Source of the DNA: a virus | Taxonomy: Duplodnaviria > Heunggongvirae > Uroviricota > Caudoviricetes | Reading direction: 5' to 3' (one strand) | Length of the DNA stretch: 64,000 bases | IMG/VR virus record: IMGVR_UViG_3300020577_013140 | Location: 84,381 to 148,380 of that record | In this document: one piece after another, positions 1 through 64,000 of the stretch | Layout: the number at the start of each line of letters is the position of its first letter | Numbering within the stretch: position 1 is the stretch's first letter | Notes under the pieces: model-generated | The model's input: the letters and a program-made list of their open reading frames with translations, nothing else | Databases searched by the model: none | What the model was told of the DNA's origin: nothing | Position numbers and translations under genes: made by a program

Positions 1-212
1 ATGGGTGTGACCCCATACTTCAAACGTTTCGTAATAATTCCTGACATGCGCATGACCTCCAACTCGCTCTTGTTCCTGGCGTGAATGATTCCAAGCCACT
101 TGGATGGAACAGGAAGCGGAGACAGCTTTCGCCGCTCCGCCTCAAACGACTCAAGGTCGACGCGCATTAGTGGAGTGTCAGTGCTGTCATAAATGATGGC
201 ATAATACTCCAT
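1..212 (-). CDS. hypothetical protein, 3' end runs off the window (MEYYAIIYDSTD...)
   Basis: ATG at 212, frame open to the window edge, directly follows the stop of the upstream minus-strand gene at 215. Confidence 0.5.
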   Translation of the reverse strand, partial: MEYYAIIYDSTDTPLMRVDLESFEAERRKLSPLPVPSKWLGIIHARNKSELEVMRMSGIITKRLKYGVTP

Positions 213-214
213 AT

Positions 215-571
215 CTACCCCACTATTGCGCTTGTGCTGCTGGTATCCGGTCCCAACAGCCGGCGTACCACATCCGGGACGTTGCCTTCCCAGGGCACAA
301 CGATGATACGCTCCGGATAACTCAACGTTGATAACTTAGGGCGTGCCTCTGGACCGTTGGCACCGTACCATTCAATGCCGCGGAAGGTGATACGTGGAGT
401 GACTTGTACTCGCATCAGCTCGGCGCTGATACCTGAGTGATACCCGTCGTGGCCAGGCACAACGCGTTCGACACGGCCCCATGCAAGGATCGGCGAATAG
501 CCACTGGAAGCTGCGTATAAAATGAGGCTGCCGGGCCTGATCTCATTACCGGCGATATCAGTTACTTTCAT
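215..571 (-). CDS. hypothetical phage protein (MKVTDIAGNEIRPGSLILY)
   Basis: ATG at 571 overlaps the TGA of the 568..801 gene (ATGA); N-terminus resembles that of 1378..1671. Confidence 0.7.
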   Translation of the reverse strand: MKVTDIAGNEIRPGSLILYAASSGYSPILAWGRVERVVPGHDGYHSGISAELMRVQVTPRITFRGIEWYGANGPEARPKLSTLSYPERIIVVPWEGNVPDVVRRLLGPDTSSTSAIVG

Positions 572-801
572 ATCTTGTGCTCCCTTGAATAAGCTGGTTG
601 GTGTGTCCAGACGGGGTTGACCATCGACGCTACAAATAACGACCTGTCCGACTGGTTCATGTGGTAAATCTCGGTGAACAGGCGCTTGATGGCTTGTGGG
701 TTTTTCTCGTCCGTGGCTAGGCACAAAGCCTGAGCCTTGCGGCTGAGCTGCGTACGATACGGTCCACGCAAGCTTTCTAGGAAATGCTGGTTAAGAGTCA
801 T
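568..801 (-). CDS. hypothetical protein
   Basis: tiles with both neighbours through ATGA overlaps. Confidence 0.7.
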   Translation of the reverse strand: MTLNQHFLESLRGPYRTQLSRKAQALCLATDEKNPQAIKRLFTEIYHMNQSDRSLFVASMVNPVWTHQPAYSREHKI

Positions 802-1388
802 CGTAAATTGGCTGAGGTATCGGGATCAGGGTCAACCACTGGTGTCGGCTCCGGGACGGTGATCAGCCGTGTCTCTTCATTGGATGTACCAATAGTCCCG
901 TGAGGTGTAGTCGGCTGGAGGACGAACCCTCTCAGTAGGATGGTGTTAGGACGAGCCGGGTCACCAGACCAATTGAGATCAAGCGACGTCATTTCAACCT
1001 TGTATACCTCGACGCCATCTTCAGTAAAAATACGGTAACGGTGTGAGCGTGGCGGCTGAGGGGCTGGCATGGTATTTTGCGGGGGTTCGTTCTGTAGGCC
1101 GGCAGCAAGGTATCCAATGGCATCCGTTGCCTCAACTCCATAGAGGTTGAGCATCAGACGCATCGCATCACGCCGGTCAACGCCTTCCTCCACAGGCGTT
1201 CGTCGTCTGTACGGCGAGTTATGTATTGGATGGATACCAGAAACATATGTACGAAGGGCTCCAGTGTTGCCTCGGAGGCAGTCAGGTGTCGGAATCACCC
1301 TACCGGAGGTTGGAGGAAAAGACCCTGAGGCAGGGAATCTTTCTGCTAAGTTTCTAAGAAACCCCTGTATTCCTTCGTCATTTGCCAT
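798..1388 (-). CDS. hypothetical protein
   Basis: 196-aa ORF tiling in the minus-strand run; no motif recognised. Confidence 0.7.
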   Translation of the reverse strand: MANDEGIQGFLRNLAERFPASGSFPPTSGRVIPTPDCLRGNTGALRTYVSGIHPIHNSPYRRRTPVEEGVDRRDAMRLMLNLYGVEATDAIGYLAAGLQNEPPQNTMPAPQPPRSHRYRIFTEDGVEVYKVEMTSLDLNWSGDPARPNTILLRGFVLQPTTPHGTIGTSNEETRLITVPEPTPVVDPDPDTSANLR

Positions 1389-1671
1389 CCTGTGCCTCCC
1401 TGACCGGTGTCAGGAGCCCGACGAGCGTTGCTGGAACTTGCTCCGGCTGCAGCTTTACAACCCGGTGTGACGACTTGATTGTCTGTGGTCTGGTATCGAA
1501 GTCCTGGCTGGGGTCGTTGTCGTACTGGTACACTTCCAACACAAGCATGTATTCCTGCTCGCTCGAGTCGACAAACACTCCCTGTACCTGCCCGAAATTA
1601 AGATATGGTCCGTTATGGGCGATCAACACAAAGTCGCCTGCGCGTAATACTGTACCGGTCTTGTCCTTCAT
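1378..1671 (-). CDS. hypothetical phage protein (MKDKTGTVLRAGDFVLIA)
   Basis: tiles with neighbours; D-x-x-G-x-x-L-x-x-G-D N-terminus is common in small phage beta-barrel proteins. Confidence 0.7.
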   Translation of the reverse strand: MKDKTGTVLRAGDFVLIAHNGPYLNFGQVQGVFVDSSEQEYMLVLEVYQYDNDPSQDFDTRPQTIKSSHRVVKLQPEQVPATLVGLLTPVREAQDGK

Positions 1672-2018
1672 AGATTTTGGATTTCTGGCCTGGTAATCAC
1701 CAGGAGCTCATACTCCAACAAACTGACAGCGAATTCCGACGTTTGATCTTCAAACGACGCGATCTTACGATCGTCATACCGATGTTTCAAGGCAGAAGAT
1801 GGTATGCGAAATTGTAGGGTAATAAAAGGAACACTGTGAAAACAGGCCTTCCCCTTTCCCTCGTAAGAGAGCAGGGGAAGGCCTCGTAGTGACAAAGACC
1901 ACCGACGCTCCGGCCATGTGAGCAGGTGCTCACTCACGCGGCGTACCGCGTAATCCGGGTTGTGGATGATATTGCTATTCTGTGGGCGGATGCGTAGCTT
2001 GACGTGCATCTTTGACAA
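1668..2018 (-). CDS. hypothetical protein
   Basis: tiling ORF; stop overlaps the next start. Confidence 0.6.
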   Translation of the reverse strand: MSKMHVKLRIRPQNSNIIHNPDYAVRRVSEHLLTWPERRWSLSLRGLPLLSYEGKGKACFHSVPFITLQFRIPSSALKHRYDDRKIASFEDQTSEFAVSLLEYELLVITRPEIQNL

Positions 2019-2205
2019 GTGTCAGCTGCTCGCGGTGAAAATGGCAGACGATGTGCGACTGTCCTTCTCCGTTGTTGCGCAGTTTGTATTTGCCGTCAGC
2101 CCGCTCTTCCACCTTGTAGGTGCCGGCCGACCAAAGCCACGGCTGAAACCGTGCCCCAGTGACCTGCACTTCGTCGCCGACGTCCAACTCAGCTTTATAA
2201 TGCAT
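1975..2205 (-). CDS. small hypothetical protein, possibly SH3-like (MHYKAELDVGDEVQV)
   Basis: start trimmed to ATG at 2205; L-x-V-G-D-x-V strand pattern. Confidence 0.55.
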   Translation of the reverse strand: MHYKAELDVGDEVQVTGARFQPWLWSAGTYKVEERADGKYKLRNNGEGQSHIVCHFHREQLTLVKDARQATHPPTE

Positions 2206-2755
2206 CGTCGCTCCTTGGCCTGAGCCAGTCAGGTTTGTGCCCCCATTTGGCCCGGTGTTTCTGCATCTCCTGCATGCCTCCGTACAACGAGGAGATGACG
2301 CATGTGATTCCACCCTCAGGCGCCTTCAACCAGTCCGCCCATAGCGGATAGGCCCGCATCAGGTCCTGTAGTTTTCCTCGCAATTTCGTCAGGTCGTCAC
2401 GGATGCCCTGCACCAGCTCGTCCGGCGGGCCTTCGAGCTCGCCGTAGGTTGCATATATTGGGTTTGGCCGGGGAGGCAATACGCGAGCCTTGATGAGGAA
2501 GTCCCACATCGGAACCAGCTCACCCCTCTTCGGGTCACCAATCCCAATACTGGCAGGACCAGGAGTCTGTTGTACCAGCACGAGGTGGTTCTGCCAGTTC
2601 TTGTAGTCTTCTGTCCAACTCAACCAGCAAGGCTTGCAAAGCCGGTTTTGTCGGTGAACCCTAACGCGGTCACCTGTAATGGGTGTGTAAGTGGTGAGGT
2701 AATAGACGTTGTTACTCGTCCCTTCTTCCTCTCCGTCTTCCAATGGTGCACTCAT
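2195..2755 (-). CDS. hypothetical protein
   Basis: 186-aa tiling ORF. Confidence 0.7.
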   Translation of the reverse strand: MSAPLEDGEEEGTSNNVYYLTTYTPITGDRVRVHRQNRLCKPCWLSWTEDYKNWQNHLVLVQQTPGPASIGIGDPKRGELVPMWDFLIKARVLPPRPNPIYATYGELEGPPDELVQGIRDDLTKLRGKLQDLMRAYPLWADWLKAPEGGITCVISSLYGGMQEMQKHRAKWGHKPDWLRPRSDDAL

Positions 2756-2952
2756 GTTTTGGATCTTCGTTTTTCAAATGCCCGCCGACGTTGCCCCTCC
2801 ATGTAACCATTTTGATAGCAACGCTTTAGGTGGCCGGCATATTCCCCGGAATGATTACCGGAATTGTTGTAGGAATCACTTTCGCCTCGGTGATATACGT
2901 CGACGCCAGCACTGTTACTCATACCCTTGCCCGATTCTCGCTTCTTTTTCAT
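2752..2952 (-). CDS. small basic hypothetical protein
   Basis: ATGA overlap with the downstream gene and a 4-nt start/stop overlap with the upstream gene. Confidence 0.6.
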   Translation of the reverse strand: MKKKRESGKGMSNSAGVDVYHRGESDSYNNSGNHSGEYAGHLKRCYQNGYMEGQRRRAFEKRRSKT

Positions 2953-3404
2953 AGCTCGGGAGGCAATTTGAGGCAGTGCTCGTCAATGAGGTCTCGGACC
3001 GTATAAGACTTTCGTATCAGCCCTCCTTTCATATCCTCGGTGATGTGCAGCCCGCGCCCGAGACCGATTACTCGTTCTCGTGATGCGATGCTGTCCAGTC
3101 TGATTTTATTAGGAGCCAACACCTGGTAACCACAACCCCAACCGTCCTCGCTCAATCCGCAGTGCGTGCACACGCGTATCGGCTTGGAACTGCTGAAATC
3201 TGGTCCCTCCCGGTAAGAACACTCGACGATGAATTTAATAGGATGTCGACAGGTCTTCTGGACCCTGGCAACGACGTGCCGATAATCGTCCATGGCCTCG
3301 AGACACCGCTGCTCGGCGCTCCAAAGCTCTAGAGATCGAGGTACGTGCTGTCCTTGCGGGCCAGCCGCCGTGTGCTCTTTTTTAACCTGGGGAGTGGTAG
3401 CCAT
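2949..3404 (-). CDS. hypothetical protein with Cys/His motifs (CRH...CTHC)
   Basis: tiling ORF; start uncertain (trimmed to ATG at 3404). Confidence 0.6.
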   Translation of the reverse strand: MATTPQVKKEHTAAGPQGQHVPRSLELWSAEQRCLEAMDDYRHVVARVQKTCRHPIKFIVECSYREGPDFSSSKPIRVCTHCGLSEDGWGCGYQVLAPNKIRLDSIASRERVIGLGRGLHITEDMKGGLIRKSYTVRDLIDEHCLKLPPEL

Positions 3405-3613
3405 ACATTTGCGTGTTGAAACTTCCGTTGGAAGTATTTCATGCTGACAACTTTGGTTCGCGCCCTTGGAGAGCACAAGTCAACGACGACAACCTGGTAA
3501 GGCACGCCGTCGATCTTTAATATATTGGTGATCTTCCAGGACTCCCTGCCATTATCCCATTTTTGCCTGGGCGCAGGGATAATGGCCTCATGCCTTTTGA
3601 TCTGGTAGTTCAT
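3329..3613 (-). CDS. hypothetical protein
   Basis: tiling ORF. Confidence 0.55.
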   Translation of the reverse strand: MNYQIKRHEAIIPAPRQKWDNGRESWKITNILKIDGVPYQVVVVDLCSPRARTKVVSMKYFQRKFQHANVWLPLPRLKKSTRRLARKDSTYLDL

Positions 3614-3935
3614 GTGTGGGTGCTTGGGTCCAGCGAAAGTCGGTGATTGCCGGATCGTCGAGGTTTACACGCAGACCGTAACCGTAGGTTGCACCAAGGT
3701 CAGTCGTCAAGCCGACATCCCCGAAACGCGAGATCATCACGATGCGGAGAGTCGACCCGGCTGGTATTGGTTGGTAGGTCACGTTATCCATGTACGGGTG
3801 GTTACCGTTCCACTTCGTCATGCGAAGAGGTACGGTCGTGGTTACGAAACCCAATTGCGGAGCGAAGCGCTCCTTGCGCGCAATGAGCTCGTTGATTACT
3901 GCTTCCTCACGCTGGCTGCGCTTCATGGAATTCAT
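3588..3935 (-). CDS. hypothetical phage protein
   Basis: 115-aa tiling ORF, ATGA overlap. Confidence 0.7.
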   Translation of the reverse strand: MNSMKRSQREEAVINELIARKERFAPQLGFVTTTVPLRMTKWNGNHPYMDNVTYQPIPAGSTLRIVMISRFGDVGLTTDLGATYGYGLRVNLDDPAITDFRWTQAPTHELPDQKA

Positions 3936-4231
3936 GGTGTGAGGCTTTGCCTGTATTGGGCCGAGGCAGTAGCCTGGGCCAGGACTTGTTCAGGAGTCGG
4001 TGGTGGCAGGTCTTCCAACTTCTTCATGCGGTCAATCAGCCAATCGGGTGCCCAGATCACGGGAGGGCACAACCGCTTGAAGGCCTCCACCGCACCTGCC
4101 TCGGTACCGTCATCCCCCAAGTCAGTTGATCGGTTCTTGGGGGCGATAGGGACGGGGCATACGGGGTATTTCCCGCTTGTATCGTGGTTTGCCATTGGTT
4201 CACCACAAACCGGACAATCAATGGGGGTCAT
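3932..4231 (-). CDS. hypothetical protein with N-terminal CPVC zinc-ribbon-like motif
   Basis: CPVC...H...CP motif; tiling. Confidence 0.65.
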   Translation of the reverse strand: MTPIDCPVCGEPMANHDTSGKYPVCPVPIAPKNRSTDLGDDGTEAGAVEAFKRLCPPVIWAPDWLIDRMKKLEDLPPPTPEQVLAQATASAQYRQSLTP

Positions 4232-5181
4232 TTGATGGGGGTGTAGAGCATGGTCCGTTCCGTGTCGGGGACGAGGTCGACTGTATGCACTTCCAGCGTC
4301 AGAAACGCAGACGCATCCGGGATGTGTACCATGCCAGCACGACGCAACGCTTCATCCGCGGCAGCCTGCGCATTGGAAGCAACTACACGATAAGGCCGCG
4401 ATATGGTCGCAATGGTGTTGGCATCGTAATGAAGGACGCGCACGGTCCAATCACGCACCTCGTAAGGCTGCAATGGGTTTTCCCGCTTTTCCTCCGCCAC
4501 TGAGGCCACCCATAGAACACTCCGGGTGTAGGCACTGCCGGCAGCCATCGAACAGTTAATCCCCAACGACATGGCTTTCCCGCTGCTATCGGCGACCACA
4601 TGATAAAGACGATCGCGGAAGTCGAGAGTACCGCCACTCCGATGCTCCCGAATCATTACATGCCAATAACGGAGGTCCTTGGCCGTGCGGCTGGAATCCA
4701 CCTTTTTCAGTGAGAGGATGTTCAGCGTATCGGAGCGATCGTTCACCAGCCGTTCATGCGCCCGCTGGGTCGCCTCTTTCTCGTCGTTGGCGATGACGCT
4801 CACCACTAATCGTTTCTTTGAGAGCTCGTGGCCGCGTGTGAGCTCCACCTCGACCCGCCAGGCGGACGGTTCCTGGCCTTCCTTGCCAGGCAGCGGAGCA
4901 GGTACAAGGGAAGGAAGGGAGCCACAGTCGTTCGCCATCGCCTCCTCGGTGCGGTAGAAACGCCACGAGAGCATGTCCGTGTAAGGCACGAGCCTGATAT
5001 GGGTCACGACCGCCGTGCCACGAGCGTAGATCTCAACCAGATAATGGCCGGCTTGTGGATGCCCGATGATCTTGCCGGTCCCGGCGACGTGTTTACCGTC
5101 CTCCGTAAAGGTGGCGCAGTACAACCCAACCATGGGCAAGCTAGGCGGACGAGACTTGGGAGGAAATGAAGTAGGGTTCAT
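4228..5181 (-). CDS. hypothetical multi-domain protein
   Basis: 317 aa; N-terminal domain similar to 5846..6115; repeated W-x-V-x-V...V-x-A pattern in the C-terminal part. Confidence 0.75.
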   Translation of the reverse strand: MNPTSFPPKSRPPSLPMVGLYCATFTEDGKHVAGTGKIIGHPQAGHYLVEIYARGTAVVTHIRLVPYTDMLSWRFYRTEEAMANDCGSLPSLVPAPLPGKEGQEPSAWRVEVELTRGHELSKKRLVVSVIANDEKEATQRAHERLVNDRSDTLNILSLKKVDSSRTAKDLRYWHVMIREHRSGGTLDFRDRLYHVVADSSGKAMSLGINCSMAAGSAYTRSVLWVASVAEEKRENPLQPYEVRDWTVRVLHYDANTIATISRPYRVVASNAQAAADEALRRAGMVHIPDASAFLTLEVHTVDLVPDTERTMLYTPIK

Positions 5182-5378
5182 TGATGTATTTTCGGGATGT
5201 GTTGTTGAAAAGTTACTGACCGATCAGGCCAGGTTATCCGGTACTTTGGCACCAGATGTTTCTTGCGGACGTCTTTGAATCTGACTACAGCAACTACAAC
5301 CCCCTGGGAATCAACAACTTGTTGTTCCCAGGGGGCGGTATGCCAGTCAGGGTTAATATCAATTCGGGATGGCAGCAT
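5178..5378 (-). CDS. hypothetical protein
   Basis: ATGA overlap with the downstream gene. Confidence 0.55.
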   Translation of the reverse strand: MLPSRIDINPDWHTAPWEQQVVDSQGVVVAVVRFKDVRKKHLVPKYRITWPDRSVTFQQHIPKIHQ

Positions 5379-5396
5379 TTTTTAGGTGGCAGCACC

Positions 5397-5849
5397 TCAG
5401 ACCATTCTAATGCCACACAACTTCTCTGGCAAGTACGGCGCCCAATAGACCGGACCAACCATCCGGTGGAACCGTAAATTACCTGGTCCCCATGGGGACA
5501 CCGTGCTACCCGTGAATTTCCAAGGCCGCCGAATGTAGAAGCCGAGGCATCCAATCCATATGAACGGGTAACGACGAGTTTTGTCTTTACCGTGGTCGGT
5601 TGTAAGCCCGGTAAACAGGTCAGCCCTGTGTGCCGGGTTGTTTGCACACTCAAACCTATCATGGTACCGATGCATCATGCCGCCGCACAGCCTGCACTCC
5701 TGTGCGTTCTTTACGAGCGGTTGGCTGGTATCGAACCGGCGGTCCGGCACCTGGGAGGCATCAGTCGTGATGGGACAAAACGGTGCTGGCACGCCAAACT
5801 CATGGTGCTCCCACCGCTGGTTGCATTTGGGGCAGAAGTCTTCACTCAT
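5397..5849 (-). CDS. hypothetical Cys-rich protein
   Basis: CPKC and CRLC motifs; ATGA overlap with the upstream gene. Confidence 0.6.
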   Translation of the reverse strand: MSEDFCPKCNQRWEHHEFGVPAPFCPITTDASQVPDRRFDTSQPLVKNAQECRLCGGMMHRYHDRFECANNPAHRADLFTGLTTDHGKDKTRRYPFIWIGCLGFYIRRPWKFTGSTVSPWGPGNLRFHRMVGPVYWAPYLPEKLCGIRMV

Positions 5850-6115
5850 GATAGTCGGATGTGTCTGTTTAGCTCGTCGTCGTCCGCAAAGAAGAGCCAG
5901 TCAGCCATGTCGACGACCCGTACCAGCGAGATGTTCCCTTCGTAAAACCGTATTGAGTCATTCCGAAAATACCGGATGGCGTACCATCCCGGCTCTGGCG
6001 ACCCAATGATCTTTCCGTAGCGCACCCACGGCAACTGTCTCTCGCCGGAGGGGCTGACTATCTGGCGAAAGCACCAGCCTTCAAATAAATTCTTCATAGC
6101 CATTTGATTCTCCAT
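5846..6115 (-). CDS. hypothetical protein, paralog of the N-terminal domain of 4228..5181
   Basis: shared GKIIGxP...L V...DM.xW.F pattern. Confidence 0.7.
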   Translation of the reverse strand: MENQMAMKNLFEGWCFRQIVSPSGERQLPWVRYGKIIGSPEPGWYAIRYFRNDSIRFYEGNISLVRVVDMADWLFFADDDELNRHIRLS

Positions 6116-6306
6116 CCGCTTTCCTGTGCTTCCTCGACCGGTGTGGCCTCGAGGATTCTCTCCTGGATCGCAAAGTCCAGGTTTTCAGCCAGATAAGGGC
6201 TACGCCGCACCTCTCCCGACCATATATAAGATACTCCGTTCTTGCGCGCACGCTCCAGCGTAGCCCTGTGTTCAGCTTCCGTTCCGAGCACCAGTTTCAC
6301 ACTCAT
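6094..6306 (-). CDS. hypothetical protein (MSVKLVLG)
   Basis: start trimmed to ATG at 6306, which forms an ATGA overlap. Confidence 0.6.
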   Translation of the reverse strand: MSVKLVLGTEAEHRATLERARKNGVSYIWSGEVRRSPYLAENLDFAIQERILEATPVEEAQESGWRIKWL

Positions 6307-6614
6307 ATATCCAGCTCCTTCAGGATTACACTCGGAGGCCGCTCGCCATTGAGCTTGACCGGCACATAAAGCCCCCAAGCGTTCAATGGATAGCAGCAGA
6401 GTGGGGAATTCTGCAGGATGACGGCAAGGGCGTAACCCTCTGTGGTCTCACCATTACGGAAGCGTTTGAGGTCCTCGGTGCGAACCGCAACCCAGACGCT
6501 TTCGATCGTATCGTCGGTATCGTATTGGACATAGACCTTCCGAAGGTTGTTCTCTTCAATCGGGAACTCCTCGAAATCGAGGGTCGTCTTGTCAGCGAAC
6601 TTGAATGTAGGCAT
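6303..6614 (-). CDS. hypothetical phage protein (MPTFKFADK)
   Basis: start trimmed to ATG at 6614; G-x-G-x-L-x-N-x-P-like segment (GYALAVILQNSP). Confidence 0.65.
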   Translation of the reverse strand: MPTFKFADKTTLDFEEFPIEENNLRKVYVQYDTDDTIESVWVAVRTEDLKRFRNGETTEGYALAVILQNSPLCCYPLNAWGLYVPVKLNGERPPSVILKELDI

Positions 6615-6633
6615 ACAGTTGGTGTTGACCGGG

Positions 6634-6876
6634 TTACCGGGTGAATGTGAGGGTGCCTTCGAACGGCGCCCAGCACTTGGCTGTCGCCGGCTGCCAGCCC
6701 CTTTCAGACTTGCGGAAGCCTTCATTGGTGAGAACCAGGCCTGTGGCTGGAGCGGTAAACAGCACCACCAGCGCATCTTTATCTGGTGGCGATCCGTTCG
6801 ACTCTACCCAGCGCATCAGAATCGGATATTTGATGACTTCCGGGGCTGGAATTTTGTGTTGTACGTTGACTTTCAT
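6634..6876 (-). CDS. small hypothetical protein, tandem paralog 1
   Basis: YP.LM.W...LVVLF...G..L...W.PAT...W.PF.GTL.FT shared with 6880..7116. Confidence 0.8.
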   Translation of the reverse strand: MKVNVQHKIPAPEVIKYPILMRWVESNGSPPDKDALVVLFTAPATGLVLTNEGFRKSERGWQPATAKCWAPFEGTLTFTR

Positions 6877-6879
6877 GGA

Positions 6880-7116
6880 TCAAGTGGTGAATACGAGAGT
6901 GCCTTGGAATGGGCGCCATTTATTGGAAGTAGCTGGCGCCCAATGGCATTGAACTTTTTCGAAGCCCTGCGGCAGCACTTTCGATCCGCTGTTTTCCGTG
7001 ATGAACAGCACGACCAACGGCTCGTGCTCTGGGTTGGGGTCGCGCCACTGCATCAGCACGGGATACGAGAAACTTGGCTCGTCAGGATTGAGCTTGGGAA
7101 GGATTTTAATTGGCAT
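6880..7116 (-). CDS. small hypothetical protein, tandem paralog 2
   Basis: clear paralog of 6634..6876. Confidence 0.8.
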   Translation of the reverse strand: MPIKILPKLNPDEPSFSYPVLMQWRDPNPEHEPLVVLFITENSGSKVLPQGFEKVQCHWAPATSNKWRPFQGTLVFTT

Positions 7117-7119
7117 GTG

Positions 7120-7452
7120 TCAAAGGGCTGTGTTGTCTTCGGTTGGTAGCGCAGGCAACTCAACTCGTTGCCAGACGCCGTGATAACCTATCGTTCGCTT
7201 CTTAAGGTTGAACGGCTTGAGGGATATAAACTGTCCATTGCAGACGGCCATCAGGACACCACCACCGATCTTCTGCACTTGAACGAAGTTGAGTTTCGCT
7301 TCTGGAGGATAAACTCCTGTGTAATTACCGCCCATGGAGCCATAGTCTGCCTCTCCATAAAGCCAGTACAAGCCTGGCTCAGTGGGGGCTGACTTGCTCC
7401 ATCGACCAGATGGCGCTTTTTTTAGCTGCGTGATGGGTGTATCCGGGATCAT
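7120..7452 (-). CDS. hypothetical phage protein (W....PTEPGLYW motif)
   Basis: PTEPGxYW motif typical of small phage proteins; tiling. Confidence 0.7.
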   Translation of the reverse strand: MIPDTPITQLKKAPSGRWSKSAPTEPGLYWLYGEADYGSMGGNYTGVYPPEAKLNFVQVQKIGGGVLMAVCNGQFISLKPFNLKKRTIGYHGVWQRVELPALPTEDNTAL

Positions 7453-7829
7453 AACTGAACCCCTCCAGTGGTGGGAAGTAGGGCAATCTCGCCAGCCGGA
7501 TTTATTGCAGGCGGTGCGGGGGCAGGTGCCGCCGCATCGACAAGTATCTGCAGGCGAAGGGAAACGTCCGGGTCTGAAGATACCACAAGCTGTCGGACCG
7601 TGTTAGTCCAGAAGGATATGATCGCCCCGTGGTTCGAAATAATCTTGAACGGATGGTTGGTTCCGTCACGTGACGCACTACCTGCAGTTTCCAGCCTGCC
7701 TGACCAATGCACACGTACGCTGCCTGCGTTGCCCAAGCGTACCGTGATCATTGCGTCTTGCCCAACATGGGCCGTAAGGGCGGCTAGGGCTTCTTCCCGC
7801 TCGTTGCCGAGTATTATTCTTGAGGGCAC
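7449..7829 (-). CDS. hypothetical protein
   Basis: tiling ORF. Confidence 0.65.
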   Translation of the reverse strand: MPSRIILGNEREEALAALTAHVGQDAMITVRLGNAGSVRVHWSGRLETAGSASRDGTNHPFKIISNHGAIISFWTNTVRQLVVSSDPDVSLRLQILVDAAAPAPAPPAINPAGEIALLPTTGGVQL

Positions 7830-7998
7830 GACTCTCCTTTCTTCGCCAAGAGGCCATGCAGGTAGCTCTTTATGGTGCGAATTGCTTCTTCACGAGTCAT
7901 AACTGGTTAATTCTCAGGTATGGTTATTTTTCGAAGGTCGGCTTCGACCGTGGAGGCACCTAGCCACGCAACTATCTGATCCATATCAGGTGTGGGGC

Positions 7999-8277
7999 TC
8001 ATCCTATGATGGAAGTAACCGTAGGTGCCTCGATCTTGCCTGCCCTACCGGCGTTGCGAGCCTTGGCGAAGCATCCTACGATGGTTTTGGAATAAAAGAA
8101 GCTCTTGGGCATGCCTATGGGGCCGACTGACAGGCACCAACCCTGCCCTCCTCCCATTTCCTCCGGCAGCAGGGTCCGACTCAGGGCGGTACCCGGCACA
8201 CGACCGGACCTTGGACCTATCCCAAAAGCTTGTTCGATCAATTCGAATTTGCGTTCAATTGGTAAACTCTGGCTCAT
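7999..8277 (-). CDS. hypothetical protein
   Basis: 92-aa ORF directly downstream of the repeat array. Confidence 0.65.
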   Translation of the reverse strand: MSQSLPIERKFELIEQAFGIGPRSGRVPGTALSRTLLPEEMGGGQGWCLSVGPIGMPKSFFYSKTIVGCFAKARNAGRAGKIEAPTVTSIIG

Positions 8278-8288
8278 CTAGTATCTTT

Positions 8289-8498
8289 GTAAGTCGTTGA
8301 TAGCATTGAGGTCTACGTGGATAATGCCTAAAAGAAATACGTATCCCGACAATAATGACGGGATTGTGTCGGGATTTACGTAAGTCGTTGATAGCATTGA
8401 GGTCTACGTGGATAATGCTTATCCTGAATATCCGAATATAAATATTCCGGCCTATCAACGAAATTTACGTAAGTCGTTGATAGCATTGAGGTCTACGT
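8289..8498. repeat. three direct copies of a 30-bp core (GTAAGTCGTTGATAGCATTGAGGTCTACGT), period ~90 bp
   Basis: identical cores at 8289-8318, 8380-8409 and 8469-8498; copies 1 and 2 extend by GGATAATGC, copies 2 and 3 share upstream ATTTAC. Confidence 0.95.
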
Positions 8499-8957
8499 CG
8501 CTGGAATAAATCGGTAACACTCTTCTTTCCAAATACGTCGAGTATAATCGAGTTTCTGGGACAGGTCATTCCCCTCCGCACAGTAGAACCTTTCCAACCA
8601 ACGAGGCTGAAGGTCAGGATGAATGGAGCGATCGGCGACGTCAAAGACTTCAATGCGCCCAGCGTAGGTCATCTTGGCTGCCTGCTCAGCCAGCTCATTG
8701 ATCATGCGGAGGTCGCAATCCCTGATTACATTATCTCCTCCCAACCAGACCAGGTCCCCCGGTCCACCTTCATCCTTAAATGCTTGAATACCAACCTCAT
8801 AGCTCCCATCCACGCCAACGTACCATCTCTCGTGCCCTCCGCCAATTTTTCCCTTGGAGATGGACAGGCGAAAGTGTGCCTTGACGGGTATCGAGGCATT
8901 ATTGATCCACGGAGCCCACGGCAAGGGCTTGAAAATGAGTTGTTCTTGGGTGATCAC
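8493..8957 (-). CDS. hypothetical protein
   Basis: 154-aa tiling ORF; its TAG stop lies inside repeat copy 3. Confidence 0.7.
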   Translation of the reverse strand: MITQEQLIFKPLPWAPWINNASIPVKAHFRLSISKGKIGGGHERWYVGVDGSYEVGIQAFKDEGGPGDLVWLGGDNVIRDCDLRMINELAEQAAKMTYAGRIEVFDVADRSIHPDLQPRWLERFYCAEGNDLSQKLDYTRRIWKEECYRFIPAT

Positions 8958-9550
8958 GACTGAGTGGGTTGAGGAGACTGGTTCGCAGTGGCTCGGATGA
9001 GGGCTTCAGCGACATCCACTGTGTAAGCGTGCACTGTGCCCTGGCACTTGGGGCAATCCCCTTGCTGCTCAACGACTTCGTGCGGGGTAGGCCGGTAGCC
9101 ACAGTTCAAACACTCGAACGGGGACTCAGGATGGACTGAGGGTGGAAGCGAGGTAGTAGCTTGAGCTCCAAGGTAGCGCTGGCTCTGCTCGACCTCCCGG
9201 TCAAGGATCTCGAGGTCAAATCCCAGGGGATCCGTGGAGGAGACGATCAGCGGATGCTCCTTACCCGGCTGAAACTCAACACCGTGGTACAAGACAGGGC
9301 GCCTGCAGAGAGCGAACTCCCTGTAGAGAAATACGCTGCCTGTGACAATGACGGTGCCTGGAAGTACCTCATTCGCATACTGTTGCAACTCAGCACCGTT
9401 CCTGGTGTTCTCAGGATACCACACAGTGACAGCCGGGTCAGACAGCTGTTCCTTATCATAGAGCTCTCGCAGCTCCCTGGGTGAGTTGGTAACGATGAGG
9501 TGGATAAGCCTGCGGGAGGCAGGACTGGTAGAGATACGGTAGAGAGACAT
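8954..9550 (-). CDS. hypothetical protein with C-terminal zinc ribbon (CLNC...CPKC)
   Basis: two CxxC pairs; first gene after the AT-rich gap at 9551-9892. Confidence 0.7.
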   Translation of the reverse strand: MSLYRISTSPASRRLIHLIVTNSPRELRELYDKEQLSDPAVTVWYPENTRNGAELQQYANEVLPGTVIVTGSVFLYREFALCRRPVLYHGVEFQPGKEHPLIVSSTDPLGFDLEILDREVEQSQRYLGAQATTSLPPSVHPESPFECLNCGYRPTPHEVVEQQGDCPKCQGTVHAYTVDVAEALIRATANQSPQPTQS

Positions 9551-9892
9551 GGTAGTTGAAAATGTGTATGTTGGTTGAACTGGATAGCCGGGTGGGGTTT
9601 TTTGACCCCTTTTTTTAGCTATCCGTAAGGGGAGAAAAACGCAACCCTATGGAACAACAACACCTTAGCTATCTTCCAAGCGTTTGTTGTAGTCCTTAAA
9701 GTTTATCTTACTCCTTAATAATCAACGCTCTGCGCGTCTATGGTGAGCCAGATCCACTTCACCTGGCTTCGCTCGTCCCTGTCTAGCTTGGGCAGAGTGT
9801 GGGACTTGTGGGGAGGACCGAAGGACAAAAGGCCGGGGATAGCCCCGTAGGGCTGTCTCCCCGGCCTTGTGGTATTCGTGGGTGGCTCTGCG

Positions 9893-10300
9893 TCAGATGG
9901 GAAGTCGCTGGATGTTCTTTATGCACACCCATTTGAGTTTCGACCCCTTTTCCTGGGCAGCGAGCTCGATTGACCTTATTATCATTTCCAGGTCCTTTTG
10001 ATCCCTGACTGGATGTGACCTGTTTATAACCACCCACCCCACACCATTCTCGTGCTGGTAGGTGACGTAGTACTGGATCATCGGCTGTGTCGCTTCCGAT
10101 GGCGTGTCCTCTGGTGGGTTGATGAAGCGAATTACTTCCTTCACCAATGCTGGGTTTATTCTACCCTCAAGCCTCCGCATGACCTTGCCGGTCAGCAATT
10201 GATCATCGAAGTTGCCCGGCAGTTCACTCTCGAATAAATCCCTCAACTCCCTCATGATGATGGAGTAGTCGGATATTCGTGCTGCGTTGCTTGGTGTCAT
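9893..10300 (-). CDS. hypothetical protein with a possible GatB/YqeY C-terminal-like helical domain
   Basis: LTGKVMRRLEGRINPALVKEVI resembles the YqeY/GatB G.vMk...Gk.dp..v motif. Confidence 0.5.
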   Translation of the reverse strand: MTPSNAARISDYSIIMRELRDLFESELPGNFDDQLLTGKVMRRLEGRINPALVKEVIRFINPPEDTPSEATQPMIQYYVTYQHENGVGWVVINRSHPVRDQKDLEMIIRSIELAAQEKGSKLKWVCIKNIQRLPI

Positions 10301-10614
10301 GTTCCTTTCTCCTTCTCCTCCCTTTCTTTCGCCTCGGCCTTTCTCAACAGGATGGCCACTGCCTCCTCCTTCGTTGCCGCCAGCATGTCGACGGTGACCG
10401 TGCCCTTGTATCTGTTGGCCGCGTGTGGCTGCTCGATCCTGTATCTCTCGGAATATTCGATGGTGGGCTGCTTGTTGGATTCGGTTACCTGTGCCCAGTC
10501 AAGCGTGATCCCTATCACCTTGGCCTTCTGCAGTCCCTCTCCCCAAAAATACCAGACGTCCTGACCGATGTTGAATTTGGGCCTGAATGTGTTGCCGTCT
10601 TGTTTGTCGCTCAT
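10297..10614 (-). CDS. SH3/KOW-like small protein, family member 1
   Basis: KFNIGQDVW...AKV..I...Y.IE...ATKEEA. Confidence 0.8.
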   Translation of the reverse strand: MSDKQDGNTFRPKFNIGQDVWYFWGEGLQKAKVIGITLDWAQVTESNKQPTIEYSERYRIEQPHAANRYKGTVTVDMLAATKEEAVAILLRKAEAKEREEKEKGT

Positions 10615-10896
10615 TTAATCTCCTTCGTCGGCCACCCGGTCCAGCAGCTCCTGCTTCGACGCAAACAGCATCTGGGCATCGCGCAGGACGGGCTGGCCTT
10701 TGTGGTTGACCATCTCGACCTCGTAGGTCTCCGTCTGGCTAATCGACTTGTCGTCGGGGCCACGTGCAAGCCAGCGCCTCTCGATCACCTGCCGGAGAAC
10801 GGTGGCCCGGGCGGCGTGATGCCCCCAGATCAGCCAGACCTCCTGCCCGAGCGAGAACTTGAAACTTACTGTGTTACTCGGTAATTGATTTGTCAT
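10615..10896 (-). CDS. SH3/KOW-like small protein, family member 2
   Basis: KFSLGQEVW...ATV...YEVE...LFASKQELL; start trimmed to ATG at 10896. Confidence 0.8.
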   Translation of the reverse strand: MTNQLPSNTVSFKFSLGQEVWLIWGHHAARATVLRQVIERRWLARGPDDKSISQTETYEVEMVNHKGQPVLRDAQMLFASKQELLDRVADEGD

Positions 10897-10903
10897 GTTG
10901 GAT

Positions 10904-11356
10904 TTATGTCGAATATGTTCCACACGGGTGCCATGACTTTCCATTGTCCAACGTGTGCTCGTAGTATTCCATCAACTCCTTCACCTCCAGGACAGTCCTC
11001 CCGATGGAAATCTCGCCCTCCACCACGGCCGTTCCAAAGTACTTCCGCAACGTCTGACCCTTGACACGATACCAGGCTCCAAGGGGGATTTCATCATCCT
11101 TCCAAGGGCGCAACACCGGCTCCTTCCATTCCTCGACCAGGTCGGAAGACGTATCACGGTTTGGCGCGTACTTGCCGTTTGTGCACCAGATTCCAATACC
11201 TGAGTTGCCTACGATATATCCGATGCAGTGGTCCTCCTCGCGGCCGGGGTGGATGAAGGCCACAAAGGCCTTGTTTCCTGCCCTGGTCATGTACCACTTT
11301 CCTGCTTCAATCTTCATGCCGGTGTCGATCTGACTCAATGCTGTTGTAAGTCCCAT
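10904..11356 (-). CDS. hypothetical phage protein (IEAGKWYMTRAGNKA)
   Basis: G-K-x-Y-x-T-R-x-G motif and W...G...DLVEEW typical of phage accessory proteins; start trimmed. Confidence 0.7.
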   Translation of the reverse strand: MGLTTALSQIDTGMKIEAGKWYMTRAGNKAFVAFIHPGREEDHCIGYIVGNSGIGIWCTNGKYAPNRDTSSDLVEEWKEPVLRPWKDDEIPLGAWYRVKGQTLRKYFGTAVVEGEISIGRTVLEVKELMEYYEHTLDNGKSWHPCGTYST

Positions 11357-11385
11357 GTTATCTTGTGATTCTATTTGATTATTGC

Positions 11386-11673
11386 TTATACGTCTGAAGC
11401 CAGCATTGGCTTTACGCGTTTGGTTGCGTTTGCCCACTCCGCCAGCGCCTGGCGGTCCTTGAATGGCCCGACAAAGATCTGGGCGTCCAGGCAATGTAAC
11501 ACCCACATCGTTCCGCCATCACGGTTGGCTCCGACCCGTTCCGCGTCCTTGGGGCCATCGAGGCGCACCCAGTCCTGGCTCAACGCCTGGGCCTTCTCCC
11601 AACGGCTGTTGGATGTGTAGACCCAGAACCTTGACGCGTATTTGAAATCATCCGCTTCCCAGATGTAGTTCAT
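11386..11673 (-). CDS. hypothetical protein, paralog of 11989..12228
   Basis: shared WE..D...GG...GPF..R.AL..W.N...RV. Confidence 0.75.
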   Translation of the reverse strand: MNYIWEADDFKYASRFWVYTSNSRWEKAQALSQDWVRLDGPKDAERVGANRDGGTMWVLHCLDAQIFVGPFKDRQALAEWANATKRVKPMLASDV

Positions 11674-11984
11674 GCTTCGAGCTCCTTGATCAATTCTTCC
11701 TTGGTTGTAAACAGTGCCTCGTCACCTACCCTTACCATGATTCCGTTTGCTGGCCGTGACCGGGGCAGGACCTGCACTTCGTACGTGACGTTGTGCACGC
11801 GCACTTGTCCTGTGGGAAAGTCTTCAGAATGCTTTATCTCTGCAGACAAGCTGATACGGCGTACATATCCATGCACGATCTTCCCCTCAAATAGCGCCCA
11901 CACCAATTGGTCGATCCCGAATTTGGTTGTGAATGTGTTAACGAATGGTGGTTCTGCCGGCTTTGGTTCAGTTGTTGCTTCCAT
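11670..11984 (-). CDS. SH3/KOW-like small protein, family member 3
   Basis: TKFGIDQLVW...GYV..I...YEVQ...LFTTKEELI. Confidence 0.8.
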   Translation of the reverse strand: MEATTEPKPAEPPFVNTFTTKFGIDQLVWALFEGKIVHGYVRRISLSAEIKHSEDFPTGQVRVHNVTYEVQVLPRSRPANGIMVRVGDEALFTTKEELIKELEA

Positions 11985-11988
11985 AAGC

Positions 11989-12228
11989 TTATTTTCGAAC
12001 TCTGACTCTTCCGGAGGTGTTCATCCAGCCGACCAGTGCCTCACGGTTCTGGAACGGCCCAATATATGCCTCGCTCCCAACCAGGAGGCAGCAAGATGTG
12101 ATTTCCTCGTTCAGACCTCCGTCATGGCGGATCACGCAAGCCGGGACCCAATGCCCGGAGGCAACGCGGACCTCAAACAACGCGTGGTCACCGACGATCA
12201 GGTCGCTTACTTCCCATGTAATTTTCAT
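11989..12228 (-). CDS. hypothetical protein, paralog of 11386..11673
   Basis: shared GPFQNREALVGWMN motif. Confidence 0.75.
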   Translation of the reverse strand: MKITWEVSDLIVGDHALFEVRVASGHWVPACVIRHDGGLNEEITSCCLLVGSEAYIGPFQNREALVGWMNTSGRVRVRK

Positions 12229-12593
12229 GTGTTCTCCCTTCGGTGGGTGTGAGAGCCCGCCCAGTCCGGGTTCCCTGATGTGAACGTATCCGGGGACAGC
12301 GGTGTCACGGCGCCCTTCGGTGGCACCACGCCCTCAACGTCCTTGAGCAGCTTGGCCGTAAGTGCTTCAGGCGTGGCAAAGACTGTGTCGACGCTGCAGC
12401 TGTGTGTCGTGCCTCGGTCCTCCCGGGCAAGGGACTGCACGTGGTATCTTTCAACGAGCACCACCTTGGTGGACTTCTCGCGGGCGACAGTAAGCGCAGT
12501 GATTTCGATTTTTGACACCAGTGCGGGCTGTATCCGGTTCAGGGGCATGATGTAAACCACCTGCCCCAAATCGTATGTTGTATTAAGTTGCAT
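12225..12593 (-). CDS. SH3/KOW-like small protein, family member 4
   Basis: TTYDLGQVVY...ALV..IEI...YHVQ...VFATPEAL; start trimmed to ATG at 12593. Confidence 0.8.
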   Translation of the reverse strand: MQLNTTYDLGQVVYIMPLNRIQPALVSKIEITALTVAREKSTKVVLVERYHVQSLAREDRGTTHSCSVDTVFATPEALTAKLLKDVEGVVPPKGAVTPLSPDTFTSGNPDWAGSHTHRRENT

Positions 12594-12966
12594 GGTCTGG
12601 TTGGTTCTTGATTTTGTTCCTGGCGAGGTTGAATTTGTCGTTATATTCCTGCAGCTCCTTTCGAAGCCTGGTCTCGGCTTCCTCCCGAGTGGCGGAAATC
12701 CCGGACTCGTCCCGGTGCAGTGTCTCCCATATTGCGAGGTTGGTTCCCGGCACGGTATCCGGGAACACAATCTTGTAATCCACCCGGTCACGCGCCCGGC
12801 CGATGTCGTCGTGAACGGAGTAAAGCGAGGATGTGGATGTAACCCCACACACACGCCCATGCCTCACATTCGTTCCATCATCAAACCACACGATCGCACC
12901 AAGCCTGTGTTTCGGCAGTCGTATTTGAGCCGTCTGTGGGTGTTCCGGCAATGAGTCCAGAGGCAT
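12583..12966 (-). CDS. SH3/KOW-like small protein, family member 5
   Basis: PKHRLGAIVW...GRV..VT...YKIV...ISATREEA; start trimmed to ATG at 12966. Confidence 0.75.
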   Translation of the reverse strand: MPLDSLPEHPQTAQIRLPKHRLGAIVWFDDGTNVRHGRVCGVTSTSSLYSVHDDIGRARDRVDYKIVFPDTVPGTNLAIWETLHRDESGISATREEAETRLRKELQEYNDKFNLARNKIKNQPDHAT

Positions 12967-12967
12967 G

Positions 12968-13312
12968 TCAGTCCTTTTCGAGGAATTCGATGAGGCTTTC
13001 CTTGCTTCTGAACATGCGCCAGGCCTCGTCGTCACCCAGCGTGAGCGTAAATGGCTCGGACTTCTTGGGGAACAGCTTGAGCTCGTACTGCGGGATGACC
13101 CGCACGCCTTCCTTGGGATTCTTCTCGTCACGGCGACCGTAGAAGGCACGGAGCGAGACCGAGTCAACTCGTGCCATCAGAATTGGCTCCTTGCCTGCTG
13201 CAAGCACCCACACGCGTTCACCAAGACCAAACCCGGTCCGGAAAATGCCATCGTATGCGTCGATGGCTGCCTGATTGTCGGGCGATTCTTTAACTGGTTG
13301 TTTTTTAGCCAT
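12968..13312 (-). CDS. SH3/KOW-like small protein, family member 6
   Basis: TGFGLGERVW...ARV..VSL...YELK...MFRSKESLI; start trimmed to ATG at 13312. Confidence 0.8.
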   Translation of the reverse strand: MAKKQPVKESPDNQAAIDAYDGIFRTGFGLGERVWVLAAGKEPILMARVDSVSLRAFYGRRDEKNPKEGVRVIPQYELKLFPKKSEPFTLTLGDDEAWRMFRSKESLIEFLEKD

Positions 13313-13323
13313 AGGTGTGTTGG

Positions 13324-13965
13324 TTAGAACCGACAAAACGTGCAGCTCTGTATTTCCTCAGGTGTAAGCTGCACGAGCTTCCACGTCTGGGGCTCGAAGA
13401 ACTCGAGCTTGTGTCCGTTGCCGTCCTTGGTAATAAAGCAGTTGATTGCATGCCGGCCTCCGATTGCCCTGTGGTAATGGAATTCACCGAACAGGATTGC
13501 GACCGAGCGCTTCTCACCGGTGCGACCGTAATATGAGCGCCTGGCGATCACCATCGCAGACAACGCCTCATCGTCGCAGTCGTATTGCTCAGCACTGTAA
13601 ATCGGGCCGGTCTTGGTGGCGTCGAATATGTCCGAGGCGATGTTGTCGAATACGAACTTGGTACTGACCGGGGTGTAGAACGAGTCGAACAGGAACAGCT
13701 TGTTGAGCGGTATCCCGTTCGCCGCGATCACTTGTTGCACCCTGAGCAACCCCAATATGTCCGGACCCAGCTTGGCGGCCTCGGCTGTGTTGGCATCCTG
13801 TGCAGCCTTGTGTTGCTCCATTTGCTCCAGCAGCTTGTCGCTTTCGTCTTTCTTCTTGCCACAGCCGCCGATGGTCAAGCCGATTACCACCGCAAATACC
13901 ACAAACAGTGGTGCGGTGATGTTAAGAATGTCTTTTATTGCCTTGCGCATTGGTGTGTCACTCAC
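13324..13965 (-). CDS. probable lipoprotein with a papain/transglutaminase-like cysteine-protease fold
   Basis: hydrophobic signal ending IGGC-GKKK (lipobox-like); YDCDD...RHAINCF...FFEPQT pattern (Cys-His-Asn/Glu). Confidence 0.55.
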   Translation of the reverse strand: MSDTPMRKAIKDILNITAPLFVVFAVVIGLTIGGCGKKKDESDKLLEQMEQHKAAQDANTAEAAKLGPDILGLLRVQQVIAANGIPLNKLFLFDSFYTPVSTKFVFDNIASDIFDATKTGPIYSAEQYDCDDEALSAMVIARRSYYGRTGEKRSVAILFGEFHYHRAIGGRHAINCFITKDGNGHKLEFFEPQTWKLVQLTPEEIQSCTFCRF

Positions 13966-14258
13966 AGTGTTATTCCTTGGTTGGATGGTTGAGGTGTAGG
14001 TGGTGGAATGTATTCGTTGCCGGATTCGTCCAGGACATGAGGGTTGGGGTTGGTGTCTTCAACCGTGTCCTTGAGTAAATGTCCGGTAAAGATACCGCAC
14101 AATACGAACACGGTGCTGAGCGCCGGTATCCACAAAGGGATGTCGGTGAACCACACGAGCACTACCAGGACGGTATTGAGCAATACTGCCAGCAGGCCAC
14201 GCCCGTTCAGGATGCTTGCGATTCGGAGGTTGAAGTTGAACTTTGCGTTGAAAGCCAT
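13962..14258 (-). CDS. small membrane protein (two TM segments)
   Basis: LLAVLLNTVLVVLVWF and IPALSTVFVLCGIF hydrophobic stretches. Confidence 0.7.
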   Translation of the reverse strand: MAFNAKFNFNLRIASILNGRGLLAVLLNTVLVVLVWFTDIPLWIPALSTVFVLCGIFTGHLLKDTVEDTNPNPHVLDESGNEYIPPPTPQPSNQGITL

Positions 14259-14665
14259 TGGATGTAGTTGTTGATACTTTGCCGCATGACGATGAGCCCC
14301 GTCTCATTCATCGTATGAAGTGCGTATGGTGGAAACGGGGCGAGCGAAGGACGCAGTATTTGTTCGATGAACCATTCCAGGGCCTTGAGTCCTGTTGGCA
14401 CGACGCACTTGCCGTAGGCCTTGTCATACCCCCGATGGGGTAATGTATGATAGGCCTGGTAGTGTTCGTCGTCCAGGTCGTGGTCGAACGAAATGAAGGA
14501 TGGGATGAAACCCTTCCTGGCTTCGTGGGAGATCGTGCGTACGAATTCGTCGTATGAGCGCACGACAATCCAGTTGGCGTTTTCCGGCAGGTCGGTCCAT
14601 GTGACATTCCTCGGTTGACGAACGTCGTCCAGGAAGAGATTGAAGTTAGGATGGGGTGTAAGCAT
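14207..14665 (-). CDS. cyclic-phosphate-processing receiver-domain-like protein
   Basis: LFLDDVR...WIVVRSYDEF...ISFDHDL...TG...LEW...LHTMN motif series; start trimmed to ATG at 14665, just downstream of a terminator. Confidence 0.7.
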   Translation of the reverse strand: MLTPHPNFNLFLDDVRQPRNVTWTDLPENANWIVVRSYDEFVRTISHEARKGFIPSFISFDHDLDDEHYQAYHTLPHRGYDKAYGKCVVPTGLKALEWFIEQILRPSLAPFPPYALHTMNETGLIVMRQSINNYIQWLSTQSSTSTSESQAS

Positions 14666-14675
14666 GTTGGGAACT

Positions 14676-14707
14676 AAAAAAGAGGGGCAGGTGGAAGCCT
14701 GCCCCTC
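14676..14707 (-). terminator. intrinsic terminator
   Basis: GAGGGGCAGG/CCTGCCCCTC 10-bp stem followed by a U-run on the minus strand. Confidence 0.75.
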
Positions 14708-14732
14708 GTTACTACAAGGGAAGTGCCGTCGG

Positions 14733-15299
14733 TTATTTGGAGTTGGAATTGACGGCTGTGTGCACGGTCTGTGCAACGTATTCGATAATAAACACTCGTT
14801 TGGCCAGGGTGGCCTTGGCAACCGTACCCAGGTTCTCTTGCATGGCAAACAGGATGATCAGAACGCCAACGATCTTTGTGAGCCACTTGAAGGCCAAGTA
14901 GCCGTCGTTATTTCGGCTATAATAGCTTTTCGTTTCTTTCTTGTACTCCTCCGAGGCAACCCCCAACCGACGTGAGCCGTACAAACAGAGGGCACCGATG
15001 CCTACCCATAAGAACAGCCATGCGAGGGCCTCGGATGTCTTCCAGATAATAAACTCCCGCACGACCTCCGGAGCCTCGGCCTTTACCGCCTCGTAAGCCG
15101 AGCCAAGGGCGTCCCTTGTGACGGTGTAGATCCTGCCTCCTTCGTCTTTGACGCCGGAAAGGATCTCGACCATGACCTGCGTGGCGTTGGTTGATACCAG
15201 TTGCTGTATTGGGCTGCTCTCTTGTGTCTCGTGACTGAATGCAGTGAACTGGGCGAATAAAAACAGGAACAGGACTGCGAACAAACGGAATAGCTTCAT
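14733..15299 (-). CDS. membrane protein with signal peptide and two TM helices
   Basis: MKLFRLFAVLFLFLFAQFTAFS signal; LAWLFLWVGIGALCL and IVGVLIILFA TM segments. Confidence 0.75.
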   Translation of the reverse strand: MKLFRLFAVLFLFLFAQFTAFSHETQESSPIQQLVSTNATQVMVEILSGVKDEGGRIYTVTRDALGSAYEAVKAEAPEVVREFIIWKTSEALAWLFLWVGIGALCLYGSRRLGVASEEYKKETKSYYSRNNDGYLAFKWLTKIVGVLIILFAMQENLGTVAKATLAKRVFIIEYVAQTVHTAVNSNSK

Positions 15300-15514
15300 C
15301 TTGGTGGTTCTGATTGGCAACGCGGGCAATATAATCGTCCGGTGGGTGACCATGCAAGCTCCCTCAACCCGAAAAGGTCGTGGCAGCACTCGCATTCATC
15401 AACCCACCGGAACGACGGGTCGTCCAATATTCGGTGCTGGGGCTGGTCATCCGCCGATGTCAGGCAAGCAAAAGACACGGCGTCCCTGGATGAAGATGAT
15501 TGCGCTACCGGCAT
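15296..15514 (-). CDS. small zinc-finger-like protein (CECC...CPRC)
   Basis: Cys pairs; stop overlaps the next ATG (ATGA); start uncertain. Confidence 0.5.
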   Translation of the reverse strand: MPVAQSSSSRDAVSFACLTSADDQPQHRILDDPSFRWVDECECCHDLFGLRELAWSPTGRLYCPRCQSEPPR

Positions 15515-15863
15515 ACGGAGCCTGTTCGTTTACTTCTTCCGCGGTGACTATACGAGGCGGCGGGTCAACTGCCTCCACAGCCGGTTGTATCAGCTCGATG
15601 ACCCGACGAAGCAGTGGAACTGAGCGGTTTAGCGCGTACCGTGCGTACAAGGCGGCCTTCATTTCCTGTTCAATTACGGTCAGGTATTTCTCGAGGTCGC
15701 CATCGTAGATATCCGGAAAGAGGCAAAAGCGCCATATGTGTAGCAGATGTTCCCGGACAGGTTGAGGCAGATCAGCAACCGCATCTCTGATAGTACGTTT
15801 CATCTTGTTAACGTGCTCCACCGAGTGATAGGGACAAACCAAACGACGAGTCCGCTTTTCCAC
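15447..15863 (-). CDS. hypothetical protein
   Basis: 138-aa tiling ORF. Confidence 0.6.
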   Translation of the reverse strand: MEKRTRRLVCPYHSVEHVNKMKRTIRDAVADLPQPVREHLLHIWRFCLFPDIYDGDLEKYLTVIEQEMKAALYARYALNRSVPLLRRVIELIQPAVEAVDPPPRIVTAEEVNEQAPYAGSAIIFIQGRRVFCLPDIGG

Positions 15864-15980
15864 TTGGAGGCGGGTCTTTTGGTGGTTGGATGTGGCAGGC
15901 GAGCCACCACACGAGGCCGCCCAACCAGGCGACCATAAAAATGCTCAGAAGTGGGTGATTGTCGACGAAGTCAAGTAAGC

Positions 15981-16490
15981 TCATTGTTGATTGAGTGTGT
16001 AACGCTTCGTGAAAGCGTCGTAGATCTTGCGCTTTTTCTTCAGTGTAAGCACGGTGGCCTTGAGTGCCAGACCCTTTTCCATGACGGTTGGGCGCAACAA
16101 CTCAACGGAGAGATGCACCAGCGCCGGGTTGGAACGGGTTGTCTTCATGATACGGACAAGATGCTCGCGGTAGAGCGGGAGCCAATTGCAATCGGGGTCC
16201 ACAGGATCCACAGGATCCATGAGATCCACAAATCGCATGATACCCTCCAGAAAGTCGTGGTTGAACTTGCTAGCGGGATCCCAGTGGACGTACCGCCCCT
16301 CATTAGCGTCGTAGTGGAGATACGCGTGCTTCTTACGCGTGAGAATTCTCACGCGTCGGGCGGTCGGGTCGAAGGTATTCAATAAGTACCAGGCTAGGTT
16401 GTCCCGTTTCTGCTCCTCTTTTGAATAGGGGCGTTGGAGCAACTGATGCCTGGATGGCCCCCTAGTGGATTTGCGTTTTGTGGAACTCAT
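15981..16490 (-). CDS. hypothetical basic protein
   Basis: 169-aa ORF containing a short DPVDPVDPD micro-repeat. Confidence 0.7.
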   Translation of the reverse strand: MSSTKRKSTRGPSRHQLLQRPYSKEEQKRDNLAWYLLNTFDPTARRVRILTRKKHAYLHYDANEGRYVHWDPASKFNHDFLEGIMRFVDLMDPVDPVDPDCNWLPLYREHLVRIMKTTRSNPALVHLSVELLRPTVMEKGLALKATVLTLKKKRKIYDAFTKRYTLNQQ

Positions 16491-16752
16491 TTGTGCAGTT
16501 TCCTTTGTGGGTGATCGAATACGTGCCTGAGGTATTTCTCAGCGCCAGATATTGGCAGTTATCCACCTTGAACTCCACGATCCTGTGAGTTGGCGGAGGC
16601 GGTGGAGGCGGGGCAGTCGGTGCGTGCTCCTTCAGGAAGTGAAGCACGCCCATGACAGTAACAGAAACGAGTAAAATTATACCAAGCACCAGCGCCCCAA
16701 GGTTGCGTGGGAGCAGGGCGAATACATTGGATGTCAAGTCGCTTCCATTCAT
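16462..16752 (-). CDS. small membrane-anchored protein
   Basis: one TM helix, poly-Pro linker, C-terminal VDNCQYL...ITHKGNC phage motif; start trimmed. Confidence 0.7.
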   Translation of the reverse strand: MNGSDLTSNVFALLPRNLGALVLGIILLVSVTVMGVLHFLKEHAPTAPPPPPPPTHRIVEFKVDNCQYLALRNTSGTYSITHKGNCTNEFHKTQIH

Positions 16753-16753
16753 A

Positions 16754-17947
16754 TCAGTCCTCCTTGATTGATGTTGTTTCGATCGGGGCGAACCGGTCGA
16801 GCAGGGTGGCGTTTGTCCATTCTGATTGATCTTCAGGCAGAGGCCTGGCAACGTATCTGCCAAGCAAGTCCCCGAGGAATTTTGTACCGACCGAGCCTGC
16901 GATAAAGCCGTGGCCACGCAGGTTTACAACGAAGTTCTTCGTATCATGGCTGGATGCCGCCTGCCACACCACGCTGGCTTCATTCAATGCTCCGCATGGG
17001 ATGACGGACTTGGTGGTTGGAATACCGCTCACGTACACATGCCCGTGCAGCAGGTAGTTGATGTCCGGATACAATTCGAACAACGCACCCTGGATCGGAG
17101 CATCCACTGAAGGTTTGTGATCTCCACAATAAACGAGTTTGTCGCCGGTCTGGTTGATGATGGGTACAAAGTCGGCCATCGACAGCCAGGTCTTGTCCAC
17201 GTTTCTACGCGATACGTAATATGTGCGCGGGCCAGCTCGCAAAGCGGGGAAACCGTACGAGCAACGAAAAGCCGCGTTGCCCACGAACCGAGGGGACAGA
17301 ACGGGGTATGTGGGCTTGGGGATCAGCTCGTCAAACCGTGCCGCCGCCTCATGGATTACCTTGAGGAACTCATCCTGATTCGGAACGGTATCAGGGCATG
17401 AACCGATTGCCTTTTCTGTCCGCATACGGAGCAGGCTGCCGAGGTATTCGACACGGGCACGTAACACGCGACCCAACCTATCGAACTCAGCAACACGCAA
17501 CGCGTCAGCGTAGGAGTTACCAAGCGGGTCGAACAACTCAGCCATATATCTTCCGTCAATGTGTTTACGGAAGAGCATGATGAGATTGGAGTGCAGGTTC
17601 AGCCCGTGGGCAATAATCTGTGGGTACTCGTATTGTTTTTCCACCACCCGCTTTGAAGTCACCAGCACGCAGGTCGGGTTAACGACCTTCAACGTACGTA
17701 CGCGATTCTTCTCTTCTTCGTTTGGCACATCCGCCCACCAGATAACCACCTTGGCATCCGCCGCACGTTGCCAGGCCCAGTCGAGCTCCGCCAGTGTACC
17801 ACCATTCACAAAGATGCATTCGGTGTTTTCCTCTTCGCTGGTTCCACTGGCGAGATACGCGTGGTAAATAATGTCACAAATGGACGAGCGTTTTCCGCCA
17901 GCTCCATTGAAGGAGCCACAGACAAACACGGTTTTCTTGGATTTCAT
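16754..17947 (-). CDS. class II aldolase/adducin-like domain protein
   Basis: C-terminal KPSVDAPIQ..LFELYPDINYLLHGH...CG...LRGHG motifs of the class II aldolase family. Confidence 0.7.
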   Translation of the reverse strand: MKSKKTVFVCGSFNGAGGKRSSICDIIYHAYLASGTSEEENTECIFVNGGTLAELDWAWQRAADAKVVIWWADVPNEEEKNRVRTLKVVNPTCVLVTSKRVVEKQYEYPQIIAHGLNLHSNLIMLFRKHIDGRYMAELFDPLGNSYADALRVAEFDRLGRVLRARVEYLGSLLRMRTEKAIGSCPDTVPNQDEFLKVIHEAAARFDELIPKPTYPVLSPRFVGNAAFRCSYGFPALRAGPRTYYVSRRNVDKTWLSMADFVPIINQTGDKLVYCGDHKPSVDAPIQGALFELYPDINYLLHGHVYVSGIPTTKSVIPCGALNEASVVWQAASSHDTKNFVVNLRGHGFIAGSVGTKFLGDLLGRYVARPLPEDQSEWTNATLLDRFAPIETTSIKED

Positions 17948-18480
17948 GGTACATTGATCTTTCTTGTTTCCTCTTCCGTCGGAAGAAGCTTACGAATCTC
18001 GATGAGCCTGGCTTTTACTCCAGCCTCGACTGCTTCGTCGAACGTGCGCTTAAACTTCTGCTCAACAAGCGCTGGAATTGTTTTTGCATGGGCAAGGATC
18101 TGGTCGGTAATCTGTTTGTTGACGGCGCTGGCCTGGTCCCTTACATACTCAGCGACCCGGGCTTCCAGCTCCGCCTTCACCAGCGCCTTCCCTTCAGGTG
18201 TTAGTTTGAGTGTGCGCGTCCAGCTGAGAGCATCTCTCTCCTCGACTGTTAACGCCTCGTTTACCATTGCTTTTACCTTCTCACGCATCTGGGCTTCCTC
18301 TTGTTTGAGTGTCGCCAGCGCGATGTTCTCAAGGTGCTGTCTTGCAAACGCTGCGGCCACTGCGTGTCTTAGTGAGACTTCAAGCGTGGTGTCACTGCCG
18401 AGGAGGCGCTCCAATGCAGCCTTTGAATTGATCTGCAGTGTCAATGCACTGCTTCCTAGATCGGGTTTGTCTTCTGGCAT
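17944..18480 (-). CDS. hypothetical helical protein
   Basis: 178-aa Ala/Glu/Lys-rich tiling ORF. Confidence 0.75.
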   Translation of the reverse strand: MPEDKPDLGSSALTLQINSKAALERLLGSDTTLEVSLRHAVAAAFARQHLENIALATLKQEEAQMREKVKAMVNEALTVEERDALSWTRTLKLTPEGKALVKAELEARVAEYVRDQASAVNKQITDQILAHAKTIPALVEQKFKRTFDEAVEAGVKARLIEIRKLLPTEEETRKINVP

Positions 18481-18719
18481 GGTTCTACTTTCTCGACCGC
18501 GGTGTCATCGATGCCGACATAACAGTTGATCCAGTCGGGTTCCAGCCACAGGTCATAGACGATTGTGTTTTCTGCGATTTCCATTGGTGGGTCCACTGCC
18601 ACTACGAGGAATGTACCTCGCAGGATGTCCATTTGATCACGGGTCAGGTTTCCAAACGTCCCAAGTGCACTGTCCCGTAATCGAACTGTGTCACCAGGAG
18701 ATACATAGGGTTGTCTCAT
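18456..18719 (-). CDS. small hypothetical protein (PGDTVRL, SH3-like)
   Basis: tiling ORF. Confidence 0.65.
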   Translation of the reverse strand: MRQPYVSPGDTVRLRDSALGTFGNLTRDQMDILRGTFLVVAVDPPMEIAENTIVYDLWLEPDWINCYVGIDDTAVEKVEPCQKTNPI

Positions 18720-18725
18720 TGCACG

Positions 18726-19133
18726 TCAGGTTAAAGGAAGTATGTGGTTCTGAGCGTCCCAAGCGTTGACCACGCGAACATAGTTCCAAATACGATGCTC
18801 CTTTGGAAAGTTGGCAATTAGAAATATGGCTCCAACGGAGTTCCGAAACAAGACAACCGGGATATATGAGGCCACGCTTCCAATTATCTTCACTCCCATG
18901 ATTACGTCCGTTATGCAATTGATTTGTGAAAGCAGCGATGCGGAACGTTTCACCCATACCACGTTTGTTGCAAGCTTCTCGACCAGTTCGAAGACCAACT
19001 CGCGGTCGTATGCCGGGTTGATCTCGTACACAGGGTAAGAGAATCGGAGAGGTGGTGCGACTGGAGGAGGTAGGTCACTCACTTTGAGCAATGGGTAGTT
19101 GTGCACGTTGCCCGAGACCCAAGCGCAATGCAC
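18726..19133 (-). CDS. hypothetical protein, paralog A
   Basis: YDRELVFELVEK...ANFPKEHRIWNYV shared with 19075..19476. Confidence 0.7.
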   Translation of the reverse strand: MHCAWVSGNVHNYPLLKVSDLPPPVAPPLRFSYPVYEINPAYDRELVFELVEKLATNVVWVKRSASLLSQINCITDVIMGVKIIGSVASYIPVVLFRNSVGAIFLIANFPKEHRIWNYVRVVNAWDAQNHILPLT

Positions 19134-19476
19134 GATTTGCGACTGTCACATAGTTCCAAACACGATGCTCCTTCGGAAAGTTGGCAAGCAGGAACTTGCT
19201 GATCAGGGTGTTCGGATAAAGCCTCAGTCCTGGAGCCCATGGGTTCCCTCCCCAGCACATCAACTGGAACCCCATTACAACACGGAGTACCTTGTCGAAT
19301 TGCTGGTAAAAGGTATGGGTGTGTTCGGACAACTTGCAATGAGTCTGAAACTTCTCGACCAACTCCAAGATCAACTCGCGGTCGTAGGACTCGTTAATTG
19401 TGGCATGCGCCTGAGTAAACATTCGGACCCGACTGGACCGAAGAGGAGGGAGAAATTGAGGGGCGTTCGAAGACAT
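19075..19476 (-). CDS. hypothetical protein, paralog B
   Basis: YDRELILELVEK...ANFPKEHRVWNYV; start trimmed to ATG at 19476. Confidence 0.7.
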   Translation of the reverse strand: MSSNAPQFLPPLRSSRVRMFTQAHATINESYDRELILELVEKFQTHCKLSEHTHTFYQQFDKVLRVVMGFQLMCWGGNPWAPGLRLYPNTLISKFLLANFPKEHRVWNYVTVANRALRLGLGQRAQLPIAQSE

Positions 19477-20140
19477 AAGTCCAATATTGAGAGGTAGGTT
19501 TTTGCTGCTTCCGGTCCCAGTAGATGGCGCGTGCCACAGCGGACGGGATATTGCGTGCCAAGCACGAAGACACCCAGTGGCGTTCCAGGGCGTCATATTG
19601 GTTGGAGTGCTTGGTTTGATCAAGGCCGTAGAACTGAAACATGTGCGTATCAAGGCAGACAACCTCGGCCGCACACGGATAGATCAGTTCAAGAGCGAAG
19701 GATACTTTGGCCTTTCCCAGACCAAGGATGCTATTGACCAGCCGGTTTCTGTAGGTCACCCATTGCTCGTTAGGGTGCTTATAAAAGGCCGATGGATCGC
19801 GCCAGTAGTCGTTACAGAACTTGGTGATGAATCGGGTGCGATTGTGTTGAAGGCCGATGCGGCTGTCAGTGAGCCTTCTTTTTAGCTCATCACTATTTTG
19901 ATACCAGCCTGTCCACTCACGAATTGCTTGGAACCCGCGGACGTTTGACTGCCACGAAGTGTGGACAGAGCAATACGCAAACAACCAGCGGTCGAAGGTT
20001 TCCAGATAGTCTTCGGGTGTAAGCTCACGCCAATGCAGCCTATACCGTTGGACTTCCTCTGCCGAAATGCTATTAAAGAACGCGTCGACATCCGCGACTT
20101 TGGGCCACGAATGAGTTACAGTGACTGTGACTGCAGACAT
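19394..20140 (-). CDS. HhH-GPD superfamily DNA glycosylase / endonuclease III-like
   Basis: helix-hairpin-helix LVNSILGLGKAKVSFAL followed by VVCLDTHM with the conserved Asp. Confidence 0.75.
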   Translation of the reverse strand: MSAVTVTVTHSWPKVADVDAFFNSISAEEVQRYRLHWRELTPEDYLETFDRWLFAYCSVHTSWQSNVRGFQAIREWTGWYQNSDELKRRLTDSRIGLQHNRTRFITKFCNDYWRDPSAFYKHPNEQWVTYRNRLVNSILGLGKAKVSFALELIYPCAAEVVCLDTHMFQFYGLDQTKHSNQYDALERHWVSSCLARNIPSAVARAIYWDRKQQKPTSQYWTYVFERPSISPSSSVQSGPNVYSGACHN

Positions 20141-20442
20141 TATACGAGGACGATATACGCCCAGATTCGTGAATCAGGAGAAAAGAATTTACGAAGCTCT
20201 TTTGCCACCGGGTTTGAAGAACTGATGCGGATCGGGCTATTTGTTTGGTGTAGCCGGATGGTGGTCAGCAGCATTGGAAGATAATAGTTTACTCGATCCA
20301 CAAGCACTGTATGACTGTAGCAAGTCGCAAAATCGACCAGTTGTAAAATGCATTCGGTATCAGAGTCGCCTGGAAGTTCCTCGGCACGGCGAGGAGGCAG
20401 AGAAGCTAGCCTGGCTGCGATATTTCTTCTGTGTCGGCTCAT
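20140..20442 (-). CDS. hypothetical protein, distant paralog C
   Basis: DTECILQLV and F.PDSRIWAYIVLV match paralogs A and B. Confidence 0.65.
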   Translation of the reverse strand: MSRHRRNIAARLASLPPRRAEELPGDSDTECILQLVDFATCYSHTVLVDRVNYYLPMLLTTIRLHQTNSPIRISSSNPVAKELRKFFSPDSRIWAYIVLV

Positions 20443-20443
20443 G

Positions 20444-20671
20444 TTATCCTCGCAGGTAGTCGATGAGTGAACGGACGATAAAGTACAACACGAAAATTAC
20501 AACCAGTAAACAAAGCAAAGGTGCAAGGGCGATGAGCGCCACAAACAGCAGTGCTGCCACAGAAAAGAAGAACGAGCCGAAGAACCAAAGGATGACTGCA
20601 ACAGCCACAAAAGCAATGCAGTTCCATAAAAAGTCAGAAGCGTATTGGGACCAACGATCTTTGATGGGCAT
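20444..20671 (-). CDS. small membrane protein
   Basis: almost entirely hydrophobic 75-aa ORF. Confidence 0.7.
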   Translation of the reverse strand: MPIKDRWSQYASDFLWNCIAFVAVAVILWFFGSFFFSVAALLFVALIALAPLLCLLVVIFVLYFIVRSLIDYLRG

Positions 20672-20725
20672 GAATAGGGGGACCCCCTTGGGCGGAGGTT
20701 TTCGAAATTTTGACAGGGGTTGTTC

Positions 20726-20756
20726 TTATAACACCTTGGAAATCAAGGTCTTATAA
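20726..20756. promoter_or_regulatory. 31-bp imperfect palindrome (TTATAAcACCTTG-gaaat-CAAGGTcTTATAA), candidate dimeric protein-binding site
   Basis: 13-bp arms with one mismatch around a 5-bp spacer, in an intergenic gap. Confidence 0.5.
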
Positions 20757-20787
20757 ATTACGCTCGTCAGCTACACACAGACGAGGT

Positions 20788-21183
20788 TTATACAGAAGTG
20801 ACCGAAATCGCAGTAATTTCGCAGATTTTGTCAGGCAAAGCGGAGACTGCGAGGGCATCAAGATTTGCTGTAAGTAGTTGAATCTCAGCAACTACCATCG
20901 AATAAATCTCTTCAAGAGTCGCCTGGTTTGCAGCCACTAAAGAGACACTGGCCGTACGGAAATACGAAGTATCTGTATCTGGAGCATCAACCGGCAGGCT
21001 CTCAAGCTGTTCCGGAGAAGCGATCGCTGCAAACCGATCGTCATCAACCCCAAAGCGCTGCTTGACAAAGACCTCTTTAGGCATATCATCTGCAGCTATC
21101 ACTGTGAGGTCCATGCTGTAAGACTGCGGCAGGGTCAGCGAGTCTGGGGCATGGTCGACGCGTTTGAGTGTCACTTTTCTCAT
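20788..21183 (-). CDS. hypothetical protein, possibly virion-associated
   Basis: start trimmed to ATG at 21183; divergent from the structural block. Confidence 0.65.
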   Translation of the reverse strand: MRKVTLKRVDHAPDSLTLPQSYSMDLTVIAADDMPKEVFVKQRFGVDDDRFAAIASPEQLESLPVDAPDTDTSYFRTASVSLVAANQATLEEIYSMVVAEIQLLTANLDALAVSALPDKICEITAISVTSV

Positions 21184-21223
21184 GTAACCAACAGTGTACT
21201 GAACCCGACACAGAAAAGCAAGT

Positions 21224-21928
21224 ATGCCTTTACCTCGAAACATCTCCGGCGAAGCAACCAGGACAGCCGGCCTGGATCAAACGGGTTTTTACTCGGCCGG
21301 TGACTACGTTGTACCTGAGTTTACAGAGAGCGGCAAGAAAACTACACCAGGGCAGGTTGTTGGAAACGCTCCAAGCATTGTGGAGTTGGCGCAGCGAATG
21401 GCGGCTCACGCTGAAATGGGTGGTGCCACCCTTTTACCCGTCCCTCCGGCCGCTGAGGCACTTAAAAAGAAGGCTACGCGGTCATCACCCTCCCGGAAAG
21501 CTCCGAGCGCTCCTGTGGCCAACCAGACCACAAAGACACCCATCGTACGGGCGGATGGGATTGACCCCAACGTGGTACAGATGACCCTCACCGACCCCAC
21601 TCCGCAAGTTAATACTATACTACAGCCATCTCCCTCACCCTCGCTTCGCGTCCAGACCAACGTCCCATCTTCATCAATTGAAGTTGTCTTTTCCACCCAA
21701 CTCGGTAGAATAAAGGTTAATGCGTCAGCTGTTCTGGATTCCCAGAATGCCTTGGTTCTCGTGTTCGCCCATGAGGGTGAAATCCGTTATGAACCTGTCC
21801 CTGGAACAAACGTACAGTTGATCATTGATGGAAAGCTTGTGAATACCATGTATCCTGGGTTCAAATTCCCTTGGATGGACGAGACAATGCAACTCATGGT
21901 ATTTGTGAAGCTGCCTGACGACGAGTAA
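21224..21928 (+). CDS. hypothetical protein
   Basis: 234-aa ORF; first gene of the plus-strand block. Confidence 0.75.
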   Translation: MPLPRNISGEATRTAGLDQTGFYSAGDYVVPEFTESGKKTTPGQVVGNAPSIVELAQRMAAHAEMGGATLLPVPPAAEALKKKATRSSPSRKAPSAPVANQTTKTPIVRADGIDPNVVQMTLTDPTPQVNTILQPSPSPSLRVQTNVPSSSIEVVFSTQLGRIKVNASAVLDSQNALVLVFAHEGEIRYEPVPGTNVQLIIDGKLVNTMYPGFKFPWMDETMQLMVFVKLPDDE

Positions 21929-21949
21929 ATCAATCGACCGACGATTATT

Positions 21950-22780
21950 ATGAAAGAACCAGAAACGTACGCATTCGCTGACGGTCTGCTCAAGGCCGCA
22001 GCTACACAGTCTGCTGAACAGGAGAAACAAGCTTACGGCAAGCGCCTCACCGAGTTACTGCAGCGCAAGGGTAAGCTCGCCCCTGAAGCAAAACCCAACG
22101 TGGGAGTATCCTCTTTCCCCAAGCAGGCCGATACGTTCCTGCCATGGACGCTGCTGCAAGAGAAGCTGCAGGAAACAGGACAGGGACTGCAACAGGGTAT
22201 TGATCAGTTTGGAAAGGGAGTGAAGGACGTCGTAGGCCGGGGTGTTGATGATATCCGCGGCACTGCCCGCCAGATTGGCTCTGACATCAGTGGTGTGGCC
22301 GACCGTGCCCATGACGCTTTGTTTGAAACTCCTACTGAGCGTTTTATCCGTCACGGCAAGGGACATCTCAAGGATTTCCAACAGTCTGATATCGGGCAGG
22401 TGCTTTCTCGACTTCTGCAGGATGGGGCCAATCTCCCTAATACCCATCCCCGTCTTGCCAGTGGCTTGGCTGGTGCAGGCGTTGGCGGGCTGGCTGGAGC
22501 ACTGAGTGGTAAGAGCGAAAATAAAGAAACAGGCGAGAAGGGTACACGCGGACGCAATGCCCTCCTTGGTTCGTTGCTCGGTGGTGGTGCAGGCGTTGGT
22601 GCGCACGCTCTTGCAACTAGTGATGCTGCCAAGCAAGCGCTCCTTCATGCTCGTACTGCCGGGATGCCTCCTTCTGCTGAGTATCGTGCGCCACATCAGG
22701 CGTTGAGGACTCTGGATACTCCTCTCGATCTGAGTCAAAATGCGTCACCATCAACTGTGTCTGTTAAACCTCGCTTTTAA
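21950..22780 (+). CDS. hypothetical Gly/Ala-rich, probably virion-associated protein
   Basis: 276 aa; glycine-zipper segments GLAGAGVGGLAGAL and GSLLGGGAGVG. Confidence 0.7.
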   Translation: MKEPETYAFADGLLKAAATQSAEQEKQAYGKRLTELLQRKGKLAPEAKPNVGVSSFPKQADTFLPWTLLQEKLQETGQGLQQGIDQFGKGVKDVVGRGVDDIRGTARQIGSDISGVADRAHDALFETPTERFIRHGKGHLKDFQQSDIGQVLSRLLQDGANLPNTHPRLASGLAGAGVGGLAGALSGKSENKETGEKGTRGRNALLGSLLGGGAGVGAHALATSDAAKQALLHARTAGMPPSAEYRAPHQALRTLDTPLDLSQNASPSTVSVKPRF

Positions 22781-22785
22781 CGTTT

Positions 22786-23007
22786 ATGACAAAGATCAGT
22801 GTAGAGTATCTGGATTCCCTTGTTAAGGAGGCTGCTCCTGTACCTGACAATGGCAGGGGGCAGGTAGAGAACCCCAATCAGACTGGGGAGAACTCTTCCA
22901 AGCCTCCTGCCCTGCGTGAGCCCATCGATAAGCTCATGGGTGCCACAGGTGCAGCGGCAGCCGGGGCAGCAGGCCTGGTAACTGGGTTGGCTAACTGGGT
23001 TGGCTAA
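22786..23007 (+). CDS. small hypothetical protein with a C-terminal Gly/Ala-rich hydrophobic helix
   Basis: tiling ORF. Confidence 0.6.
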   Translation: MTKISVEYLDSLVKEAAPVPDNGRGQVENPNQTGENSSKPPALREPIDKLMGATGAAAAGAAGLVTGLANWVG

Positions 23008-23114
23008 CATCAAACCCACCCAGCCGTTAAAGGAAGTCAGCTAGCCAAATTCTCCCTTCGGTTTTCTCAAGATATTATACCACTTTTAAGCTTGAGTTAC
23101 TGGCCCCGGGGGGT

Positions 23115-23876
23115 ATGCTACTACGCCATATGGGATCATTCCGCGGTATCGCAAACGAGCACTTCTACCACCGGGTCGCCTTGCCTGACGGCACGATGAC
23201 CCCAGGTACGCTCTGCCCCGTCGAGATGGCGCACCTCTACCATTTGGACACCTACGACTTCAAAGGCAAGACAGTGCTGGACATGGCTACTTGGAGTGGT
23301 GGTTGGGCTTTCTATGCTGAGAGCAGGGGGGCCAAGCTCGTCACAGGCATGGATCGTACCTTGTGCCGATGTGGTGGTACAGAGGCTTTTCATCTCATCA
23401 AAGAGGAGCTGAAGAGCAAGGTTCTTTACGTCGAGGGCAATATCTACGACATGTGGCGGCTTGTACCAGCAGGCAGCTACGACGTGGTGTTCTGTTTCGG
23501 TTTACTTTATCACCTGTCAGACCCGATGTTTGCCTTGCGTAACTGCGTGCACGCAGCCAAGCGAGACATTTTTATTGAGACAGTGGCACGTGAGGCTGAG
23601 ACTGCATATCTTGAGTTACTGCCTCCTGGTGCGTTCTGGAAAGATATTTCCAATGTTTATTCCCCAACCACTGGTTGGCTCAAGGCTACGATGAAGCACC
23701 TTGGCTGGGATTGTGTGCAGCAGGGCTACACTATGCCTCCCGGCTCCATAGACGCTGCCCACGCGACACCAGAAGCACCCAGAGGGCTCTGCCGTATTGC
23801 CATGCATTTTGTACCTTCTGCGAAACCTGCGCCCACATGGAACTGGGTGGTTTACCCACACCCCAACGCTTACTGA
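23115..23876 (+). CDS. class I SAM-dependent methyltransferase (DUF1698/CmoB-like)
   Basis: FKGKTVLDMATWSGGWAF..ESRGA, YDVVFCFGLLYHLSDP. Confidence 0.85.
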   Translation: MLLRHMGSFRGIANEHFYHRVALPDGTMTPGTLCPVEMAHLYHLDTYDFKGKTVLDMATWSGGWAFYAESRGAKLVTGMDRTLCRCGGTEAFHLIKEELKSKVLYVEGNIYDMWRLVPAGSYDVVFCFGLLYHLSDPMFALRNCVHAAKRDIFIETVAREAETAYLELLPPGAFWKDISNVYSPTTGWLKATMKHLGWDCVQQGYTMPPGSIDAAHATPEAPRGLCRIAMHFVPSAKPAPTWNWVVYPHPNAY

Positions 23877-23878
23877 CT

Positions 23879-24076
23879 ATGGAAAAACGAGGAGACCTGC
23901 GCGAAGATTCACACGGCGATATCGACCCACGTAAGAAAGTCAAATACGTTGAGTCCGATGGGCCTCGTGTTGCTGGGGAAGGCGAGCAACACCTATTGAA
24001 GAACCCTGTACCGTTTACGCCAAAGAAGTCAATCAACCCTTATCCTCCCGGATACTCATGGCCCGTCCTAAACTGA
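23879..24076 (+). CDS. small hypothetical protein
   Basis: ATG 2 nt after the upstream stop; 65 aa. Confidence 0.5.
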   Translation: MEKRGDLREDSHGDIDPRKKVKYVESDGPRVAGEGEQHLLKNPVPFTPKKSINPYPPGYSWPVLN

Positions 24077-24345
24077 CTGCCAAGCAGAAGGCCACCAAAG
24101 CAATTCGACAATCAGATGAGCACAAAGCATGGTCAAACGCAGTACGGAGTAGAGATGGCTTCACCTGCCAACTCTGTGGTGGTAAGCCAAAAAGGCGCAA
24201 GTCCATCCACGCCCATCATATCGTCCCGTTCGCTAAAAGCGCAGCGTTGCGCTTCGACGTCAATAACGGTGTCACCCTCTGTCGAACCTGCCATCGCCGG
24301 GTTCACCGCGAGCGCATTGAAGTAACCCGAAAACAAACTGTATGA
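24058..24345 (+). CDS. HNH endonuclease
   Basis: RDGFTCQLCG...HAHHIVPF...DVNNGVTLCRTCHRRVH. Confidence 0.9.
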   Translation: MARPKLTAKQKATKAIRQSDEHKAWSNAVRSRDGFTCQLCGGKPKRRKSIHAHHIVPFAKSAALRFDVNNGVTLCRTCHRRVHRERIEVTRKQTV

Positions 24346-25049
24346 CATTGAGTGAAAAGTTCCTGCGGGCTGGTGTTCGATTCTACCATGCCAGTATTCC
24401 TCTTCCTGATGGGTCTAAAACCGCTATGACGGAGAACGGCATAGACTGTACTGGCTTTGAGACTGTTTATGGCTTCGACAAAATCGCCTTCTCTGGCAAG
24501 TCTGTCTTAGACGTTGGTTGTTGGGATGGTGCGTGGGCCTTTATGGCTGAGCAAAAGGGGGCCACAGAAGTTGTGGGTCTGGATAACGTCGACTTTCGAA
24601 TGTGGGATAAGGGTAATAACTCTGCTTGGGAGGCGCTACACAGTGCGTACCAAAGCAAGGCGAAGTACGTGCATGGCACGGTGTACTCTCTTCCATTTGC
24701 TGACAAGTCATTTGATATTGTTTATTGTCTTGGCTTGCTTTACCACTTGTCGGACCCATTAAAGGCTCTTCATGAGTGTTTTCGTTGTTGTCGCGAGCGT
24801 TTGGTTGTTGAGGTATGGGGAACGAGGGGGCAAGACGCGACAATACGTTTAGTGGCTCCACGCGAGGTTAATGCACACGATCCGACCAATGTGTATTGTA
24901 TTTCAGAAGGGTGGCTGACAAAAGTAGCTAAGATGCATGGGTTCACCCCTGTTCACATCAATACCTTTTGGGGTTGTCGCCTTTGCATGCAGTTTGTTCA
25001 TGACCGAGGTATTACCCCTAACCTGCACCCAAGCACTATCTATCCCTGA
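24342..25049 (+). CDS. class I SAM-dependent methyltransferase, paralog of 23115..23876
   Basis: FSGKSVLDVGCWDGAWAFMAEQKGA, FDIVYCLGLLYHLSDP. Confidence 0.85.
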   Translation: MTLSEKFLRAGVRFYHASIPLPDGSKTAMTENGIDCTGFETVYGFDKIAFSGKSVLDVGCWDGAWAFMAEQKGATEVVGLDNVDFRMWDKGNNSAWEALHSAYQSKAKYVHGTVYSLPFADKSFDIVYCLGLLYHLSDPLKALHECFRCCRERLVVEVWGTRGQDATIRLVAPREVNAHDPTNVYCISEGWLTKVAKMHGFTPVHINTFWGCRLCMQFVHDRGITPNLHPSTIYP

Positions 25050-25051
25050 TT

Positions 25052-25252
25052 ATGTCCCTTGATCTTGCTACTTCCCAATCTGCTCCGGCCACCGCCGAGA
25101 AAAACGACAAGTTCTTGCCCCGACTCACGTTAAGGGCCCTGCAGGAACAGCATGAGTTCATGCTTCATATCATGAACACTCCTTTAGCAACCAACGTTCC
25201 TACCATCCCTATCACCTTCGTGTTTCCAGACGGATCACGCGGCTACATGTAA
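25052..25252 (+). CDS. small hypothetical protein whose N-terminus resembles that of the downstream portal-like gene
   Basis: MSLDLATSQSAP versus MILDLANSQSGP. Confidence 0.6.
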   Translation: MSLDLATSQSAPATAEKNDKFLPRLTLRALQEQHEFMLHIMNTPLATNVPTIPITFVFPDGSRGYM

Positions 25253-25254
25253 TT

Positions 25255-26997
25255 ATGATCCTCGACCTCGCTAACTCCCAATCTGGACCTGTAGGCTTCT
25301 TCCCAGGCACCGGACTGCCCAAGAGTGAACGCTACGCCAATCCTTTCTATGGTGTTGCCCACAAGTACCTACCATATACCAACATCGATCACATGTTGTG
25401 GTGGGCCAACCATTTTCTACTGCGCTTTGGTTTTTATCGTGCAGCCTTGTTTCGTATTTCCAACTATTTCATCACCTCGTTGAAGATTGAATGCGAGGAC
25501 TCTTCAGCAAAAAGCAAATACGAGGAAGCGTTCGACGACATGCAGTGGAAGCAGATCCTGGCGATGTCTGGGCTAAACCTGCTTGCTTACAGTAATTTGT
25601 TCGTGTCCATCAACCAGGGCTTCGATCGTTTTCTTTCCTGCCCCAAGTGCGCGAAGATCACGAACATCGACAAGGCTTCTGGCTACAAGTTCTCGGAGAA
25701 GGCAGAGTATCTTTACCGTTGTCCTCACTGCAAGTCAGAGCACAAGCACGAGGTCATCGACAAGGCCTCCAAGGACGTTGATAAGGTGACTGTTACGTTC
25801 TGGCCTCCAAGGGAAGTCATTGCTCGTTATGAGGAGACAACCGGCGAGTCAGAATACTACTGGCGTATTCCAGAGGATTACAAGAAAAAGGTCCTGAAGA
25901 AAGACAATCGCTTCTTCAGCAAGAAGACTCCTCGTGTGGTTTATGACTCGATCCTCCAGGATCGCTTGCTTGCTTTTAATCCTCGTAACTTCATCCACGT
26001 CAAGATGCCTACGCCCGTCGGCATCAAGACAGACGGCAAGTCTATCCCGTTGTGCATGTACTTGTTCGACGAGTTCTTCATGCTCAAGGTATTGCAGCGA
26101 TTCAACGAGGCTATTTGCTTCGAGGATATTGTTCCCTTCCGAGTAATCTCGATGGGTAACGAGACCAACTCTCAGGCCAACCCGATTCTACATCAGTCTT
26201 CCCCACAGTGGCGTGCCTCGGTAGACCGCATGATTGACGAGCATCGTCGTGATCCTGGTGCCTATCACACTTTCCCTTTCCCGTTGGAATATAAGCAGCT
26301 TGGTGGCGAAGGCAAGACTCTCGCCCCAACCGAGATGATCAACGCCGCAGTGGCGAATATCTTGAATGCTTTCAATATCCCACAGGAACTTTACACCATG
26401 ACGCTGCAGGTGCAGGCTCTTGGGCCTGCTTTACGCTTGTTTGAAAACTCGTGGTCCATTCTTGTAGACACGTACAATCACATCCTCAACCACTGGGCTG
26501 AAGTGATTGGAAAGATCCGCGGCTTACCCAAGGCCAAGGTGGGGCTCACTCCTGTCACCATCAGTGATGACATCGAGCGTAAGTCCATCATCGGTCAGCT
26601 TGTCAGCGCCAACGCCATCGCCCGTAGTGAGCTGCTCAACATGTACGGCTTTGATTATCGAGAACAGCTGCGCAAGAAGATGCAGGAGGATCGCGATGCC
26701 AAGGAGCTACAGGAAGAAGAGCAGGCAAAAGACCAGCTGCGTCAGTTGGCCGAAACTGGTGGTCAAGGTGGGCAACAAGCTGTGTCACCTCAGGATGTAT
26801 TGCAGCAGGCTCAACAAATCGCCCAGGAGTTGTTCCCAATGGACGCTGCTGGTCGTCGTCAGAAGCTTCAGGAGTTGAAGCAGACCGACGCTACACTCTA
26901 CAGTGCCGTGAAGCAGGCGCTTGAAGAGTTGACCTCGCAGGCTCGGTCCCAAGGTGCTTCCCAAGCTCAACAACAATCAGGACAACCTGGTCAATGA
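25255..26997 (+). CDS. probable portal protein with an inserted zinc ribbon
   Basis: 580 aa; portal-like layout (G.S...LF...R.NEAI...P.R...I..AFNIPQEL) with a Gln-rich tail; CPKC...CPHC insertion; lies at the head of the structural block. Confidence 0.55.
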   Translation: MILDLANSQSGPVGFFPGTGLPKSERYANPFYGVAHKYLPYTNIDHMLWWANHFLLRFGFYRAALFRISNYFITSLKIECEDSSAKSKYEEAFDDMQWKQILAMSGLNLLAYSNLFVSINQGFDRFLSCPKCAKITNIDKASGYKFSEKAEYLYRCPHCKSEHKHEVIDKASKDVDKVTVTFWPPREVIARYEETTGESEYYWRIPEDYKKKVLKKDNRFFSKKTPRVVYDSILQDRLLAFNPRNFIHVKMPTPVGIKTDGKSIPLCMYLFDEFFMLKVLQRFNEAICFEDIVPFRVISMGNETNSQANPILHQSSPQWRASVDRMIDEHRRDPGAYHTFPFPLEYKQLGGEGKTLAPTEMINAAVANILNAFNIPQELYTMTLQVQALGPALRLFENSWSILVDTYNHILNHWAEVIGKIRGLPKAKVGLTPVTISDDIERKSIIGQLVSANAIARSELLNMYGFDYREQLRKKMQEDRDAKELQEEEQAKDQLRQLAETGGQGGQQAVSPQDVLQQAQQIAQELFPMDAAGRRQKLQELKQTDATLYSAVKQALEELTSQARSQGASQAQQQSGQPGQ

Positions 26998-27350
26998 AAT
27001 CAACACCTACCAACTCAACCAATGCGGCGGCGCCCAAGACAACGTCCGCTGCCGCAATCCTGGGCTCCTTAAAACGGACACCCACACGCAAGCCTCCGGC
27101 TGACCCGGTTGATTGTTATGTGTGCCAATGCAAGCTCTCTCCACACCGGCTAGTTGCATTGAAGGGATTGGGTACTCCGCCGCTCGAGTGGACCTGCGTC
27201 AAATGCTCACCAAGTATTACCACGCCACGCCTTGGTATATTTATGGGTGAAGTTGGCACGAGTGAGCTGAAGATCGTCGATAAAATTTACTCGGACTCCG
27301 TGAGAGACATGTTCTCGGATGGTGCTGATACAAAAGAAGAGGAAGACTAA
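26994..27350 (+). CDS. DksA/TraR-like C4 zinc-finger protein
   Basis: CYVC..KLSPHRLVAL......WTCVKC matches the C-x2-C...RL.A...C-x2-C pattern. Confidence 0.5.
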   Translation: MKSTPTNSTNAAAPKTTSAAAILGSLKRTPTRKPPADPVDCYVCQCKLSPHRLVALKGLGTPPLEWTCVKCSPSITTPRLGIFMGEVGTSELKIVDKIYSDSVRDMFSDGADTKEEED

Positions 27351-27353
27351 CCC

Positions 27354-29072
27354 ATGCCCAAGTCATTTCAACTAGCAAAAGTACTTGCGCGCCTTGCCAT
27401 TCGCGGCACGGCGTATAGCACTGCCAACGGCCCTTCCAGGTTCGAAGGGTGCATTCCATTGCTCGGCCCTGACGGAAAACTGCATCCTTCTGTGGTTGGT
27501 GCCGGGTCAGTCAGTCTCGGCGATGTGTTGGCAGAATACGTGACGTTTGACACGGCCCCAGAAAAGGATCCGTCAGTTGCCAACGTACGTGATGCCATCA
27601 ACAACATCACGAAGGACACCGGTGGTCTCGCTTTGATGCGTGCAAAGAACTTGTCAGACGTTGCCGATCCGGACGCGGCGTTTAACGAGATCAAAATAAA
27701 GGCAGGCACTGCTGGTAGCGGTGTCGTTGTGGCAGGTGTCATTGGTGTAGCCAGCCAGACAGATGTCGAAGCAGGCACTGATACGGCAACTGACACCGCC
27801 ACAGGTGCCACTTCACTTGCCGTCACGCCGTCTAAAGCCAAGGCGACTTACGTCAGCAAGGTCACAGGTACAGCCCAAACACTGAATAGCCAGCTCGTAC
27901 TTCCATCAGCCCCTGTAGCAGATATGCAGGTGGCGACGAAGAAGTATGTTGATGACTCAGTGGCAGCCTCGCAGTCGTTTCCAACAGCACTCACTCTTTG
28001 GGTGGACGGAACAAACGGCAGTGATGTCTCAGGTGAGAGAGGAAAGATGGCGAAGCCGGTATTGACTCTATCTCGTGCTAAACAACTGGCACAGGCTGGT
28101 GATCTAATCATCGTGCGCCCAGGTACTTACAACGAGAACGACCTGGCGAAGAACAACGTCACTTGGTATTTCCAGCCAGGTGCCAAGGTGTATTACACCA
28201 GCGGTGGGGACTCGACTGTAGCTGTCTTTAATATTGCCACCAACGAGACATGCAATGTATTTGGTGACGGTGAGTTCTACAATATGCACGGTAGCTCCAA
28301 CTCCCGTTATGTCTTGTATGTCCGCACAGGCTCGAAATGTGTGTTCAATGGCAAACTGATTCAATCCGCCCGCTCTGCTATTTATGTGGACGCTGGAAGC
28401 ACCGGATACGCACGTATTCACCTTTCAGAGGCACTCAAGAGCGACGACTTGTCCGGCTCCGGCTCCTGTGCTGCTCGCCTCGTAACGGGAGAGTGTTCAC
28501 TAACGGTTGACGGTGAGATTTACTCCAACGGCTCACAGTTCCAAGCCGGGCTGCAATTTGGTAATGGTACGGGAACTGCCGGCCCTGGTGTACAGGTGGT
28601 GCGTTGTCCGAAGATCACAGGCAAATACAACGCCATTCACTTCAACACCAGTACCCGATCCCACGTTATCACCCAAACGTGCACCGCCACCGACGGCCCG
28701 GTAGTAAAGGTCGACGGAGGAGCTGCAAACCTGATTGAAAGCGTAAGTGACCTGCATACCGATTCCACTTCCTATCCTACGATCATCATGACGAAGGGGC
28801 GATTAACGCTCATAAATACAGTGGTGTACGCCGCCAACAGCCAGACAGGTATTTATCTGAACGGTACGCCATATGACGCTGCCGCACCATACCTTGTACT
28901 AAAGAACTCCGAAATTTGGACAAACGGAGCAACTGCCACTGCGGTCGGGGCTTCGAACTCCGGGGCATTCAAACTACGAATCGTGGGGTCGGCGCAGTCT
29001 GACTGTGCAGAACCAACAGCCGTAGTACGTGTTGGTGGTATTTGGGATTACGTTCCATCTGGAGACTCCTAA
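27354..29072 (+). CDS. tailspike/tail-fibre protein with a right-handed beta-helix domain
   Basis: VATKKYVD tail-fibre motif, then KPVLTLSRAKQLAQAGDLIIVRPGTYNE typical of pectin-lyase-like beta-helix starts. Confidence 0.7.
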   Translation: MPKSFQLAKVLARLAIRGTAYSTANGPSRFEGCIPLLGPDGKLHPSVVGAGSVSLGDVLAEYVTFDTAPEKDPSVANVRDAINNITKDTGGLALMRAKNLSDVADPDAAFNEIKIKAGTAGSGVVVAGVIGVASQTDVEAGTDTATDTATGATSLAVTPSKAKATYVSKVTGTAQTLNSQLVLPSAPVADMQVATKKYVDDSVAASQSFPTALTLWVDGTNGSDVSGERGKMAKPVLTLSRAKQLAQAGDLIIVRPGTYNENDLAKNNVTWYFQPGAKVYYTSGGDSTVAVFNIATNETCNVFGDGEFYNMHGSSNSRYVLYVRTGSKCVFNGKLIQSARSAIYVDAGSTGYARIHLSEALKSDDLSGSGSCAARLVTGECSLTVDGEIYSNGSQFQAGLQFGNGTGTAGPGVQVVRCPKITGKYNAIHFNTSTRSHVITQTCTATDGPVVKVDGGAANLIESVSDLHTDSTSYPTIIMTKGRLTLINTVVYAANSQTGIYLNGTPYDAAAPYLVLKNSEIWTNGATATAVGASNSGAFKLRIVGSAQSDCAEPTAVVRVGGIWDYVPSGDS

Positions 29073-29083
29073 CCTGTAATTAA

Positions 29084-29719
29084 ATGAGCGATCCGCAATC
29101 TTCAGTAGCGTCGTATCCGGTCGTGTTGCCAGCCGATCCTGTAAAGGACGCGCAAGCAACTACAAAGCGGTACACGGATGCCGCTGATGAGCAACGTATA
29201 AATCGTGGTGGAGACTCCATGACAGGTCCGTTGGTGCTGGCAGACGATCCTACAGCACCAAAGGAGGCAGCAACCAAGCAATATGTAGATGCGCTTGGAA
29301 GACCCGTAGCTGCCCAAGTTCCTTCTGACCCCACTGGCGACGTAGCCAGTACCAATGTGCAAGATGCCCTCGGAGAACTAGCCAACGAAAAGATCGCTAA
29401 AGCTGGTGATTCGATGACTGGGCCGTTATTATTGGAGGGTCCTACTCCTTCTACAGACCTTGCCGCTGCCCCTAAAAGCTACGTCGACAAGATGGGCAGC
29501 TATGAATACAGTTTTCTTCCAGGTGACTTCACGTGGAATGCCGCCCTAAATCTTTACGAAATCGCTATCAACCATACACTTAATCGTCGTCCCAGGGTAA
29601 CCTTGTATGATGAAAATGGCGTTGAAGTCATGGGTGACATTGTCTACAATACTATCGGAGTCAATGGATTAGTGATCCGTCTGAAAATCGGGCTGACACT
29701 GAAAGTACTGCTGACCTAA
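29084..29719 (+). CDS. tail-fibre-associated protein
   Basis: repeated GDSMTGPL...A(A)TKxYVD motifs; C-terminal INHTLNRRP.V...DENG domain. Confidence 0.75.
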   Translation: MSDPQSSVASYPVVLPADPVKDAQATTKRYTDAADEQRINRGGDSMTGPLVLADDPTAPKEAATKQYVDALGRPVAAQVPSDPTGDVASTNVQDALGELANEKIAKAGDSMTGPLLLEGPTPSTDLAAAPKSYVDKMGSYEYSFLPGDFTWNAALNLYEIAINHTLNRRPRVTLYDENGVEVMGDIVYNTIGVNGLVIRLKIGLTLKVLLT

Positions 29720-29725
29720 CCGACT

Positions 29726-32700
29726 ATGAACTTTTTATCCGATCTCGATCTCGGGCTGCTTTGCCGCCTGAAGCGCACCCTTCTGGAAGACACGGGGGCG
29801 ACAGCTCCGGCGTCATACGGCAGCTACACCGGGCTAACCAACAGCAACGTAGGTCTGATTTGTCACTATGATGGCAGGATCTGGTACTATGGAAAGCCTG
29901 TTTCAGGTTCGGCAGCGTGGACTTTTGCAACAACGTCCGCAGACGTACTCACCTATTCCAATGCAAACCGTGTGTTGGTTACCAACGGATCAAACGTTGG
30001 TATTTCTTCGCCAGACTTTGGGGTGGACGGCAGCAGCAACTTGGATCTGGGTGTCAGTGGCACGAAGCGCCGTATTGTAAACCTCAACGACCCAATCAAC
30101 GACTATGACGCTGCCAATAAGCGTTACGTTGACTCCATGGCTGCTGGTTTGCGCGACTTCAAGGACTCCGTGGTGTTTACCACTACAGCGGCAACAGGTG
30201 GTACATTCAGCGCAGTCCCGACGCAAGCGACAATTTCCGGCGCCAGTATCAGCAGCTTCGATCCTCCAGGCGTAACCGTCACGGTCGGCATGCGCGTCTT
30301 GGTGAAAGATCAGGCTGCGATCGATAAAGAGCAGAACGGTATTTACGAGGTCACTGCGGTCAACGCATACACATACGACTTGCAACGTACACTCGATGCA
30401 AACGCTACTGGCGAGCTAAGCGACGGTACAGTTGTGTTCGTTGAAAAAGGCACGACCTGGGGTAAAAGCACATGGATCATCACTGACTCTGGCACGACGC
30501 CTGTATTGAATACAGATGACTTGACCTGGATATTGTTTTCTCAAGTCGCAGGTATTACTGCCGGAGCAGGTCTGACAATGACCGGAGCGACGATTAACGT
30601 CAATCCCGATAACGTCACAATTCAGATCTTGAGTGACCAAGTTACCGTCAAGGGCGCAACTGCCGGCAACAACAACAAGGTGCTGATCACCACGACTGGT
30701 GCATCGAATGCTGTTCCGACGTGGGGGCAAATCGATATTTCAACCTCATTTATTACGGGTATCCTACCGTCTGCCAATGGTGGCACAGGAATCAACACCA
30801 GCGCCACGACCAAAGGGTCGATCCTATATACCTCAGCCACAGGTACATGGGCCACAGCAACTCCTGCCGGTGGTGGTACAACCTTACAGGTGCCTGTTGG
30901 TGATAAGACGGCACAAACTGTGACATGGACCAACACCACAGGTACAGGTTCTGTTGTGTTGTCAGACGCTCCTACGTTTACGACTTCAGTCGACAGCAGC
31001 AGCGGTACTTTCGCGGCGTTCGCCACGCCAACCAACGTAACGGCTTTTGCTGCCGTTACGACTTTTACCTTGGGAGGTGCCGCAGGAGCCCAGACACTCA
31101 ACTTCTTTACCGCCTCCACGGGCGCCTCGACCTACAACCTGTTCGGCGGAGCAACAGCAAACGCCACTACTAAGACAATTAACATCGGCGCGACTGGTGT
31201 TTCCGGATCCATCACGAACATCAACATTGGTTCGGCTGTGGCTGGAGCGACTGGTACGATTAACCTCTACCAAAACGTCTCTGCCCTCAAGCAGGTTACT
31301 GTGGTTGACGGTGCCTCTGGTTTTCAGATCGTTAATAGCGCCGACAATACCAAGAAGCTACAATTTACTTCTTCCATTGCCACAGGTACAACTCGTACTT
31401 GGACCATCCAGGACTTGACCGGCTCAGTAGCGTTGAGCGCAAACAACCTGAGCTTCTTTTCTTCAACCACCTCTGCTCAACTCGCAGGCGTGATCTCGGA
31501 TGAAACTGGTACAGGCGTGCTGGTGTTTGGAACCTCTCCAACGTTTACTACCAGCATCGTCGCCGGTGGTGCTACGATGGATGTGTTCCATACGACTGCC
31601 ACCACCGTCAACGCTTTCGGTGCTGCGACGACGTTGACAATCGGTAACACGGCCACGACCGCCCAGACTGTGAACATGTTCACAGCCTCCACTGGTGCCT
31701 CAACCTACAACTACGCCACTGGTGCAACGTCGACTGGTAACACAAAGACGCTGAACATCGGCACGGGCGGAGTCGCTGGTTCAACCACTGTGATTAACAT
31801 CGGCTCCTCAATTGGAACGACTGTGGATCTAAATGGTACGATCATTGTGAACGACGGCGCGACCGGCTTCACTATTGCAAACCTGGCCGACGCTACGAAG
31901 AAGGCTGTATTTAGCTGCGCTGGGCTTACAACTGCCACCACACGCACCTACACGTTTGCAGACGCAACGGGCACGCTCGCAATGATCGCTGTCCACCACC
32001 TCGGGCAGTTTGCAGCGACCACTTCGGCGCAATTGGCTGGTGTGATTTCTGACGAGACTGGTTCCGGTGTACTGGTGTTCGGGACATCTCCGACCTTTAC
32101 CACAAGCATCCTCGCGGCAGGAGCCTCAATGGATGTGTTTAACGCAACGGCAACTACCGTCAACGCTTTCGGAGCAGTTACCACATTAACCATCGGTAAC
32201 GTCGCCACAGCCGCGCAGACAGTGACCATGTTTGGTGCTTCTACGGGAGCCTCAACTTATAACTTCGCCACTGGAGCGACCGCCGCCGCTACGACCAAGA
32301 CGATCAATATCGGTACGGCCGGCGTTTCATCTTCTGTCACGAACATCAACTTTGGTTCAGCGGTATCTGGCGCAACTGGTACTGCTGCCTTCCAGAACAT
32401 CACATTGACGGCCACCAGTCCTGTGTTTGCCACCAGTGTAACCACTGGCAGCGCCTCGATCGATGTGTTCAACACCACGGCCACTACAGTCAATGCCTTC
32501 GGTGCTGTTACTACATTGAACCTTGCTAACGTTGCTACGGGCGCCCAAACCGTCAACATGTTCGGTGGCTCGACTGCAGCTTCAACCTACAACTTCGCAG
32601 GCGGGGCTACCGCCAACGCTACCACCAAGACAATCAATATTGGTGGTGCTGGCGTCTCTGGCTCCATCACGAACATCAACATTGGATCCTCGGTCGCCGG

Positions 32701-34063
32701 TGCAACAGGTACGACGACTGTCCGTACAGCGGTGATTGTAAACGATGGTAACACAGGCAACTTCTTCGCCATCGCCAACGTGGCTGACGCGACCAAGAAA
32801 ATTGCCTTTTCGGCCGCAGGCATTACGACTGCCACCATTCGTACGCTAACAGTCCAGGATGCAAACGGTACAATTGCATATCTCGGTAATACGCTGAACC
32901 AGTTCGCAGCCACCACATCTGCCCAATTGGCTGCAGTGATCACGGACGAGACTGGCACCGGCGCCTTGGTATTTGCGACTTCGCCTACGTTTGCGACCTC
33001 AGTCATCGGCAGCGCGTCAATGGATGTCTTTAACACAACAAGCACCACAGTTAACGCATTTGGCGCCGCCACCACACTAACCATTGGTGGTGCAGCTGGC
33101 GCCCAAACCATTACGGTCGGCGGCGGCTCAACGGCAGCCTCAACCTACAACTTCGGTACTGGTGCCACGGCCACGGCAACGACCAAGACGATCAACATTG
33201 GCACTGGTGGCGCAGCAGGTTCCACTACCAACATCAACCTTGGTAGCGCAAACGGTGGTACCATCACGATCAATAGCACACTGCTGGCAACCACGCTTAA
33301 TACAAACGACACAACCTTCTCGATTCGTAATACATCGGATCCCACGAAGATTGCTAAATTCGATTGCGCAACAATCGCCACAGCGACTACACGTACATTC
33401 ACGTTCCAAAACGTGACAGGCACGCTAGCGTTGCTCGGCAACACCCTAAATCAGTTTGCGTCCACTACGTCGGCCCAGTTGGCCTCAGTGATCTCTGACG
33501 AGACGGGCACTGGTGTGCTGGTGTTCAACAATGCACCTGCCCTCACCACCCCGGCGATTACGACAGGTCTTGACGATGTAAACGGCAACTTGATGATCGG
33601 ATTTACTCCGACCGCTTCAGCTGTCAACTACATCAATCTTACCAATTCTGCTACGACCGCTGGCAAGGTGTATTTGGGTACGACTGGTACCGATGCCAAC
33701 ATCAGTCTGCAGCTTGAGCCCAAGGCCACCACTTCTACCTCATCTTCCTGGGGCACGGTTTCCTGGAAGGACAATGCAGCCAATAGCAGCTTGCAGGTTC
33801 TTCGCATGTGCCGTACGTGGGGCTTTACCCTCTCAACCGGCGCACTCGACCGTAACAATACGGCCTTGACCCTCAGCACCAGCATGACGATTGCTCACGA
33901 GTTTGGTACCCAGGATATCCATGTGATGGTAAATGAAGTTTTAACTGGTGCAATGGTGATGACTGACTGGGTCAAGACAGCAGGTCAGGAAACTCGTCAG
34001 ATCACCTTGAACTTCAAGACAGCTCCGTCTTCCGGTGCGTATCGTGTAACGGTAATCGGATAA
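29726..34063 (+). CDS. long tail-fibre protein with four internal repeats
   Basis: 1445 aa Thr/Gly/Ala-rich; DAANKRYVD; four TTSAQLAxVIxDETGxGxLVF repeats; C-terminal HEFGTQD...V domain. Confidence 0.8.
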   Translation: MNFLSDLDLGLLCRLKRTLLEDTGATAPASYGSYTGLTNSNVGLICHYDGRIWYYGKPVSGSAAWTFATTSADVLTYSNANRVLVTNGSNVGISSPDFGVDGSSNLDLGVSGTKRRIVNLNDPINDYDAANKRYVDSMAAGLRDFKDSVVFTTTAATGGTFSAVPTQATISGASISSFDPPGVTVTVGMRVLVKDQAAIDKEQNGIYEVTAVNAYTYDLQRTLDANATGELSDGTVVFVEKGTTWGKSTWIITDSGTTPVLNTDDLTWILFSQVAGITAGAGLTMTGATINVNPDNVTIQILSDQVTVKGATAGNNNKVLITTTGASNAVPTWGQIDISTSFITGILPSANGGTGINTSATTKGSILYTSATGTWATATPAGGGTTLQVPVGDKTAQTVTWTNTTGTGSVVLSDAPTFTTSVDSSSGTFAAFATPTNVTAFAAVTTFTLGGAAGAQTLNFFTASTGASTYNLFGGATANATTKTINIGATGVSGSITNINIGSAVAGATGTINLYQNVSALKQVTVVDGASGFQIVNSADNTKKLQFTSSIATGTTRTWTIQDLTGSVALSANNLSFFSSTTSAQLAGVISDETGTGVLVFGTSPTFTTSIVAGGATMDVFHTTATTVNAFGAATTLTIGNTATTAQTVNMFTASTGASTYNYATGATSTGNTKTLNIGTGGVAGSTTVINIGSSIGTTVDLNGTIIVNDGATGFTIANLADATKKAVFSCAGLTTATTRTYTFADATGTLAMIAVHHLGQFAATTSAQLAGVISDETGSGVLVFGTSPTFTTSILAAGASMDVFNATATTVNAFGAVTTLTIGNVATAAQTVTMFGASTGASTYNFATGATAAATTKTINIGTAGVSSSVTNINFGSAVSGATGTAAFQNITLTATSPVFATSVTTGSASIDVFNTTATTVNAFGAVTTLNLANVATGAQTVNMFGGSTAASTYNFAGGATANATTKTINIGGAGVSGSITNINIGSSVAGATGTTTVRTAVIVNDGNTGNFFAIANVADATKKIAFSAAGITTATIRTLTVQDANGTIAYLGNTLNQFAATTSAQLAAVITDETGTGALVFATSPTFATSVIGSASMDVFNTTSTTVNAFGAATTLTIGGAAGAQTITVGGGSTAASTYNFGTGATATATTKTINIGTGGAAGSTTNINLGSANGGTITINSTLLATTLNTNDTTFSIRNTSDPTKIAKFDCATIATATTRTFTFQNVTGTLALLGNTLNQFASTTSAQLASVISDETGTGVLVFNNAPALTTPAITTGLDDVNGNLMIGFTPTASAVNYINLTNSATTAGKVYLGTTGTDANISLQLEPKATTSTSSSWGTVSWKDNAANSSLQVLRMCRTWGFTLSTGALDRNNTALTLSTSMTIAHEFGTQDIHVMVNEVLTGAMVMTDWVKTAGQETRQITLNFKTAPSSGAYRVTVIG

Positions 34064-34135
34064 ACAGCTCGCAACCTCCGCATACCCTGTTAAAATGGTT
34101 GCAATACACCGTTTAACAGGGTATTTTATTTCGCC

Positions 34136-37100
34136 ATGAATTTCCAGAATGACATCACGGTAAACAACAACATTACCGCTGTAGGAACGGTTCAAGCCGC
34201 CAGTCTCACCCTCACTGGATTGAGCGCAAACACCTACACTTCTGTACTCATTGAGAACGCTGGTGTTGTTTACAAGCGCGACCTGTCCGCTTCGCTGCTC
34301 CCCACCGGCACGGAAGGGCAGATGCTCTATAACAACGCCGGCGTGTGGACAGCTTTCAGTGGCTTATTCTGGGACGATACCAACAACCGGCATGGTATTG
34401 GCGTGTCGTCGTCACTCACAGCTACGCTACACGTGCGTGGCGCGGGTACCACGAGCTCAACATACACAGGGAGGTTTGAAGACTCAGCAGGTACAGAAAT
34501 TCTCCGTGTCCGTGATGATGGTCAGGTGTCGGTACGCCTACGTCAACCAGACGCCACATACGGTACTACTTTAATCACGAACGGTACATTCACTTCAGAC
34601 CTCAGTAGCTGGACGGTTGGTGGTGCTGACTGGACCTGGGTCTCTGGCGCAGCCTCACACAACGGCACAGCGGCGAATACTCTTAGCCAAGGTACTGCGG
34701 TCGCCGGGACACACTACCGCGTGTCGTTTACCGTTGTCAAAACTAGTGGAACAAGTGTAGCAGTCTCCTGGGGCGGCGTTACAATGGTGACGCATACCAC
34801 CAACAGTACCGGAGTTTATGTCTATGATGTACTGGCCGGAAATACTACAGGATTCGTAGTCACTCCCTCTTCAAACTTCATCGGTACCATTGACACTGTG
34901 TCGGTGATGGCCTACAGCGCAGGGCCAGCGGCCGGCCTGACAATGTATGGTACAAATGGTACATCGGTAGCCGGTGAAATTCGGTTCAGCAATACGTCCA
35001 GCAATATCGCGATCGGGTTAACGACACTTCAAAAGGCCGACGCTGCTTCAACAAACAATATCGCCATTGGTGCAAACGCATTAACCGGTCTGTATTACGG
35101 CTACGCCAATATCGCGATCGGCACAAACGCCGGAGCGGCACTCAACAATGCGTTCAACTGCATCTACATTGGTTATTCAGCAGGTAACGCCGTCACCACT
35201 GGGTCATATAATACAGTCGTGGGGTCTGCTGCCTTTAACGCAGGCACTACAGGGGTTGGAAATTGTGCTTTCGGCTACAATGCCCTGCGTACCTTGACCA
35301 CGAACAGCTACAACATAGCTATCGGCTACAACGCGTTGTTCACTACAAATGGAACGGTGAATGTGGCTATTGGCGTAAATGCCGGATACACAAACAGCAG
35401 TGGAACGGGAAACATCTGTATTGGTTACAACGCCGGGTACTATAACGCCACTAGCAATTATTGCGTGGCGATTGGCTACCAGGCCTTGTTAAATGCTGCA
35501 GGTACTTCAACCGGAAATATTGCAATTGGATACCAAGCACTGCTGTCTGTTGCGTCCAACACACACACGTACAACATCGGTATCGGGTACAATTGCGGTG
35601 CTGCATTGACCACAGGGAGCAATAACATCCTGATTGGCTATTCAGCAGGTGACGCCCTTTCATCGGGCGGCGCAAATATTGTTATCGGTTACAACGTGGA
35701 TGCGCAGTCTGCCACTACTAGTAATCAACTCACACTAGGTAATGCTCTGTTCGGTGTGGGCATCGATGGTCAAAATACCACTGTCAGCACCGGGCGCCTC
35801 GGCGCCTTCGTGGCGGCCCCAACGGCGAGGTTCCATCTGGTAGCTGGTGCCTCAGCAGCCAACAACGCCCCATTAAAGTTTACAGCCGGAACGAACCTCA
35901 CCGCAGCAGAGGCAGGTGCTATGGAATGGGATGGAACCAACCTGTACATCACCCAGACAACCGGACCAACTCGTAAAACTATTGCGTATTCGGATAACGT
36001 GGCATCCATGACGATCACGGATGATACGACAACGAACGCTACGATGTACCCGATCTGGGTTACTGCAGCCAGCGGTAATCTTGCTCAGAAAGTCAGTTCT
36101 ACCAAACTGAGCTTCAACCCGTCGACAGGCACACTAACATCTACAGCATTTGCCGGCAATTTGACAGGCAACGTTACAGGTAACTGTACTGGGTCATCAG
36201 GCAGCTGCACAGGCAACGCGGCATCCGCCACGTACGCGAGCAACGTGACTACAGCGGCAGCCGCAGGTGCCACCAATTACCTTGGCATGTACACGGCCAA
36301 CACTGGTAATATCCCGACCTATGTATCAACCTCATGTGTCTGGAACGCCACATCGTCGACGTTGACCGTTCCCAATCTCACCGTATCGACCACGTTGACT
36401 GCGACTGTGTCGAATGCTACCAATGCTACCAATGCAACCAACACGACTAATGTTGGAGTTACAGACGACAATGCAACCGCCACTTCGTGCTATTTGGCCT
36501 GGGTAACCTCCACTTCTGGCAACTTGCCAGTCAAGGTGAGTTCCACCCAACTGAAGTTCACGCCCTCGACCGGACTATTGGAATGCTACGGCATTTCTTC
36601 ACCGTCACATGCCTTTTCGATCAGTGCCGGTAGCTTTCAAATCAATATCTCCAGCGGCATCACGCATTCCGGTATTTTCACCAATAACGTAGGAGGCAAA
36701 GCAATTGAACTAACCAATGGTACCTCAAACTGGATTCAATGGGGCGCGGCCGGTGTAGCAGCTCCTACCTTCACTACTTCCTCCGCCGGTACGAAGCTTA
36801 TTTTGTACCCGGCCATCGGCGCCAGCTCCGCAGATTACGCCGTCGGTGTAGAAAGTGGTGCGGTTTGGTACACGGTTCCAACGTCTACTGGTAGCTTCAA
36901 ATGGTATGGCGGAACCACGCTGTTAATGACCCTCACGAGCTCTTCGCTGACGATCAACGGCAACACCACCCTTCATTCAGGTAACTACAACACATACGCC
37001 CCAACACTCACAGGCACAGGAGCATCAGGTACCTGGGGTATCTCGATCAGCGGTTCTGCCGCCAGTGCCACAACGGCAACAAGTGCTACAAATGCCGCTA

Positions 37101-38731
37101 ACACAACAATCACAGACGACACCGCTTCAAACGCCACAATGTATTTGACGTGGGTTACTGCGAACACAGGTAACTTGCCTCAGAAAACGACATCCACCAA
37201 GCTGACGTTTAACCCGTCAACTGGCACGTTGACGGCTACCGCTTTCTCGGGGCCATTGACAGGCGCAGTCACTGGTAACGTAACCGGCAATTGCACAGGC
37301 TCTTCCGGCAGCTGCACAGGTAACGCAGCCTCGGCAACCTATTCAAGCAACAGTACAGTCGCGGCCGCGTCTGGCGCCACAAACTATCTGGGAATGTACA
37401 CAGCCAATACCGGCAACATTCCCACATACGTTTCCACCTCTTGCGTTTGGAATGCCACGTCGTCCACATTGACTGTCCCCAACCTTACAGTATCAACAAC
37501 ACTGACCGCCACAGTATCCAACGCGACCAACGCCACAAACACCACGAACGTGGCCGTGACCGACGACAATGCAACCGCCACTACTTGCTATATTCCTTGG
37601 GTCACATCCACTTCAGGCAACCTCCCAGCCAAGGTAAGTTCTACCCGGCTAAAGTTCACTCCGTCAACGGGCCTGCTGGAGTGCTACGGCATCTCTTCTC
37701 CTTCACACGGTTTCTCAATCAGTACAGGGAGCTACACAATTAGCATAAGTGGTACGATTTCGCACAACGGTATCTTTACGAACAACATCGGAGGTAAAGC
37801 AATTGAACTAACCAATGGTACCTCAAACTGGATTCAATGGGGTACTGCTGGAATAGGGGCGCCCACGTTCACGACCTCCTCGGTAGGTACAAAATTGATC
37901 ATATACCCGGCGGTTGGAGCCAGTGCAGCTGACTACGCTGTAGGGCTGGAGGCTGGTGCGCTGTGGTTTAGTGTCCCAACTACTTCAGGTTCCTTCAAAT
38001 GGTATGGCGGAACCACGCTGTTAATGACCTTGTTCAATGGTCAGCTGACCCTCCCTACCGTTTTCGCGACAGGAACAAACAGCGGTGTGATCATTGGCCG
38101 GCGTGACACAAGTGCAGCAGCCTGGCAATGGTATTCGAGCGCCGGTTCATTAGAGTTGTATGACCATGTTAATGCCGCCACCAGGTTGACTTGGACTACG
38201 GGAGGTTCCTTAACCATCTCGGCCGCCTCGGTTACGCTTAACGGAGCAAGCGGGCTTACCGTCAGTGGTGGTCAGACCATTCTAAAGGCTGCAGCTTTTG
38301 GTTCAGCCGCCAATTACTTCGCAGTATTTACTGGCGACCCTTCCACAAGTGGCCAGGCCATCAACACGCGTACTGCGGCACAAGTGCGCTCGGACATCAG
38401 CGCCGCTACCTCTGGAGCAGTCACTGGCAGCGGGTTAACAATGAGCACCGCCCGATTGCTTGGGCGTACCACTGCTTCCACTGGAGCGATTGAAGAAATC
38501 TCCCTGGCCAACGGATCAAATTGCTCTGCCACACTATCGGCAGGCACCCTTACGATTGCCATTTCGGCCTCGCCCAGCTTTACGGATTGCACGGTCTCCG
38601 GCAAAATGAACCTGCCGACAAGCCAGCCTGCCTCTCCTGTTAACGGATCGACCTGGTGGGATGCCACCAACAATAAACTCATGATCTACAACGGTACTGC
38701 GGCAGCTTGGAAGGGCGTGGTGTTGACATAA
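34136..38731 (+). CDS. long tail-fibre/adhesin protein with YadA-like repeats and an ~1.1-kb internal duplication
   Basis: 1531 aa; many NIAIG..AL repeats (~35.0-35.7 kb); duplicated block at offset 1098 bp. Confidence 0.8.
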   Translation: MNFQNDITVNNNITAVGTVQAASLTLTGLSANTYTSVLIENAGVVYKRDLSASLLPTGTEGQMLYNNAGVWTAFSGLFWDDTNNRHGIGVSSSLTATLHVRGAGTTSSTYTGRFEDSAGTEILRVRDDGQVSVRLRQPDATYGTTLITNGTFTSDLSSWTVGGADWTWVSGAASHNGTAANTLSQGTAVAGTHYRVSFTVVKTSGTSVAVSWGGVTMVTHTTNSTGVYVYDVLAGNTTGFVVTPSSNFIGTIDTVSVMAYSAGPAAGLTMYGTNGTSVAGEIRFSNTSSNIAIGLTTLQKADAASTNNIAIGANALTGLYYGYANIAIGTNAGAALNNAFNCIYIGYSAGNAVTTGSYNTVVGSAAFNAGTTGVGNCAFGYNALRTLTTNSYNIAIGYNALFTTNGTVNVAIGVNAGYTNSSGTGNICIGYNAGYYNATSNYCVAIGYQALLNAAGTSTGNIAIGYQALLSVASNTHTYNIGIGYNCGAALTTGSNNILIGYSAGDALSSGGANIVIGYNVDAQSATTSNQLTLGNALFGVGIDGQNTTVSTGRLGAFVAAPTARFHLVAGASAANNAPLKFTAGTNLTAAEAGAMEWDGTNLYITQTTGPTRKTIAYSDNVASMTITDDTTTNATMYPIWVTAASGNLAQKVSSTKLSFNPSTGTLTSTAFAGNLTGNVTGNCTGSSGSCTGNAASATYASNVTTAAAAGATNYLGMYTANTGNIPTYVSTSCVWNATSSTLTVPNLTVSTTLTATVSNATNATNATNTTNVGVTDDNATATSCYLAWVTSTSGNLPVKVSSTQLKFTPSTGLLECYGISSPSHAFSISAGSFQINISSGITHSGIFTNNVGGKAIELTNGTSNWIQWGAAGVAAPTFTTSSAGTKLILYPAIGASSADYAVGVESGAVWYTVPTSTGSFKWYGGTTLLMTLTSSSLTINGNTTLHSGNYNTYAPTLTGTGASGTWGISISGSAASATTATSATNAANTTITDDTASNATMYLTWVTANTGNLPQKTTSTKLTFNPSTGTLTATAFSGPLTGAVTGNVTGNCTGSSGSCTGNAASATYSSNSTVAAASGATNYLGMYTANTGNIPTYVSTSCVWNATSSTLTVPNLTVSTTLTATVSNATNATNTTNVAVTDDNATATTCYIPWVTSTSGNLPAKVSSTRLKFTPSTGLLECYGISSPSHGFSISTGSYTISISGTISHNGIFTNNIGGKAIELTNGTSNWIQWGTAGIGAPTFTTSSVGTKLIIYPAVGASAADYAVGLEAGALWFSVPTTSGSFKWYGGTTLLMTLFNGQLTLPTVFATGTNSGVIIGRRDTSAAAWQWYSSAGSLELYDHVNAATRLTWTTGGSLTISAASVTLNGASGLTVSGGQTILKAAAFGSAANYFAVFTGDPSTSGQAINTRTAAQVRSDISAATSGAVTGSGLTMSTARLLGRTTASTGAIEEISLANGSNCSATLSAGTLTIAISASPSFTDCTVSGKMNLPTSQPASPVNGSTWWDATNNKLMIYNGTAAAWKGVVLT

Positions 38732-38749
38732 ATCGGCACTTCAGGTAGG

Positions 38750-39784
38750 TTGGCACCCATGCGTAGTTTGTACATGGCATGCCATCTGGACAACATGACC
38801 GGATACGGGCAGCAAAACTGCAGCCTGGTATCCGGTCTTCAGCTATCTGGTATTCAAGTCACGGTATTTGCCACAGGGCTTGCAGATAAACCAGAGCCAC
38901 TTCCGGCAGCTGTTCAAAAAAGCCTCGTAACCACCGGGCAAGATAAGCCTTCTTTTTTAATCCAGCCCCCGAATTTCAGGGGAGAGAAGAGCCGATTTCC
39001 GCAGGTGTGGTTAACGATGTGGGAGGCCACGAAGCTGGCGCCAGAGTGGGTAAAACGCATGAACCAGAGCACAGCCATCATTACCCCTAGCGACTGGAAC
39101 GCCAGTTGCTTCTCCGCTTGCGGTGTCACTGTCCCGATTTACCAGCTACCATTGTTCGTACCGTCTGGATATGCCTTCACTCCACCTGTAGAAAAAGCCG
39201 CTTTTGTATTTGGCTGCTCTGGACACTTAGGGTCGCAGCTTTCAAGGAAGAATTTGTCGGCTGCCGTACAGGCCTTCACTACAGCATTCCCCAATATATC
39301 GGATGTACGTCTGCACATCAAAATAGGCCCTTACGATCATATTGAGATCCCCAATGACCCACGAATTCAAGTTACCAAAGGCCACCTCTCTCATGAGGAA
39401 ATGAAAGCATGGTACGGAGCCCTGGATGTATTTGTCCACCCCTCAAAATCCGAGGGTTGGGGGTATCAACCTCTTCAAGCAATGGCCTTGGGGCGCCCAG
39501 TAGTCGCTTGCAAATATGGTGGTGTTGCAGAGTATTTTGACCACACAGTTGGGCTGGTGGTGGAGCACGAGTACGAAGCCGCAGACGGGATGTTCACTGG
39601 GCATGGGCATTGGGCTTGCCCCAAGATGCAAAGTCTGGTAGATAGTATGCGTTATTGCTACGCGCATCCAGCCGCCGTCTCTCGGTTAGGTGTACAGGGA
39701 GCAGCCCGTGCGTTACAGTTTAGTCTGACAAACACGGTGGAGAGGCTGCAAACAATACTGGAAGTACACAACGTAATGATCTGA
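38750..39784 (+). CDS. GT-B fold glycosyltransferase (GT4 family)
   Basis: RKNL...AF...F, LDVFVHPSKSEGWGYQPLQAMALGRPVVACKYGGVAEY (E-x7-E-type motif, second Glu is Gln). Confidence 0.85.
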   Translation: MAPMRSLYMACHLDNMTGYGQQNCSLVSGLQLSGIQVTVFATGLADKPEPLPAAVQKSLVTTGQDKPSFLIQPPNFRGEKSRFPQVWLTMWEATKLAPEWVKRMNQSTAIITPSDWNASCFSACGVTVPIYQLPLFVPSGYAFTPPVEKAAFVFGCSGHLGSQLSRKNLSAAVQAFTTAFPNISDVRLHIKIGPYDHIEIPNDPRIQVTKGHLSHEEMKAWYGALDVFVHPSKSEGWGYQPLQAMALGRPVVACKYGGVAEYFDHTVGLVVEHEYEAADGMFTGHGHWACPKMQSLVDSMRYCYAHPAAVSRLGVQGAARALQFSLTNTVERLQTILEVHNVMI

Positions 39785-39826
39785 CGCTTGACAGCCAACC
39801 AACCTTGTAGTAAGTTCACCAACACT

Positions 39827-40234
39827 ATGGCCAAAGTTAAATTGACGAACAAACAGATCCTTACTAACTTTCAAGTCCTGTCCAAGTTGGATCCTGGGCT
39901 TGATCCGAATAGCCGCACCCGCTCTGCCTTTGCGTTCAAGGCAAAGGTGACCTACGCACTGGCTCGTAACTTCAAGAAGCTGCGTTCTGTGGTGGACGAC
40001 CTGGAGAAGACCCGAGTGGAGACTTTCAAGAAGTATCGAGTGGGTGAAGAGGAAAACCTTACTGGAGAAGCTGCCAAGAAGTTTACTGCGGAGTTCCAGG
40101 AAGTGTTGGATGAGCCCGCAGAGTTTGATTTTCACGCCATTGACATCAACGAGCTGGAGCTGGATAAGAACCATGTGAACATGGATGTCATCGCCGAACT
40201 GCTCGATACGATCATCATCGGCGAGATCGTTTAA
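39827..40234 (+). CDS. small acidic helical phage protein following the tail fibres (DUF1617-like)
   Basis: KVTYALARNFKKL...EKTR.E..KKY...EF.EVLDE pattern; start trimmed to ATG at 39827. Confidence 0.55.
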   Translation: MAKVKLTNKQILTNFQVLSKLDPGLDPNSRTRSAFAFKAKVTYALARNFKKLRSVVDDLEKTRVETFKKYRVGEEENLTGEAAKKFTAEFQEVLDEPAEFDFHAIDINELELDKNHVNMDVIAELLDTIIIGEIV

Positions 40235-40263
40235 CTGCCCTTTTGTCTCTGTTCCTATTAACT

Positions 40264-40290
40264 GGCTCGCAGCGATGCGGGCCTTTTTTT
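40264..40290 (+). terminator. intrinsic terminator ending the structural block
   Basis: GGCTCGCA-GCGA-TGCGGGCC hairpin followed by T7. Confidence 0.8.
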
Positions 40291-40579
40291 ATACATTGAT
40301 CGATCCAAACGGGTCGTCTCCATCTTCTTCATCCTCTGCTGCTTTGGCAGGAGCTTCAGGCACCGGGTTAGCTACTGCATTTTCCAAGCTTTGAGATAAG
40401 CTGTCTGACACCAACTCGGTAAACTTAACAAGCGCCACACGTGTTAGAGGGTTGTCGGCCTTTACAAAGGTCTCGAACTCGCCTGCCTCATTTACTGTAA
40501 CTAACATATACCCAAGAGTAAACTCGTTCAGTTGTGACAAGAAACTCTCAGGCAGCTTGAAGGACTTAGGCTTCTCCAT
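40289..40579 (-). CDS. small acidic hypothetical protein
   Basis: 96-aa ORF between two terminators. Confidence 0.7.
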   Translation of the reverse strand: MEKPKSFKLPESFLSQLNEFTLGYMLVTVNEAGEFETFVKADNPLTRVALVKFTELVSDSLSQSLENAVANPVPEAPAKAAEDEEDGDDPFGSINV

Positions 40580-40606
40580 GCCCTTAATGGTAACAACCTA
40601 CAGGCT

Positions 40607-40644
40607 AAAAAAAAAGAGGAATGTGGCGTGAGCCACACCCCTCT
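40607..40644 (-). terminator. intrinsic terminator
   Basis: GAGG..TGTGGC/GCCACA..CCTC hairpin with an A9 run on the plus strand (U-run on minus). Confidence 0.75.
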
Positions 40645-40658
40645 CGTGTTCACAGAAA

Positions 40659-41096
40659 CTACGGGTCGCGATCGCCCTTTTCAGGCGTGACGACAGTCAC
40701 CGCCGTAATTCGATAGGGCGTATCACCGGCCATCGGTGTCTGCCTGCCCTCTTCGTAGCTCAGCCGCACCAATTGGCCGCGGTCCATGGCCCGCTGCAAG
40801 TCTTCGATGACCTTGGTGTTGGTCTTGTCGACAGTGAAGGCCCAGACGTTTCCGACCACACCTCCTTCAGCCAGCGCACGTGAACCTCCCATGACCAGCT
40901 CTCCTTCCCAGCTCTTGTTCACGACGCCCTTGTACGAGAGTTTGGTGACGTGCCCGACCCGGTTGCCTGTTGAGTAGCCGGAAAGGAGATGACACCCTCC
41001 TCCAAGAAGCGCAGCCAGGATAAATAAGATAATGACGACGACGACCAGTTCCACCATGGTGAACCCGGCGCTAAGCTTGTAATTCGTTGTTTTCAC
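40659..41096 (-). CDS. prepilin-type N-terminal cleavage/methylation motif protein
   Basis: a GTG start at 41096 gives MKTTNYKLSAG|FTMVELVVVVIILFILAALL; the start is inferred, not certain. Confidence 0.55.
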   Translation of the reverse strand: MKTTNYKLSAGFTMVELVVVVIILFILAALLGGGCHLLSGYSTGNRVGHVTKLSYKGVVNKSWEGELVMGGSRALAEGGVVGNVWAFTVDKTNTKVIEDLQRAMDRGQLVRLSYEEGRQTPMAGDTPYRITAVTVVTPEKGDRDP

Positions 41097-42489
41097 GGAT
41101 GAGTTGTTCTGCAAGGTTAAGTCCGTCCTCTTTTGTCTCAAAGGTTCCGGACAATTGTTTCTCCATCAGCTGCGCCAACAGTGCGCCCATTTTTGCGCCT
41201 GTTGGATACTGGAATCGAGCGATCAAGTCCCTGCCAAGGACAAGAGGTTTAGGCGCCTCGTGCTGTACTCCAGCCTTTGCCGCCTTTTTCTCGAACCAGG
41301 CTATCATTTCTTCATCAGGAGGTTGCGTCGGTCCCCGGCCTCCTTGGTCAAACCGCAGCAGCTTGGTGAGCTGCTTGATTGGAACCCTTTGAGCCAACCG
41401 GCGGAAGGCCGCCAACTCAGGGTCACTGTGGTAAAAAGACGACGGAGCCATGTGGTTGCGGCAGAGCGCCAACACTTGCTCGATAATCTTCGTCTCATTT
41501 GTAAGCCGCATCAGGAACCTTTCGGCCGGCCCTGTGTAGAACTCGTGACCATGATTGGTCCAATGCGGTGTAGGCCTTCTTTTTGTCGGGCCAAACACTG
41601 CCGTAGCAGGCTTGCCCATGTCGTGGCATAAGGCGGCCAGTCCAAGAACGAGTTTCTCTTCGTCGTCCTCAAAGGTGCCGCGAGTAAACGCCTCGACCAC
41701 CAAAGCAGTGTGCTCGAACACGTCGCCCTCAGGATGCCACTCCGGCGTCTGTTCGCTACCGATCATTGCGAACAACTCAGGGTAGTAGTTTTCCAGCCAC
41801 CCGATGTCATTGAGGAACCCCAGGGCCTTGCGGATGTGCTTTCCTTTCAAGAGGAGCTTTTTCCACTCTTCCCAGATACGCTCTCGTGCCAGATGCTTCT
41901 GTGACAGTCCGCGGCAAATACGGATACACTCTTCGGACGGTGTCAGGTCGAAACGCGCGATCATCTGCATGCCCCGTAGGACACGCAGGGGATCCTCTGC
42001 AAATCGTGACGATACCGGGTGAAGGCGTTTTTCCAGAAGATCCTTTTTGCCTCCCCATGGGTCGAACCACATGGAGGTGATTGGATCGAAATATAAGGCG
42101 TTGACCGTGAAATCGCGGCGGGATGCCGCCTCGACCATAGTCATGAACGGATCCAGTTCCACCTGGAAACTGGTGTGAGTATCCCCGGTCTTTATTTCAC
42201 GACGGGGGATCGAAATGTCGATGGGGTAACCGTGTATCTTGATAACACCAAAGGAACGCCCCACCACGTCAATACGCCATTCTTGCTGAAGAAGTTTCAC
42301 CAGGTGTTCGGCGCTGAGACCAAACACTTCGATGTCGACGTCCTTCAACTCAAACGGCTCGCCTGCGAGTTGGGTCAAGTACCGGTCCCGTGCGGCACCA
42401 CCAACAATGTATGCTGCACCATCCAGGTCTTCGACTTTTTGACAGATACGCAGCACAACATCCATCAATTCATCAGTTGAGACACTCAT
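41071..42489 (-). CDS. cca: CCA-adding tRNA nucleotidyltransferase with HD domain
   Basis: YIVGGAARD...KDVDIE, RRDFTVNAL, EDPLRVLRG, PEWHPEGDVFEHT, LCHDMGK. Confidence 0.92.
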   Translation of the reverse strand: MSVSTDELMDVVLRICQKVEDLDGAAYIVGGAARDRYLTQLAGEPFELKDVDIEVFGLSAEHLVKLLQQEWRIDVVGRSFGVIKIHGYPIDISIPRREIKTGDTHTSFQVELDPFMTMVEAASRRDFTVNALYFDPITSMWFDPWGGKKDLLEKRLHPVSSRFAEDPLRVLRGMQMIARFDLTPSEECIRICRGLSQKHLARERIWEEWKKLLLKGKHIRKALGFLNDIGWLENYYPELFAMIGSEQTPEWHPEGDVFEHTALVVEAFTRGTFEDDEEKLVLGLAALCHDMGKPATAVFGPTKRRPTPHWTNHGHEFYTGPAERFLMRLTNETKIIEQVLALCRNHMAPSSFYHSDPELAAFRRLAQRVPIKQLTKLLRFDQGGRGPTQPPDEEMIAWFEKKAAKAGVQHEAPKPLVLGRDLIARFQYPTGAKMGALLAQLMEKQLSGTFETKEDGLNLAEQLIRENNELQA

Positions 42490-44216
42490 TTGATTGAGAG
42501 CTTTTGCACTTCATTCCCATCGAGGAAGTGCACGCCGTCTGGCGTTGACACCAGTTTGGTTGACCCATCGATGGGAGGGTCGTTCAATACCTTGGCCTTG
42601 GTCGGGTCCCGGAACAATTCCAGCGTATCCCCAACAAGCATCACGCAAATACCTTGTGGCGTGAGGGTGAAGTTAATCTCCCGTTGGTTCGGGATGACTC
42701 GTACCGATTGAACGGCGGTAAACCCGTCGTTGAATGTAATGATGGCTTGGTGAAACGCCCCGCCCTTTTCACCAATCACTGCGCAGATATTCCCCATCAT
42801 TTTGGCATCAAGAATGCGATAGCCATCGAGTTGTGGGACTGCCTTTGAGACGGTCACGCCAGCATGATATGGTACGGTCAACCAGGCCTTGCCAAACAAG
42901 TCCTGATAAGCGACACCATCAAACAACCGCACCGTAGCTGCGTTCACGTTGTCCAGATGGGTTTCGGTGTGCACTAGCCGAGCCCCCAGCTTCATGAAGT
43001 CATGTTCCATAAACTGCATTCCGTTCGCGCTATAGAAGCGCCCGTTACGGGAGAATATCTCTCCGGTGAGTGCAACCTCTTCCAGCAGCGATGAACCAAC
43101 ACCATTGTGTCCGTATCGGACGAACCGTACCAGACCGGTGTTTACCAGCGCGATGATCACTTCATCTGCACTGATTGGGAGCACATAAGCTTTCCGGTAT
43201 TTCGACCGGTCGCAGATGGGCACGTAGGAGGCGCCAGCCAGCCAGTAGATGGATTCACTGGTGACAATATAAGTCTTCCCAAAACCAGATACCACGTCCA
43301 CGACCTGGTACGGCGCCTTGGTGAAGTGTGTAACCTGGAAATTCCCTGTAGCATTGACTACGCGGGCAATCGTTGGCGTCACTTGCTGTGGCACCAGTGC
43401 GTCAGGATGCGGAGGCTCATCCCGAAACGCACTATCCGAGAACACCTTCTTCATCCATTCCAGATGCCTCGGCGGCACGACACTGAATGGCGGCACCACC
43501 GGGGGAACCCGGACACCAGGTTGAAAAATGCTGGCATTGGCGGCCATGCGTTTCTTCCAATCCGCTTTCAGGGTTGGATGAATACCATGGAACGGATGTA
43601 TTCCCAGGTACAGCTGAGCCGCGATGATTGCAAACGAATACCAGGTACTTCCCGATGTGAATGCGTTTCCTTGCACCATCGGGTCACGCACGTTCTCCAT
43701 GATTGCCGTAGCCGGGAATGACGGCGTCGCCCAGCTGGCAATGTCGATAAACCACGGAGTAAAATCCTTCAATGACGCGAGGATATTCAACTCGTTAAGG
43801 TCAACAGGCAAGAATCCTTCATCGATCAGATCCTTGACCGTCTCCTGGATATCCACAACCAGCTTGCCGATTGTGGTTGGGCGTATGTTGTTCGCCTTCT
43901 TGAACGCAGCTGTAAAGAACTGACACAGCGCTTCAGTATCCGTGATGAAGGCCATGGAAAACCCAACATCCTTGCCGGTTTTACCGTCCTGGATGATGTC
44001 GATTGGGCGTACGACGTTTGCCCGCCTGATGCGCGACAACTCGTCCAGCCGGGCCTTTGGCGGCATTGCCGCAATGTCATGGTACAGCCTCAGGGCCACA
44101 CCATTGTGTTTGTAGATGGTTGCTTCTCCTCCGGCGGCCACATACATGTTCTGTGTCAGCCGGACGCGCTTTCCACCTACGATAATGTCAGACGGTTGTG
44201 TTGCATTCGCAGGCAT
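42486..44216 (-). CDS. Ser/Thr protein-kinase-like protein (TerY-P-type) with a C-terminal beta-rich domain
   Basis: AAGGEATIY glycine loop, VALRLY (Arg at the VAIK Lys), PVDLNELNIL catalytic loop, FIDIASW. Confidence 0.75.
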   Translation of the reverse strand: MPANATQPSDIIVGGKRVRLTQNMYVAAGGEATIYKHNGVALRLYHDIAAMPPKARLDELSRIRRANVVRPIDIIQDGKTGKDVGFSMAFITDTEALCQFFTAAFKKANNIRPTTIGKLVVDIQETVKDLIDEGFLPVDLNELNILASLKDFTPWFIDIASWATPSFPATAIMENVRDPMVQGNAFTSGSTWYSFAIIAAQLYLGIHPFHGIHPTLKADWKKRMAANASIFQPGVRVPPVVPPFSVVPPRHLEWMKKVFSDSAFRDEPPHPDALVPQQVTPTIARVVNATGNFQVTHFTKAPYQVVDVVSGFGKTYIVTSESIYWLAGASYVPICDRSKYRKAYVLPISADEVIIALVNTGLVRFVRYGHNGVGSSLLEEVALTGEIFSRNGRFYSANGMQFMEHDFMKLGARLVHTETHLDNVNAATVRLFDGVAYQDLFGKAWLTVPYHAGVTVSKAVPQLDGYRILDAKMMGNICAVIGEKGGAFHQAIITFNDGFTAVQSVRVIPNQREINFTLTPQGICVMLVGDTLELFRDPTKAKVLNDPPIDGSTKLVSTPDGVHFLDGNEVQKLSIK

Positions 44217-44227
44217 AAGCAGAATTG

Positions 44228-45124
44228 TTATTGTTTGATGATGGCCGCCAACCCAAGGTCGTCCTGGTGCTTCCAGCCTTTCTTGGGCCAGACGCGGGTG
44301 GAGTTGAACAGCATTTTCCGACGGAGGATATTTCCCCTCGAACCAACCGGGAATTTCAGCAGGTCAGCTGCGATCTCTTGGTGGAACTTCACGTTGTCGC
44401 CGAAAGACCCGATACCGTCCGATGACACCACCAGGCTTCGTAGGCGGTTGAAGTCAAAGTCCAAAACCACTGGTGGACGCCCGAACGTGTGCAGTTCTTC
44501 ACGGCTGAGCTCCCAGGTATCGCCGGATGATGGACGCAGCACATGTAGCGTGTCTTCCCGGATCGGGTTGCAGGCTCCATAGTTGCGCAGACGGTCTTCG
44601 TTTTGTGGTAATTGATACGCCAGGTAGAACGGGCCGCTGCGTTCCACACGTTCCAGCGTGATGGTATATTCAGAGCGAAATACCTCTGTCGTATCATCCA
44701 GATAGTCGGCGCCGACGTAGCCATCGCCGTACATGAACGCAAAAGCGCGATCTTTGTATTGTGCCGCCAGAACCAGCGTACAATCCATGAACAGCGGTCC
44801 TAAGAATGCGCCTTCATTCAGCATGGCGTAAACCCCAGCCAGCTGGGATATCAGCCTTGCCCGAAACTCCAACTCGAGGGATGTAGCGCTCGCCGTAGGC
44901 TCAGCCATGAGCCTCTGAGGCAGCCACTCCTTAAGAATACGCCCGGCTGTCAATACCAGCAGCCTGGCACCGACATCACTGTTTGGCGCCGACGAACAAC
45001 CGTCCGATACGAGGGCAATACGCAGGTCGCCGTCGGAAAATCCGTGAGCGTAGTCCTGGCAACCGTGTTCCAAATGGAGCAGGGATGCTCCCTGCAAAGT
45101 GAAATAGTCCGTTATGATGCTCAT
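44228..45124 (-). CDS. PP2C-like phosphatase
   Basis: QGASH-like QGASLLH...CQDY, ALVSDGCSSA..SDVGARLL, DCTL, VVSSDGI, HQDD; start trimmed to ATG at 45124. Confidence 0.85.
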   Translation of the reverse strand: MSIITDYFTLQGASLLHLEHGCQDYAHGFSDGDLRIALVSDGCSSAPNSDVGARLLVLTAGRILKEWLPQRLMAEPTASATSLELEFRARLISQLAGVYAMLNEGAFLGPLFMDCTLVLAAQYKDRAFAFMYGDGYVGADYLDDTTEVFRSEYTITLERVERSGPFYLAYQLPQNEDRLRNYGACNPIREDTLHVLRPSSGDTWELSREELHTFGRPPVVLDFDFNRLRSLVVSSDGIGSFGDNVKFHQEIAADLLKFPVGSRGNILRRKMLFNSTRVWPKKGWKHQDDLGLAAIIKQ

Positions 45125-45203
45125 GTCTAAAGAAAAAGTGAAGGGTGAAAATGAAAACAGGGGCAGCCGGCCGTAGCCGGCCACCCCTATTGGTGAAAGC
45201 GCC

Positions 45204-45992
45204 CTAGATGGTCAAGGACGTCGGCATCGTCTTGCTCGGCCCACCGGAGCCGAGTGCCTGTGCAGTCGAGCTGACCGACTGGCTGACGAAATTGAGAAGC
45301 TTGGCGATCTTGCCCCGGTTGGCAGTCGGACCGCCAGCATTGAGGTGTCCCACAGCCAGGGTCAAGTCGATCTTGCACTTGACGCGCACGTCCTCCAGGT
45401 ACCTGCCGAACGCCGGGTCATTCGTCAGACCGATGAGGACGATTTGAGAACTCTCCAAGGACTCACCGCTAACCGCCATTTCGTTGGCGCGTGCGACATC
45501 ACCTGCACCACAGCCATGACCGGAGTCTTCACCGTCAGTCACGACGATCGTGATGGCGTTGGCTATGTAGGCCTGCTGAGCCAGGATGTGTGCGTAAGCC
45601 ACCGAGGCTTCAACACTTTGCCGCATGGCGTCGAACAGCGCGGTATTTCCGCCGGGATTGAGAATACCGTCGTAATCGTGTTCGTTGATGGAGTTGATCG
45701 GCTTGAAGCCATGCACCTCCTGTACGTCCTGGTTGAAGACCACAAGACGCACCAACTGACTGTTGGCGGTCGGATCCTTCTTGCAGGCACCGATGATTTC
45801 CTTGAGGATGAACTCGAGGGTGTCCTTGAACGAGTACACCGAGCCGCTCACATCGATGATGATCGTGACGAGGGTGTACTTGCTTGCCAGATTGGCTAGC
45901 GAGCTCAGGTCGACAGCGCTGTATTGAAACGACGACGCAGTCATGAGCTGAGACATGGCGACGTCCCCAGCGGGAAGAAGAGAGGAATTCAT
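45204..45992 (-). CDS. terY: von Willebrand factor A domain protein (TerY-like)
   Basis: MIDAS motif IIIDVSGSV, GNTALFDA, IVVTDGED; adjacent to PP2C and kinase genes. Confidence 0.75.
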   Translation of the reverse strand: MNSSLLPAGDVAMSQLMTASSFQYSAVDLSSLANLASKYTLVTIIIDVSGSVYSFKDTLEFILKEIIGACKKDPTANSQLVRLVVFNQDVQEVHGFKPINSINEHDYDGILNPGGNTALFDAMRQSVEASVAYAHILAQQAYIANAITIVVTDGEDSGHGCGAGDVARANEMAVSGESLESSQIVLIGLTNDPAFGRYLEDVRVKCKIDLTLAVGHLNAGGPTANRGKIAKLLNFVSQSVSSTAQALGSGGPSKTMPTSLTI

Positions 45993-46030
45993 AGATAGTT
46001 GAATCTTCTGCGTGATGTTGACGGTTCCGT

Positions 46031-46840
46031 TCAGATCAGGAACTTATCCGAGGTCGTGAGGGTGACGCCACGATGACGCATGTCGTCCAGGAAGTCGTCC
46101 GCCAACTTCTTGGCAATCGGCACCGGGGACATGAGGTCGGTGAGGATCACGAACTTGCGGACTTCAGCGTCCGAGAAGTTCGCGGCGATGTCGCGCACCG
46201 TGTTGGCCACGCAGTGCGACGAGGCCTCGCCGGTGATGACCAGCTGGTCAGCCATACCGAGGGCGCGCAGCAGGTTGGCGTTGAGCTTCGTCGTGGGATC
46301 CTGCGGGATCTGGACGTCCGCTTGCATGGCCGAATAGTGCTCCGTGAGGGGCTGACTGCCCTTGGGAACATAGTTCACCGAACGCAGGGTAGTGCGCGAC
46401 CAGTCGGCCAACGCATCCCAGATCTCCGGCACGATGTTGGAGCCTTCATGCCCGATGCGGCAGTGCTCAGGCCACACCATGAGGTCGTACCGGCCGTTGG
46501 TCTTGAGAGACTGGACGTAGTTCTCGAACCAGGGCTGATGCTCAGGCTTGACAGCGCGCCACACCCCGGTCTTCACGTCGTCGACGGTGATGGTCGTAAA
46601 CGGCGGAGGAGGCTGGCCATTCTTTCCCACCCACATGCAGGCGTGCGCAATGTGCGGCACCTGATGGGAGTCGAGGGTCAGGTGGAACATGTCAACCTTG
46701 GGCCCGATACGGCGGATGAATTTGGCCATGCGGACGGCGTCGGCGTCGGCGCCGGGCACGAAAAGCGCACCGGTGGGGCGGCAGAAGTCATTTTGCCAGT
46801 CAATGCCGAGGACGTGTAGTTTCAGACGATTGGAACTCAT
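46031..46840 (-). CDS. pncA: nicotinamidase / isochorismatase-family cysteine hydrolase
   Basis: IDWQNDF, LDSH, WPEHC, KG...TEHYS, GEASSHCV (Asp-Lys-Cys triad). Confidence 0.8.
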   Translation of the reverse strand: MSSNRLKLHVLGIDWQNDFCRPTGALFVPGADADAVRMAKFIRRIGPKVDMFHLTLDSHQVPHIAHACMWVGKNGQPPPPFTTITVDDVKTGVWRAVKPEHQPWFENYVQSLKTNGRYDLMVWPEHCRIGHEGSNIVPEIWDALADWSRTTLRSVNYVPKGSQPLTEHYSAMQADVQIPQDPTTKLNANLLRALGMADQLVITGEASSHCVANTVRDIAANFSDAEVRKFVILTDLMSPVPIAKKLADDFLDDMRHRGVTLTTSDKFLI

Positions 46841-47071
46841 TTTGAGGGGTGGTTGATGTAATGTTTATGTTTTTTCCGATGCACCCGGGGCGATGCCCCG
46901 GATCTTAAAAAGTGCTTGTAGAGCGACCACAATTACACCGACAACAATGACGGCGCTTGTGGATTGGAATATGAAGAAGATCAGCAGTGCTGCAAAAAGT
47001 GCAGCTGCGGCGGAGTTGACGTTCACGGTTATCCTTGTGTGTAAACGAAGATCTGATTATGATTCGCCTGT

Positions 47072-47485
47072 ATGTCAACGCATCACGAGTTACCATTCTT
47101 GCTCGGAGCTTTTTTTAGTCGGTTAACGTTGAACGAGGCGGACCAACTTCGTCATGGGTTAGTCGTCACACTACCGGTCACCAAAAAGTGGATTGCCATA
47201 AAACTGCAGAAAGCAATTGGTGGTAGCGTGTTTACAAGGAACAACGGCAAGACCCAATCAGTCTGTCTTACCATAAAAGCGAGACCCGACCTCACTCGAT
47301 TAAGGGCAGCATTGTTGTGGTACTCGGATTCTTTACCTGGGTTGCGCCCATTGATCCGTCTATTGGACCGGTACCAGAAGAACGCAGTCAAAGATATCCG
47401 ACCACGAAGAAAAAAGCCGGCAAGTACTCGTGAATACCTGCCGGCTTCGGTTACCTCCGTCGATTGCTGTCAGTGGGTGTCCTGA
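47072..47485 (+). CDS. hypothetical protein, weak resemblance to a single LAGLIDADG-like domain
   Basis: FLLGAFFS helix, KLQKAIGGSV, V.LTI.AR.DL..L pattern; lone plus-strand ORF filling a gap. Confidence 0.4.
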   Translation: MSTHHELPFLLGAFFSRLTLNEADQLRHGLVVTLPVTKKWIAIKLQKAIGGSVFTRNNGKTQSVCLTIKARPDLTRLRAALLWYSDSLPGLRPLIRLLDRYQKNAVKDIRPRRKKPASTREYLPASVTSVDCCQWVS

Positions 47486-48339
47486 TCGCCATCGTCGACT
47501 TCGCCGCTGGCGAGGATGACCCTCTCCATGCGCTGGGCTGGAGTCATATCCGCCACGTACCGGCCGGCCTGCCAGGCCAACAGGCGACCACTCTTTGCGT
47601 CCACCACAAACGTGATGGTCCGGGCCTGGTGCAATGGGGCGTTCTCATTGACGAGCACCGGCTTGAGTTCGCGCTGCACGCCTTCCGCCGTGACGACAGG
47701 CATCTCGATGAAATCCGGCTTGGTGCCGTTGCGAAGCAGCGTGACCCAGGGGCCCCATTCACTGCCGGTGCCGGGGACCTTGGTGTAAACGACGGGCGGC
47801 ACTTCCGGGGGGAGTTCCTTGGCCTGCCCTGCGGCGACGGCGTCACGAATGAGCTCCCAATTCCGACGCTTCTCTGCCAGAGCGGCATCTTTCCGCTCAT
47901 AGTACCGAACCAGCGGATCCAGCTTCACGTCACCGGCGTACGCGCTCCACCCACGGGGCACGGCAAAGAAGAAGAGCAGACGGTTGCCGTGGTCGTAGGT
48001 CTTCGCCGTGGTAAGCCGGTGCAGGGAGTAAATCAAGGAGCGCAGTCCTTCCACCGAGGCGACACGAACACCTGTGGCGGTGGTGACGAACCCTGTGGCG
48101 GAGGCGCCGTTGACGAGGAGTTGCAGCTGCTTCGTGCGGTCAGGCTCTTCGAGCTGGGAAATGTGACGGAGTGCTTCCCCCAACCCGTTGACCACGAGTT
48201 GCCGGGCCTGGGATTCAGTGATCTTGGAAGGTTCAGCGCGACGAGGATGGTTGGGCTTGTAGTCGACACGACCCTGAACTACGGTTGAAGCGGCCGGAGC
48301 TGAGGCGACGGCGGGAATGGGAGCTGTGAGAGTGTTCAT
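47470..48339 (-). CDS. hypothetical protein
   Basis: 289-aa ORF; start trimmed to ATG at 48339. Confidence 0.75.
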   Translation of the reverse strand: MNTLTAPIPAVASAPAASTVVQGRVDYKPNHPRRAEPSKITESQARQLVVNGLGEALRHISQLEEPDRTKQLQLLVNGASATGFVTTATGVRVASVEGLRSLIYSLHRLTTAKTYDHGNRLLFFFAVPRGWSAYAGDVKLDPLVRYYERKDAALAEKRRNWELIRDAVAAGQAKELPPEVPPVVYTKVPGTGSEWGPWVTLLRNGTKPDFIEMPVVTAEGVQRELKPVLVNENAPLHQARTITFVVDAKSGRLLAWQAGRYVADMTPAQRMERVILASGEVDDGDQDTH

Positions 48340-48389
48340 GATAAATTTGAGAATACTGCAATTAACTACCAAGCTAAAAATATACAGAA

Positions 48390-48424
48390 GGGGAGGAACT
48401 CCGGCAATCGCCGGAATCCCTCCC
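48390..48424 (-). terminator. probable terminator downstream of the TROVE gene
   Basis: GGGAGG..TCCGG/CCGGA..CCTCCC hairpin followed by a U-rich tract on the minus strand. Confidence 0.6.
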
Positions 48425-48443
48425 TGGTTGAACGTCTGAAAGG

Positions 48444-50114
48444 CTATTCGCCGTCTGCTTCGTTGAGCGCCTGGAAATCCACCTGGGTGACCTCGTGAAC
48501 GAGGGCCGAAGGATTCTTACGGAGCTCAGTCAGCAGGGCGAATATCTTGTCTGAGAAACCAGACAGAACAGCCACGGAGTCTTCCGGGAACATCATCGTT
48601 TTAGACCCCGTGAGGTCAAACATGACGATGAAAGGAAGAACCTTGTGGCGCTGTTCATACTGGCGTCTTGCGGCAGTCGGCGCGCCGGCTTGCGAGTCCC
48701 AGCTGTCACCGAACTGCCAACCTTCACCGTCCGACAGGATGATGATGTTGTCGTATCCAGTGGTGGCAGCTTCGAATATGGAATGGAAGTTGGTGGAGCC
48801 TCCGTTCCAGTTCTGACGTATGTCATTCAACGTCGCGAACAGCGACATATTCGTGCGGATCGGCTTGTAGGTAGCTCGGTTCGCGAATGACATGAAGTGA
48901 GCACCGGGTTGGCTCTTGAGCACGATTGCCGCGAACAGCGACCCGATGTTTGCAGGAGAGCGGTCAGTCTCGACACCCCCCATTGATGCAGACTCATCCA
49001 GCGCAACCAGGGTACGCCCTGGGAGTTTCGGAATGTTTCGGCACGACAAGGCGACGGCTTCCTCAATTGCGTCAGCGACCACCCGCGAATGCACGAACCC
49101 AGAGGCAAGGACTTCCTTGTAGGCACGTACAAACTGGAATGGAAGGATCAACGAATTCTCCACCGCCTTGGGGTTGGTGATGAACTCACAGACCTGAGGG
49201 ATTACTTCAGGTGCCTGCTCCAGGATGTTCCGGAGGTTGCGCAGGGTGGCGAAGTAACCGAGTTTCCGCTCCGCCACCAGCTCACGCCAAACCTGGGCCT
49301 TCTTCGCCGGGTCGGAGCCTGCAGCCGAAAGGCGTGCTTCCCACGTGTCGACGTTCTTCAACTCGCCACGTACGAACTGTCGGAAAGCCTCAGCGTTCTC
49401 GGGCGTCGGCTTCGGGTGTACGAGGTTGAACACGTCAACCAAGGAAATCGCCTGACCGGTCTTCTGGTACTTGGCCAGCCGATAGCCATCGAGCTTGGAC
49501 AGCGCGGCGGCGATACCCTTCTTCAAGGGATATGGTAGCGTCACTGGGACCTTCTTGCCTCGCTTGCCTCCGGGCTTACGGATGGTCTTGCCTCCGCCGA
49601 AGAACGCGAAGTAGGCCGCCACAATTTCCAGGGCGTCATCCGGGCGGTAAATCACGGACTCGACAAACTGCTTGACCCAGGTCTCGCCCTTGCCCTTCGT
49701 GTAGTAGCAGACCAAGGCCGCCACAGCGTGGGAAATGGACCGAAGGCCGAGTACGCGGCGCGCCCACACAGCGGCCTGAGCAGCGAAGCGAGGGCTGTGC
49801 TTGACGAGGGTCTTCAACCGCTCAAGCGTCTGGGCTTCGCTCTCATAGAACTTCCCTTTAGGCTCATGCAGCAGGGTGGTGAAGATGAGCGACAACAGCT
49901 CGAAAGCTGGGCTCTTCCGGAAAGCCTTTCCACCCGCTGCGTTGACCGTGTCGGTCTGTGCGTGGTGATGAGGCATGACGGTGGTAGCGGCCGGTGGCGA
50001 TGGCGGGATCTGACCGACCAGCGAGGTCGCCGAACGCGACCGTGCTCGTTGCGACTGCGAAGAGAGCGCAGGCTGGGTTGGAGTTGTGTTGAGTGAGGAG
50101 CTGAACTTAGCCAT
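48444..50114 (-). CDS. rsr: Ro60/Rsr TROVE-domain RNA-binding protein with C-terminal vWA domain
   Basis: DTVNAAGGKAF N-terminal motif, TWEARLS, LGYFATLRNLRN, ILPFQFVRAY, VALDESASM, TNF..IF, IILSDGEGW. Confidence 0.92.
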   Translation of the reverse strand: MAKFSSSLNTTPTQPALSSQSQRARSRSATSLVGQIPPSPPAATTVMPHHHAQTDTVNAAGGKAFRKSPAFELLSLIFTTLLHEPKGKFYESEAQTLERLKTLVKHSPRFAAQAAVWARRVLGLRSISHAVAALVCYYTKGKGETWVKQFVESVIYRPDDALEIVAAYFAFFGGGKTIRKPGGKRGKKVPVTLPYPLKKGIAAALSKLDGYRLAKYQKTGQAISLVDVFNLVHPKPTPENAEAFRQFVRGELKNVDTWEARLSAAGSDPAKKAQVWRELVAERKLGYFATLRNLRNILEQAPEVIPQVCEFITNPKAVENSLILPFQFVRAYKEVLASGFVHSRVVADAIEEAVALSCRNIPKLPGRTLVALDESASMGGVETDRSPANIGSLFAAIVLKSQPGAHFMSFANRATYKPIRTNMSLFATLNDIRQNWNGGSTNFHSIFEAATTGYDNIIILSDGEGWQFGDSWDSQAGAPTAARRQYEQRHKVLPFIVMFDLTGSKTMMFPEDSVAVLSGFSDKIFALLTELRKNPSALVHEVTQVDFQALNEADGE

Positions 50115-50144
50115 ATTGGGTTATGTCAGTGATTGAGGTTGAAT

Positions 50145-50196
50145 AGGGTCGACGGGGTATTTCGTAGATAGAAGTATCCGTCAGTGTTACATCCCT
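50145..50196 (-). ncRNA. Y-RNA-like unit 1 (minimal)
   Basis: AGGG-AUGUAAC...GACGG/CCGUC...GACCCU; closest unit to the Ro60 start; lacks an exact GUUCAUC. Confidence 0.5.
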
Positions 50197-50366
50197 CTAA
50201 AAAAATGCATCGGGCACCGCCAACGCTCTAGGTCGTTGTCGTTAAACGCCGTTTCCACGGTGGCCAGTTCGAGGATCTTGAACGACTGCAGTAAGGTCCT
50301 CCGCGACCGATGCTCCTGCCTCAATGGGTCTCGAGAGCGAGACCCAGAGTTTGCAGGTAAATGAAA

Positions 50367-50442
50367 CCGGGCGAAAAATAGACTTGTGAATTTTTGTTTC
50401 AGCGATAATGCAGAAGATGAATCACAAACCGTTACGTCCCGG
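50367..50442 (-). ncRNA. Y-RNA-like unit 2 (short cargo)
   Basis: CCGGG-ACGUAAC-GGUUUGUGA-UUCAUC...UUCACAAGUC-UAUUUUUC-G-CCCGG. Confidence 0.7.
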
Positions 50443-50459
50443 AAAATGGAAAAGGGGAA

Positions 50460-50527
50460 TGCGGAGAAAAGGAGTACCAGCGGGGGTTATCGTGGAATGA
50501 TGAACCGCTGGAAAAGTTACTTCCGCA
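50460..50527 (-). ncRNA. Y-RNA-like unit 3 (short cargo)
   Basis: UGCGG-AAGUAAC...CCAGCGG-UUCAUC...CCGCUGG...UUUUC-U-CCGCA. Confidence 0.7.
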
Positions 50528-50535
50528 AAGTGATA

Positions 50536-50600
50536 GGGGAGAAATGATGTTTGTGGGTTTTTTCTTAAACGCAAGATGAACCACAGACTGTTACTTCCCC
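50536..50600 (-). ncRNA. Y-RNA-like unit 4 (short cargo)
   Basis: GGGG-AAGUAAC-AGUCUGUGG-UUCAUC...CCCACAAAC...UUUC-U-CCCC. Confidence 0.7.
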
Positions 50601-50610
50601 AAAAGGAAAA

Positions 50611-50742
50611 GAGAGTGAAAAATTACCAGGAAGTTGTTTTCTCTACCATTGAGCTACGGCGGCATTTGAGCCGCCGGTGGGAATCGAACCCACGACCTTG
50701 TATTTTGCGGTACATGATGAACTCCTGATGGTTACATCTCTC
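50611..50742 (-). ncRNA. YrlA-like Y RNA unit 5 with a circularly permuted tRNA domain
   Basis: scaffold plus T arm GUGGG-UUCGAUU-CCCAC, acceptor CGGCGGC/GCCGCCG capped by a 6-nt loop, then D arm UAGCUCAAUGGUAGAG. Confidence 0.85.
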
Positions 50743-50765
50743 AAAATCGAAAAGTGTCTGGTTAA

Positions 50766-50825
50766 GGGCAAACATGGAAAAAGGAGACTGCAACAATCGG
50801 CTGCCTGTCTATTACATGTTTGCCC
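50766..50825 (-). ncRNA. Y-RNA-like unit 6 (variant, long terminal stem)
   Basis: GGGCAAACAUG-UAAU-AGAC...GUCU-CCUUUUUC-CAUGUUUGCCC; lacks GUUCAUC. Confidence 0.55.
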
Positions 50826-50981
50826 ACCTCGTCAGTGGAACCAGCACCACTATGAACACCCCTCACAGATGTTTGTCCGGAAGGTTTGATAGCGACTAAA
50901 CCGGGGCGCATTGTATCGGAATCGCTGCCCGTTCGAGTATCCGGTCTGTAGCCGGCGCCGAAGCGCTACAAGTCGCTAAAT

Positions 50982-51058
50982 TGGTAGCGGGGGCTGGATT
51001 TGAACCAGCGACCTCTTGGTTATGAGCCAAGCGAGCTACCAGGCTGCTCCACCCCGCA
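50982..51058 (-). tRNA. tRNA-Met(CAU), initiator-like, CCA encoded
   Basis: UGCGGGGUGGAGCAGCCUGGUAGCUCG...CUCAUAA...GGUUCAAAUCC...ACCA; 1:72 mismatch and A11-U24 pair. Confidence 0.93.
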
Positions 51059-51166
51059 ATCGAAAGAATGTTCCCGGCCATGGCCGGGTGAGATGGAGTC
51101 CGGCCCCATCGACTGGATGTTTCACGCCCGTCGCCTCCGGTTAAAGAGGTATCCAGTCAAAAAGAA

Positions 51167-51305
51167 TCCAAGGCGAATAAATTGTACGAGCTACATTTTG
51201 AACAGCTGCTCTTCCACTGAGCTATAGATGCCAAAGACACCTAGGTGGATTCGAACCACCGACCAGCTGTGGGATTGATGGACGTCGTACGGTTACGTCC
51301 TTGGA
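51167..51305 (-). ncRNA. YrlA-like Y RNA unit 7 with a circularly permuted tRNA domain
   Basis: UCCAAGG-ACGUAAC...GUCCAUC; ACAGCU/AGCUGU stem at the anticodon-stem position, T arm GGUGG-UUCGAAU-CCACC, capped acceptor, D arm UAGCUCAGUGGAAGAGC. Confidence 0.85.
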
Positions 51306-51312
51306 AAGGGAA

Positions 51313-51446
51313 TGAGGAGAAAAAGCGAAAGACATTTGTTAGGTGCTCTAACCGCTGAGCTATCCTGGCGTCTAATGCCAGGAGTGGGATTCGAACCCAC
51401 GACCACCCGCTTTACATGCGATGAACGTCTTTCAATTACTTCCTCA
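51313..51446 (-). ncRNA. YrlA-like Y RNA unit 8 with a circularly permuted tRNA domain
   Basis: UGAGG-AAGUAAU...GUUCAUC; T arm GUGGG-UUCGAAU-CCCAC; UCCUGGC/GCCAGGA capped acceptor; D arm UAGCUCAGCGGUUAGAGC. Confidence 0.85.
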
Positions 51447-51454
51447 AAAGTGAA

Positions 51455-51586
51455 TGGAGAGAAAAAGTGAACCTCATTTTTTAGTGTGCTATCCGTTACA
51501 CCACCAGCCCGTCAAATGGGCCAGCCAGGAATTGAACCTGGACCACTCGTTCCATATACGATGAACGAGATTCTATTACTTCTCCA
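51455..51586 (-). ncRNA. YrlA-like Y RNA unit 9 with a circularly permuted tRNA domain
   Basis: UGGAG-AAGUAAU...GUUCAUC; T arm CCAGG-UUCAAUU-CCUGG; CUGGCCC/GGGCUGG capped acceptor; D arm UGGUGUAACGGAUAGCAC. Confidence 0.85.
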
Positions 51587-51605
51587 AAAGTCAAAGAGCT
51601 TGATT

Positions 51606-51750
51606 GCTCTCTTGGCATTCCAGGATGCGTTCGTTGTAGTGTTCAGCTCGTGTACTGGTAAAGGTCCTTTTTCTCGGAGCTTACCTGTCATTTGCAGAAC
51701 TCTTAGTCTGTAGAAACAGATGAACGACCTAAAAAGAATGCCAAGGGGGC
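51606..51750 (-). ncRNA. structured RNA related to the Y-RNA-like units (variant)
   Basis: ~15-bp terminal stem GCCCCCUUGGCAUUC/GAAUGCCAAGAGAGC and a GUUCAUC motif, but no GUAAY. Confidence 0.45.
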
Positions 51751-52130
51751 AATCAACGCCTCCTATTATGGAGGCTTGCTGAAAATTGTCAACCCCCTAT
51801 TTAAGGAGGCGATAGGAGTGTTGCCGGTTCCAAAGGCCACTATTCGTGACTCATCGAAACCGAGCAAAAAACGCCAAGCCAGTGAAGCAAGGCACGTCAT
51901 TTGTTCACCTCGCACTACCAAGGTGTTTTTGTCGACGCCAACAACACTCCATTTGGGGGGCGAGGTGTTAACCAGGCCGCCTGCCACCAGCTGTATTTGA
52001 CCGATGAGGTTAGGCATACAGCAGCCGACTGTCAGATGCACTGACAGATTGAGCACTTGCCCCTTAGTCCGCGGCGTACCGCAGGTCAGAGTTTCGCGAT
52101 CCTTATTTCATGATCAGGGTGCTCAAAAAT

Positions 52131-52281
52131 TGGTGTGCGAGGCGGGACTTGAACCCGCATAGCCCTCACGAACAGGTTGGTGCCTGCTTGAGTCGGTATG
52201 GGCATCCCCGGATACCACTCCGGAGCGTATCTCACCTACAATCCCTTTGGTTATTTGTTCCCTCGGGGTGACGGCTCGCAC
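52131..52281 (-). ncRNA. 151-nt tRNA-like RNA with canonical acceptor, T arm and CCA but an atypical enlarged core
   Basis: GUGCGAG/CUCGCAC-ACCA acceptor, GCGGG-UUCAAGU-CCCGC T arm and a long variable-arm-like hairpin; no recognisable D or anticodon arm. Confidence 0.5.
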
Positions 52282-52286
52282 AAAGT

Positions 52287-52552
52287 CCGTGGATGAAAAG
52301 ATGCAACGAGGTATTGGGTGTAATGACCGGACTCTCGCCCTGCCTCCCTCAACCTGCACTGTCGCAGCAGGTGTGCGGAGAACCTATGGTGGATTCTCAT
52401 TGCCGTACTTACAGAGAAGACAACCGAGGTTGCCTGTCCTGGACGCAATAGGTTAGTTTTGCGAACAGCCAAAGGAGCCTGCCCGTACCGTCCCGCCCCC
52501 TCTTTGTGGTATGCTTTTAATTAGATGAACTCGTTTGCGTTACGTTCCACGG
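52287..52552 (-). ncRNA. long Y-RNA-like unit 10 (266 nt) with a ~210-nt inserted domain
   Basis: CCGUGGA/UCCACGG terminal stem, ACGUAAC, GCAAACGAG/CUCGUUGC second stem, GUUCAUC and CUUUUC-A motifs. Confidence 0.7.
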
Positions 52553-52628
52553 CAGCCTGACAGGTAAAAAAATTCACCCACCGGGCCGTTGTTGCGTAGG
52601 CACCTATTGCTAAGTGCGTTCGCAAGTT

Positions 52629-52637
52629 ATTATACCA
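52629..52637 (-). promoter_or_regulatory. extended -10 promoter (TGGTATAAT) upstream of the RNA array
   Basis: perfect TGnTATAAT on the minus strand, intergenic, ~75 nt upstream of unit 10. Confidence 0.55.
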
Positions 52638-52671
52638 GGGTAAGGCCCTCCCCTACAAGGGGGGGTGGGGG

Positions 52672-53190
52672 TTAATCCCCAGATACAGAAACCCCCAGGA
52701 TCTCCACCATGAAGTTCCTTACCGGCTGGCTAAGGAATGTACCACCCATAACCGGATCCCGTACTATCACTCCTCCAGTCGCCTGCTCCCCCCTTGGAGG
52801 GGCGTAACCGGACTGGTGATATGTGGTCACCCAGACCATGCCTACCAGATAGGTGGAGAGACAAAAGGCCGTCTTTAGATGCAAGTCAGTTATAAACCCC
52901 TCTCCCTGACAATAGGCCTCCCGTAGAGGACACTTCAACCATTTTGCTGGGTCCACCAAGGCAGCCAGGTTTAGGGTGCCTTTACCGCCCAACGATACAC
53001 AGTGGAAGTACGGTTCGGTGTAGCGCAAGCTCAGCCTTTCGGCCAGGATAGGATATCGAAATACCGGGAGTTCCTCCCTGGTATCCCGACTGAACAATGG
53101 CTCCTTCACGAACTCCGCTTTCGGTATTTTCGTGAAGGAGGCCAGCTTCTGCAGCAGGGCATGCTCGGCAGCTTTACCTTGAATAGTCAT
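52672..53190 (-). CDS. hypothetical protein
   Basis: 172-aa tiling ORF. Confidence 0.7.
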   Translation of the reverse strand: MTIQGKAAEHALLQKLASFTKIPKAEFVKEPLFSRDTREELPVFRYPILAERLSLRYTEPYFHCVSLGGKGTLNLAALVDPAKWLKCPLREAYCQGEGFITDLHLKTAFCLSTYLVGMVWVTTYHQSGYAPPRGEQATGGVIVRDPVMGGTFLSQPVRNFMVEILGVSVSGD

Positions 53191-53609
53191 AGGCTGATCC
53201 TCCTAGGGGCTTCATCGTAGAAGTCTACAGTGTTTGTTGGAGTACTGGGGCTCGTAGCTCGAGGTCGCGCCGCTCGAGGTCGCACAGCACGCCTTCGTAA
53301 AGGTGCAGGAGGCGTGTCATTGATAGCTTCACCATCTTCGTCAAGGTCAGGTGTGTATTGATTGCGTACAGGTATTTCAACGTACCCTTTTGACACCTTC
53401 TCGCGGCGCGTCTTTTCGTACTCAGCCAATGCACGCTGGTATGTAACACCATCACATTTGGTCACATCCGTCAGCGTGCTGCCGATGCGGCCGTATTGTC
53501 CTCTTACCCTGTACGTGCCGGTCAATTCATTGCTCTCAAGCTCAAGGAGATACTCTTTGCTGTGCCCCCGTGTGGTGCATTCCAACCGTGTACGTTGCAA
53601 TACTGGCAT
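53187..53609 (-). CDS. WGR-domain protein
   Basis: Y.LEL...YRVRGQYGRIG...A...YEK..REKVSKGY. Confidence 0.8.
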   Translation of the reverse strand: MPVLQRTRLECTTRGHSKEYLLELESNELTGTYRVRGQYGRIGSTLTDVTKCDGVTYQRALAEYEKTRREKVSKGYVEIPVRNQYTPDLDEDGEAINDTPPAPLRRRAVRPRAARPRATSPSTPTNTVDFYDEAPRRISL

Positions 53610-53610
53610 A

Positions 53611-54231
53611 TCATAGTCCTTTTCGTTTTGCCCATTCCGCCATCAGCAAGCTATCGGCATCTTTTTTGAACTTCACCAAAGGAAACAACTTCTTGCCTAC
53701 GTCGTAACTGGCTTTCTTTAATTCATCGCGACCAATAATCCCCTTAGGCAGCATCACTGATTGCCACTCCTTGGAATCGACAAACTGGTAATCCAGCCCC
53801 AATAAGTCAGTCACAACCAGTGTCGCTTCCAGTGCCCGAGCTGCGAGCATGGAGGCGTTAAATCCGGCAGGATTACAATAAGGCCGTTCAAGCAGCACAA
53901 TGGCTGTGGCTCCCGCCTGAGTAGGAGAATACACACGATCGTAAAGAATATCGAACAATGCCTCAGCGTCGACACGGTTCAGATGCTTCTCCGTCTTCTG
54001 GTAGTTTCGACAGTGTTTTGTCGGAGTGGCCGCCCAAAAGGGAGGCACACCTGGAGACAAGATCGCAATACTGCCAGATGAGCCGTTGTCTATTCCGCAG
54101 TAAATACGCCTTACCGTAGGCGCAGACGTATCTGCACCTACAGCAGGAGGTTTTTCACCCAGCGGAGACAGGGGGCGTTTTGGCGTTGGCCGGCCCGCTG
54201 TTTTTGGTACTACCGATGATTTCTGCGGCAT
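53611..54231 (-). CDS. ruvC: RuvC-like Holliday junction resolvase
   Basis: YCGIDNGSSGSIA, VLLERP, V..KEWQ, DADSLLMAEW catalytic acidic residues. Confidence 0.8.
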   Translation of the reverse strand: MPQKSSVVPKTAGRPTPKRPLSPLGEKPPAVGADTSAPTVRRIYCGIDNGSSGSIAILSPGVPPFWAATPTKHCRNYQKTEKHLNRVDAEALFDILYDRVYSPTQAGATAIVLLERPYCNPAGFNASMLAARALEATLVVTDLLGLDYQFVDSKEWQSVMLPKGIIGRDELKKASYDVGKKLFPLVKFKKDADSLLMAEWAKRKGL

Positions 54232-54487
54232 CAGCTGGGAACGTTTGAAAGACCAGGTTCGCCTGGTGCTCGAACGGGATCTCTCCGAAGTTACGAACTT
54301 CCTTCTGTGGGAGAGGCGTTACCAACACCGGCTGGTCTTTGGTTGCAGGAGGGACGATTACCTCCCGGATGCGGTTAACCACAGCCGCACGAGACGGGGT
54401 CTTGCTGGCCTTTTTTGTCGCAGCGACTTTCCCCTTTACGACAGCCTTGGTTTTCTTGGCTACTGGACGTTTGGCTTTCTTTTTCAT
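54155..54487 (-). CDS. small protein with a Lys/Ala-rich histone-like N-terminus
   Basis: MKKKAKRPVAKKTKAVVKGKVAATKKASK. Confidence 0.6.
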   Translation of the reverse strand: MKKKAKRPVAKKTKAVVKGKVAATKKASKTPSRAAVVNRIREVIVPPATKDQPVLVTPLPQKEVRNFGEIPFEHQANLVFQTFPADAAEIIGSTKNSGPANAKTPPVSAG

Positions 54488-54717
54488 ACCTCGGCAGACT
54501 TCGCAAGAACCCGGCGCAGAGAAGCGATCTGTCGACCATTAAGTGCGATCTCTGTGGGGCTGCCTTTCTTACCAGTAGGCAGGCGGAGGATCAATTTCTG
54601 TTTACGATGATGTCGCGCATCCGGCAGGATATGTACGAAATACCCACCATCATTTCGAAGCGCGACCGTTGTTTGATAAGCGCCTTGCGGGCGAACTGTT
54701 ACACAGGATTTTTTCAT
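54484..54717 (-). CDS. small hypothetical protein
   Basis: ATGA overlap; tiling. Confidence 0.65.
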   Translation of the reverse strand: MKKSCVTVRPQGAYQTTVALRNDGGYFVHILPDARHHRKQKLILRLPTGKKGSPTEIALNGRQIASLRRVLAKSAEV

Positions 54718-54731
54718 GTTTGAGAATTTGT

Positions 54732-55937
54732 TCAGACCAACGCCACTTGTTTGGCAGTTGGCTCAGGTTCCTCCGTTTTGGAGGCCTTACGTTTCTTCTT
54801 CCTAGTCGCCTCAATTTCAGCGACTTCTTTCTCCGCCGGCAGGTCAGGTATCCCAAAAGCCTTCCGGATTATTTCCTTGGCCTGGGCACTGTTCCTGATG
54901 ACGACAGCCAGCTCAGATTCCCGATACGACTTGTCGCAATCGATAACTGCCGGCTTCTTGGTGGCTGGATCGACGTAGTTCGTGTTAGGAGTCTGCCAGG
55001 TGTAATAGGCACCAGCACGACGAACAACGGATGGGTAATCCTTTGACAACTTGCGAACCAGCGGTGACCACCAATCCATTCCACCATCAATGTAAAGGTC
55101 GACTTCGACCTCTTGATTCTTGCCTTCGCGTCCAAGCTTGTTTCGCTTGCATTGGATACGATGCACAGAACCGATCTTTCGAACGGCTCCATCTTCCCCG
55201 GATGACGCTGCAGTCAGTTCCGCAGTACGGCTCATCTTCAGATGCAGGCTGGAGTGAAAGAACTGTGCTTCCCCGCCGATCAACGCGTCTTGAGCGTCTT
55301 CACCGTAGCCCATGGCGCCGATCTTGGACTTCAGCTGATTCATCATGAGGAATACCGCCTTTTCATTCGCCAACGGCTTTTCCATCTCTCGGAAGAAACG
55401 ACCGAGCAGTCGTGCGTGAATACCAGGCTGCATGTCAGACACAGTATGAGACTGGTCCAACTCGTATTCCACTGTTGCACCAGCAATTGAGTCGAATGCG
55501 ATCAGCACAGGCGTATCGCCCTCAGGATAAGCTTTGGGCAGGTTGCGGATAATCGTCTCCGCGATAGACAGACCCTGTTCGAGGCTGTCGGGATGCAGCA
55601 CCGCCACTCTGGAGAGATCAACGCCTTGCTTCTTGGCGTAGTCCAGGTCAATGGCGTGCTCGGTTTCAATCCAGATTACGTCACCACCTACTCGTTGATA
55701 AAGCTTGGCGAGGTCGTAAAACAAGGATGTCTTTGAGCTACCCTTCTTGCCATAGACAAGAATAAAGCGCCCATAGGCCAGGAAGCGTCGATCAAGCAAA
55801 TATTCCAGCAACGGATTATCCACGATCAACCCAGTAGGAGGAGGTTCCTCACTGGCTGTACGGAACTCGATGTCCGATTCAGGATTCTTCTTTAAGAATT
55901 GCTTCCGGCTTAGTTCTAGTAAGTCTTTGAATGCCAT
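54732..55937 (-). CDS. recA: RecA/UvsX-like recombinase
   Basis: Walker A GKKGSSKT, IETEHAID...GVD, Walker B IAFDSIAG, NQLKSKIG, GGEA..F. Confidence 0.88.
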   Translation of the reverse strand: MAFKDLLELSRKQFLKKNPESDIEFRTASEEPPPTGLIVDNPLLEYLLDRRFLAYGRFILVYGKKGSSKTSLFYDLAKLYQRVGGDVIWIETEHAIDLDYAKKQGVDLSRVAVLHPDSLEQGLSIAETIIRNLPKAYPEGDTPVLIAFDSIAGATVEYELDQSHTVSDMQPGIHARLLGRFFREMEKPLANEKAVFLMMNQLKSKIGAMGYGEDAQDALIGGEAQFFHSSLHLKMSRTAELTAASSGEDGAVRKIGSVHRIQCKRNKLGREGKNQEVEVDLYIDGGMDWWSPLVRKLSKDYPSVVRRAGAYYTWQTPNTNYVDPATKKPAVIDCDKSYRESELAVVIRNSAQAKEIIRKAFGIPDLPAEKEVAEIEATRKKKRKASKTEEPEPTAKQVALV

Positions 55938-55990
55938 ATTTGAAAGTCAGGGAGGGTCCCCACACTCGTGAGGACCCATTTGTGCAACCG

Positions 55991-57076
55991 TTAGACTGGG
56001 CGACCAGCTTGCAGGAACTCACGTGCCTGGTCAAGCGTGAATGGAGGCGGGCCTCCAACTGGGGCGCTCATCGGGTTGCTGGCGCTAGCTGCCTGAACCT
56101 GCGGTAGCGGGCGATCGGCCTGCACTGGCGCCGTAGGCACCATGGCGCGAGGAATCGGGGCCGCCGTAGGCATCGGCATCGGCGCCGGCCCTGGCCGGCT
56201 TACTGGGATATTTCCATTTGCCGTAGGAATGCTGGCCGATGGAATACCTGAAGGAGCAGGAACCGGCAGAGTCGCACCTGAGACACTGGCTGCGCTGCCC
56301 CCAATGACTGTTCCGTTGGGCATCTGGTAACCCTGCATGCACCGGTTGAAGATCTCGGCAGGAACAAAGCTGTGGAGCTTCTCCACGAGATACTCGATTT
56401 CCGGGTAATGAACTACCTCGTCCAGGTTATAGAGGTAGTTTGCATCAGCCAACTCAGGAGGCAGCGGGTAGGTCCTGGAGGCCTCAGGTGTCACCACCCA
56501 AGGTTGTCCCACAGCGTCCTTCTTCAATTGAATGAACACCGGAATTGCGGCATTTGGGTCATTCAATAGTGGAGCTTCCGAACCGTCAGGCATACGGCGA
56601 CGGTGCCATGCCTCGATATGCTCACCACCACCAAACTGAGGCAGGGTGAGGACATGCGCACCAAGGCTGAGGTCACGCATGTAGGCCACATTAAACAGCA
56701 CCTTGTTGGCCGGACGACCAAATGGCGGGTAACGTTTCACCTGGCGGCCATTCTGACTGACTTGCTCAACGCGAGCGTAATCCGGGTAGAACTGCTTAAC
56801 CCGGCCGGCGAAATACGCCACGGGGCAATTGCGCGGGATTGAGAACGTCTCCTTCACATCGATACCGAAGTTGTCGCGAACGGCGAGAACCTTCCACGAC
56901 ACACCGCGCCCCATGGCGTCAGCCTTGTATGGAGGGAGGATGAAGAAGAAGTTGCCTTCCTTATTTCGGTCATCTCGAAAATTGATGACGCGGATGCCGT
57001 CTTTGAGGGTTCGCCCGAAGACGTTAGTACTGAGGTCGCTCCCATCAAAGGAACGAGAAGGTGTAATTACAGCCAT
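55991..57076 (-). CDS. probable single-stranded DNA-binding / recombination mediator protein (gp32-like)
   Basis: directly upstream of RecA; F.ILPP...CPV...VLFNV pattern with a Pro/Ala-rich tail. Confidence 0.5.
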   Translation of the reverse strand: MAVITPSRSFDGSDLSTNVFGRTLKDGIRVINFRDDRNKEGNFFFILPPYKADAMGRGVSWKVLAVRDNFGIDVKETFSIPRNCPVAYFAGRVKQFYPDYARVEQVSQNGRQVKRYPPFGRPANKVLFNVAYMRDLSLGAHVLTLPQFGGGEHIEAWHRRRMPDGSEAPLLNDPNAAIPVFIQLKKDAVGQPWVVTPEASRTYPLPPELADANYLYNLDEVVHYPEIEYLVEKLHSFVPAEIFNRCMQGYQMPNGTVIGGSAASVSGATLPVPAPSGIPSASIPTANGNIPVSRPGPAPMPMPTAAPIPRAMVPTAPVQADRPLPQVQAASASNPMSAPVGGPPPFTLDQAREFLQAGRPV

Positions 57077-57181
57077 ATTATTTGTTTTGTTGGTTCACTT
57101 ATCGAACAATCTACTTTTATCTAGCCCTCCGGTGAGGGAGGGAAAGCTTAAGAATCTTTACTGGCCTCGTCAACACCTGAA

Positions 57182-57799
57182 TTACACGTACAACAGAATC
57201 TGGTCGGTCACGTCTTCCCCACGTAGGTGGTTGAGAAAACATTGAGCCATCATACTGGCCACGACCACCGGCGTAATGTGTGATACTTTCTTTGCCTTAT
57301 CGACAGCGAGCAAACAACCACGGCGCTCTTTCGAATCACTGAGGCTGGCTCGCAGGGACTTCTCCCCTACACGAGAGTTGAACAACCCGATATTCCGGCT
57401 GCTACAGCGGCCATCAATCCAATAGAGTGATGGGTTGTTGAAGCCATATTCGTAGAGGTCCTTACGGAATGTCATGCTGTCGACGCAGGAAAACACTACG
57501 TCGTAATTCTTGAAGTCGGCTGGAGTCATGAAACGTAACTCCGGGGTAATCACCCTTGCAGTACGTTCCGAGATAATCTCAGCCTTAGGACGACCGATGT
57601 CGTCCTCGGTAAAATTCTGGTGCAGCAAGTTTGTATGGTCGACGGTGTCATCATCGAACACAGTCCAACGCCAATCAGCGAATGGAAATTGTGCCCGGTT
57701 GACACCGAGGTCATATAGAAAACCTGCCAGATATCCACCGATGCCACCGGCACCGGCAATTGCTACGTTTCGGATGCGACTTGCGACTTGTTCAGACAT
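57182..57799 (-). CDS. ThiF/E1-like adenylating enzyme
   Basis: VAIAGAGGIGGYL, FDDDTVDHTNLLHQNF, IGRPKA, VFSCVDSMTFRK, WIDGR, candidate catalytic Cys in RRGCL; start trimmed to ATG at 57799. Confidence 0.9.
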   Translation of the reverse strand: MSEQVASRIRNVAIAGAGGIGGYLAGFLYDLGVNRAQFPFADWRWTVFDDDTVDHTNLLHQNFTEDDIGRPKAEIISERTARVITPELRFMTPADFKNYDVVFSCVDSMTFRKDLYEYGFNNPSLYWIDGRCSSRNIGLFNSRVGEKSLRASLSDSKERRGCLLAVDKAKKVSHITPVVVASMMAQCFLNHLRGEDVTDQILLYV

Positions 57800-57812
57800 A
57801 CACGATAGAGGA

Positions 57813-58298
57813 TTAAACTTGGAATGAAGTAGAAAAAGGAATAGATAGATTAGAAAGATCCACACTCTGAAAAAACCAGGAGGTTTCCGTGCCGTCGTTG
57901 CCGTCGAACGCAAACCAGTTTAGTTCTTTAAGCGAAGGGGACCATATGAAATTATTAGGCTGTCCATTGAACAGCCTCGTAAGGTCCGTACCACTCGGCA
58001 GCGCCCGGCATCCCGTAGGATGCGTATGGAAGCTGCCGAAGTTGATGAACCCGCGGGAGTAAGACCCGATGACTCTGTCACCATACTGCTGCTGATCGGG
58101 CTCGTAGAGGGCGACCCCAACAGGAGTACCCGTGTGCTGGTTTACGAGGTGGTGGAATTCATACTTCTCTCCATTTTGAACAATGAAGCCTCCTTCCTCC
58201 TCATTCTCACCAGGGCACTGAGCGATGGCTTGCTGGATGGCTTCACGCAATGACCCATCCAGCTGCACCACAGGCATTTTCAAAAGGCGATAACGCAT
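57813..58298 (-). CDS. JAB/MPN+ (JAMM) metalloprotease
   Basis: EEEGGFI plus GSFHTHPTGCRALPSGTD (E...HxH-x7-S-x2-D); start trimmed to ATG at 58298. Confidence 0.88.
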   Translation of the reverse strand: MRYRLLKMPVVQLDGSLREAIQQAIAQCPGENEEEGGFIVQNGEKYEFHHLVNQHTGTPVGVALYEPDQQQYGDRVIGSYSRGFINFGSFHTHPTGCRALPSGTDLTRLFNGQPNNFIWSPSLKELNWFAFDGNDGTETSWFFQSVDLSNLSIPFSTSFQV

Positions 58299-58299
58299 A

Positions 58300-60291
58300 T
58301 CAAGCCTTGGCTGCTTTTGCGTCGCGGATGGGATCACGAAGCGTTGTGATCCGGTCGACCACCAGTGTGTCGTTCTTCAACGCCATCAGCCGGGTGACCA
58401 AGGCGTCGTAACCGACACCCATTTCAGCCCGGCCATCAACGATGCAAACGTATTGGCTGGTGCCCGTCTTCCACACCTTGAAGGACTCCTTCTCAACCGT
58501 GTAGGAAGCACCACTTGCCCCAACGACCTCATAAGCGTCCAAACCTTGATGCTTGGTCTCTTTCGCTCCGACTTCCTTGACAACCGTAGCAAGCAACTGT
58601 GCAGACTTCTTCTCGGCCTCAGAGCGTGCCTCCAACAGCCAGTCCACCAACGGGGCCAACTCTTCCAAGGTCACAAGCGGCACATCCTTGTCATCCACGG
58701 CGTGCAGTCGAATAATCCGCTTGAGGTGGTACTTGCACCATTCCGTATTCCGACGTTGAAGTCCGGACTCGTCATTTACCCAGGAGTTGTTTGTCTTCCC
58801 GTTGAGCTTTGCCAACTCATCGAGGAACCCGACGAAACGGCGCAACGGAACCTTGGTCGTCTTTTCCTTGTTGAGCCACAGGTAGTAATGCCCCTTTTCG
58901 CAAATGAAGAAGATCTTGGGGTGCTTGGCTGTGACCGGGCGGTTATAGTCCGCGTAGCGGTCAAACGTAAAGATCTTCAGCGGAACGCCGTTTGACAGGG
59001 CGTCGTGTACACGCAGCGAGGCCTTCTCGATTTGACGGACAAATCGATTGTAGTCCTCGGCATTAGTGAAGCAGGTGGCCCGGCGAAGAACGCGATGCAG
59101 CTCATCGTTATTGATGTAATGCCCGTTTACTTTTCGCCGAGTGTTCGTCGTGCTCAGTGACAGGACAATGGGAATATCGTTGATACGGAAAGCCCATTGC
59201 TTGGCTTCATTAAATCCTTTGGAAGTCGCAGACAGCGGAACTTGACTTGACTCATGGACGATGGAAGCGATAAAGGCATCCGCCAGCTGGTAGATGTCGA
59301 ACACTCCATTAGGATCCAGTTTCGTCATGATGACGTCCGTCAGCCCCTCAGCCTCGATGCTGATGGTCTCGTAAGTCGCCCGGTTGGCGCTCAGTTTGAT
59401 GTTGTTAAGGACGATCTCCTTAATCTCACCTCGCTGGAACTTGGTGACGATGACGTTTTGTGCGTTCGTCTCAAAGTCTGCGCGGATGGCAGCCTTCAAC
59501 TTGGCATATCGCTGTGCGTGGGCCTCCGGAAGTGCACGTTCAGCCAGCATGAGAATCCTCTGTAGCTCGCCGGAATTTGCAGCATTCAGAAATACTCCGT
59601 CACGCAGCAACAGCTTGACTTGCTCCGGAATCACCGCGAACAACGCTGCCAACGAATACACGTTAAGGCTAAGCTGGTTCGAGATAAAGATGGCGGGAAC
59701 TTCACCCGTCTTGGAGCAAAAGAACACGACGTGTCCTTTATCCATGTAGTTGTAGAGTGGACTGTCTGTGCTCACAGCGAAATACGAGGGGCTGGTATGC
59801 CCAGCATCACGGACAAAGCCGTCACCTGTCGTCGTCAGTGCATCGCCACTCAATGTACGATATGACTTCCCTTGACCCTGGGATTCAACAGGCGTACCCG
59901 TAATAAACATCGGTACAACTACCCCAAACCCGTGACTCGAGAACCCACGAACGGTCTCGAAGAAATACTTAACCGGGCTTTGAAGGAGAGAGCTGTGACC
60001 GCGTGTAACTTGAGCAAAAGTCTTCTGCTTTTCAAGCGTCGTGAAAAATGATGAGTTCTGCCCAGCCGGTGTGAGTGTTCGATCCGACACATACCACTGG
60101 CTAGTTTCGCAAATCATTGCGAGTGCCGGAACGTTGTCCACGTTGCTAAACTTAGGGAGAAAATGCCACTCATTGGAGGCACCAACCCAGAAGCTTTCAG
60201 GTTCAATCGCCACCGTGATACCGGGGAGCTGTCGTTGGATTTCAGCGAATTGGCGAACTGCGTGCGAAATTGTCTTTAGAGGAATAGCCAT
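58300..60291 (-). CDS. 663-aa protein of unknown function inside the Ubl operon
   Basis: long ORF tightly coupled to the JAB gene (TGATATG); no family recognised. Confidence 0.85.
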   Translation of the reverse strand: MAIPLKTISHAVRQFAEIQRQLPGITVAIEPESFWVGASNEWHFLPKFSNVDNVPALAMICETSQWYVSDRTLTPAGQNSSFFTTLEKQKTFAQVTRGHSSLLQSPVKYFFETVRGFSSHGFGVVVPMFITGTPVESQGQGKSYRTLSGDALTTTGDGFVRDAGHTSPSYFAVSTDSPLYNYMDKGHVVFFCSKTGEVPAIFISNQLSLNVYSLAALFAVIPEQVKLLLRDGVFLNAANSGELQRILMLAERALPEAHAQRYAKLKAAIRADFETNAQNVIVTKFQRGEIKEIVLNNIKLSANRATYETISIEAEGLTDVIMTKLDPNGVFDIYQLADAFIASIVHESSQVPLSATSKGFNEAKQWAFRINDIPIVLSLSTTNTRRKVNGHYINNDELHRVLRRATCFTNAEDYNRFVRQIEKASLRVHDALSNGVPLKIFTFDRYADYNRPVTAKHPKIFFICEKGHYYLWLNKEKTTKVPLRRFVGFLDELAKLNGKTNNSWVNDESGLQRRNTEWCKYHLKRIIRLHAVDDKDVPLVTLEELAPLVDWLLEARSEAEKKSAQLLATVVKEVGAKETKHQGLDAYEVVGASGASYTVEKESFKVWKTGTSQYVCIVDGRAEMGVGYDALVTRLMALKNDTLVVDRITTLRDPIRDAKAAKA

Positions 60292-60368
60292 AGATGAAGT
60301 GAAGACACAATAGGGTTCGAAGGGAGGAGATGTTACTCTCCTCCCTCGTTAATACGAAACAGGAACAA

Positions 60369-60917
60369 TTAGCGCGCGGACCCACCGGCGAGATCGCCAG
60401 TCAAGGTGACCGTCACAGAACCGTTTTCACCAGCTGCCTCGACGACACGGAAAAGACGTTGAGTCTCGGCCAAGACGCCGGCAGGAGTGGACAGAGCGTC
60501 CTCATCGAAGGTGAAGACGTTGGAGTTGACATAAGCCCAGCGCTTATTCTCAACGTGAGCAGCAATAACCTTGCTGACAGCGGTGGCCAGGTCCTCGACG
60601 GTCTCGGTATGGCCGGTGGCATCGGTGACTCGGAGTGTAACCTGTTGACCGGCACCGCCGACGAGATCACCGGTGATGGTTACCGTGACACCGTCAGGGG
60701 AAGAAAGAAGCAGCTCGCGAAGACGAGCAGCGTCCTGCAAGAGAGCAGGGTCATCGACCGAAGTGGCCGTGAACTGAAAGACATTCGAACCGACATATGC
60801 CCAGCGCTTGTTCTCGATGTGGGCGGTGATAACCGTGTTGATGGCATCGGCCAGATCCTGAGTGAGGTTAGTGTGGCCAGAAGCGTCGGTGATGCGGATG
60901 TTGATGGTCTTGGTCAT
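60369..60917 (-). CDS. tandem di-ubiquitin-like (beta-grasp) precursor with two di-glycine motifs
   Basis: two ~88-91-aa repeats ending TGDLVGG and TGDLAGG(SAR); start trimmed to ATG at 60917. Confidence 0.75.
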   Translation of the reverse strand: MTKTINIRITDASGHTNLTQDLADAINTVITAHIENKRWAYVGSNVFQFTATSVDDPALLQDAARLRELLLSSPDGVTVTITGDLVGGAGQQVTLRVTDATGHTETVEDLATAVSKVIAAHVENKRWAYVNSNVFTFDEDALSTPAGVLAETQRLFRVVEAAGENGSVTVTLTGDLAGGSAR

Positions 60918-61020
60918 AATTTGTTTTTGCTTTAAGTGATTTCGAACGAGACAACAATGAAAAAATGGTGCGGTTCTTACCGCTCCATCCATTGTATCAA
61001 ACTGAGGCGGAACTACAAGT

Positions 61021-61773
61021 TCAATGAACTGGAAATTGTATTTTTCTCAACGCAATTTCACCGTTGTAAGTCATACATAGCCTGCACTTTGCACAAGCTC
61101 CAGCAGAACGCTCGTTCTTGAGCTTGCCAGATACTTCAGGGCAAACGACCCATTTTGTATCTGACGGCTGTGTACCAATATTTCCCATGTAACAAATTCC
61201 AACGTTATGATGCCCTGGACTACAAATATCGAACACCAATCGTGCTTCCGCATAATTGGCGTTGTCCGACGAAATGTAGAGCGCAAGGTTCTGACAATCC
61301 ATGAGCAGAGGCACGGCCCATAGACTTCGAGTGTACGTCCAGAATTGTACTTGCGGGAATTTCTTGATCGTCGCAGCCCACGCTCTGGCGTAATCTTCCG
61401 AGAAGAAATCGCCAGAAGTATGTAGCCGGAAATGCAAGAGCTTCCCGTTATTATGTTTGACAAACGCGGCAACAGAAGCAGTCAGGATCGCTTCCATCTC
61501 CTCCACGCTTTTTTCCTTCAACAAGGCAGTATTCCTTGCAAGGACCTTTCCAAAACTGGGGTAGGCCTTCACGAGTTTGTCAACGTAGCACGTAGCATTG
61601 ACTCCTCCTTCCCGCTTCAAGCTCAAACACCCACCAGGCCCTGTAGTGGACCCAGGGCACGTGCCGCCATTCTCTGGTCGGCCATGCATCAAACCAAAAG
61701 TGTTTAGATGATTAGATTTGAACTTAGTTTTGGAATTATCAGTGAATTTCAGTACATTGTCTGATTCAGTCAT
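61021..61773 (-). CDS. phage Gp88-like (radical-SAM-related) protein
   Basis: TCPG...C...CYV, FRLHTSGDFFSEDYARAW, FWTYTRS, CAKCRLC; start trimmed to ATG at 61773. Confidence 0.75.
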   Translation of the reverse strand: MTESDNVLKFTDNSKTKFKSNHLNTFGLMHGRPENGGTCPGSTTGPGGCLSLKREGGVNATCYVDKLVKAYPSFGKVLARNTALLKEKSVEEMEAILTASVAAFVKHNNGKLLHFRLHTSGDFFSEDYARAWAATIKKFPQVQFWTYTRSLWAVPLLMDCQNLALYISSDNANYAEARLVFDICSPGHHNVGICYMGNIGTQPSDTKWVVCPEVSGKLKNERSAGACAKCRLCMTYNGEIALRKIQFPVH

Positions 61774-61918
61774 GGTGTGGTTGCACGAGGTTCCTCTTTG
61801 CAAAGACACAACAAGATAGATCAAGACACGATAAGATACTGGCTAAACTACACTACGAAAAAGCAATACAAGATAAAAGGCACCCACCGCGTGGGTAGGT
61901 GCCTTGTGTGGTCCCAAC

Positions 61919-63055
61919 TTAGTCGAGCTGACTGGCGCCCGTCATACGACCTTCCGTCGGTGTAATCTCCGAGGTCACAACAGACGGATAGGTCGCCTGC
62001 ACCCGAGCAATCATACGAGCCAGGCAAAGGCGCACCTGCTGCTTGAACGCCTCACTAACCGTAAGTGATGCCAGCCAGTTCTGTACTGCAGGCTCGCTAG
62101 TGAGGCCGCGTACCAAAAGCGAAGTACTCAGGGCGTTGGCCGCCAGGCTGAGACGCTTTTTGACGCCATTCATCACTCGCTCGATCGAGGCTTCCGGAGC
62201 GAAGAGGCCATCAGCTTTTTTCAATCGACGCTCAGCCTCTCGAGCAAACACTGCAATATCAGAGGCGTTAGGGTTAAGCGTCGAGCTGATGCGCCCATCA
62301 TTGATGAGAATCGTAGAGGCTGGCGCCCAATCCAGCCCGTAGTTGGCAAACAGCTGCTGCACCTCGATGTAAGCGGCAGGCGTGGAAAAACGCACCGCAG
62401 CAAAATCGGCGCGGCTAAGTGCGCTTAATTGAGCTAGGGTGGTAACCCCGTAAGTCGCAAGGCTGTTCAACAGTACACGAGAAGTAAGCGCCGGAAACTC
62501 AGCCGATTGGAGGTCCTTCAGGAGGACAAGAGAAGCATCGCGTGCGCTAGGTGTTGGTGTAACCTTCTCGGTCGACTTTCCTCCATGCGAGTTTATTGCA
62601 GCGGCGAGAGATTGCAACCTTTCCGTCAACTTGGCCGCAGAGAGTTGCCCTTCGGTAAATTGAGTAAGAGCCGTATGCACATCTGCGGCAAAGGTGACAA
62701 AGGAAGGCGCAGTCGGCGATTCAGATGCCGGCTGCTTGTTACTCACTGGAGGGGCTGAGGCCTCCGGAGAGATATAGGGTCCGCTCGCCTGTGTGGCCTG
62801 CTGCTGCGCTTGTGTGGCCTGCTGCTGCGCTTGTGTGGCCTGCTGCTGCGCTTGTGTGGCCTGCTGCTGCGCTTGCTCTCCATTCCGACGAGCCTGCTCC
62901 GCCTTTAGCGCGGCGAGTACAGCCAGTGGAATAGGCGCACCGAGGGATTGATCACGCTCCAACTTGAGGATGGCGTTGTTAAGATGATGATTCTCCATTT
63001 GGTGAAGAGGAATTTCTTGCCCCTTGGAGACACTAAAGTAAGTGAAGTTCGACAT
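61919..63055 (-). CDS. protein with a Gln/Ala repeat and an RNA polymerase alpha-CTD-like HhH domain
   Basis: L.S.VLLNSL..YGVTTLAQLSALSRADF.AVRFSTPAAYIEVQQLF..YGL aligns by eye with the alpha-CTD pattern. Confidence 0.6.
   Translation of the reverse strand: MSNFTYFSVSKGQEIPLHQMENHHLNNAILKLERDQSLGAPIPLAVLAALKAEQARRNGEQAQQQATQAQQQATQAQQQATQAQQQATQASGPYISPEASAPPVSNKQPASESPTAPSFVTFAADVHTALTQFTEGQLSAAKLTERLQSLAAAINSHGGKSTEKVTPTPSARDASLVLLKDLQSAEFPALTSRVLLNSLATYGVTTLAQLSALSRADFAAVRFSTPAAYIEVQQLFANYGLDWAPASTILINDGRISSTLNPNASDIAVFAREAERRLKKADGLFAPEASIERVMNGVKKRLSLAANALSTSLLVRGLTSEPAVQNWLASLTVSEAFKQQVRLCLARMIARVQATYPSVVTSEITPTEGRMTGASQLD
62790..62873. repeat. four perfect 21-bp tandem repeats (TGTGTGGCCTGCTGCTGCGCT) encoding AQQQATQ
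   Basis: directly visible; in frame within 61919..63055. Confidence 0.95.
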
Positions 63056-63108
63056 AGTTTCGAAAGATGAATGAGGGGCGCACCTGCGCCCCAGTTAACC
63101 GATATCCG

Positions 63109-63993
63109 TTATGCGGCAGTGTTGAGCTGGCCTGGCTGGACAACCTCAATAGCTCGGTGCTCTTGAACGTGAGTCACACGTCCTTCAACCACGTGTTGAT
63201 TCAGGGTGTTAAGGAAGAGCTGCCCACGATTGGAGGAATACACAACCATGAGAGTCATGAGCTGCGTGAAGTCCCTGCATTGCATCAAGTCATGCAAAAA
63301 GCAGACCGGCGGACAAAAATACTCCTTACCGTGATGGCGCCACTGGGCCATTAGTGCGTGCATCGCCCTCTCGACAGCGAACCTATCGTACTCATCCGGG
63401 ATTTGAATCCTGAGCATCACGGACGTCGGTTCACCGTGTGTAGAAGCATGACACTTGCGGCGTGTTTCCCAGTCGGCCGTGCAGCCCCATTTCACAACCA
63501 AGTCGCGATGAATGCCTGCGTCCGAACCTAAGGCGATCAAGTAATTGTATTGGGTATTTCGCTCTTCCTCTGGAAGAGGCGTCTCGCGCAAGAGTCCGGG
63601 CAATACCAACCTATTCCCTACCGGCATCATGCTACCCACAAAGAACCTGGAGGTATCCCCAGACCCATCGCTTGTCGGGAATCTCGGAATGTTCACGCCG
63701 CCAGCGCAGGAGAGAACAGGAACCTTACGCCCAGGGTAACGCTTGGAGGCGACCTCACTCTCCACCGGCCCTGTGTAGCTGGGCGCCACAGAAAATCCAG
63801 TCTGGGTGGCGATCTTGTACACCAGGCTGGGGTTTCCCACAACTGCGTTACCATCAACGGTCAGCTCGGTGGCCGTATGAGGCCGTGCGATATAGTTCTG
63901 GAAATACGCCTCGATGCTCAGCTGATGACGGTTGAACGTCGTCATGTCGTAAGCCCGGTGGGTCAACAGGAACTGGTTCGACGCTGCGGTCAC
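63109..63993 (-). CDS. protein with a C-terminal T5orf172/GIY-YIG-like domain (start uncertain, near the window edge)
   Basis: YLIA...VKWGCTADWETRRKCH...VERAMH...KEYF. Confidence 0.6.
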   Translation of the reverse strand: MTAASNQFLLTHRAYDMTTFNRHQLSIEAYFQNYIARPHTATELTVDGNAVVGNPSLVYKIATQTGFSVAPSYTGPVESEVASKRYPGRKVPVLSCAGGVNIPRFPTSDGSGDTSRFFVGSMMPVGNRLVLPGLLRETPLPEEERNTQYNYLIALGSDAGIHRDLVVKWGCTADWETRRKCHASTHGEPTSVMLRIQIPDEYDRFAVERAMHALMAQWRHHGKEYFCPPVCFLHDLMQCRDFTQLMTLMVVYSSNRGQLFLNTLNQHVVEGRVTHVQEHRAIEVVQPGQLNTAA

Positions 63994-64000
63994 TCCCTTG

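What the first reader, a model, noticed from the sequence alone, without database searches (positions are those of the whole stretch)
50145..52552. Array of ~10 Y-RNA-like scaffolds with interchangeable cargo directly upstream of a phage Ro60 gene
Seen: the 2.4-kb gap upstream of the TROVE gene has no credible CDS. On the minus strand it holds ten units (50145-50196, 50367-50442, 50460-50527, 50536-50600, 50611-50742, 50766-50825, 51167-51305, 51313-51446, 51455-51586, 52287-52552). They share the architecture 5'-terminal stem-ANGUAAY-second stem-GUUCAUC-[cargo]-second stem'-UUUC-N-terminal stem'. Eight carry the GUUCAUC-type motif. The stems differ in sequence between units while remaining complementary, and most units are preceded by a U-run. 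Cargo ranges from a small hairpin to a permuted tRNA to ~210 nt. An extended -10 promoter (52629-52637) sits upstream. Established: Ro60/Rsr binds Y RNAs through their terminal stem; bacterial Y RNAs (YrlA/YrlB) are encoded next to rsr, usually as one or two copies, and can tether Ro60 to effectors such as PNPase. Inference: this is a polycistronic library of Ro60 adaptor RNAs that lets one phage Ro60 ring be loaded with many different modules. I do not know of such an expansion having been described.
Basis: partly seen in the sequence, partly recalled or inferred. Interest (0 to 1): 0.95.

Follow-up and report, generated by a model that had tools for sequence, protein, structure and literature searches.

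The report
Phage Ro60 with ten Y-like RNAs
A roughly 200-kb freshwater/wastewater phage carries, just upstream of its Ro60 (RNA quality-control ring) gene, a conserved 2.4-kb island of about ten small structured RNA genes that share one folded "handle" but carry different bodies. This is far more Y-RNA-like partners than any published Ro60 system I could find, although binding to Ro60 has not been shown.

Summary
The gap between the TROVE/Ro60 gene (48444-50114, minus) and the next gene contains ten units on the Ro60 strand with the architecture S1 / A-N-GUAAY / S2 / UUCAUC / body / A-rich / S2' / UUUUC-N' / S1'. Four bodies are YrlA-type tRNA mimics (sub-threshold Rfam YrlA hits). Five units are bare hairpins, and one carries about 210 nt that match no Rfam family.

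The stems covary strongly across 80 units from 13 loci. Models built from the units hit only this gap: nowhere else in the 182-kb phage, and not in 0.7 Mb of control contigs.

The array, its unit order and an internal promoter are conserved in ten related phage contigs (Ro60 57-84% identical). A variant of the same handle lies upstream of about 40%-identical Ro60 genes in two viral contigs and 47 of 79 loci from bacterial-genome bins. Ro60 is the only neighbouring protein these loci share.

The most likely reading is a co-transcribed family of Ro60-bound Y RNAs. The canonical GNCGAA Ro60 motif is absent, Rfam's YrlA threshold is not met, and neither expression nor binding is shown.

I found no paper describing such arrays. 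This scan has noted similar arrays in other phages, including a related genome. I class it as a new variant of a known kind.

The parts
52629..52658 (-). Promoter P1: TTGTAG, 18-nt spacer, TGgTATAAT (extended -10 at 52637-52629), upstream of unit U1
   Evidence: Read from the sequence. The block 52563-52698 is 82-93% identical to relatives, against ~70-78% for the array. The consensus scan did not list it because the -35 is weak.
52287..52552 (-). U1: handle unit (CCGUGGA/UCCACGG, ACGUAAC, S2, UUCAUC, AUCUUUUCA) with a ~210-nt body matching no Rfam family
   Evidence: The handle is seen weakly by model R1 (16.9 bits). The body matches no Rfam family. L129 has a homologous body. L124, L125, L128 and L133 hold a different ~250-nt body in the same slot.
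51765..51792 (-). Promoter P2: TTGACA, 16-nt spacer, CATAAT (11 of 12), in front of the main array
   Evidence: A TTGAC[AT] -35 is present at the same position in all 9 relatives that cover it, followed by a recognisable -10 in most.
51611..51745 (-). Ux: leader element closed by CUUGGCAUUC/GAAUGCCAAG, with UUUUUAGGUCGUUCAUC inside and no GUAAY
   Evidence: The same closing stem plus CAUUCUUUUUAGCUCG follows P2 in the relatives.
51455..51586 (-). U2: handle unit with a YrlA-type tRNA-like body (V hairpin, T arm, AS stem, D arm)
   Evidence: Model R2, 131 bits; covariation.
51313..51446 (-). U3: handle unit with a tRNA-like body
   Evidence: R2 141 bits; Rfam YrlA 35.9 bits, E 1.7e-5.
51167..51305 (-). 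U4: handle unit with a tRNA-like body; variant motifs GUCCAUC and AUUUAUUCG
   Evidence: R2 79 bits; Rfam YrlA 37.6 bits, E 5.8e-6.
50982..51058 (-). Genuine tRNA-Met (CAU) embedded in the array
   Evidence: ARAGORN; Rfam tRNA 63.5 bits; present at the same place in relatives.
50766..50825 (-). U5: variant unit with a 12-bp closing stem, GUAAU, a small hairpin and CCUUUUUC; no UUCAUC
   Evidence: 7 loci aligned, 7 of 12 pairs covary.
50611..50742 (-). U6: handle unit with a tRNA-like body
   Evidence: R2 109 bits; Rfam YrlA 30.3 bits, partial. The orthologous handle in L126 carries only 26 nt.
50536..50600 (-). U7: bare handle hairpin (loop UUCAUC...GAAAAAACC)
   Evidence: R1 73.8 bits.
50460..50527 (-). 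U8: bare handle hairpin
   Evidence: R1 50.4 bits.
50367..50442 (-). U9: bare handle hairpin
   Evidence: R1 55.3 bits.
50199..50313 (-). E3: conserved ~107-nt structure closed by GCAUCGG.../...CCGAUGC and followed by a U-run (terminator-like); no handle
   Evidence: Terminator-like site. Conserved in 5 relatives, but not as one reading frame.
50134..50197 (-). U10: divergent handle unit (GAUGUAAC, AUACUUC, CCUAUUCAA) ending 19 nt before the Ro60 start codon
   Evidence: R1 10.8 bits with filters off. Orthologues lie 21-30 nt before the start codon in 8 relatives, and in 4 of them score 25-33 bits.
48444..50114 (-). Ro60/Rsr homologue, 556 aa (TROVE ring plus vWA)
   Evidence: Pfam TROVE 1.3e-18 and vWA_Ro60 1e-4; PHROG 850 'RNA-binding protein' 1e-42; PDB 9KOP/9L5Y phiLo Ro60 1e-22.
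52049..52127 (-). E1: conserved ~80-nt three-way-junction RNA (closing stem GAGCAC/GUGCUC, invariant GAAACUCUGA and ACUAAGGGGCAAG); no handle and not in Rfam
   Evidence: Conserved in 7 relatives; 12 of 26 pairs covary; no Rfam match.
52131..52283 (-). ~150-nt tRNA-like RNA with a 7-bp acceptor stem, T arm and encoded CCA; found in this phage only
   Evidence: Read; only the T arm is detected; absent from relatives.
50878..50975 (-). E2: ~100-nt structured block just after tRNA-Met, 92% identical to L125 and L126
   Evidence: no Rfam match.

Best explanation
The gap is an RNA island that encodes a family of Y-RNA-like partners for the phage's own Ro60 ring.

Two promoters drive it. P1 lies at about 52640 and the conserved P2 at about 51780. 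They produce multi-unit precursors, because the spacers are only 7-23 nt and pyrimidine-rich (AUUCcCUUUU). Host nucleases presumably cut these precursors into unit-length RNAs.

Each unit closes on itself through a conserved handle:
- a 5-bp stem;
- a bulged A;
- a covarying N-N' pair;
- an invariant G-C pair inside GUAA/UUUC;
- a second 8-bp stem;
- the invariant single-stranded UUCAUC, opposite an A-rich strand.

I infer that this handle is the Ro60 docking site. It would replace the GNCGAA/GGUCCGA motif of known Y RNAs.

The body is the effector side, and there are three kinds:
- Four units display a YrlA-type tRNA mimic (T arm, acceptor-like stem, D arm, small V hairpin).
- Five are bare handles that could simply occupy or gate the ring.
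- One carries a ~210-nt structured RNA.

By analogy with Ro60-Y RNA-PNPase particles, the RNAs would tether or gate Ro60 towards host enzymes during infection. The phage itself encodes no PNPase (RNase PH-domain) enzyme, RNase II/R or RtcB.

The last unit (U10) ends 19 nt before the Ro60 start codon. It may also let Ro60 regulate its own mRNA.

Shown here: the sequence architecture, covariation, conservation, and exclusive association with Ro60 genes. Inferred: transcription units, processing, Ro60 binding, and function.
For: 1. Protein. The gene is a Ro60 homologue: Pfam TROVE plus vWA_Ro60, and PDB phiLo Ro60 at 1e-22.

2. Match to YrlA. Rfam YrlA is the only non-tRNA family with E below 0.001 in the gap: U4 37.6 bits, U3 35.9, U6 30.3. 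The same holds in relatives, at 29-46 bits.

3. Covariation. In 37 tRNA-like units, 98.6% of cells are paired against 42-47% when slid. 27 of 31 pairs change on both sides, and the score is 0.861 against 0.262 shuffled, 0 of 500 shuffles. In 43 small-model hits, 92.3% are paired against 40-53%, and 13 of 14 pairs change. A MAFFT alignment that was not fitted to the structure gives 26 of 31 pairs with compensatory changes.

4. Specificity. All 51 R1 hits and 65 R2 hits in 231 kb lie on the Ro60 strand in the upstream gap. There are none elsewhere in the 182-kb phage. There are none in 694 kb of unrelated viral contigs that contain the linear motif by chance.

5. Conservation. Ten syntenic phage contigs (Ro60 57-84% identical) keep the gap, the unit order and promoter P2.

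6. Association with Ro60 alone. Two viral contigs with 35-41%-identical Ro60 have 2 and 4 units of the same architecture, and they share no other protein with this locus. 47 of 79 loci from bacterial-genome bins with ~40%-identical Ro60 have 1-4 full-length R2 hits. Of the 72 hits, 71 lie upstream on the same strand, and they carry the handle YAG(U/C)RA...UUACUUC...UUUUCU.

7. Modularity. In L126 the U6 handle carries 26 nt in place of the tRNA-like body. The first slot holds two alternative large bodies in different relatives.

8. Published precedent. Y RNAs are modular: a Ro60-binding stem plus an effector module, which is tRNA-like in YrlA (PMC4201824; bioRxiv 10.1101/312249). Phage phiLo Ro60 binds two upstream Y-like RNAs and host PNPase (PMC12135203).
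Against: - No unit reaches Rfam's YrlA gathering score of 69 bits.
- The motif thought to mediate Rsr/Ro60 binding, GNCGAAN0-1G or CGAA, is absent from the 5' part of all 80 aligned units. The region holding the experimentally bound phiLo Yrl RNAs shows no such handle. The docking role of this handle therefore rests on co-occurrence alone.
- One Ro60 relative at 38% identity (L001, a huge phage) has no detectable unit.
- The loops of the small units are not conserved between orthologues, so they may carry no specific cargo.
Confidence: 0.75

Rival explanations
1. The handle is a processing or stability cassette, not a Ro60 site. It would be a conserved double-stem punctuation that host RNases recognise to excise and protect the RNAs of a polycistronic transcript, much as tRNAs punctuate operons. 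Ro60 would be merely a neighbour, or would bind only some of the products.
For: Units are packed with short, conserved pyrimidine-rich spacers. A genuine tRNA and other handle-less RNAs sit in the same transcription units. The known Ro60-binding motif is absent.
Against: The handle is found only next to Ro60 genes in every locus examined, across 35-84% protein identity, while all other neighbouring genes change. A pure processing signal for host enzymes would be expected around the phage's other 35 tRNAs too, and none is found there. Bare handle units with non-conserved loops would have nothing to deliver.
Confidence: 0.1
2. The tRNA-like units are primarily decoys or sponges for host tRNA-directed enzymes, such as anticodon nucleases, tRNA-modifying enzymes or defence sensors. 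Ro60 would act as their chaperone or stabiliser rather than being steered by them.
For: Four units keep the T arm, D arm and acceptor-like stem that tRNA enzymes recognise; YrlA is modified by TruB and DusA (PMC4201824). The phage invests heavily in tRNA biology: 36 tRNA genes and a CCA-adding-type enzyme at 41071-42489. The V hairpins have 7-nt loops, and some have a U33-like position.
Against: The units have no anticodon stem; the handle stem occupies that position. Six of the ten units have no tRNA-like part. This idea is not exclusive of the main explanation, and nothing here tests it.
Confidence: 0.1
3. The region is decayed tRNA-array debris or a repeat expansion without function.
For: The bodies are tRNA-derived in appearance, and related loci in bacterial-genome bins are full of tRNA genes.
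Against: Compensatory changes keep 92-99% of stem positions paired across 80 copies. The loop motifs are invariant. Unit order and a promoter are conserved across phages whose array DNA is only ~70-80% identical.
Confidence: 0.02

Closest known systems
Bacterial and phage YrlA Y RNAs with Rsr/Ro60 (Rfam RF02553; Chen et al. [quoted passage not shown]
   Same: The RNAs are encoded within 4 kb of a Ro60 gene and on its strand. They are modular: a stem formed by the 5' and 3' ends plus an effector module. Four units have the YrlA order V hairpin, T arm, acceptor-like stem, D arm, with conserved T- and D-loop sequences, and Rfam's model aligns them end to end.
   Different: Scores are about half of Rfam's threshold. 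The GNCGAAN0-1G motif is missing. An extra outer stem and the GUAAY/UUUUC element lie outside the Rfam model, whose first stem corresponds to S2. The count here is ten units against the 355 RNAs in 276 genomes reported in 2014. Six units have no tRNA-like module.
Thermus phage phiLo Ro60 with Yrl1 and Yrl2 (PMC12135203; PDB 9KOP, 9L5Y)
   Same: It is a phage-encoded Ro60, and the closest solved relative of this protein (E 1e-22). Its Y-like RNAs are encoded directly upstream of the gene. Binding to Ro60 and to host PNPase has been shown.
   Different: It has two RNAs, identified through CGAA motifs. Its upstream region shows none of the GUAAY / UUCAUC / UUUUC handle.
Salmonella YrlB and Deinococcus Yrn1/Yrn2: Y RNAs without a full tRNA-like module
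   Same: The bare-handle units U5 and U7-U10 resemble these in being a closing stem plus a loop, without a tRNA mimic.
   Different: They share no sequence motif. The loops here are short (20-30 nt) and not conserved between orthologues.
Vertebrate Y RNA families (two to four paralogues per genome)
   Same: Several paralogous RNAs share one Ro60-binding stem and differ in the loop module.
   Different: Those are separately transcribed Pol III genes with the GGUCCGA bulged helix. Here there are ten units in two operon-like transcription units.

Membership tests
Ro60/Rsr protein (TROVE ring + vWA) | TROVE (HEAT-repeat ring) domain followed by a vWA domain | tested here: met
   Pfam TROVE 67.9 bits (cut-off 23). 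vWA_Ro60 scores 22.8 bits, just under its 27.7 cut-off. Full-length match to phiLo Ro60 structures 9KOP/9L5Y at E 1e-22, and to Rsr 2NVO and Xenopus Ro60 1YVP at about 1e-6.
YrlA (Rfam RF02553) | Score at or above Rfam's gathering threshold (69 bits) | tested here: not met
   Best scores in the window are 37.6, 35.9 and 30.3 bits. Relatives reach 29-47 bits.
YrlA (Rfam RF02553) | Encoded within 4 kb of the Ro60 gene, on the same strand | tested here: met
   All units lie 20-2440 nt upstream of the start codon on the minus strand.
YrlA (Rfam RF02553) | tRNA-like domain: conserved T and D stem-loops with an acceptor-like stem between them, and a V region upstream | tested here: met
   Met for U2, U3, U4 and U6 only. 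T arm GGUUCRAnUCC is invariant. The 7-bp AS helix covaries at 7 of 7 pairs and the D arm at 3 of 4. The V hairpin shows CGC/GCG, CGA/UCG, CGU/ACG and UGUA/UACA.
YrlA (Rfam RF02553) | GNCGAAN0-1G motif near the 5' end (proposed Rsr contact) | tested here: not met
   0 of 80 aligned units have it in the first 45 nt. In the window's handle units (U1-U10) CGAA occurs only in the T loops of U3 and U4 and in the loop of U10, never in the handle.
Y RNA (functional class) | Bound by Ro60 in vivo or in vitro | not testable with these tools
The only support is exclusive co-occurrence with Ro60 genes.
Y RNA (functional class) | Long stem formed by the 5' and 3' ends, containing a conserved element, plus a variable second module | tested here: met
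   S1 and S2 covary. GUAA, UUCAUC and UUUUC are 90-100% invariant. The bodies vary.
Y RNA (functional class) | Expressed as a discrete small RNA | tested here: inconclusive
   Only assembled contigs of metatranscriptomes were available. They cannot show RNA ends or levels.
tRNA | Cloverleaf with an anticodon arm, detected by ARAGORN or Rfam tRNA | tested here: not met
   Only 50982-51058 is a tRNA. The units have the order T, AS, D and no anticodon arm.

The most novel reading that the evidence does not exclude
This phage lineage has turned Ro60 into a multi-adaptor platform. One ring protein would be served by about ten co-transcribed RNAs that dock through a new handle, unrelated to the GNCGAA/GGUCCGA site. 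These would present at least three kinds of effector module: tRNA mimics, empty 'gate' hairpins, and a ~210-nt structured RNA of a class not in Rfam, exchanged for another large RNA in sister phages. The last handle would act as an operator in the Ro60 mRNA leader. The island would then be a phage-encoded, evolvable RNA-guided targeting system for host RNA metabolism, not merely a few extra Y RNAs.
Probability: 0.25. Interest if true: 0.85.

Novelty: new variant of a known kind. Interest (0 to 1): 0.62.

Why it matters
Ro60-Y RNA particles are conserved from bacteria to humans, and Ro60 is a major lupus and Sjögren autoantigen. Even so, what the variable half of a Y RNA is for remains largely open. 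Only PNPase tethering is understood in bacteria, and the role of the tRNA mimicry in YrlA is unknown.

A phage lineage that keeps about ten paralogous units under selection offers a natural dissection of handle against module. Its units share one covarying handle, their bodies are swapped or deleted between sister genomes, and the phage encodes no nuclease partner of its own.

The locus also defines a Ro60-associated handle lacking the motif so far used to find Y RNAs. Motif- or Rfam-based surveys therefore under-count Y RNAs in Bacteroidota, Verrucomicrobiota and their phages.

Several further conserved RNAs in the same island (E1, E2, E3, and the U1 bodies) match no Rfam family.

Tried and rejected
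- Expression. I laid contigs from four metatranscriptome runs on 46000-56000. The phage, at 99-100% identity, is covered at about 3-10x over genes and array alike. This could be mRNA or carried-over DNA, and contigs cannot show RNA ends or levels. One contig from a ~90%-identical relative carries tRNA-like units flanking a tRNA-Met and has depth ~370 in one run, but that relative's gene depth is unknown. I draw no conclusion on expression.
- Pattern scan of IMG/VR with GAAGTAAY-N(8-11)-GTTCATC. It gave over 100 single chance matches. None is a unit by model R1, so I used them as a negative control.
- L001, the huge phage LR745206 (Ro60 38% identical). It has no unit by regex, Rfam, R1 or R2.
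- phiLo upstream region, read for the handle: none seen.
- Rfam with lax filters on the U1 body, E1 and the 151-nt tRNA-like RNA: nothing beyond a T arm.
- My strict regex and stem finder missed most units because of bulges. I replaced it with covariance models.
- Small ORFs in the gap. tblastn matches only reflect RNA conservation, and the 45-aa candidate is frame-inconsistent between relatives.
- Phage-encoded effectors. No RtcB, RNB or RNase PH domain is found in the 182-kb record, which is about 83% complete.
- Two reviews (PMC10870794, PMC6542706) and the supplement of Chen et al. 2014 are not held in the library. I therefore could not check the largest Y RNA count per genome in the published tables.
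- From memory, human Y1 and Y4 contain GGUAGUGA...GUUAUC, which resembles the GGYAGUGA...GUUACUUC handle seen in the bacterial-bin loci. I did not test this and give it no weight.

Full report
**What is there**

The window is part of a 182,660-bp IMG/VR virus record, about 83% complete. The 556-aa ORF at 48444-50114 (minus strand) is a Ro60/Rsr homologue. Pfam gives TROVE at 1.3e-18 and vWA_Ro60 at 1e-4. PHROG 850 matches at 1e-42. The closest solved structure is the Thermus phage phiLo Ro60 (9KOP/9L5Y, E 1e-22), ahead of Deinococcus Rsr and Xenopus Ro60.

Between its start codon (50114) and the next gene (52672-53190) lie 2.55 kb with no conserved reading frame.

**Checking the observation**

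GTAAY-N(8-10)-[GAT]T[TC]CATC occurs eight times on the minus strand between 50416 and 52543. There are four looser matches elsewhere in the window. Each of the ten proposed units folds with its ends paired.

The shared architecture, from alignments of 80 units, reads:
- S1 (about 5 bp), then A, then N;
- G-U-A-A-Y, with G, U and the second A invariant and the first A at 95-97%;
- S2 (about 8 bp);
- UUCAUC (81-100% per position);
- the body, then an A-rich stretch;
- S2', then R-C-y-UUUUC, then N', then S1'.

N and N' covary (AU 19, CG 9, UA 8), and the G of GUAA pairs with an almost invariant C. The 'internal loop' is therefore partly a conserved helix.

U5 lacks UUCAUC and U10 has divergent motifs, but both have orthologues. 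U10 is better placed at 50134-50197. Nearly every unit is preceded by a U-run inside a spacer of about AUUCcCUUUU. The extended -10, TGGTATAAT, is at 52637-52629 as stated.

**Is it more than chance?**

I built two covariance models: R1 from ten small units and R2 from eleven tRNA-like units.
- Over 231 kb (the window plus 13 loci), all 51 R1 hits and 65 R2 hits lie on the Ro60 strand in the gap upstream of the Ro60 gene.
- The rest of the phage genome has none.
- 694 kb of unrelated viral contigs that contain the linear motif by chance have none.
- In 37 tRNA-like units, 98.6% of stem cells pair, against 42-47% when the 3' partner is slid by 1-3 columns. 27 of 31 pairs change on both sides. 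The covariation score is 0.861 against 0.262 in shuffles (0 of 500).
- In 43 R1 hits, 92.3% pair against 40-53%, and 13 of 14 pairs change.
- These two alignments were fitted to the models. However, plain MAFFT alignments give 11 of 14 and 26 of 31 compensated pairs.

**Identity of the bodies**

U2, U3, U4 and U6 contain, in order, a small V hairpin, a T arm (GGUUCRAnUCC), a 7-bp acceptor-like stem and a D arm. This is the YrlA layout, not a novel permutation. Rfam's YrlA model aligns U4, U3 and U6 at 37.6, 35.9 and 30.3 bits (E 6e-6 to 7e-4), below the 69-bit gathering score. In those alignments Rfam's first stem corresponds to S2, so S1 and the GUAAY/UUUUC element lie outside the published model.

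U7, U8 and U9 are hairpins whose loop begins with UUCAUC and ends with GAAAAnCC. The middle of the loop is not conserved between orthologues.

U1 encloses about 210 nt that match no Rfam family.

**Relatives**

Sixteen proteins 57-100% identical to the Ro60 exist in public data. Ten of their contigs were fetched. All share the same gene order: RecA, small ORFs, WGR protein, a 172-aa protein, a 1.6-3.6-kb gene-poor gap, Ro60, a 300-aa protein, and further on PP2C, a 575-aa protein and a PolyA_pol/HD (CCA-enzyme-like) gene.

The gaps hold 5-9 model-detected units each, in a conserved order:
- three tandem tRNA-like units;
- tRNA-Met;
- a U5-type unit;
- a fourth tRNA-like unit;
- about three small units;
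- a unit abutting the Ro60 start.

Promoter P2 (TTGACA-16-CATAAT at 51792-51765) is conserved in all nine relatives that cover it: the TTGAC[AT] -35 is present in each, followed by a recognisable -10 in most. So is a leader element closed by ...GACAUUC/GAAUGUC....

**Association with Ro60**

Two viral contigs whose Ro60 is only 41% and 35% identical have four and two units upstream of the gene. Their handle reads GG-YAGURA...UACUUC...UUUUCU-CC. tblastn shows that Ro60 is the only protein of this neighbourhood present there.

A scan of one genome per prokaryotic species found 215 loci with relatives of this Ro60. The best 80 were kept, one of them being L126's contig. Of the other 79, mostly bins labelled Saprospiraceae, Opitutaceae and other Bacteroidota or Verrucomicrobiota, 47 have full-length R2 hits. 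Of the 72 hits, 71 lie upstream on the gene's strand, with 1-4 per locus within the 3-kb flank. They carry the same handle plan.

These loci also stay below Rfam's threshold, at 35-47 bits, and several sit inside dense tRNA arrays. R1-type bare units are almost absent from them. The handle therefore tracks this Ro60 subfamily. The expansion to about ten units, and the bare units, are features of the phage clade.

**Modularity in evolution**

In L126 the unit in the U6 slot has 5' and 3' halves nearly identical to U6 orthologues, but 26 nt in place of the 89-nt tRNA mimic. The first slot after P1 varies between genomes:
- a type-A body in the window and L129;
- an unrelated ~250-nt type-B body, with a variant 3' loop AGUAAUCG, in L124, L125, L128 and L133;
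- nothing in L126, and no recognisable U1-type unit in L130 or L132.

**What is not established**

The proposed Rsr-binding motif GNCGAAN0-1G (PMC4201824) and the CGAA motif used for phiLo (PMC12135203) are absent from the 5' part of all 80 units. The phiLo Yrl region shows no such handle. One 38%-identical Ro60 (L001) has no units.

RNA-library contigs cover the phage evenly at low depth and cannot show ends or levels. Binding, processing and function are inferences.

**Mechanism proposed**

Two operon-like transcripts (P1, then P2) would be cut in the pyrimidine-rich spacers. Each unit would dock on Ro60 through the handle. The tRNA-like, bare and large bodies would then tether or gate the ring. 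The effectors would be host enzymes, because the phage record encodes no RtcB, RNB or RNase PH domain. It does have 35 further tRNAs elsewhere and a CCA-enzyme-like gene.

A terminator-like structure (E3, 50313-50199) precedes U10. U10 ends 19 nt before the start codon here, and 21-30 nt before it in eight relatives. It is therefore a candidate operator for autoregulation. This last point is speculation.

**Comparison with what is known**

Modular Y RNAs, YrlA tRNA mimicry, and phage Ro60 with two upstream Y-like RNAs are all published. Four full-text searches found no paper describing arrays of this size or this handle.

Earlier notes of this scan describe similar Ro60-linked arrays of 4-17 units in other phages, including an eight-unit array in a genome related to this one. 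Within the scan, then, this is a recurrence and not a first sighting.

**Verdict**

This is a new variant of a known kind.

Noticed in passing
window 52131-52283 (-): A ~150-nt RNA with a 7-bp acceptor stem, a perfect T arm and an encoded CCA end, but about 65 nt too long for a tRNA. It is absent from all ten relatives. In three wastewater metatranscriptome runs, a contig that runs on into unrelated sequence on both sides matches it at ~95% identity with depth 220-350. A near copy therefore exists in another, abundant organism or element.
   Followed up: partly
window 52049-52127 (-): E1, a conserved ~80-nt three-way-junction RNA with invariant GAAACUCUGA and ACUAAGGGGCAAG. It is present in 7 relatives, 12 of 26 pairs covary, and it has no Rfam match. 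It could be a riboswitch-like or leader element of the island.
   Followed up: partly
window 50878-50975 (-): A ~100-nt block directly after tRNA-Met is 92% identical to L125 and L126, much more conserved than the surrounding array (~70-78%). It has a closing stem AGCGACU/AGUCGCU and a GCGC-UUCG-GCGC hairpin.
   Followed up: no
window 50199-50313 (-): E3, a conserved ~107-nt structure closed by an 11-bp-class stem and followed by a U-run. It looks like the array's terminator. An overlapping 45-aa ORF is not frame-conserved.
   Followed up: partly
L124:2978-3272, L125:2498-2796, L128:3093-3392, L133:2968-3268: The type-B first unit of sister phages carries a ~250-nt body with long invariant stretches (for example UUGGAAUCC, GGGUUCCCGGAUACUGGAGUACCGU) and matches no Rfam family. 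Its handle has GUAA on both strands.
   Followed up: partly
L164, L144, L156, L186, L213 and others (loci from bacterial-genome bins): Ro60 genes of this subfamily sit inside dense arrays of 10-20 tRNA genes, some on multi-megabase contigs (for example an 8.9-Mb Opitutaceae chromosome). These may be prophages or tRNA-array islands.
   Followed up: no
G000:C1:37396-61482 (outside the window): The phage carries a separate island of 35 tRNA genes about 75 kb from the Y-like array. None of them is flanked by the handle.
   Followed up: partly
window 41071-47000 (-): Downstream of Ro60, conserved in synteny, lie an isochorismatase-like protein, a vWA protein, a PP2C phosphatase, a 576-aa protein with no match in Pfam or PHROGs, and a PolyA_pol/HD (CCA-adding-type) enzyme.
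   Followed up: no
window 50115-50133 (-): The Ro60 start codon is not preceded by a Shine-Dalgarno-like sequence (CCUCAAUCACUGACAUAACCCAAUAUG). This fits a Bacteroidota-type host. One sister contig is binned as Sediminibacterium, but binning of phage contigs is unreliable.
   Followed up: no

What the first reader, a model, noticed from the sequence alone, without database searches (positions are those of the whole stretch)
50611..51586. Four circularly permuted tRNA mimics, some retaining anticodon-like loops (possible nuclease decoys)
Seen: units 5, 7, 8 and 9 read T arm, then acceptor 3' strand, then a 5-7-nt loop, then acceptor 5' strand, then D arm. This is a tRNA permuted near the anticodon arm with a capped acceptor and no CCA. 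The four appear to derive from different tRNAs (acceptors GCCGCCG, GCAUCUA, GCCAGGA, GGGCUGG). Just 5' of the T arm, three keep a small hairpin at the anticodon position: UGUA-CCGCAAAA-UACA (GCA), CGC-AUGUAAA-GCG (GUA; U33/A37, 12 nt from the T stem as in a real tRNA) and CGU-AUAUGGA-ACG. Short unit 3 has AUC-AUUCCAC-GAU. Established: YrlA RNAs mimic tRNA with D, T and capped acceptor arms, and host anticodon nucleases cut specific anticodon loops. Inference: the units may be uncharged decoys or sensors for tRNA-targeting defences. The anticodon reading rests on 3-4-bp stems and is tentative.
Basis: partly seen in the sequence, partly recalled or inferred. Interest (0 to 1): 0.75.

Follow-up and report, generated by a model that had tools for sequence, protein, structure and literature searches.

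The report
Phage Y RNAs shaped like permuted tRNAs
The four "back-to-front tRNAs" are real. They are YrlA-type Y RNAs, the small RNA partners of the Ro60/Rsr protein whose gene lies just downstream in this large phage, so they belong to a known kind of RNA in a divergent phage form.

Summary
Observation confirmed, on the minus strand. Units 5, 7, 8 and 9 each read T arm, acceptor 3' strand, 5-7-nt cap, acceptor 5' strand, D arm. Each unit is closed by a two-part stem that covaries across 25 homologues.

They lie 0.5-1.5 kb upstream of a 556-aa Ro60/Rsr gene on the same strand. That gene has a TROVE and a vWA domain, and its best solved relative is the Thermus phage phiLo Ro60. Rfam YrlA matches three units below threshold. 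A model built here finds 1-5 such units upstream of Ro60 genes in about 45 phage and bacterial loci, including two cultured phages.

The "anticodon" hairpin is the published V stem-loop of YrlA. In units 8 and 9, and in 31 of 60 homologous units, it sits in exact tRNA register. U33, R37 and A38 are conserved, and the stem covaries. The triplets are not conserved between orthologous arrays (unit 8: GUA, UCU, AUU), so no specific anticodon is supported. Unit 7 has no such hairpin, and unit 5 has an off-register one.

The nuclease-decoy idea is untested and already in print (Hughes 2020). Origin from different tRNAs is not supported.

This scan has noted phage Y-like RNA arrays beside Ro60-like genes many times on other DNA.

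Verdict: new variant of a known kind, moderate interest.

The parts
51453..51590 (-). Unit 9, a YrlA-like Y RNA. Outer helix 5' strand 51587-51579; second helix 51574-51567 with 51475-51469; anticodon-arm-like hairpin 51562-51546 (loop AUAUGGA); T arm 51541-51525; capped acceptor 51524-51504 (cap AUUUGAC); D arm 51501-51486; outer helix 3' strand 51463-51455.
   Evidence: Model R1 113.6 bits; fold; coordinates. No Rfam YrlA hit.
51311..51450 (-). Unit 8, a YrlA-like Y RNA. Outer helix 5' strand 51447-51439; second helix 51434-51427 with 51333-51326; anticodon-arm-like hairpin 51422-51406 (loop AUGUAAA); T arm 51400-51384; capped acceptor 51383-51363 (cap AUUAGAC); D arm 51360-51345; outer helix 3' strand 51321-51313.
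   Evidence: Rfam YrlA 35.9 bits, E = 1.5e-5; R1 133 bits; fold z = -3.4; coordinates.
51168..51307 (-). Unit 7, a YrlA-like Y RNA without a separate hairpin. A 5-bp anticodon-stem equivalent pairs 51270-51266 with 51206-51202. T arm 51260-51244; capped acceptor 51243-51225; D arm 51222-51208; outer helix 51304-51296 with 51175-51168.
   Evidence: Rfam YrlA 37.6 bits, E = 5e-6; R1 106.7 bits; coordinates.
50609..50746 (-). Unit 5, a YrlA-like Y RNA. Hairpin 50714-50699 (4-bp stem, 8-nt loop, out of tRNA register); T arm 50693-50677; capped acceptor 50676-50657; D arm 50654-50640; outer helix 50744-50735 with 50617-50609.
   Evidence: Rfam YrlA 30.3 bits; R1 93 bits; fold z = -3.1; coordinates.
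48444..50114 (-). rsr, a Ro60 orthologue of 556 aa and the presumed protein partner of the units.
   Evidence: Pfam TROVE 1.3e-18 plus a weak vWA_Ro60 match (1e-4, below its cut-off); phrog_850 1e-42; PDB 9KOP/9L5Y (Thermus phage Ro60) 1e-22, 2NVO, 1YVP.
50125..50605 (-). Four shorter scaffolds (units 4, 3, 2, 1) with the same two-part stem and GUUCAUC junction but no tRNA-like domain. Unit 1 lies in the rsr 5' leader.
   Evidence: Folds; weak R1 hits at 50605-50533 and 50531-50458; orthologues in L166 and L210 with covarying helices.
50982..51058 (-). A true tRNA-Met(CAU), initiator-like, with encoded CCA, embedded between units 7 and 5.
   Evidence: ARAGORN and Rfam tRNA, 63.5 bits; kept in L210.
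51765..51792 (-). Promoter-like site, TTGACA-16-CATAAT, upstream of units 9 to 1. A second candidate seen by eye is TTGTAG-18-TATAAT at 52658-52629.
   Evidence: Consensus scan, 11 of 12 matches; sequence. Consensus matches only.
48391..48424 (-). Terminator-like hairpin 20 nt after the rsr stop codon.
41071..42489 (-). tRNA nucleotidyltransferase (CCA-adding enzyme), same strand, 6 kb downstream of rsr. Context only.
   Evidence: Pfam PolyA_pol head 6.8e-15; phrog_2244 1.3e-59.

Best explanation
The four units are phage-encoded Y RNAs of the YrlA type.

They are probably transcribed with the neighbouring scaffolds and rsr from promoters upstream, then cut into RNAs of about 135-140 nt. In each RNA the 5' and 3' ends pair into a two-part bulged stem. 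The 5' strand of that stem carries a conserved handle (GNNGAAG-UAAY here, AGYRA across the family). This is the likely binding site for the Ro60/Rsr ring encoded just downstream.

The other end of the RNA is a circularly permuted tRNA opened between nucleotides 26 and 27. It has a T arm, a 7-bp acceptor stem closed by a small loop, and a D arm. In units 8 and 9 it also has a hairpin in the place and register of the anticodon arm. This hairpin is the 'V stem-loop' of the YrlA literature.

By analogy with studied Ro60-Y RNA particles, the RNA tethers or gates the phage Ro60. It presents a tRNA-shaped head to a tRNA-binding partner or to host PNPase.

Shown here: the anatomy, the covariation, the linkage to rsr, and the recurrence in other phages.

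Inferred: transcription and processing, Rsr binding, the L-shaped fold, and the partner.
For: - Position: 0.5-1.5 kb upstream of a TROVE+vWA Ro60 gene on the same strand. This meets the Chen 2014 locus criterion (PMC4201824).
- Rfam YrlA is the best non-tRNA family for units 7, 8 and 5.
- Model R1 finds 1-5 like units directly upstream of Ro60 genes in most of 36 phage loci and many of 40 genome loci. These include Caulobacter phage CcrPW and Xanthomonas phage 10KY502B.
- The outer helix, second helix, T stem and D stem all covary: 92.5% of cells paired against 69% in shuffles, and 46% or fewer with the partners slid.
- tRNA tertiary positions are kept. U8 and A14 are present in 25 of 25 units. 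15-48 is a Levitt pair (G-C or A-U) in 23 of 25 as aligned. Read with a 4-nt variable loop (register), unit 9 makes 24.
- The hairpin was not part of the model, yet it is 79% paired, with double changes at 3 of 5 pairs.
- 31 of 60 units have at least 4 closing pairs, a 7-nt loop, a 4-5-nt variable loop and then the T stem. Chance expectation is about 4% per unit by my estimate. Among 28 non-redundant loops, U33 occurs in 25, R37 in 28 and A38 in 24.
- Established elsewhere: YrlA binds Rsr, carries psi55 and D, and folds as a tRNA L-shape (PMC4201824; 10.1101/312249). A phage Ro60 binds two upstream Y-like RNAs and host PNPase (PMC12135203).
Against: - Rfam scores (30-38 bits) are far below the YrlA gathering score of 69, and unit 9 is not hit at all.
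- The published GNCGAAN0-1G motif is not strictly present.
- There is no direct evidence here for transcription, processing, Rsr binding or modification. RNA-library contigs cover the region but cannot show transcription.
- The function of YrlA's tRNA-like domain is unknown even in the model organisms.
Confidence: 0.8

Rival explanations
1. Decoy or sensor. The tRNA-shaped heads, including the anticodon-loop mimic, bind and titrate (or report on) host anticodon nucleases or other tRNA-targeting defences. This would protect the phage's 35 tRNAs. It could coexist with Ro60 binding.
For: - Across the family the loop keeps the U-turn signature (U33, R37, A38) while nucleotides 34-36 vary, with 12 different triplets in 28 loops.
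- Loops differ between orthologous arrays whose stems are conserved, as an arms race would predict.
- The phage invests heavily in tRNA: 35 tRNA genes and a CCA-adding enzyme.
- Hughes et al. 2020 suggest that YrlA may competitively inhibit an anticodon nuclease, which does not cut it (PMC7790460).
Against: - Loop drift is equally what neutral evolution of an unconstrained loop predicts. Acceptor caps drift in the same way.
- U33 is lost in the L166 orthologue of unit 9 and the L210 orthologue of unit 8.
- Unit 7 and about half of all homologous units have no such hairpin.
- Short scaffolds with no tRNA body carry similar small hairpins.
- No nuclease or defence gene is linked to the array.
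Confidence: 0.15
2. Processed tRNA-like products. RNase P opens the 7-bp acceptor stem, the 3' end is trimmed and CCA is added, as in M. smegmatis YrlA. This gives a two-piece RNA with free acceptor ends. In the extreme form these are true permuted tRNA genes that mature into decoding tRNAs.
For: - All four units have 7-bp acceptor stems with 5-7-nt caps. [quoted passage not shown]
- A phage CCA-adding enzyme lies 6 kb away on the same strand.
- Wang 2018 raise the possibility of such processing.
Against: - In many homologues the acceptor is closed by GAAA or UUCG tetraloops or is shorter than 7 bp, so cleavage is not a feature of the family.
- For decoding: the triplets are not conserved between orthologues; unit 9 reads AUG with A34; unit 7 has no anticodon loop; and a long stem protrudes at position 26/27.
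- No bacterial enzyme is known that would excise that stem.
Confidence: 0.2
3. Artefact or relic: tandem tRNA genes misread across their junction, or decaying tRNA pseudogenes without function.
For: - Chen 2014 warn that dimeric tRNAs can score as YrlA.
- The array holds one true tRNA.
Against: - No D arm lies upstream of any T arm, and no T arm lies downstream of any D arm, as a tRNA pair would need.
- The acceptor strands are complementary and only 5-7 nt apart.
- ARAGORN finds no tRNA that overlaps the units.
- The enclosing stems covary over many phage lineages.
Confidence: 0.02

Closest known systems
YrlA (Y RNA-like A; Rfam RF02553; Chen et al. 2014, PMC4201824; Wang et al. 2018, 10.1101/312249)
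   Same: - Encoded upstream of rsr on the same strand.
- The ends pair into a long stem.
- Order of T arm, closed acceptor stem-loop, D arm, with tRNA tertiary nucleotides.
- An optional 'V' stem-loop 5' of the T arm.
- Several copies per locus are reported, and the family occurs in phages.
- It is described in print as a circularly permuted tRNA with a closed acceptor.
   Different: - Scores only 30-38 bits against the gathering score of 69.
- The handle is GNNGAAG-UAAY, not GNCGAAN0-1G.
- An extra conserved junction, GUUCAUC or UUACUUC, forms the 5' strand of a hairpin in exact anticodon-arm register. S. Typhimurium YrlA 'lacks the anticodon loop'.
- Four copies sit in one array, together with at least five scaffolds that carry other cargo.
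Thermus phage phiLo Ro60 with Yrl1 and Yrl2 (PMC12135203; PDB 9KOP, 9L5Y)
   Same: - The closest solved relative of this Ro60 (E = 1e-22, nearly full length).
- Two Y-like RNAs lie upstream of the phage Ro60 gene.
- Stem-bulge-stem handle with a motif in the bulge.
- Binds the phage Ro60 and host PNPase in vitro.
   Different: - The paper does not describe a tRNA-like domain (the term is absent).
- Two RNAs rather than about ten.
- CGAA motif.
M. smegmatis YrlA (PMC4201824, section 8)
   Same: A 7-bp acceptor stem. [quoted passage not shown]
   Different: Processing is not shown here. The host and the handle sequence differ.
Circularly permuted tRNA genes of Cyanidioschyzon merolae and some archaea (Soma et al. 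2007, as cited in 10.1101/312249)
   Same: The 3' part of the tRNA is encoded before the 5' part. The acceptor is first a closed loop, and the transcript ends pair.
   Different: - Those genes mature into decoding tRNAs through a splicing endonuclease and a ligase.
- Here the triplets are not conserved between orthologues.
- The stem carries a Ro60 handle.
- The break lies at 26/27.

Membership tests
YrlA / bacterial and phage Y RNA | Encoded within 4 kb of a Ro60/Rsr (TROVE) gene, on the same strand | tested here: met
   The units lie 495-1476 nt upstream of the rsr start codon at 50114, all on the minus strand.
YrlA / bacterial and phage Y RNA | tRNA-like domain in the order T arm, closed acceptor stem-loop, D arm, with tRNA tertiary nucleotides | tested here: met
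   U8 and A14 are present in 25 of 25 units, 15-48 is a Levitt pair (G-C or A-U) in 23 of 25 as aligned, and the T loop reads UUCRANN.
YrlA / bacterial and phage Y RNA | [quoted passage not shown] | tested here: met
   The two helices are 93% paired, and 8 of their 9 pairs show double changes.
YrlA / bacterial and phage Y RNA | GNCGAAN0-1G motif near the 5' end (putative Rsr site) | tested here: not met
   The units read GGAGAAG, GAGGAAG, AAGGACG and GAGAGAUG. These are related to the motif, but C3 is absent.
YrlA / bacterial and phage Y RNA | Score at or above the Rfam RF02553 gathering threshold of 69 bits | tested here: not met
   37.6, 35.9 and 30.3 bits; unit 9 has no hit.
YrlA / bacterial and phage Y RNA | Bound by Rsr; carries psi55 and dihydrouridine | not testable with these tools
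   Needs RNA immunoprecipitation and modification mapping.
Canonical tRNA gene | Contiguous cloverleaf found by ARAGORN or Rfam tRNA | tested here: not met
   Only the tRNA-Met at 51058-50982 is called. The de-permuted units are called as tRNAs. With the hairpin shuffled, units 9 and 8 are still called 60-85% of the time, unit 5 only 12%. So for units 8 and 9 the call shows nothing about the anticodon arm.
Permuted tRNA genes that mature into decoding tRNAs | Anticodon identity conserved between orthologues | tested here: not met
   Unit 8 reads GUA, UCU, AUU. Unit 9 reads AUG, GAG, UAG. The unit 5 loops differ in length.
Ro60/Rsr protein (partner gene) | TROVE HEAT-repeat ring plus vWA domain | tested here: met
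   TROVE 67.9 bits; vWA_Ro60 matched weakly at 22.8 bits, below its 27.7-bit cut-off. Near full-length match to phage Ro60 structure 9KOP.

The most novel reading that the evidence does not exclude
The YrlA 'V stem-loop' is a functional anticodon-arm mimic. On this reading, these phage Y RNAs are complete circularly permuted tRNAs tethered to Ro60. Their fast-changing anticodon-like loops bait or titrate host tRNA-targeting enzymes, such as anticodon nucleases or modification enzymes. [quoted passage not shown]
Probability: 0.12. Interest if true: 0.8.

Novelty: new variant of a known kind. Interest (0 to 1): 0.42.

Why it matters
Y RNAs and Ro60 are conserved from bacteria to humans, yet the role of the tRNA-like head of bacterial Y RNAs is still unknown. 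Three points here bear on that question.

- **Large arrays in phages.** Large phages carry whole arrays of such RNAs in front of their own Ro60 gene.
- **A near-complete tRNA.** In about half of the units, the element called the 'V stem-loop' has the register and loop signature of an anticodon arm. The mimic is then a nearly complete tRNA opened at position 26/27. This fits an origin from tandem tRNA genes better than the published sketch, in which the acceptor stem comes from a spacer.
- **Cultured systems.** Caulobacter phage CcrPW and Xanthomonas phage 10KY502B hold the same arrays, so binding, processing and counter-defence roles can be tested directly. In 10KY502B one unit is annotated as tRNA-Thr.

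Tried and rejected
- **Handle pattern scan.** An exact pattern for the handle (GAAGTAAY, gap, GTTCATC) scanned over IMG/VR gave 117 single hits that look like chance. None was used.
- **blastn against phage records.** The rsr-plus-array region matched known phages only at the tRNA-Met.
- **ARAGORN on de-permuted units.** It calls units 9, 8 and 5 and 20 of 25 homologues as tRNAs. After shuffling the hairpin, units 9 and 8 were still called 60-85% of the time, unit 5 only 12%. I therefore dropped this as evidence for the anticodon arm of units 8 and 9.
- **Recent origin from the phage's own tRNAs.** Best identities are 70-78%, equal to the background between unrelated tRNAs.
- **Metatranscriptome contigs.** Three wastewater runs of one study cover the whole region at 5-10x. 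One contig from a relative has much higher depth. Contigs cannot show transcription, RNA ends or strand, so no support is drawn from them.
- **Reviews not held.** PMC10870794 and PMC6047535 could not be read. The supplementary tables of Chen 2014 are not held either.
Full report
**What is there.** The window is part of a 182,660-bp IMG/VR virus record. Read on the minus strand, the stretch 51590-50609 holds four units of 138-140 nt. Each has a 5-bp T stem with a UUCRANN loop, then a 7-nt strand, a 5-7-nt loop, and the complementary 7-nt strand. Next come UA or UG and a D arm with A14 and G18G19. None of the units is called as a tRNA. ARAGORN and Rfam find only a true tRNA-Met at 51058-50982 between units 7 and 5.

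**The enclosing scaffold.** Each tRNA-like core is closed by a two-part stem. An outer helix, for example GGAGA with UCUCC, ends in a conserved GAAG-UAAY on its 5' strand and faces a U-rich strand. After an internal loop there is a second, variable helix. A junction reading GUUCAUC follows. The same scaffold, without a tRNA core, forms the shorter units 4, 3, 2 and 1. Unit 1 lies in the leader of the next gene.

**The neighbouring gene.** That gene, at 50114-48444 on the minus strand, encodes a 556-aa Ro60/Rsr orthologue. Pfam gives TROVE at 1.3e-18 plus a weak vWA_Ro60 match below its cut-off, and PHROGs gives phrog_850 at 1e-42. Its best solved relative is the Ro60 of Thermus phage phiLo (PDB 9KOP/9L5Y, E = 1e-22, nearly full length), followed by D. 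radiodurans Rsr and vertebrate Ro60. A terminator-like hairpin follows its stop codon, and promoter-like sites lie upstream of the array. No ORF of 80 aa or more crosses the units.

**Family assignment.** In a permissive Rfam search, YrlA (RF02553) is the best non-tRNA family for units 7, 8 and 5. It scores 37.6, 35.9 and 30.3 bits (E = 5e-6 to 6e-4), far below the gathering score of 69. Unit 9 is not hit. Chen et al. 2014 define YrlA RNAs by four features (PMC4201824):
- a position within 4 kb of rsr on the same strand;
- a T arm, closed acceptor stem-loop and D arm;
- an optional 'V' stem-loop 5' of the T arm;
- a GNCGAAN0-1G motif near the 5' end.

The first three hold here. The motif is only approximated (GGAGAAG, GAGGAAG). 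Wang et al. 2018 already describe YrlA as a circularly permuted tRNA with a closed acceptor (10.1101/312249).

**Recurrence and covariation.** Searching with the Ro60 protein gave 36 phage loci, 40 genome loci and one close metagenome contig. A covariance model built from six units (R1) finds 1-5 like units directly upstream of the Ro60 gene, on the same strand, in most of them. It also finds them in two cultured phages, Caulobacter phage CcrPW and Xanthomonas phage 10KY502B. In 10KY502B one unit is annotated as a 68-nt tRNA-Thr. In the 25-unit alignment A3, 92.5% of structure cells pair, against 69% after shuffling and 46% or fewer when partners are slid. Seventeen of 23 pairs show changes on both sides. 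U8 and A14 are invariant. The 15-48 Levitt pair is G-C or A-U in 23 of 25 units as aligned. Read with a 4-nt variable loop (the register found), unit 9 becomes a 24th.

**The 'anticodon' hairpin.** In units 8 and 9 the GUUCAUC junction supplies the 5' strand of a 4-bp stem that closes a 7-nt loop. A 4-5-nt segment (UGGUC, UGGU) and then the T stem follow. This is exactly the spacing of tRNA positions 27-48. Across homologues the common form is UUCGA, a 7-nt loop, UCGAG, AGGUC, then the T stem. Compensatory variants of the stem occur: UUCCA/UGGAG, UUGGA/UCCAG, UUCGG/CCGAG and UUCGC/GCGAG. This helix was not in the model, yet it is 79% paired, with double changes at 3 of 5 pairs.

Of 60 units with a T arm, 31 have at least 4 consecutive closing pairs in this register. 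By my estimate, about 4% would do so by chance. In 28 non-redundant loops, U33 occurs 25 times, a purine at 37 occurs 28 times, and A38 occurs 24 times. Positions 34-36 carry 12 different triplets. So the hairpin is real, is under selection as a hairpin, and has an anticodon-loop signature. It is the V stem-loop of Chen 2014, drawn there as a variable arm. The permutation point is between positions 26 and 27. Unit 7 lacks it; a 5-bp stem joins its T side and D side instead, as in S. Typhimurium YrlA. Unit 5 has a 4-bp stem with an 8-nt loop, which is out of register.

L210 has a Ro60 83% identical to this one. L166 has one 62% identical and sits on a 226-kb scaffold labelled as a Dependentiae MAG. 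The units are 65-82% identical to those of L166, and the hairpin stems are kept in both arrays, but the loops are not:

| Unit | Window | L210 | L166 |
|---|---|---|---|
| 8 | AUGUAAA | CAUCUAA | CUAUUAA |
| 9 | AUAUGGA | UUGAGGA | UAUAGGA |
| 5 | CCGCAAAA | CUUGACA | CAUUAAAC |

Even U33 is lost twice. Acceptor caps drift in a similar way. The readings GUA, AUG and GCA are therefore not conserved identities.

ARAGORN does call the de-permuted units 9, 8 and 5 as tRNAs. With the hairpin shuffled, it still calls units 9 and 8 60-85% of the time, but unit 5 only 12%. For units 8 and 9 I give that result no weight.

**Origin.** The de-permuted units are 70-78% identical to the best of the phage's 35 tRNAs. 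That equals the median best match between unrelated tRNAs in the same genome. Units 5, 7 and 8 share the D and T arm sequences typical of YrlA. They are best read as paralogues, not as captures of different tRNAs. Unit 9 has a distinct D arm, which its L166 and L210 orthologues share. The complementary acceptor strands and the retained anticodon-arm-like hairpin fit descent from a tandem pair of one tRNA gene. That is a variant of the dimeric-tRNA model cited by Wang 2018. This point is inference.

**How it probably works.** By analogy with studied systems, the terminal stem binds the phage Ro60, and the tRNA-shaped head is offered to a tRNA-binding factor or to host PNPase. In D. radiodurans, Y RNA tethers Rsr to PNPase. 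In Thermus phage phiLo, the Ro60 binds two upstream Y-like RNAs and host PNPase (PMC12135203). S. Typhimurium YrlA is modified by TruB and DusA and folds as a tRNA L-shape.

All four units have 7-bp acceptor stems. [quoted passage not shown] The phage encodes a CCA-adding enzyme 6 kb away. Processing of that kind is therefore plausible here, at about 0.2. It is not a family trait, because many homologues cap the acceptor with tetraloops.

The decoy idea cannot be tested with these tools. It has been proposed in print (PMC7790460). Fast-drifting loops with a conserved U-turn signature fit it, but they fit neutral drift equally well. I rate it at about 0.15.

**Verdict.** The RNAs work like YrlA, but they fail two formal membership criteria: the Rfam score and the strict motif. 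I therefore file them as a divergent phage variant of a known kind. Earlier notes of this scan report similar phage Y-like RNA arrays beside Ro60-like genes on many other genomes. I treat those notes as leads, not as support.

Noticed in passing
window 52131-52281 (-): An RNA of about 150 nt with a 7-bp acceptor stem (GUGCGAG/CUCGCAC), a perfect T arm and encoded ACCA, but a non-canonical core. ARAGORN and Rfam do not call it. RNA-library contigs of three wastewater runs match a relative of it (7 differences) at depth 220-350, with unlike flanks.
   Followed up: partly
window 50888-50980 (-); L166 2017-2108: An element of about 93 nt directly after the tRNA-Met ACCA. It has 8-nt inverted ends (UAGCGACU...AGUCGCUA). 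It is about 96% identical between the window and L166, where neighbouring units are only 65-82% identical, but it is absent from the closer relative L210. It has no Rfam match and its fold z-score is -0.3. It may be a small mobile insertion.
   Followed up: partly
window 50982-51058 (-): The embedded tRNA-Met(CAU) looks initiator-like. It has a 1-72 mismatch, encoded CCA, and acceptor and D arms (by my recollection) close to E. coli tRNA-fMet. It is kept at the same place in L210.
   Followed up: partly
window 51600-51756 (-): A further scaffold closed by a 21-nt inverted repeat (90% complementary). It contains a GUUCAUC motif and lies just downstream of a TTGACA-16-CATAAT promoter-like site at 51792-51765.
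   Followed up: no
window 50125-50226 (-): A terminator-like hairpin with a U7 run (50226-50207) is followed at once by a Y-like scaffold (unit 1) in the rsr 5' leader. Both are conserved in L166 and L210. This may be attenuation or autoregulation of rsr by its own protein.
   Followed up: no
L208 2295-2362 (Xanthomonas phage 10KY502B, record 20624-20691): The annotated 68-nt 'tRNA-Thr' overlaps a YrlA-like unit 100 nt upstream of the Ro60-like gene. It is probably a mis-annotation, with the anticodon-like hairpin CUUGUAA read as an anticodon loop.
   Followed up: partly
L166 (RXKB01000001.1, 226-kb scaffold labelled Candidatus Dependentiae MAG): It carries a syntenic Ro60 gene plus Y RNA array (Ro60 62% identical). 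The scaffold may be a large phage genome binned as a bacterium.
   Followed up: no
genome C1 37396-61482 (outside the window): A cluster of 34 tRNA genes on one strand. One call has a 2-base 'anticodon' (60144-60218).
   Followed up: no
window 50790-50830 (-) and L210 590-650: Unit 6 is a small scaffold (GGGCAAACAUG...CAUGUUUGCCC) with GUAAU after the helix. Its helix shows compensatory changes in L210 (CAUG to CACG, with CGUG on the other strand).
   Followed up: no

Follow-up and report, generated by a model that had tools for sequence, protein, structure and literature searches.

The window that we analysed is a 64,000-nucleotide stretch of the genome of an uncultured giant phage from freshwater and wastewater (ca. 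220 kb), the record of which is 83% complete; the phage is also rich in tRNAs. On the minus strand of the window, positions 57182 to 60917 contain four co-oriented genes for, in this order, a tandem ubiquitin-like (Ubl) protein, a 663-aa protein, a JAB/JAMM metallopeptidase and an E1-like enzyme. As read at their junctions, the genes are tightly spaced, in agreement with the original prediction, and the same gene order is repeated in 14 related loci, so that the arrangement is far beyond chance. The di-Ubl precursor gene (60369..60917, minus strand; 182 aa) starts at MTKT, which is backed by homologues, and a 77-nt spacer separates it from the gene for the 663-aa protein (58300..60291, minus strand). 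The spacer contains a GC-rich hairpin (60319..60347, minus strand; RNAfold −21.3 kcal/mol), with no T-run after it in the sequence, that may act as an attenuator or as a transcript-stability element. The JAB gene (57813..58298, minus strand; 161 aa) is translationally coupled to the 663-aa gene, with its ATG 1 nt past the TGA of the latter, and the ATG of the E1 gene (57182..57799, minus strand; 205 aa) is 13 nt past the JAB stop. An alternative GTG start for the JAB gene, at position 58337 in the list of open reading frames, found no support among the homologues and was discarded.

The Ubl protein consists of two domains that are 48% identical to each other (BLASTP E=6e-29), each with an LTGDLxGG end. 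The first (residues 1–88; 60654..60917, minus strand) terminates in TGDLVGG, with the codons of Gly87-Gly88 at 60654-60659, and the second (residues 89–179; 60369..60653 including the tail and stop codon, minus strand) terminates in TGDLAGG, with Gly178-Gly179 at 60381-60386, and is followed by the residues SAR. The two homologous, Gly-Gly-ended domains and the three-residue tail that had been predicted are thus all present. Across 26 aligned Ubl sequences, G87 and G88 never vary, and the motif LTGxLxGG is kept in all 26, mostly with short and variable tails; there are 0–5 residues after the terminal Gly-Gly in di-Ubl homologues and 2–9 in single-Ubl relatives (0–9 with the more distant ones counted), and the linker behind the internal Gly-Gly is likewise variable in length. 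The terminal Gly-Gly is found in every homologue except for one degenerate second domain, in a relative that has a Gly-Gly in domain 1 only. Judging from these alignments, a Gly-Gly with short, variable tails is the signature of a modifier requiring trimming, and Gly87-Gly88 is the predicted site of both JAB cleavage and E1 activation. The proposal of a polyubiquitin-like precursor is strengthened, because conservation is equally strong at the internal and the terminal Gly-Gly and because one relative keeps only that of domain 1. Indeed, the β-grasp repeats follow one another head to tail as in polyubiquitin: every repeat has a separate Gly-Gly end, and extra residues cap the final one. The tandem itself is a clade-specific duplication, with more distant relatives containing a single Ubl, and it is a local trait and not a defining feature of the system.

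A β-grasp fold, the check set beforehand for these repeats, was predicted for each half in the structural model, so that the protein combines a predicted β-grasp with a C-terminal Gly-Gly, either direct or after trimming, as in generic Ubl modifiers. Its best PDB matches with Foldseek are all tandem Ubls, namely ISG15 (E=1.3e-4, probability 0.99), FAT10 and linear di-ubiquitin, with about 8–14% sequence identity in the alignments, and none of the three was matched in sequence searches. VIA matches also include SUMO, ubiquitin and a chain of a bacterial E1-E2-Ubl complex. Between strands 4 and 5, both repeats contain an additional helix, a feature resembling MoaD/ThiS-like proteins. The phage Ubl shares the tandem β-grasp architecture with ISG15 and FAT10 but differs in having a Gly-Gly end also on the first domain, which, to our knowledge, both of these lack.

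The JAB protein contains the complete JAMM motif anticipated for it, with EEEGG (residues 33–37), H91-x-H93, S102 and D105, conserved in 12 homologues. This corresponds to a JAMM/MPN+ zinc site with a spacer of 8 residues between HxH and S in the clade of the window, and of 7 in the others. The Pfam Prok-JAB model scores below its cut-off on the protein (E=1.7e-4, 21.8 versus 25 bits). The JABs of distant sister cassettes match the desampylase model (E=4e-17) and Cap3, with scores well below the family cut-offs; by these profile comparisons, they are closest to archaeal desampylase and to CBASS Cap3, both Ubl isopeptidases.

The E1-like protein is a minimal adenylating enzyme with a single ThiF domain (Pfam ThiF, E=1e-16, 61 bits, above the 28-bit cut-off), and the genome record contains no other ThiF. 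Its motifs comprise GAGGIGG (residues 16–22), DDDTVD (at 49), NLLHQNF (at 57), K72, CVDS (at 105) and the candidate catalytic Cys162, in RRGC, and there is no CxxC in the sequence, which confirms the earlier description of an intact nucleotide-binding motif and a Cys without zinc-binding pairs. In an alignment of 11 sequences, Cys162 is among the 68 invariant columns, and in distant lineages (ca. 30% identity) the Cys is retained as SGSCQR. The nucleotide loop, the ATP-Mg residues and the Cys typical of E1-like/ThiF enzymes are therefore all found, and Cys162 would be placed in the crossover loop, as deduced from a by-eye alignment to the ThiF/MoeB motif order. The JAMM and E1 motifs, including this Cys, are conserved in all the relatives compared. 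The best NCBIfam match is PRTRC_ThiF (1.9e-12, 47 bits against a cut-off of 145); ThiF and MoeB are among the closest named families, and the UbaA model matches with only E=4e-4. Profile searches also match NEDD8 E1 and ThiF in the PDB. The C-terminal region with which MoeB and ThiF help to hold the Ubl is absent.

The 663-aa protein, a multi-domain protein, produced no match in Pfam, PHROG, NCBIfam or PADLOC, and a Foldseek search of the PDB with its AF2 model (pLDDT 85) found nothing. In its family, which numbers at least 578 clusters (50% identity), conservation is highest in the C-terminal ca. 120 residues. Among 65 diverse sequences, the most conserved positions are D184, a group in the middle domain (N389, N394, C407 and H429) and a C-terminal group (Y597, C616, D629, N640 and D641). 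Cys616 (codon 58444-58446) is invariant in these 65 sequences, at 16–24% identity, and Cys407 (codon 59071..59073, minus strand) is invariant in 31 sequences and present in at least 90% of the 65.

The C-terminal domain of this protein (residues ~540–663; 58303..58674, minus strand) is modelled by AF2 as a helix, four strands, a loop with the Cys and further helices, a UBC-like topology. Folds of the UBC/UEV/RWD type make up about 10 of the best 50 VIA rows, as weak structural matches that all fall on residues ~557–663 and include the Cap2 E2 domain and BubB (numbered as in PMC11601596). At the sequence level, profile-profile comparison with four Cap2-type E2 domains gave a probability of 0.6%, and neither the protein nor its family matches any Pfam E2 family. 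Residues ~560–650 do align to Pfam DUF7737 (PF24879; hhalign probability 94.3%, E=1.1e-7, 87 columns), the C-terminal domain of bacterial DUF4132 proteins, with the motifs QY(L/V)CIV and LL(A/K)(D/N)D in common. Direct Pfam matches of family members to DUF7737 reach at best 19 bits against a cut-off of 27, with none for the protein of the window; from these profiles, we consider the two domains to be homologous at the superfamily level, the phage domain being no member by the Pfam threshold. Likewise, the top shape match in the ESM-Atlas is a DUF4132+DUF7737 cluster, with a TM of 0.24. The homologous DUF7737 domains have either Cys or Ser at the position of Cys616, a swap that distinguishes thioester from oxyester E2s (PMC11601596). 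The bacterial proteins differ in having DUF4132/DUF5724 upstream, with no detectable counterpart in the phage protein, and, unlike the phage gene, their genes do not as a rule lie next to E1 or JAB genes (an adjacent ThiF in 1/6 and an adjacent JAB in 0/6). The original prediction of no obvious E2 holds in that the genome record, 83% complete, contains no recognisable E2 family, but it was too strong, since the 663-aa protein constantly accompanies the system and its residues ~540–663, with the invariant Cys616, may be an E2-like acceptor domain.

Surveying gene neighbourhoods in related phages, a check proposed at the outset, revealed the same four-way association beyond the 14 related loci. 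In all five of the informative contigs from distant phages, a gene of the 663-aa family lies beside those for a small Gly-Gly-ended protein, a JAB and a ThiF, while the other genes around these cassettes vary. The 663-aa protein is therefore an integral fourth component, and the hallmark, of a cassette that recurs in several phage lineages, including giant phages and smaller ones (contigs of 15–75 kb), and that is always located among early/replication genes.

In its gene order (Ubl, a large protein, JAB, E1), the cassette matches the BilABCD operons of types I and II, which contain Ubl, transfer enzyme, JAB and E1 genes in this sequence; the Bil Ubl can have two β-grasp domains, and the Bil E2, which works with no E3 of its own, is proposed to choose the target directly (PMC11601596). 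It differs from them in its E1, a single 205-aa adenylation domain far smaller than the IAD-AAD-CYS enzymes of Bil (PMC11601596), in having the 663-aa protein with its DUF7737-like domain in place of an E2, and in its location in a phage early/replication block versus bacterial defence islands. With PADLOC, no Bil/ISG15-like model matched the cassette, and only weak matches were obtained for the Rossmann part of the E1, to CBASS E1-E2 models, and for the JAB, to a generic model. Bub operons (6E/DUF6527, types I and II) contain a minimal, homodimer-type E1 directly after JAB and a Ubl of one to three β-grasp domains whose precursor is cut by JAB after a conserved Gly, and they work via Tyr/Ser oxyesters (PMC11601596). 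The minimal E1 right behind JAB and the tandem precursor are thus Bub-like, and the Cys/Ser alternation among DUF7737 relatives recalls the Bub serine E2. In contrast to the JAB-E1 or E2-E1 fusions of Bub, JAB and E1 are separate genes in the phage; Cys is kept in both its E1 and its 663-aa protein, and no DUF6527 protease was found in the genome record. The SAMP/UbaA/HvJAMM1 systems of archaea and the TtuB/TtuC system of Thermus share a small Gly-Gly-ended β-grasp modifier, a MoeB/ThiF-type E1 and a JAMM isopeptidase, but have no large protein as a constant partner, and they use a longer E1 that contains zinc-binding CxxC pairs. The PRTRC cassette (ParB-related, ThiF-related) of plasmids and ICEs provides the best NCBIfam match to the E1 of both the window and the distant cassettes; the models of PRTRC proteins A–F do not match the other three cassette proteins, nor was a ParB homologue noted next to the cassette.

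With a probability that we put a little above even, the cassette is a phage-run, Bil-like pathway of Ubl activation and conjugation built from much-diverged parts. From the genes, motifs, predicted folds, conservation and constant four-way association, we infer cleavage, thioesters, an E2-like role of the 663-aa protein, an acceptor and a biological purpose as follows. The 182-aa protein would be made as a precursor, and the JAMM peptidase would cut after each Gly-Gly to release one or two β-grasp modifiers of ca. 88 residues with a free C-terminal glycine. The ThiF-type E1, probably as a homodimer, would adenylate this glycine and form a thioester on Cys162, from which the Ubl would be handed to Cys616 of the 663-aa protein. 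Using its large N-terminal part, the latter might pick the acceptor, thereby uniting E2 and E3 in one chain, and the Ubl would finally be attached to a lysine in a protein of phage or host origin, from which JAB could also remove it. Since the cassette is always among early/replication genes, its purpose is most likely to take over the host or to counter its defences early in infection. It is conceivable, at somewhat less than an even chance, that the transfer enzyme represents a new class, proteins of ca. 600–800 residues whose DUF7737-type domain carries the Ubl on a Cys, forming part of an early-gene module that several phage lineages inherit and run for themselves, with a possible relay to a second Cys/His site, and that tags on host or phage proteins steer infection or disarm defences.

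An E2-independent system of the SAMP/UbaA/HvJAMM1 or TtuB/TtuC kind, with the E1 alone transferring the Ubl and the 663-aa protein being a substrate, scaffold or regulator with its cysteines conserved for another purpose, appears unlikely, if worth considering. The E1 belongs with the minimal homodimeric ThiF/MoeB/UbaA enzymes, the sister JABs are closest to desampylase, no E2 signal was found at the sequence level in the genome record, in Pfam or with Cap2-type profiles, and constant co-occurrence would suit a dedicated target equally with an enzyme. However, the polar conserved clusters around the two cysteines are typical of catalytic sites and not of a passive target, and the match to the UbaA model is poor. 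We judge rather improbable a sulfur-carrier or other acyl-adenylate chemistry, in which the Ubl would be thiocarboxylated, or its adenylate used otherwise, to pass sulfur, or the Ubl itself, on to a nucleic-acid base or a small molecule, with the 663-aa protein as acceptor enzyme, e.g. in tRNA or DNA modification. The CysO/Mec and QbsE/QbsD pathways are established cases of JAB-trimmed, Gly-Gly-ended carriers working with ThiF-type enzymes (PMC1779556), a precedent for JAB with a tailed Ubl and an E1. ThiF and MoeB are also among the nearest families of the E1, two cysteines of the 663-aa protein are invariant, and the cassette lies amid DNA-metabolism genes, adjoining a Cys-rich gene of the GP88 family. 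Against this, no rhodanese was found in the genome record (83% complete), the Ubl has no ThiS/MoaD Pfam match at E≤0.1, and Pfam and NCBIfam detected neither a PP-loop, ThiG, MoaE or CysM-type domain in the 663-aa protein nor a synthase domain among the cassette proteins. Moreover, we know of no precedent among sulfur carriers for a tandem carrier with two processed Gly-Gly ends, and the structural neighbours of the Ubl are protein modifiers, although the fold alone cannot discriminate.

It is very doubtful that the cassette is a mobile accessory island present in the phage by chance, either as a Bil-like defence versus competing phages or as a decoy jamming the host's Bil or CBASS, even though bacterial Ubl/E1/E2/JAB operons are anti-phage systems (PMC11601596) and the E1 shows its weak similarity to CBASS E1-E2 models. 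The cassette lies between GP88 and RecA in two clades whose 663-aa proteins are only 27–30% identical, and the divergence of its components parallels that of RecA and the E1, which together argue for an inherited core module and not a swapped island. In addition, a scan of 185,579 species genomes with two short patterns from the close family, which could miss distant prophage copies, retrieved the cassette on only three MAG-binned contigs, two of them phage-sized (211–226 kb) and none visibly chromosomal.

Until now, accounts of Ubl conjugation in the bacterial world have presented it as a weapon of hosts against phages (CBASS Cap2/Cap3, Bil and probably Bub). No description of the cassette was found in the literature searched; the 663-aa family, its constant four-way association, its homology to DUF7737 and the clade-specific Ubl duplication are new here. 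A conserved version owned by phages, as in the conjugation pathway that we favour, would reverse the picture of a host weapon, and suggests that bacterial viruses, like those of eukaryotes, exploit protein tagging for purposes of their own. The cassette provides a compact four-gene system, testable in E. coli, a very small E1 of about 200 residues, and a large undescribed family that ties a conserved Cys domain to the uncharacterised bacterial DUF7737; if the transfer enzyme is indeed of the new class, this would be the first biochemical role proposed for bacterial DUF4132/DUF7737 proteins. Finally, the tandem Ubl, specific to its clade and with both of its Gly-Gly ends intact, is a prokaryotic-virus parallel to polyubiquitin genes.

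The predicted cassette is present in full, as four co-oriented and closely spaced genes on the minus strand that encode a di-Ubl precursor, a 663-aa protein, a JAB/JAMM peptidase and a ThiF/E1 enzyme. The start of the Ubl gene, set by its homologues, is at 60917 and gives a product of 182 aa; between it and the gene for the 663-aa protein lie 77 nt that contain a strong hairpin (−21.3 kcal/mol). The JAB gene starts at the ATG at 58298, one base past the TGA of the 663-aa gene, and the ATG of the E1 gene, at 57799, lies 13 nt past the JAB stop. In 14 loci from two giant-phage clades we found the same order of a GP88-family gene, Ubl, large protein (the 663-aa protein or its homologue), JAB, E1, a 340–370-aa protein and RecA, with one extra gene separating GP88 and Ubl in the more distant clade. 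Likewise, the large protein, a small GG protein, Prok-JAB and ThiF occur together in five of six contigs from other phage lineages, the remaining one being uninformative because it stops 100 nt past the 663-like gene. These other lineages have no further neighbours in common with the giant-phage clades. Because the four genes are kept together across lineages without other common neighbours, we consider them to be the unit, and the neighbourhood survey proposed with the original prediction (14 loci plus five other-lineage contigs) backs a functional link among them.

The window covers bases 84381-148380 of an IMG/VR virus record that is 182,660 bp long, with an estimated completeness of 83%, and contigs from its close relatives span 211–226 kb, some of them binned into bacterial MAGs. 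Near-identical DNA comes from river, freshwater, wastewater and activated-sludge metagenomes of nine studies. Blastn and tblastn searches of INPHARED phages with the region, the 663-aa protein and the E1 gave no match; a scan of 185,579 species genomes located the close family on three MAG-binned contigs only, two of phage size (211–226 kb) and a 5.5-kb fragment. Metatranscriptome contigs from one wastewater study match all of the 10-kb region at 99% identity or more and run across the junctions of the 663-aa gene with its Ubl and JAB neighbours; since DNA carry-over is possible in such libraries, they do not prove transcription of the cassette. A scan for promoters and terminators gave a signal no higher than the shuffled background.

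As noted originally, the Ubl protein consists of two homologous halves (48% identity, E=6e-29), which end in TGDLVGG and TGDLAGG, the latter followed by SAR. The closest Arg before the end is ca. 20 residues upstream, and a tryptic remnant of the Ubl would thus be long. An AlphaFold2 model from a 26-row alignment (mean pLDDT 78, with disordered GG ends) predicts two copies of a strand-strand-helix-strand-strand-helix-strand topology. The top Foldseek matches of this model in the PDB are all tandem Ubls (ISG15, FAT10, linear di-ubiquitin and the OASL di-Ubl), with E-values from 1e-4 and probabilities up to 0.99; thus, AlphaFold2 and Foldseek agree, at the level of prediction, with the proposed beta-grasp fold. 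Pfam yielded no Ubl family match for the protein. A partial match to FhaA_N (PF12401; 25.5 bits over 46 Ubl residues, with no single stretch passing) was dismissed as a local resemblance rather than membership.

The Ubl is double without exception in the close clade (180–218 aa; large proteins 52–74% identical to the 663-aa protein), whereas it is single in the second clade (87–156 aa; large proteins 27–30% identical, on contigs of up to 190 kb). More distant phage lineages encode a Ubl of 70–91 aa after the large gene, ending in GG, GGSL or GGVR. Among 26 sequences, both glycines of the LTGxLxGG end of domain 1 are invariant, and the linker that follows them varies from 1 to 17 residues. Such a constraint on an internal GG would make sense only with its exposure by cleavage. 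Since this GG is constrained, we favour a polyubiquitin-like precursor, from which two modifiers would be released, over an uncut ISG15-like unit. A 225,782-bp relative (P0040) carries a natural 'one live, one dead' tandem, with domain 1 intact and domain 2 devoid of the GH motif, the KxW motif and the terminal GG.

The JAMM motif of the peptidase proved complete (Glu cluster, H91, H93, S102 and D105), and its residues are kept in 12 homologues. The JAB of the window scores under the Pfam cut-off, and those of sister cassettes match the archaeal desampylase model (E=4e-17) and CBASS Cap3. The E1 also has its motifs (GAGGIGG, DDDTVD, NLLHQNF, K72, CVDS and Cys162) and no CxxC pair; its family is around 198–207 aa long, with 68 invariant columns, and it is itself the only ThiF gene product in the genome record. 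As judged from the alignment, Cys162 would come after the strand of the Mg-binding Asp and ahead of the helix that follows the ThiF/MoeB crossover loop, and its equivalent is kept as SGSCQR in E1s of only ca. 30% identity. A search of the PDB with the E1 profile retrieved NEDD8 E1 and ThiF. The best NCBIfam match was PRTRC_ThiF, under its cut-off, and we rejected membership of the cassette in PRTRC systems.

No match to the 663-aa protein was found in Pfam, PHROGs, NCBIfam or PADLOC, and a search of 1.84 billion representatives with its profile retrieved 578 clusters at E≤1e-3 (444 at 1e-10); for most of the distant members, the part in common is the last ca. 115 residues. Across 65 sequences of 16–24% identity, D184, G591, Y597, C616, A637, D641 and T650 are invariant, and N389, R392, N394, C407 and H429, among others, are nearly so. 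Its AlphaFold2 model has several domains (pLDDT 85, pTM 0.54), and Foldseek comparisons of the whole model with the PDB and AFDB Swiss-Prot returned only noise (e.g. Mediator and RNase R).

The C-terminal domain certainly resembles Pfam DUF7737: several family members show weak direct matches to it, AFDB and Atlas hits name DUF4132/DUF7737 proteins, and hhalign pairs a 72-sequence alignment of the domain with six Bacteroidota DUF7737 domains (Prob 94.3%, E=1.1e-7), with QY(L/V)CIV and LL(A/K)(D/N)D as common motifs. When the full-length family was set against DUF4132 proteins with hhalign, the similarity was restricted to the DUF7737 part, and a full-length kinship with DUF4132 proteins was consequently discarded. 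Ser replaces the Cys in two of these six bacterial sequences, a swap that would be expected of a nucleophile and in which we infer a parallel to the Ser E2s of Bub. Adjacency to E1 or JAB genes is not general among bacterial DUF4132-DUF7737 genes, with a ThiF overlap in one of six and no JAB. This overlap, in a Bacteroidota locus (L033:2470-5771), is 4 nt long and involves a ThiF gene of canonical type (Pfam 218 bits); it may be due to chance or reflect, in bacteria, the pairing found in the phages. In four other Bacteroidota loci (L032, L034, L035 and L036), the DUF4132-DUF7737 gene is immediately preceded by an ORF of 130–144 aa without Pfam matches; in L037, an ORF of 137 aa immediately follows it.

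Several minus-strand genes surround the cassette. The Cys-rich GP88-family gene (61021-61824; PF17338, E=2e-32) is directly upstream of Ubl in the close clade and at most one gene away in the distant clade, and in an unrelated lineage it follows the ThiF gene at a distance of ca. 2 kb; it is possibly a functional neighbour. A protein of 361 aa (55991-57076), Pro/Ala-rich in its C-terminal half and matching no family, is always encoded in the E1-RecA interval of both giant-phage clades and is missing from more distant cassettes; it could be a replication or recombination protein, or a candidate target. Around 7 kb downstream of the cassette lie a TROVE/Ro60-like gene (48444-50114) and a non-coding RNA-like array (50145-52552). 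Two close relatives have TROVE at a distance of 8–10 kb, and it is absent from three distant-clade genome records (86–97% complete) that contain the cassette; an obligatory link with Ro60 and the RNA array is therefore rejected, and the cassette is independent of Ro60. The gene of a stand-alone WGR-domain protein (53187-53609; Pfam E=7e-7) has a syntenic position ca. 4 kb downstream; this applies to the close relatives examined and to a more distant one (36% identical). The translation of 61919-63055 is a 378-aa protein with five copies of a QQATQA repeat, whose close-relative homologues are only 31–41% identical. Upstream of the cassette, three relatives (L002, L004 and the P0019 contig) encode a fusion of ca. 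920–950 aa between a uracil-DNA-glycosylase-family domain and a family A DNA polymerase, adjoined in one contig by a DnaB-like gene with a homing-endonuclease/intein signature.

The predicted order of the C-terminal domain (long helix, four strands, Cys616 loop, helices) is that of UBC folds. About 10 of the 50 best matches in the structural-similarity search VIA belong to UBC, UEV or RWD-type folds and fall without exception on residues ca. 557–663, namely the FANCL ELF, Tsg101 and Vps23 UEV, VPS37A, the Cap2 E2 domain, E2S, Ubc9, UBE2F and BubB (9eav chain D, residues 241–360 in the numbering of PMC11601596). Against an E2, the Foldseek search of the model gave nothing of use, and hhalign found no sequence link to Prok-E2_B (Prob 0.6%), in a weak test with only four Cap2-type E2 templates. 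An ESM-Atlas feature search with residues 540–663 gave no usable match, and the domain profile retrieved nothing under E=0.49 from PDB sequences. A complex prediction with two E1 copies, Ubl domain 2 and large-protein residues 535–663 scored 0.00, which is uninformative either way. The genome record, 83% complete, contains no match to UQ_con, Prok-E2_B, rhodanese or DUF6527. We consider an E2-independent Ubl system, with the 663-aa protein as its dedicated substrate, unlikely. Sulfur or other adenylate chemistry, with ThiF among the E1 matches on one side and the rhodanese-free record on the other, seems to us more doubtful still.

Bacterial Ubl/E1/E2/JAB operons with two to three tandem Ubl domains have been described, and the only phage Ubl-JAB reported there is the lambda/T1 tail-assembly pair (Iyer et al. 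2006, PMC1779556). The papers on Bil and Bub assign these systems to bacterial defence (PMC11601596), and an Asgard virus preprint reports viral ThiF/E1-like genes and proposes that host ubiquitin systems are hijacked. A mobile island for defence or anti-defence appears improbable next to the order kept in both giant-phage clades. In the published literature that we searched, we found no account of the four-gene phage cassette, the 663-aa family or the function of DUF7737. In all, the four-gene observation of the original prediction is confirmed, and its interpretation as a protein-tagging system of the phage, or as interference with that of the host, is only partly supported. We lean, by a little, towards a Bil-like pathway of Ubl activation and transfer that would be run by the phage itself and in which a large cysteine-bearing protein would be a partner of a new kind.
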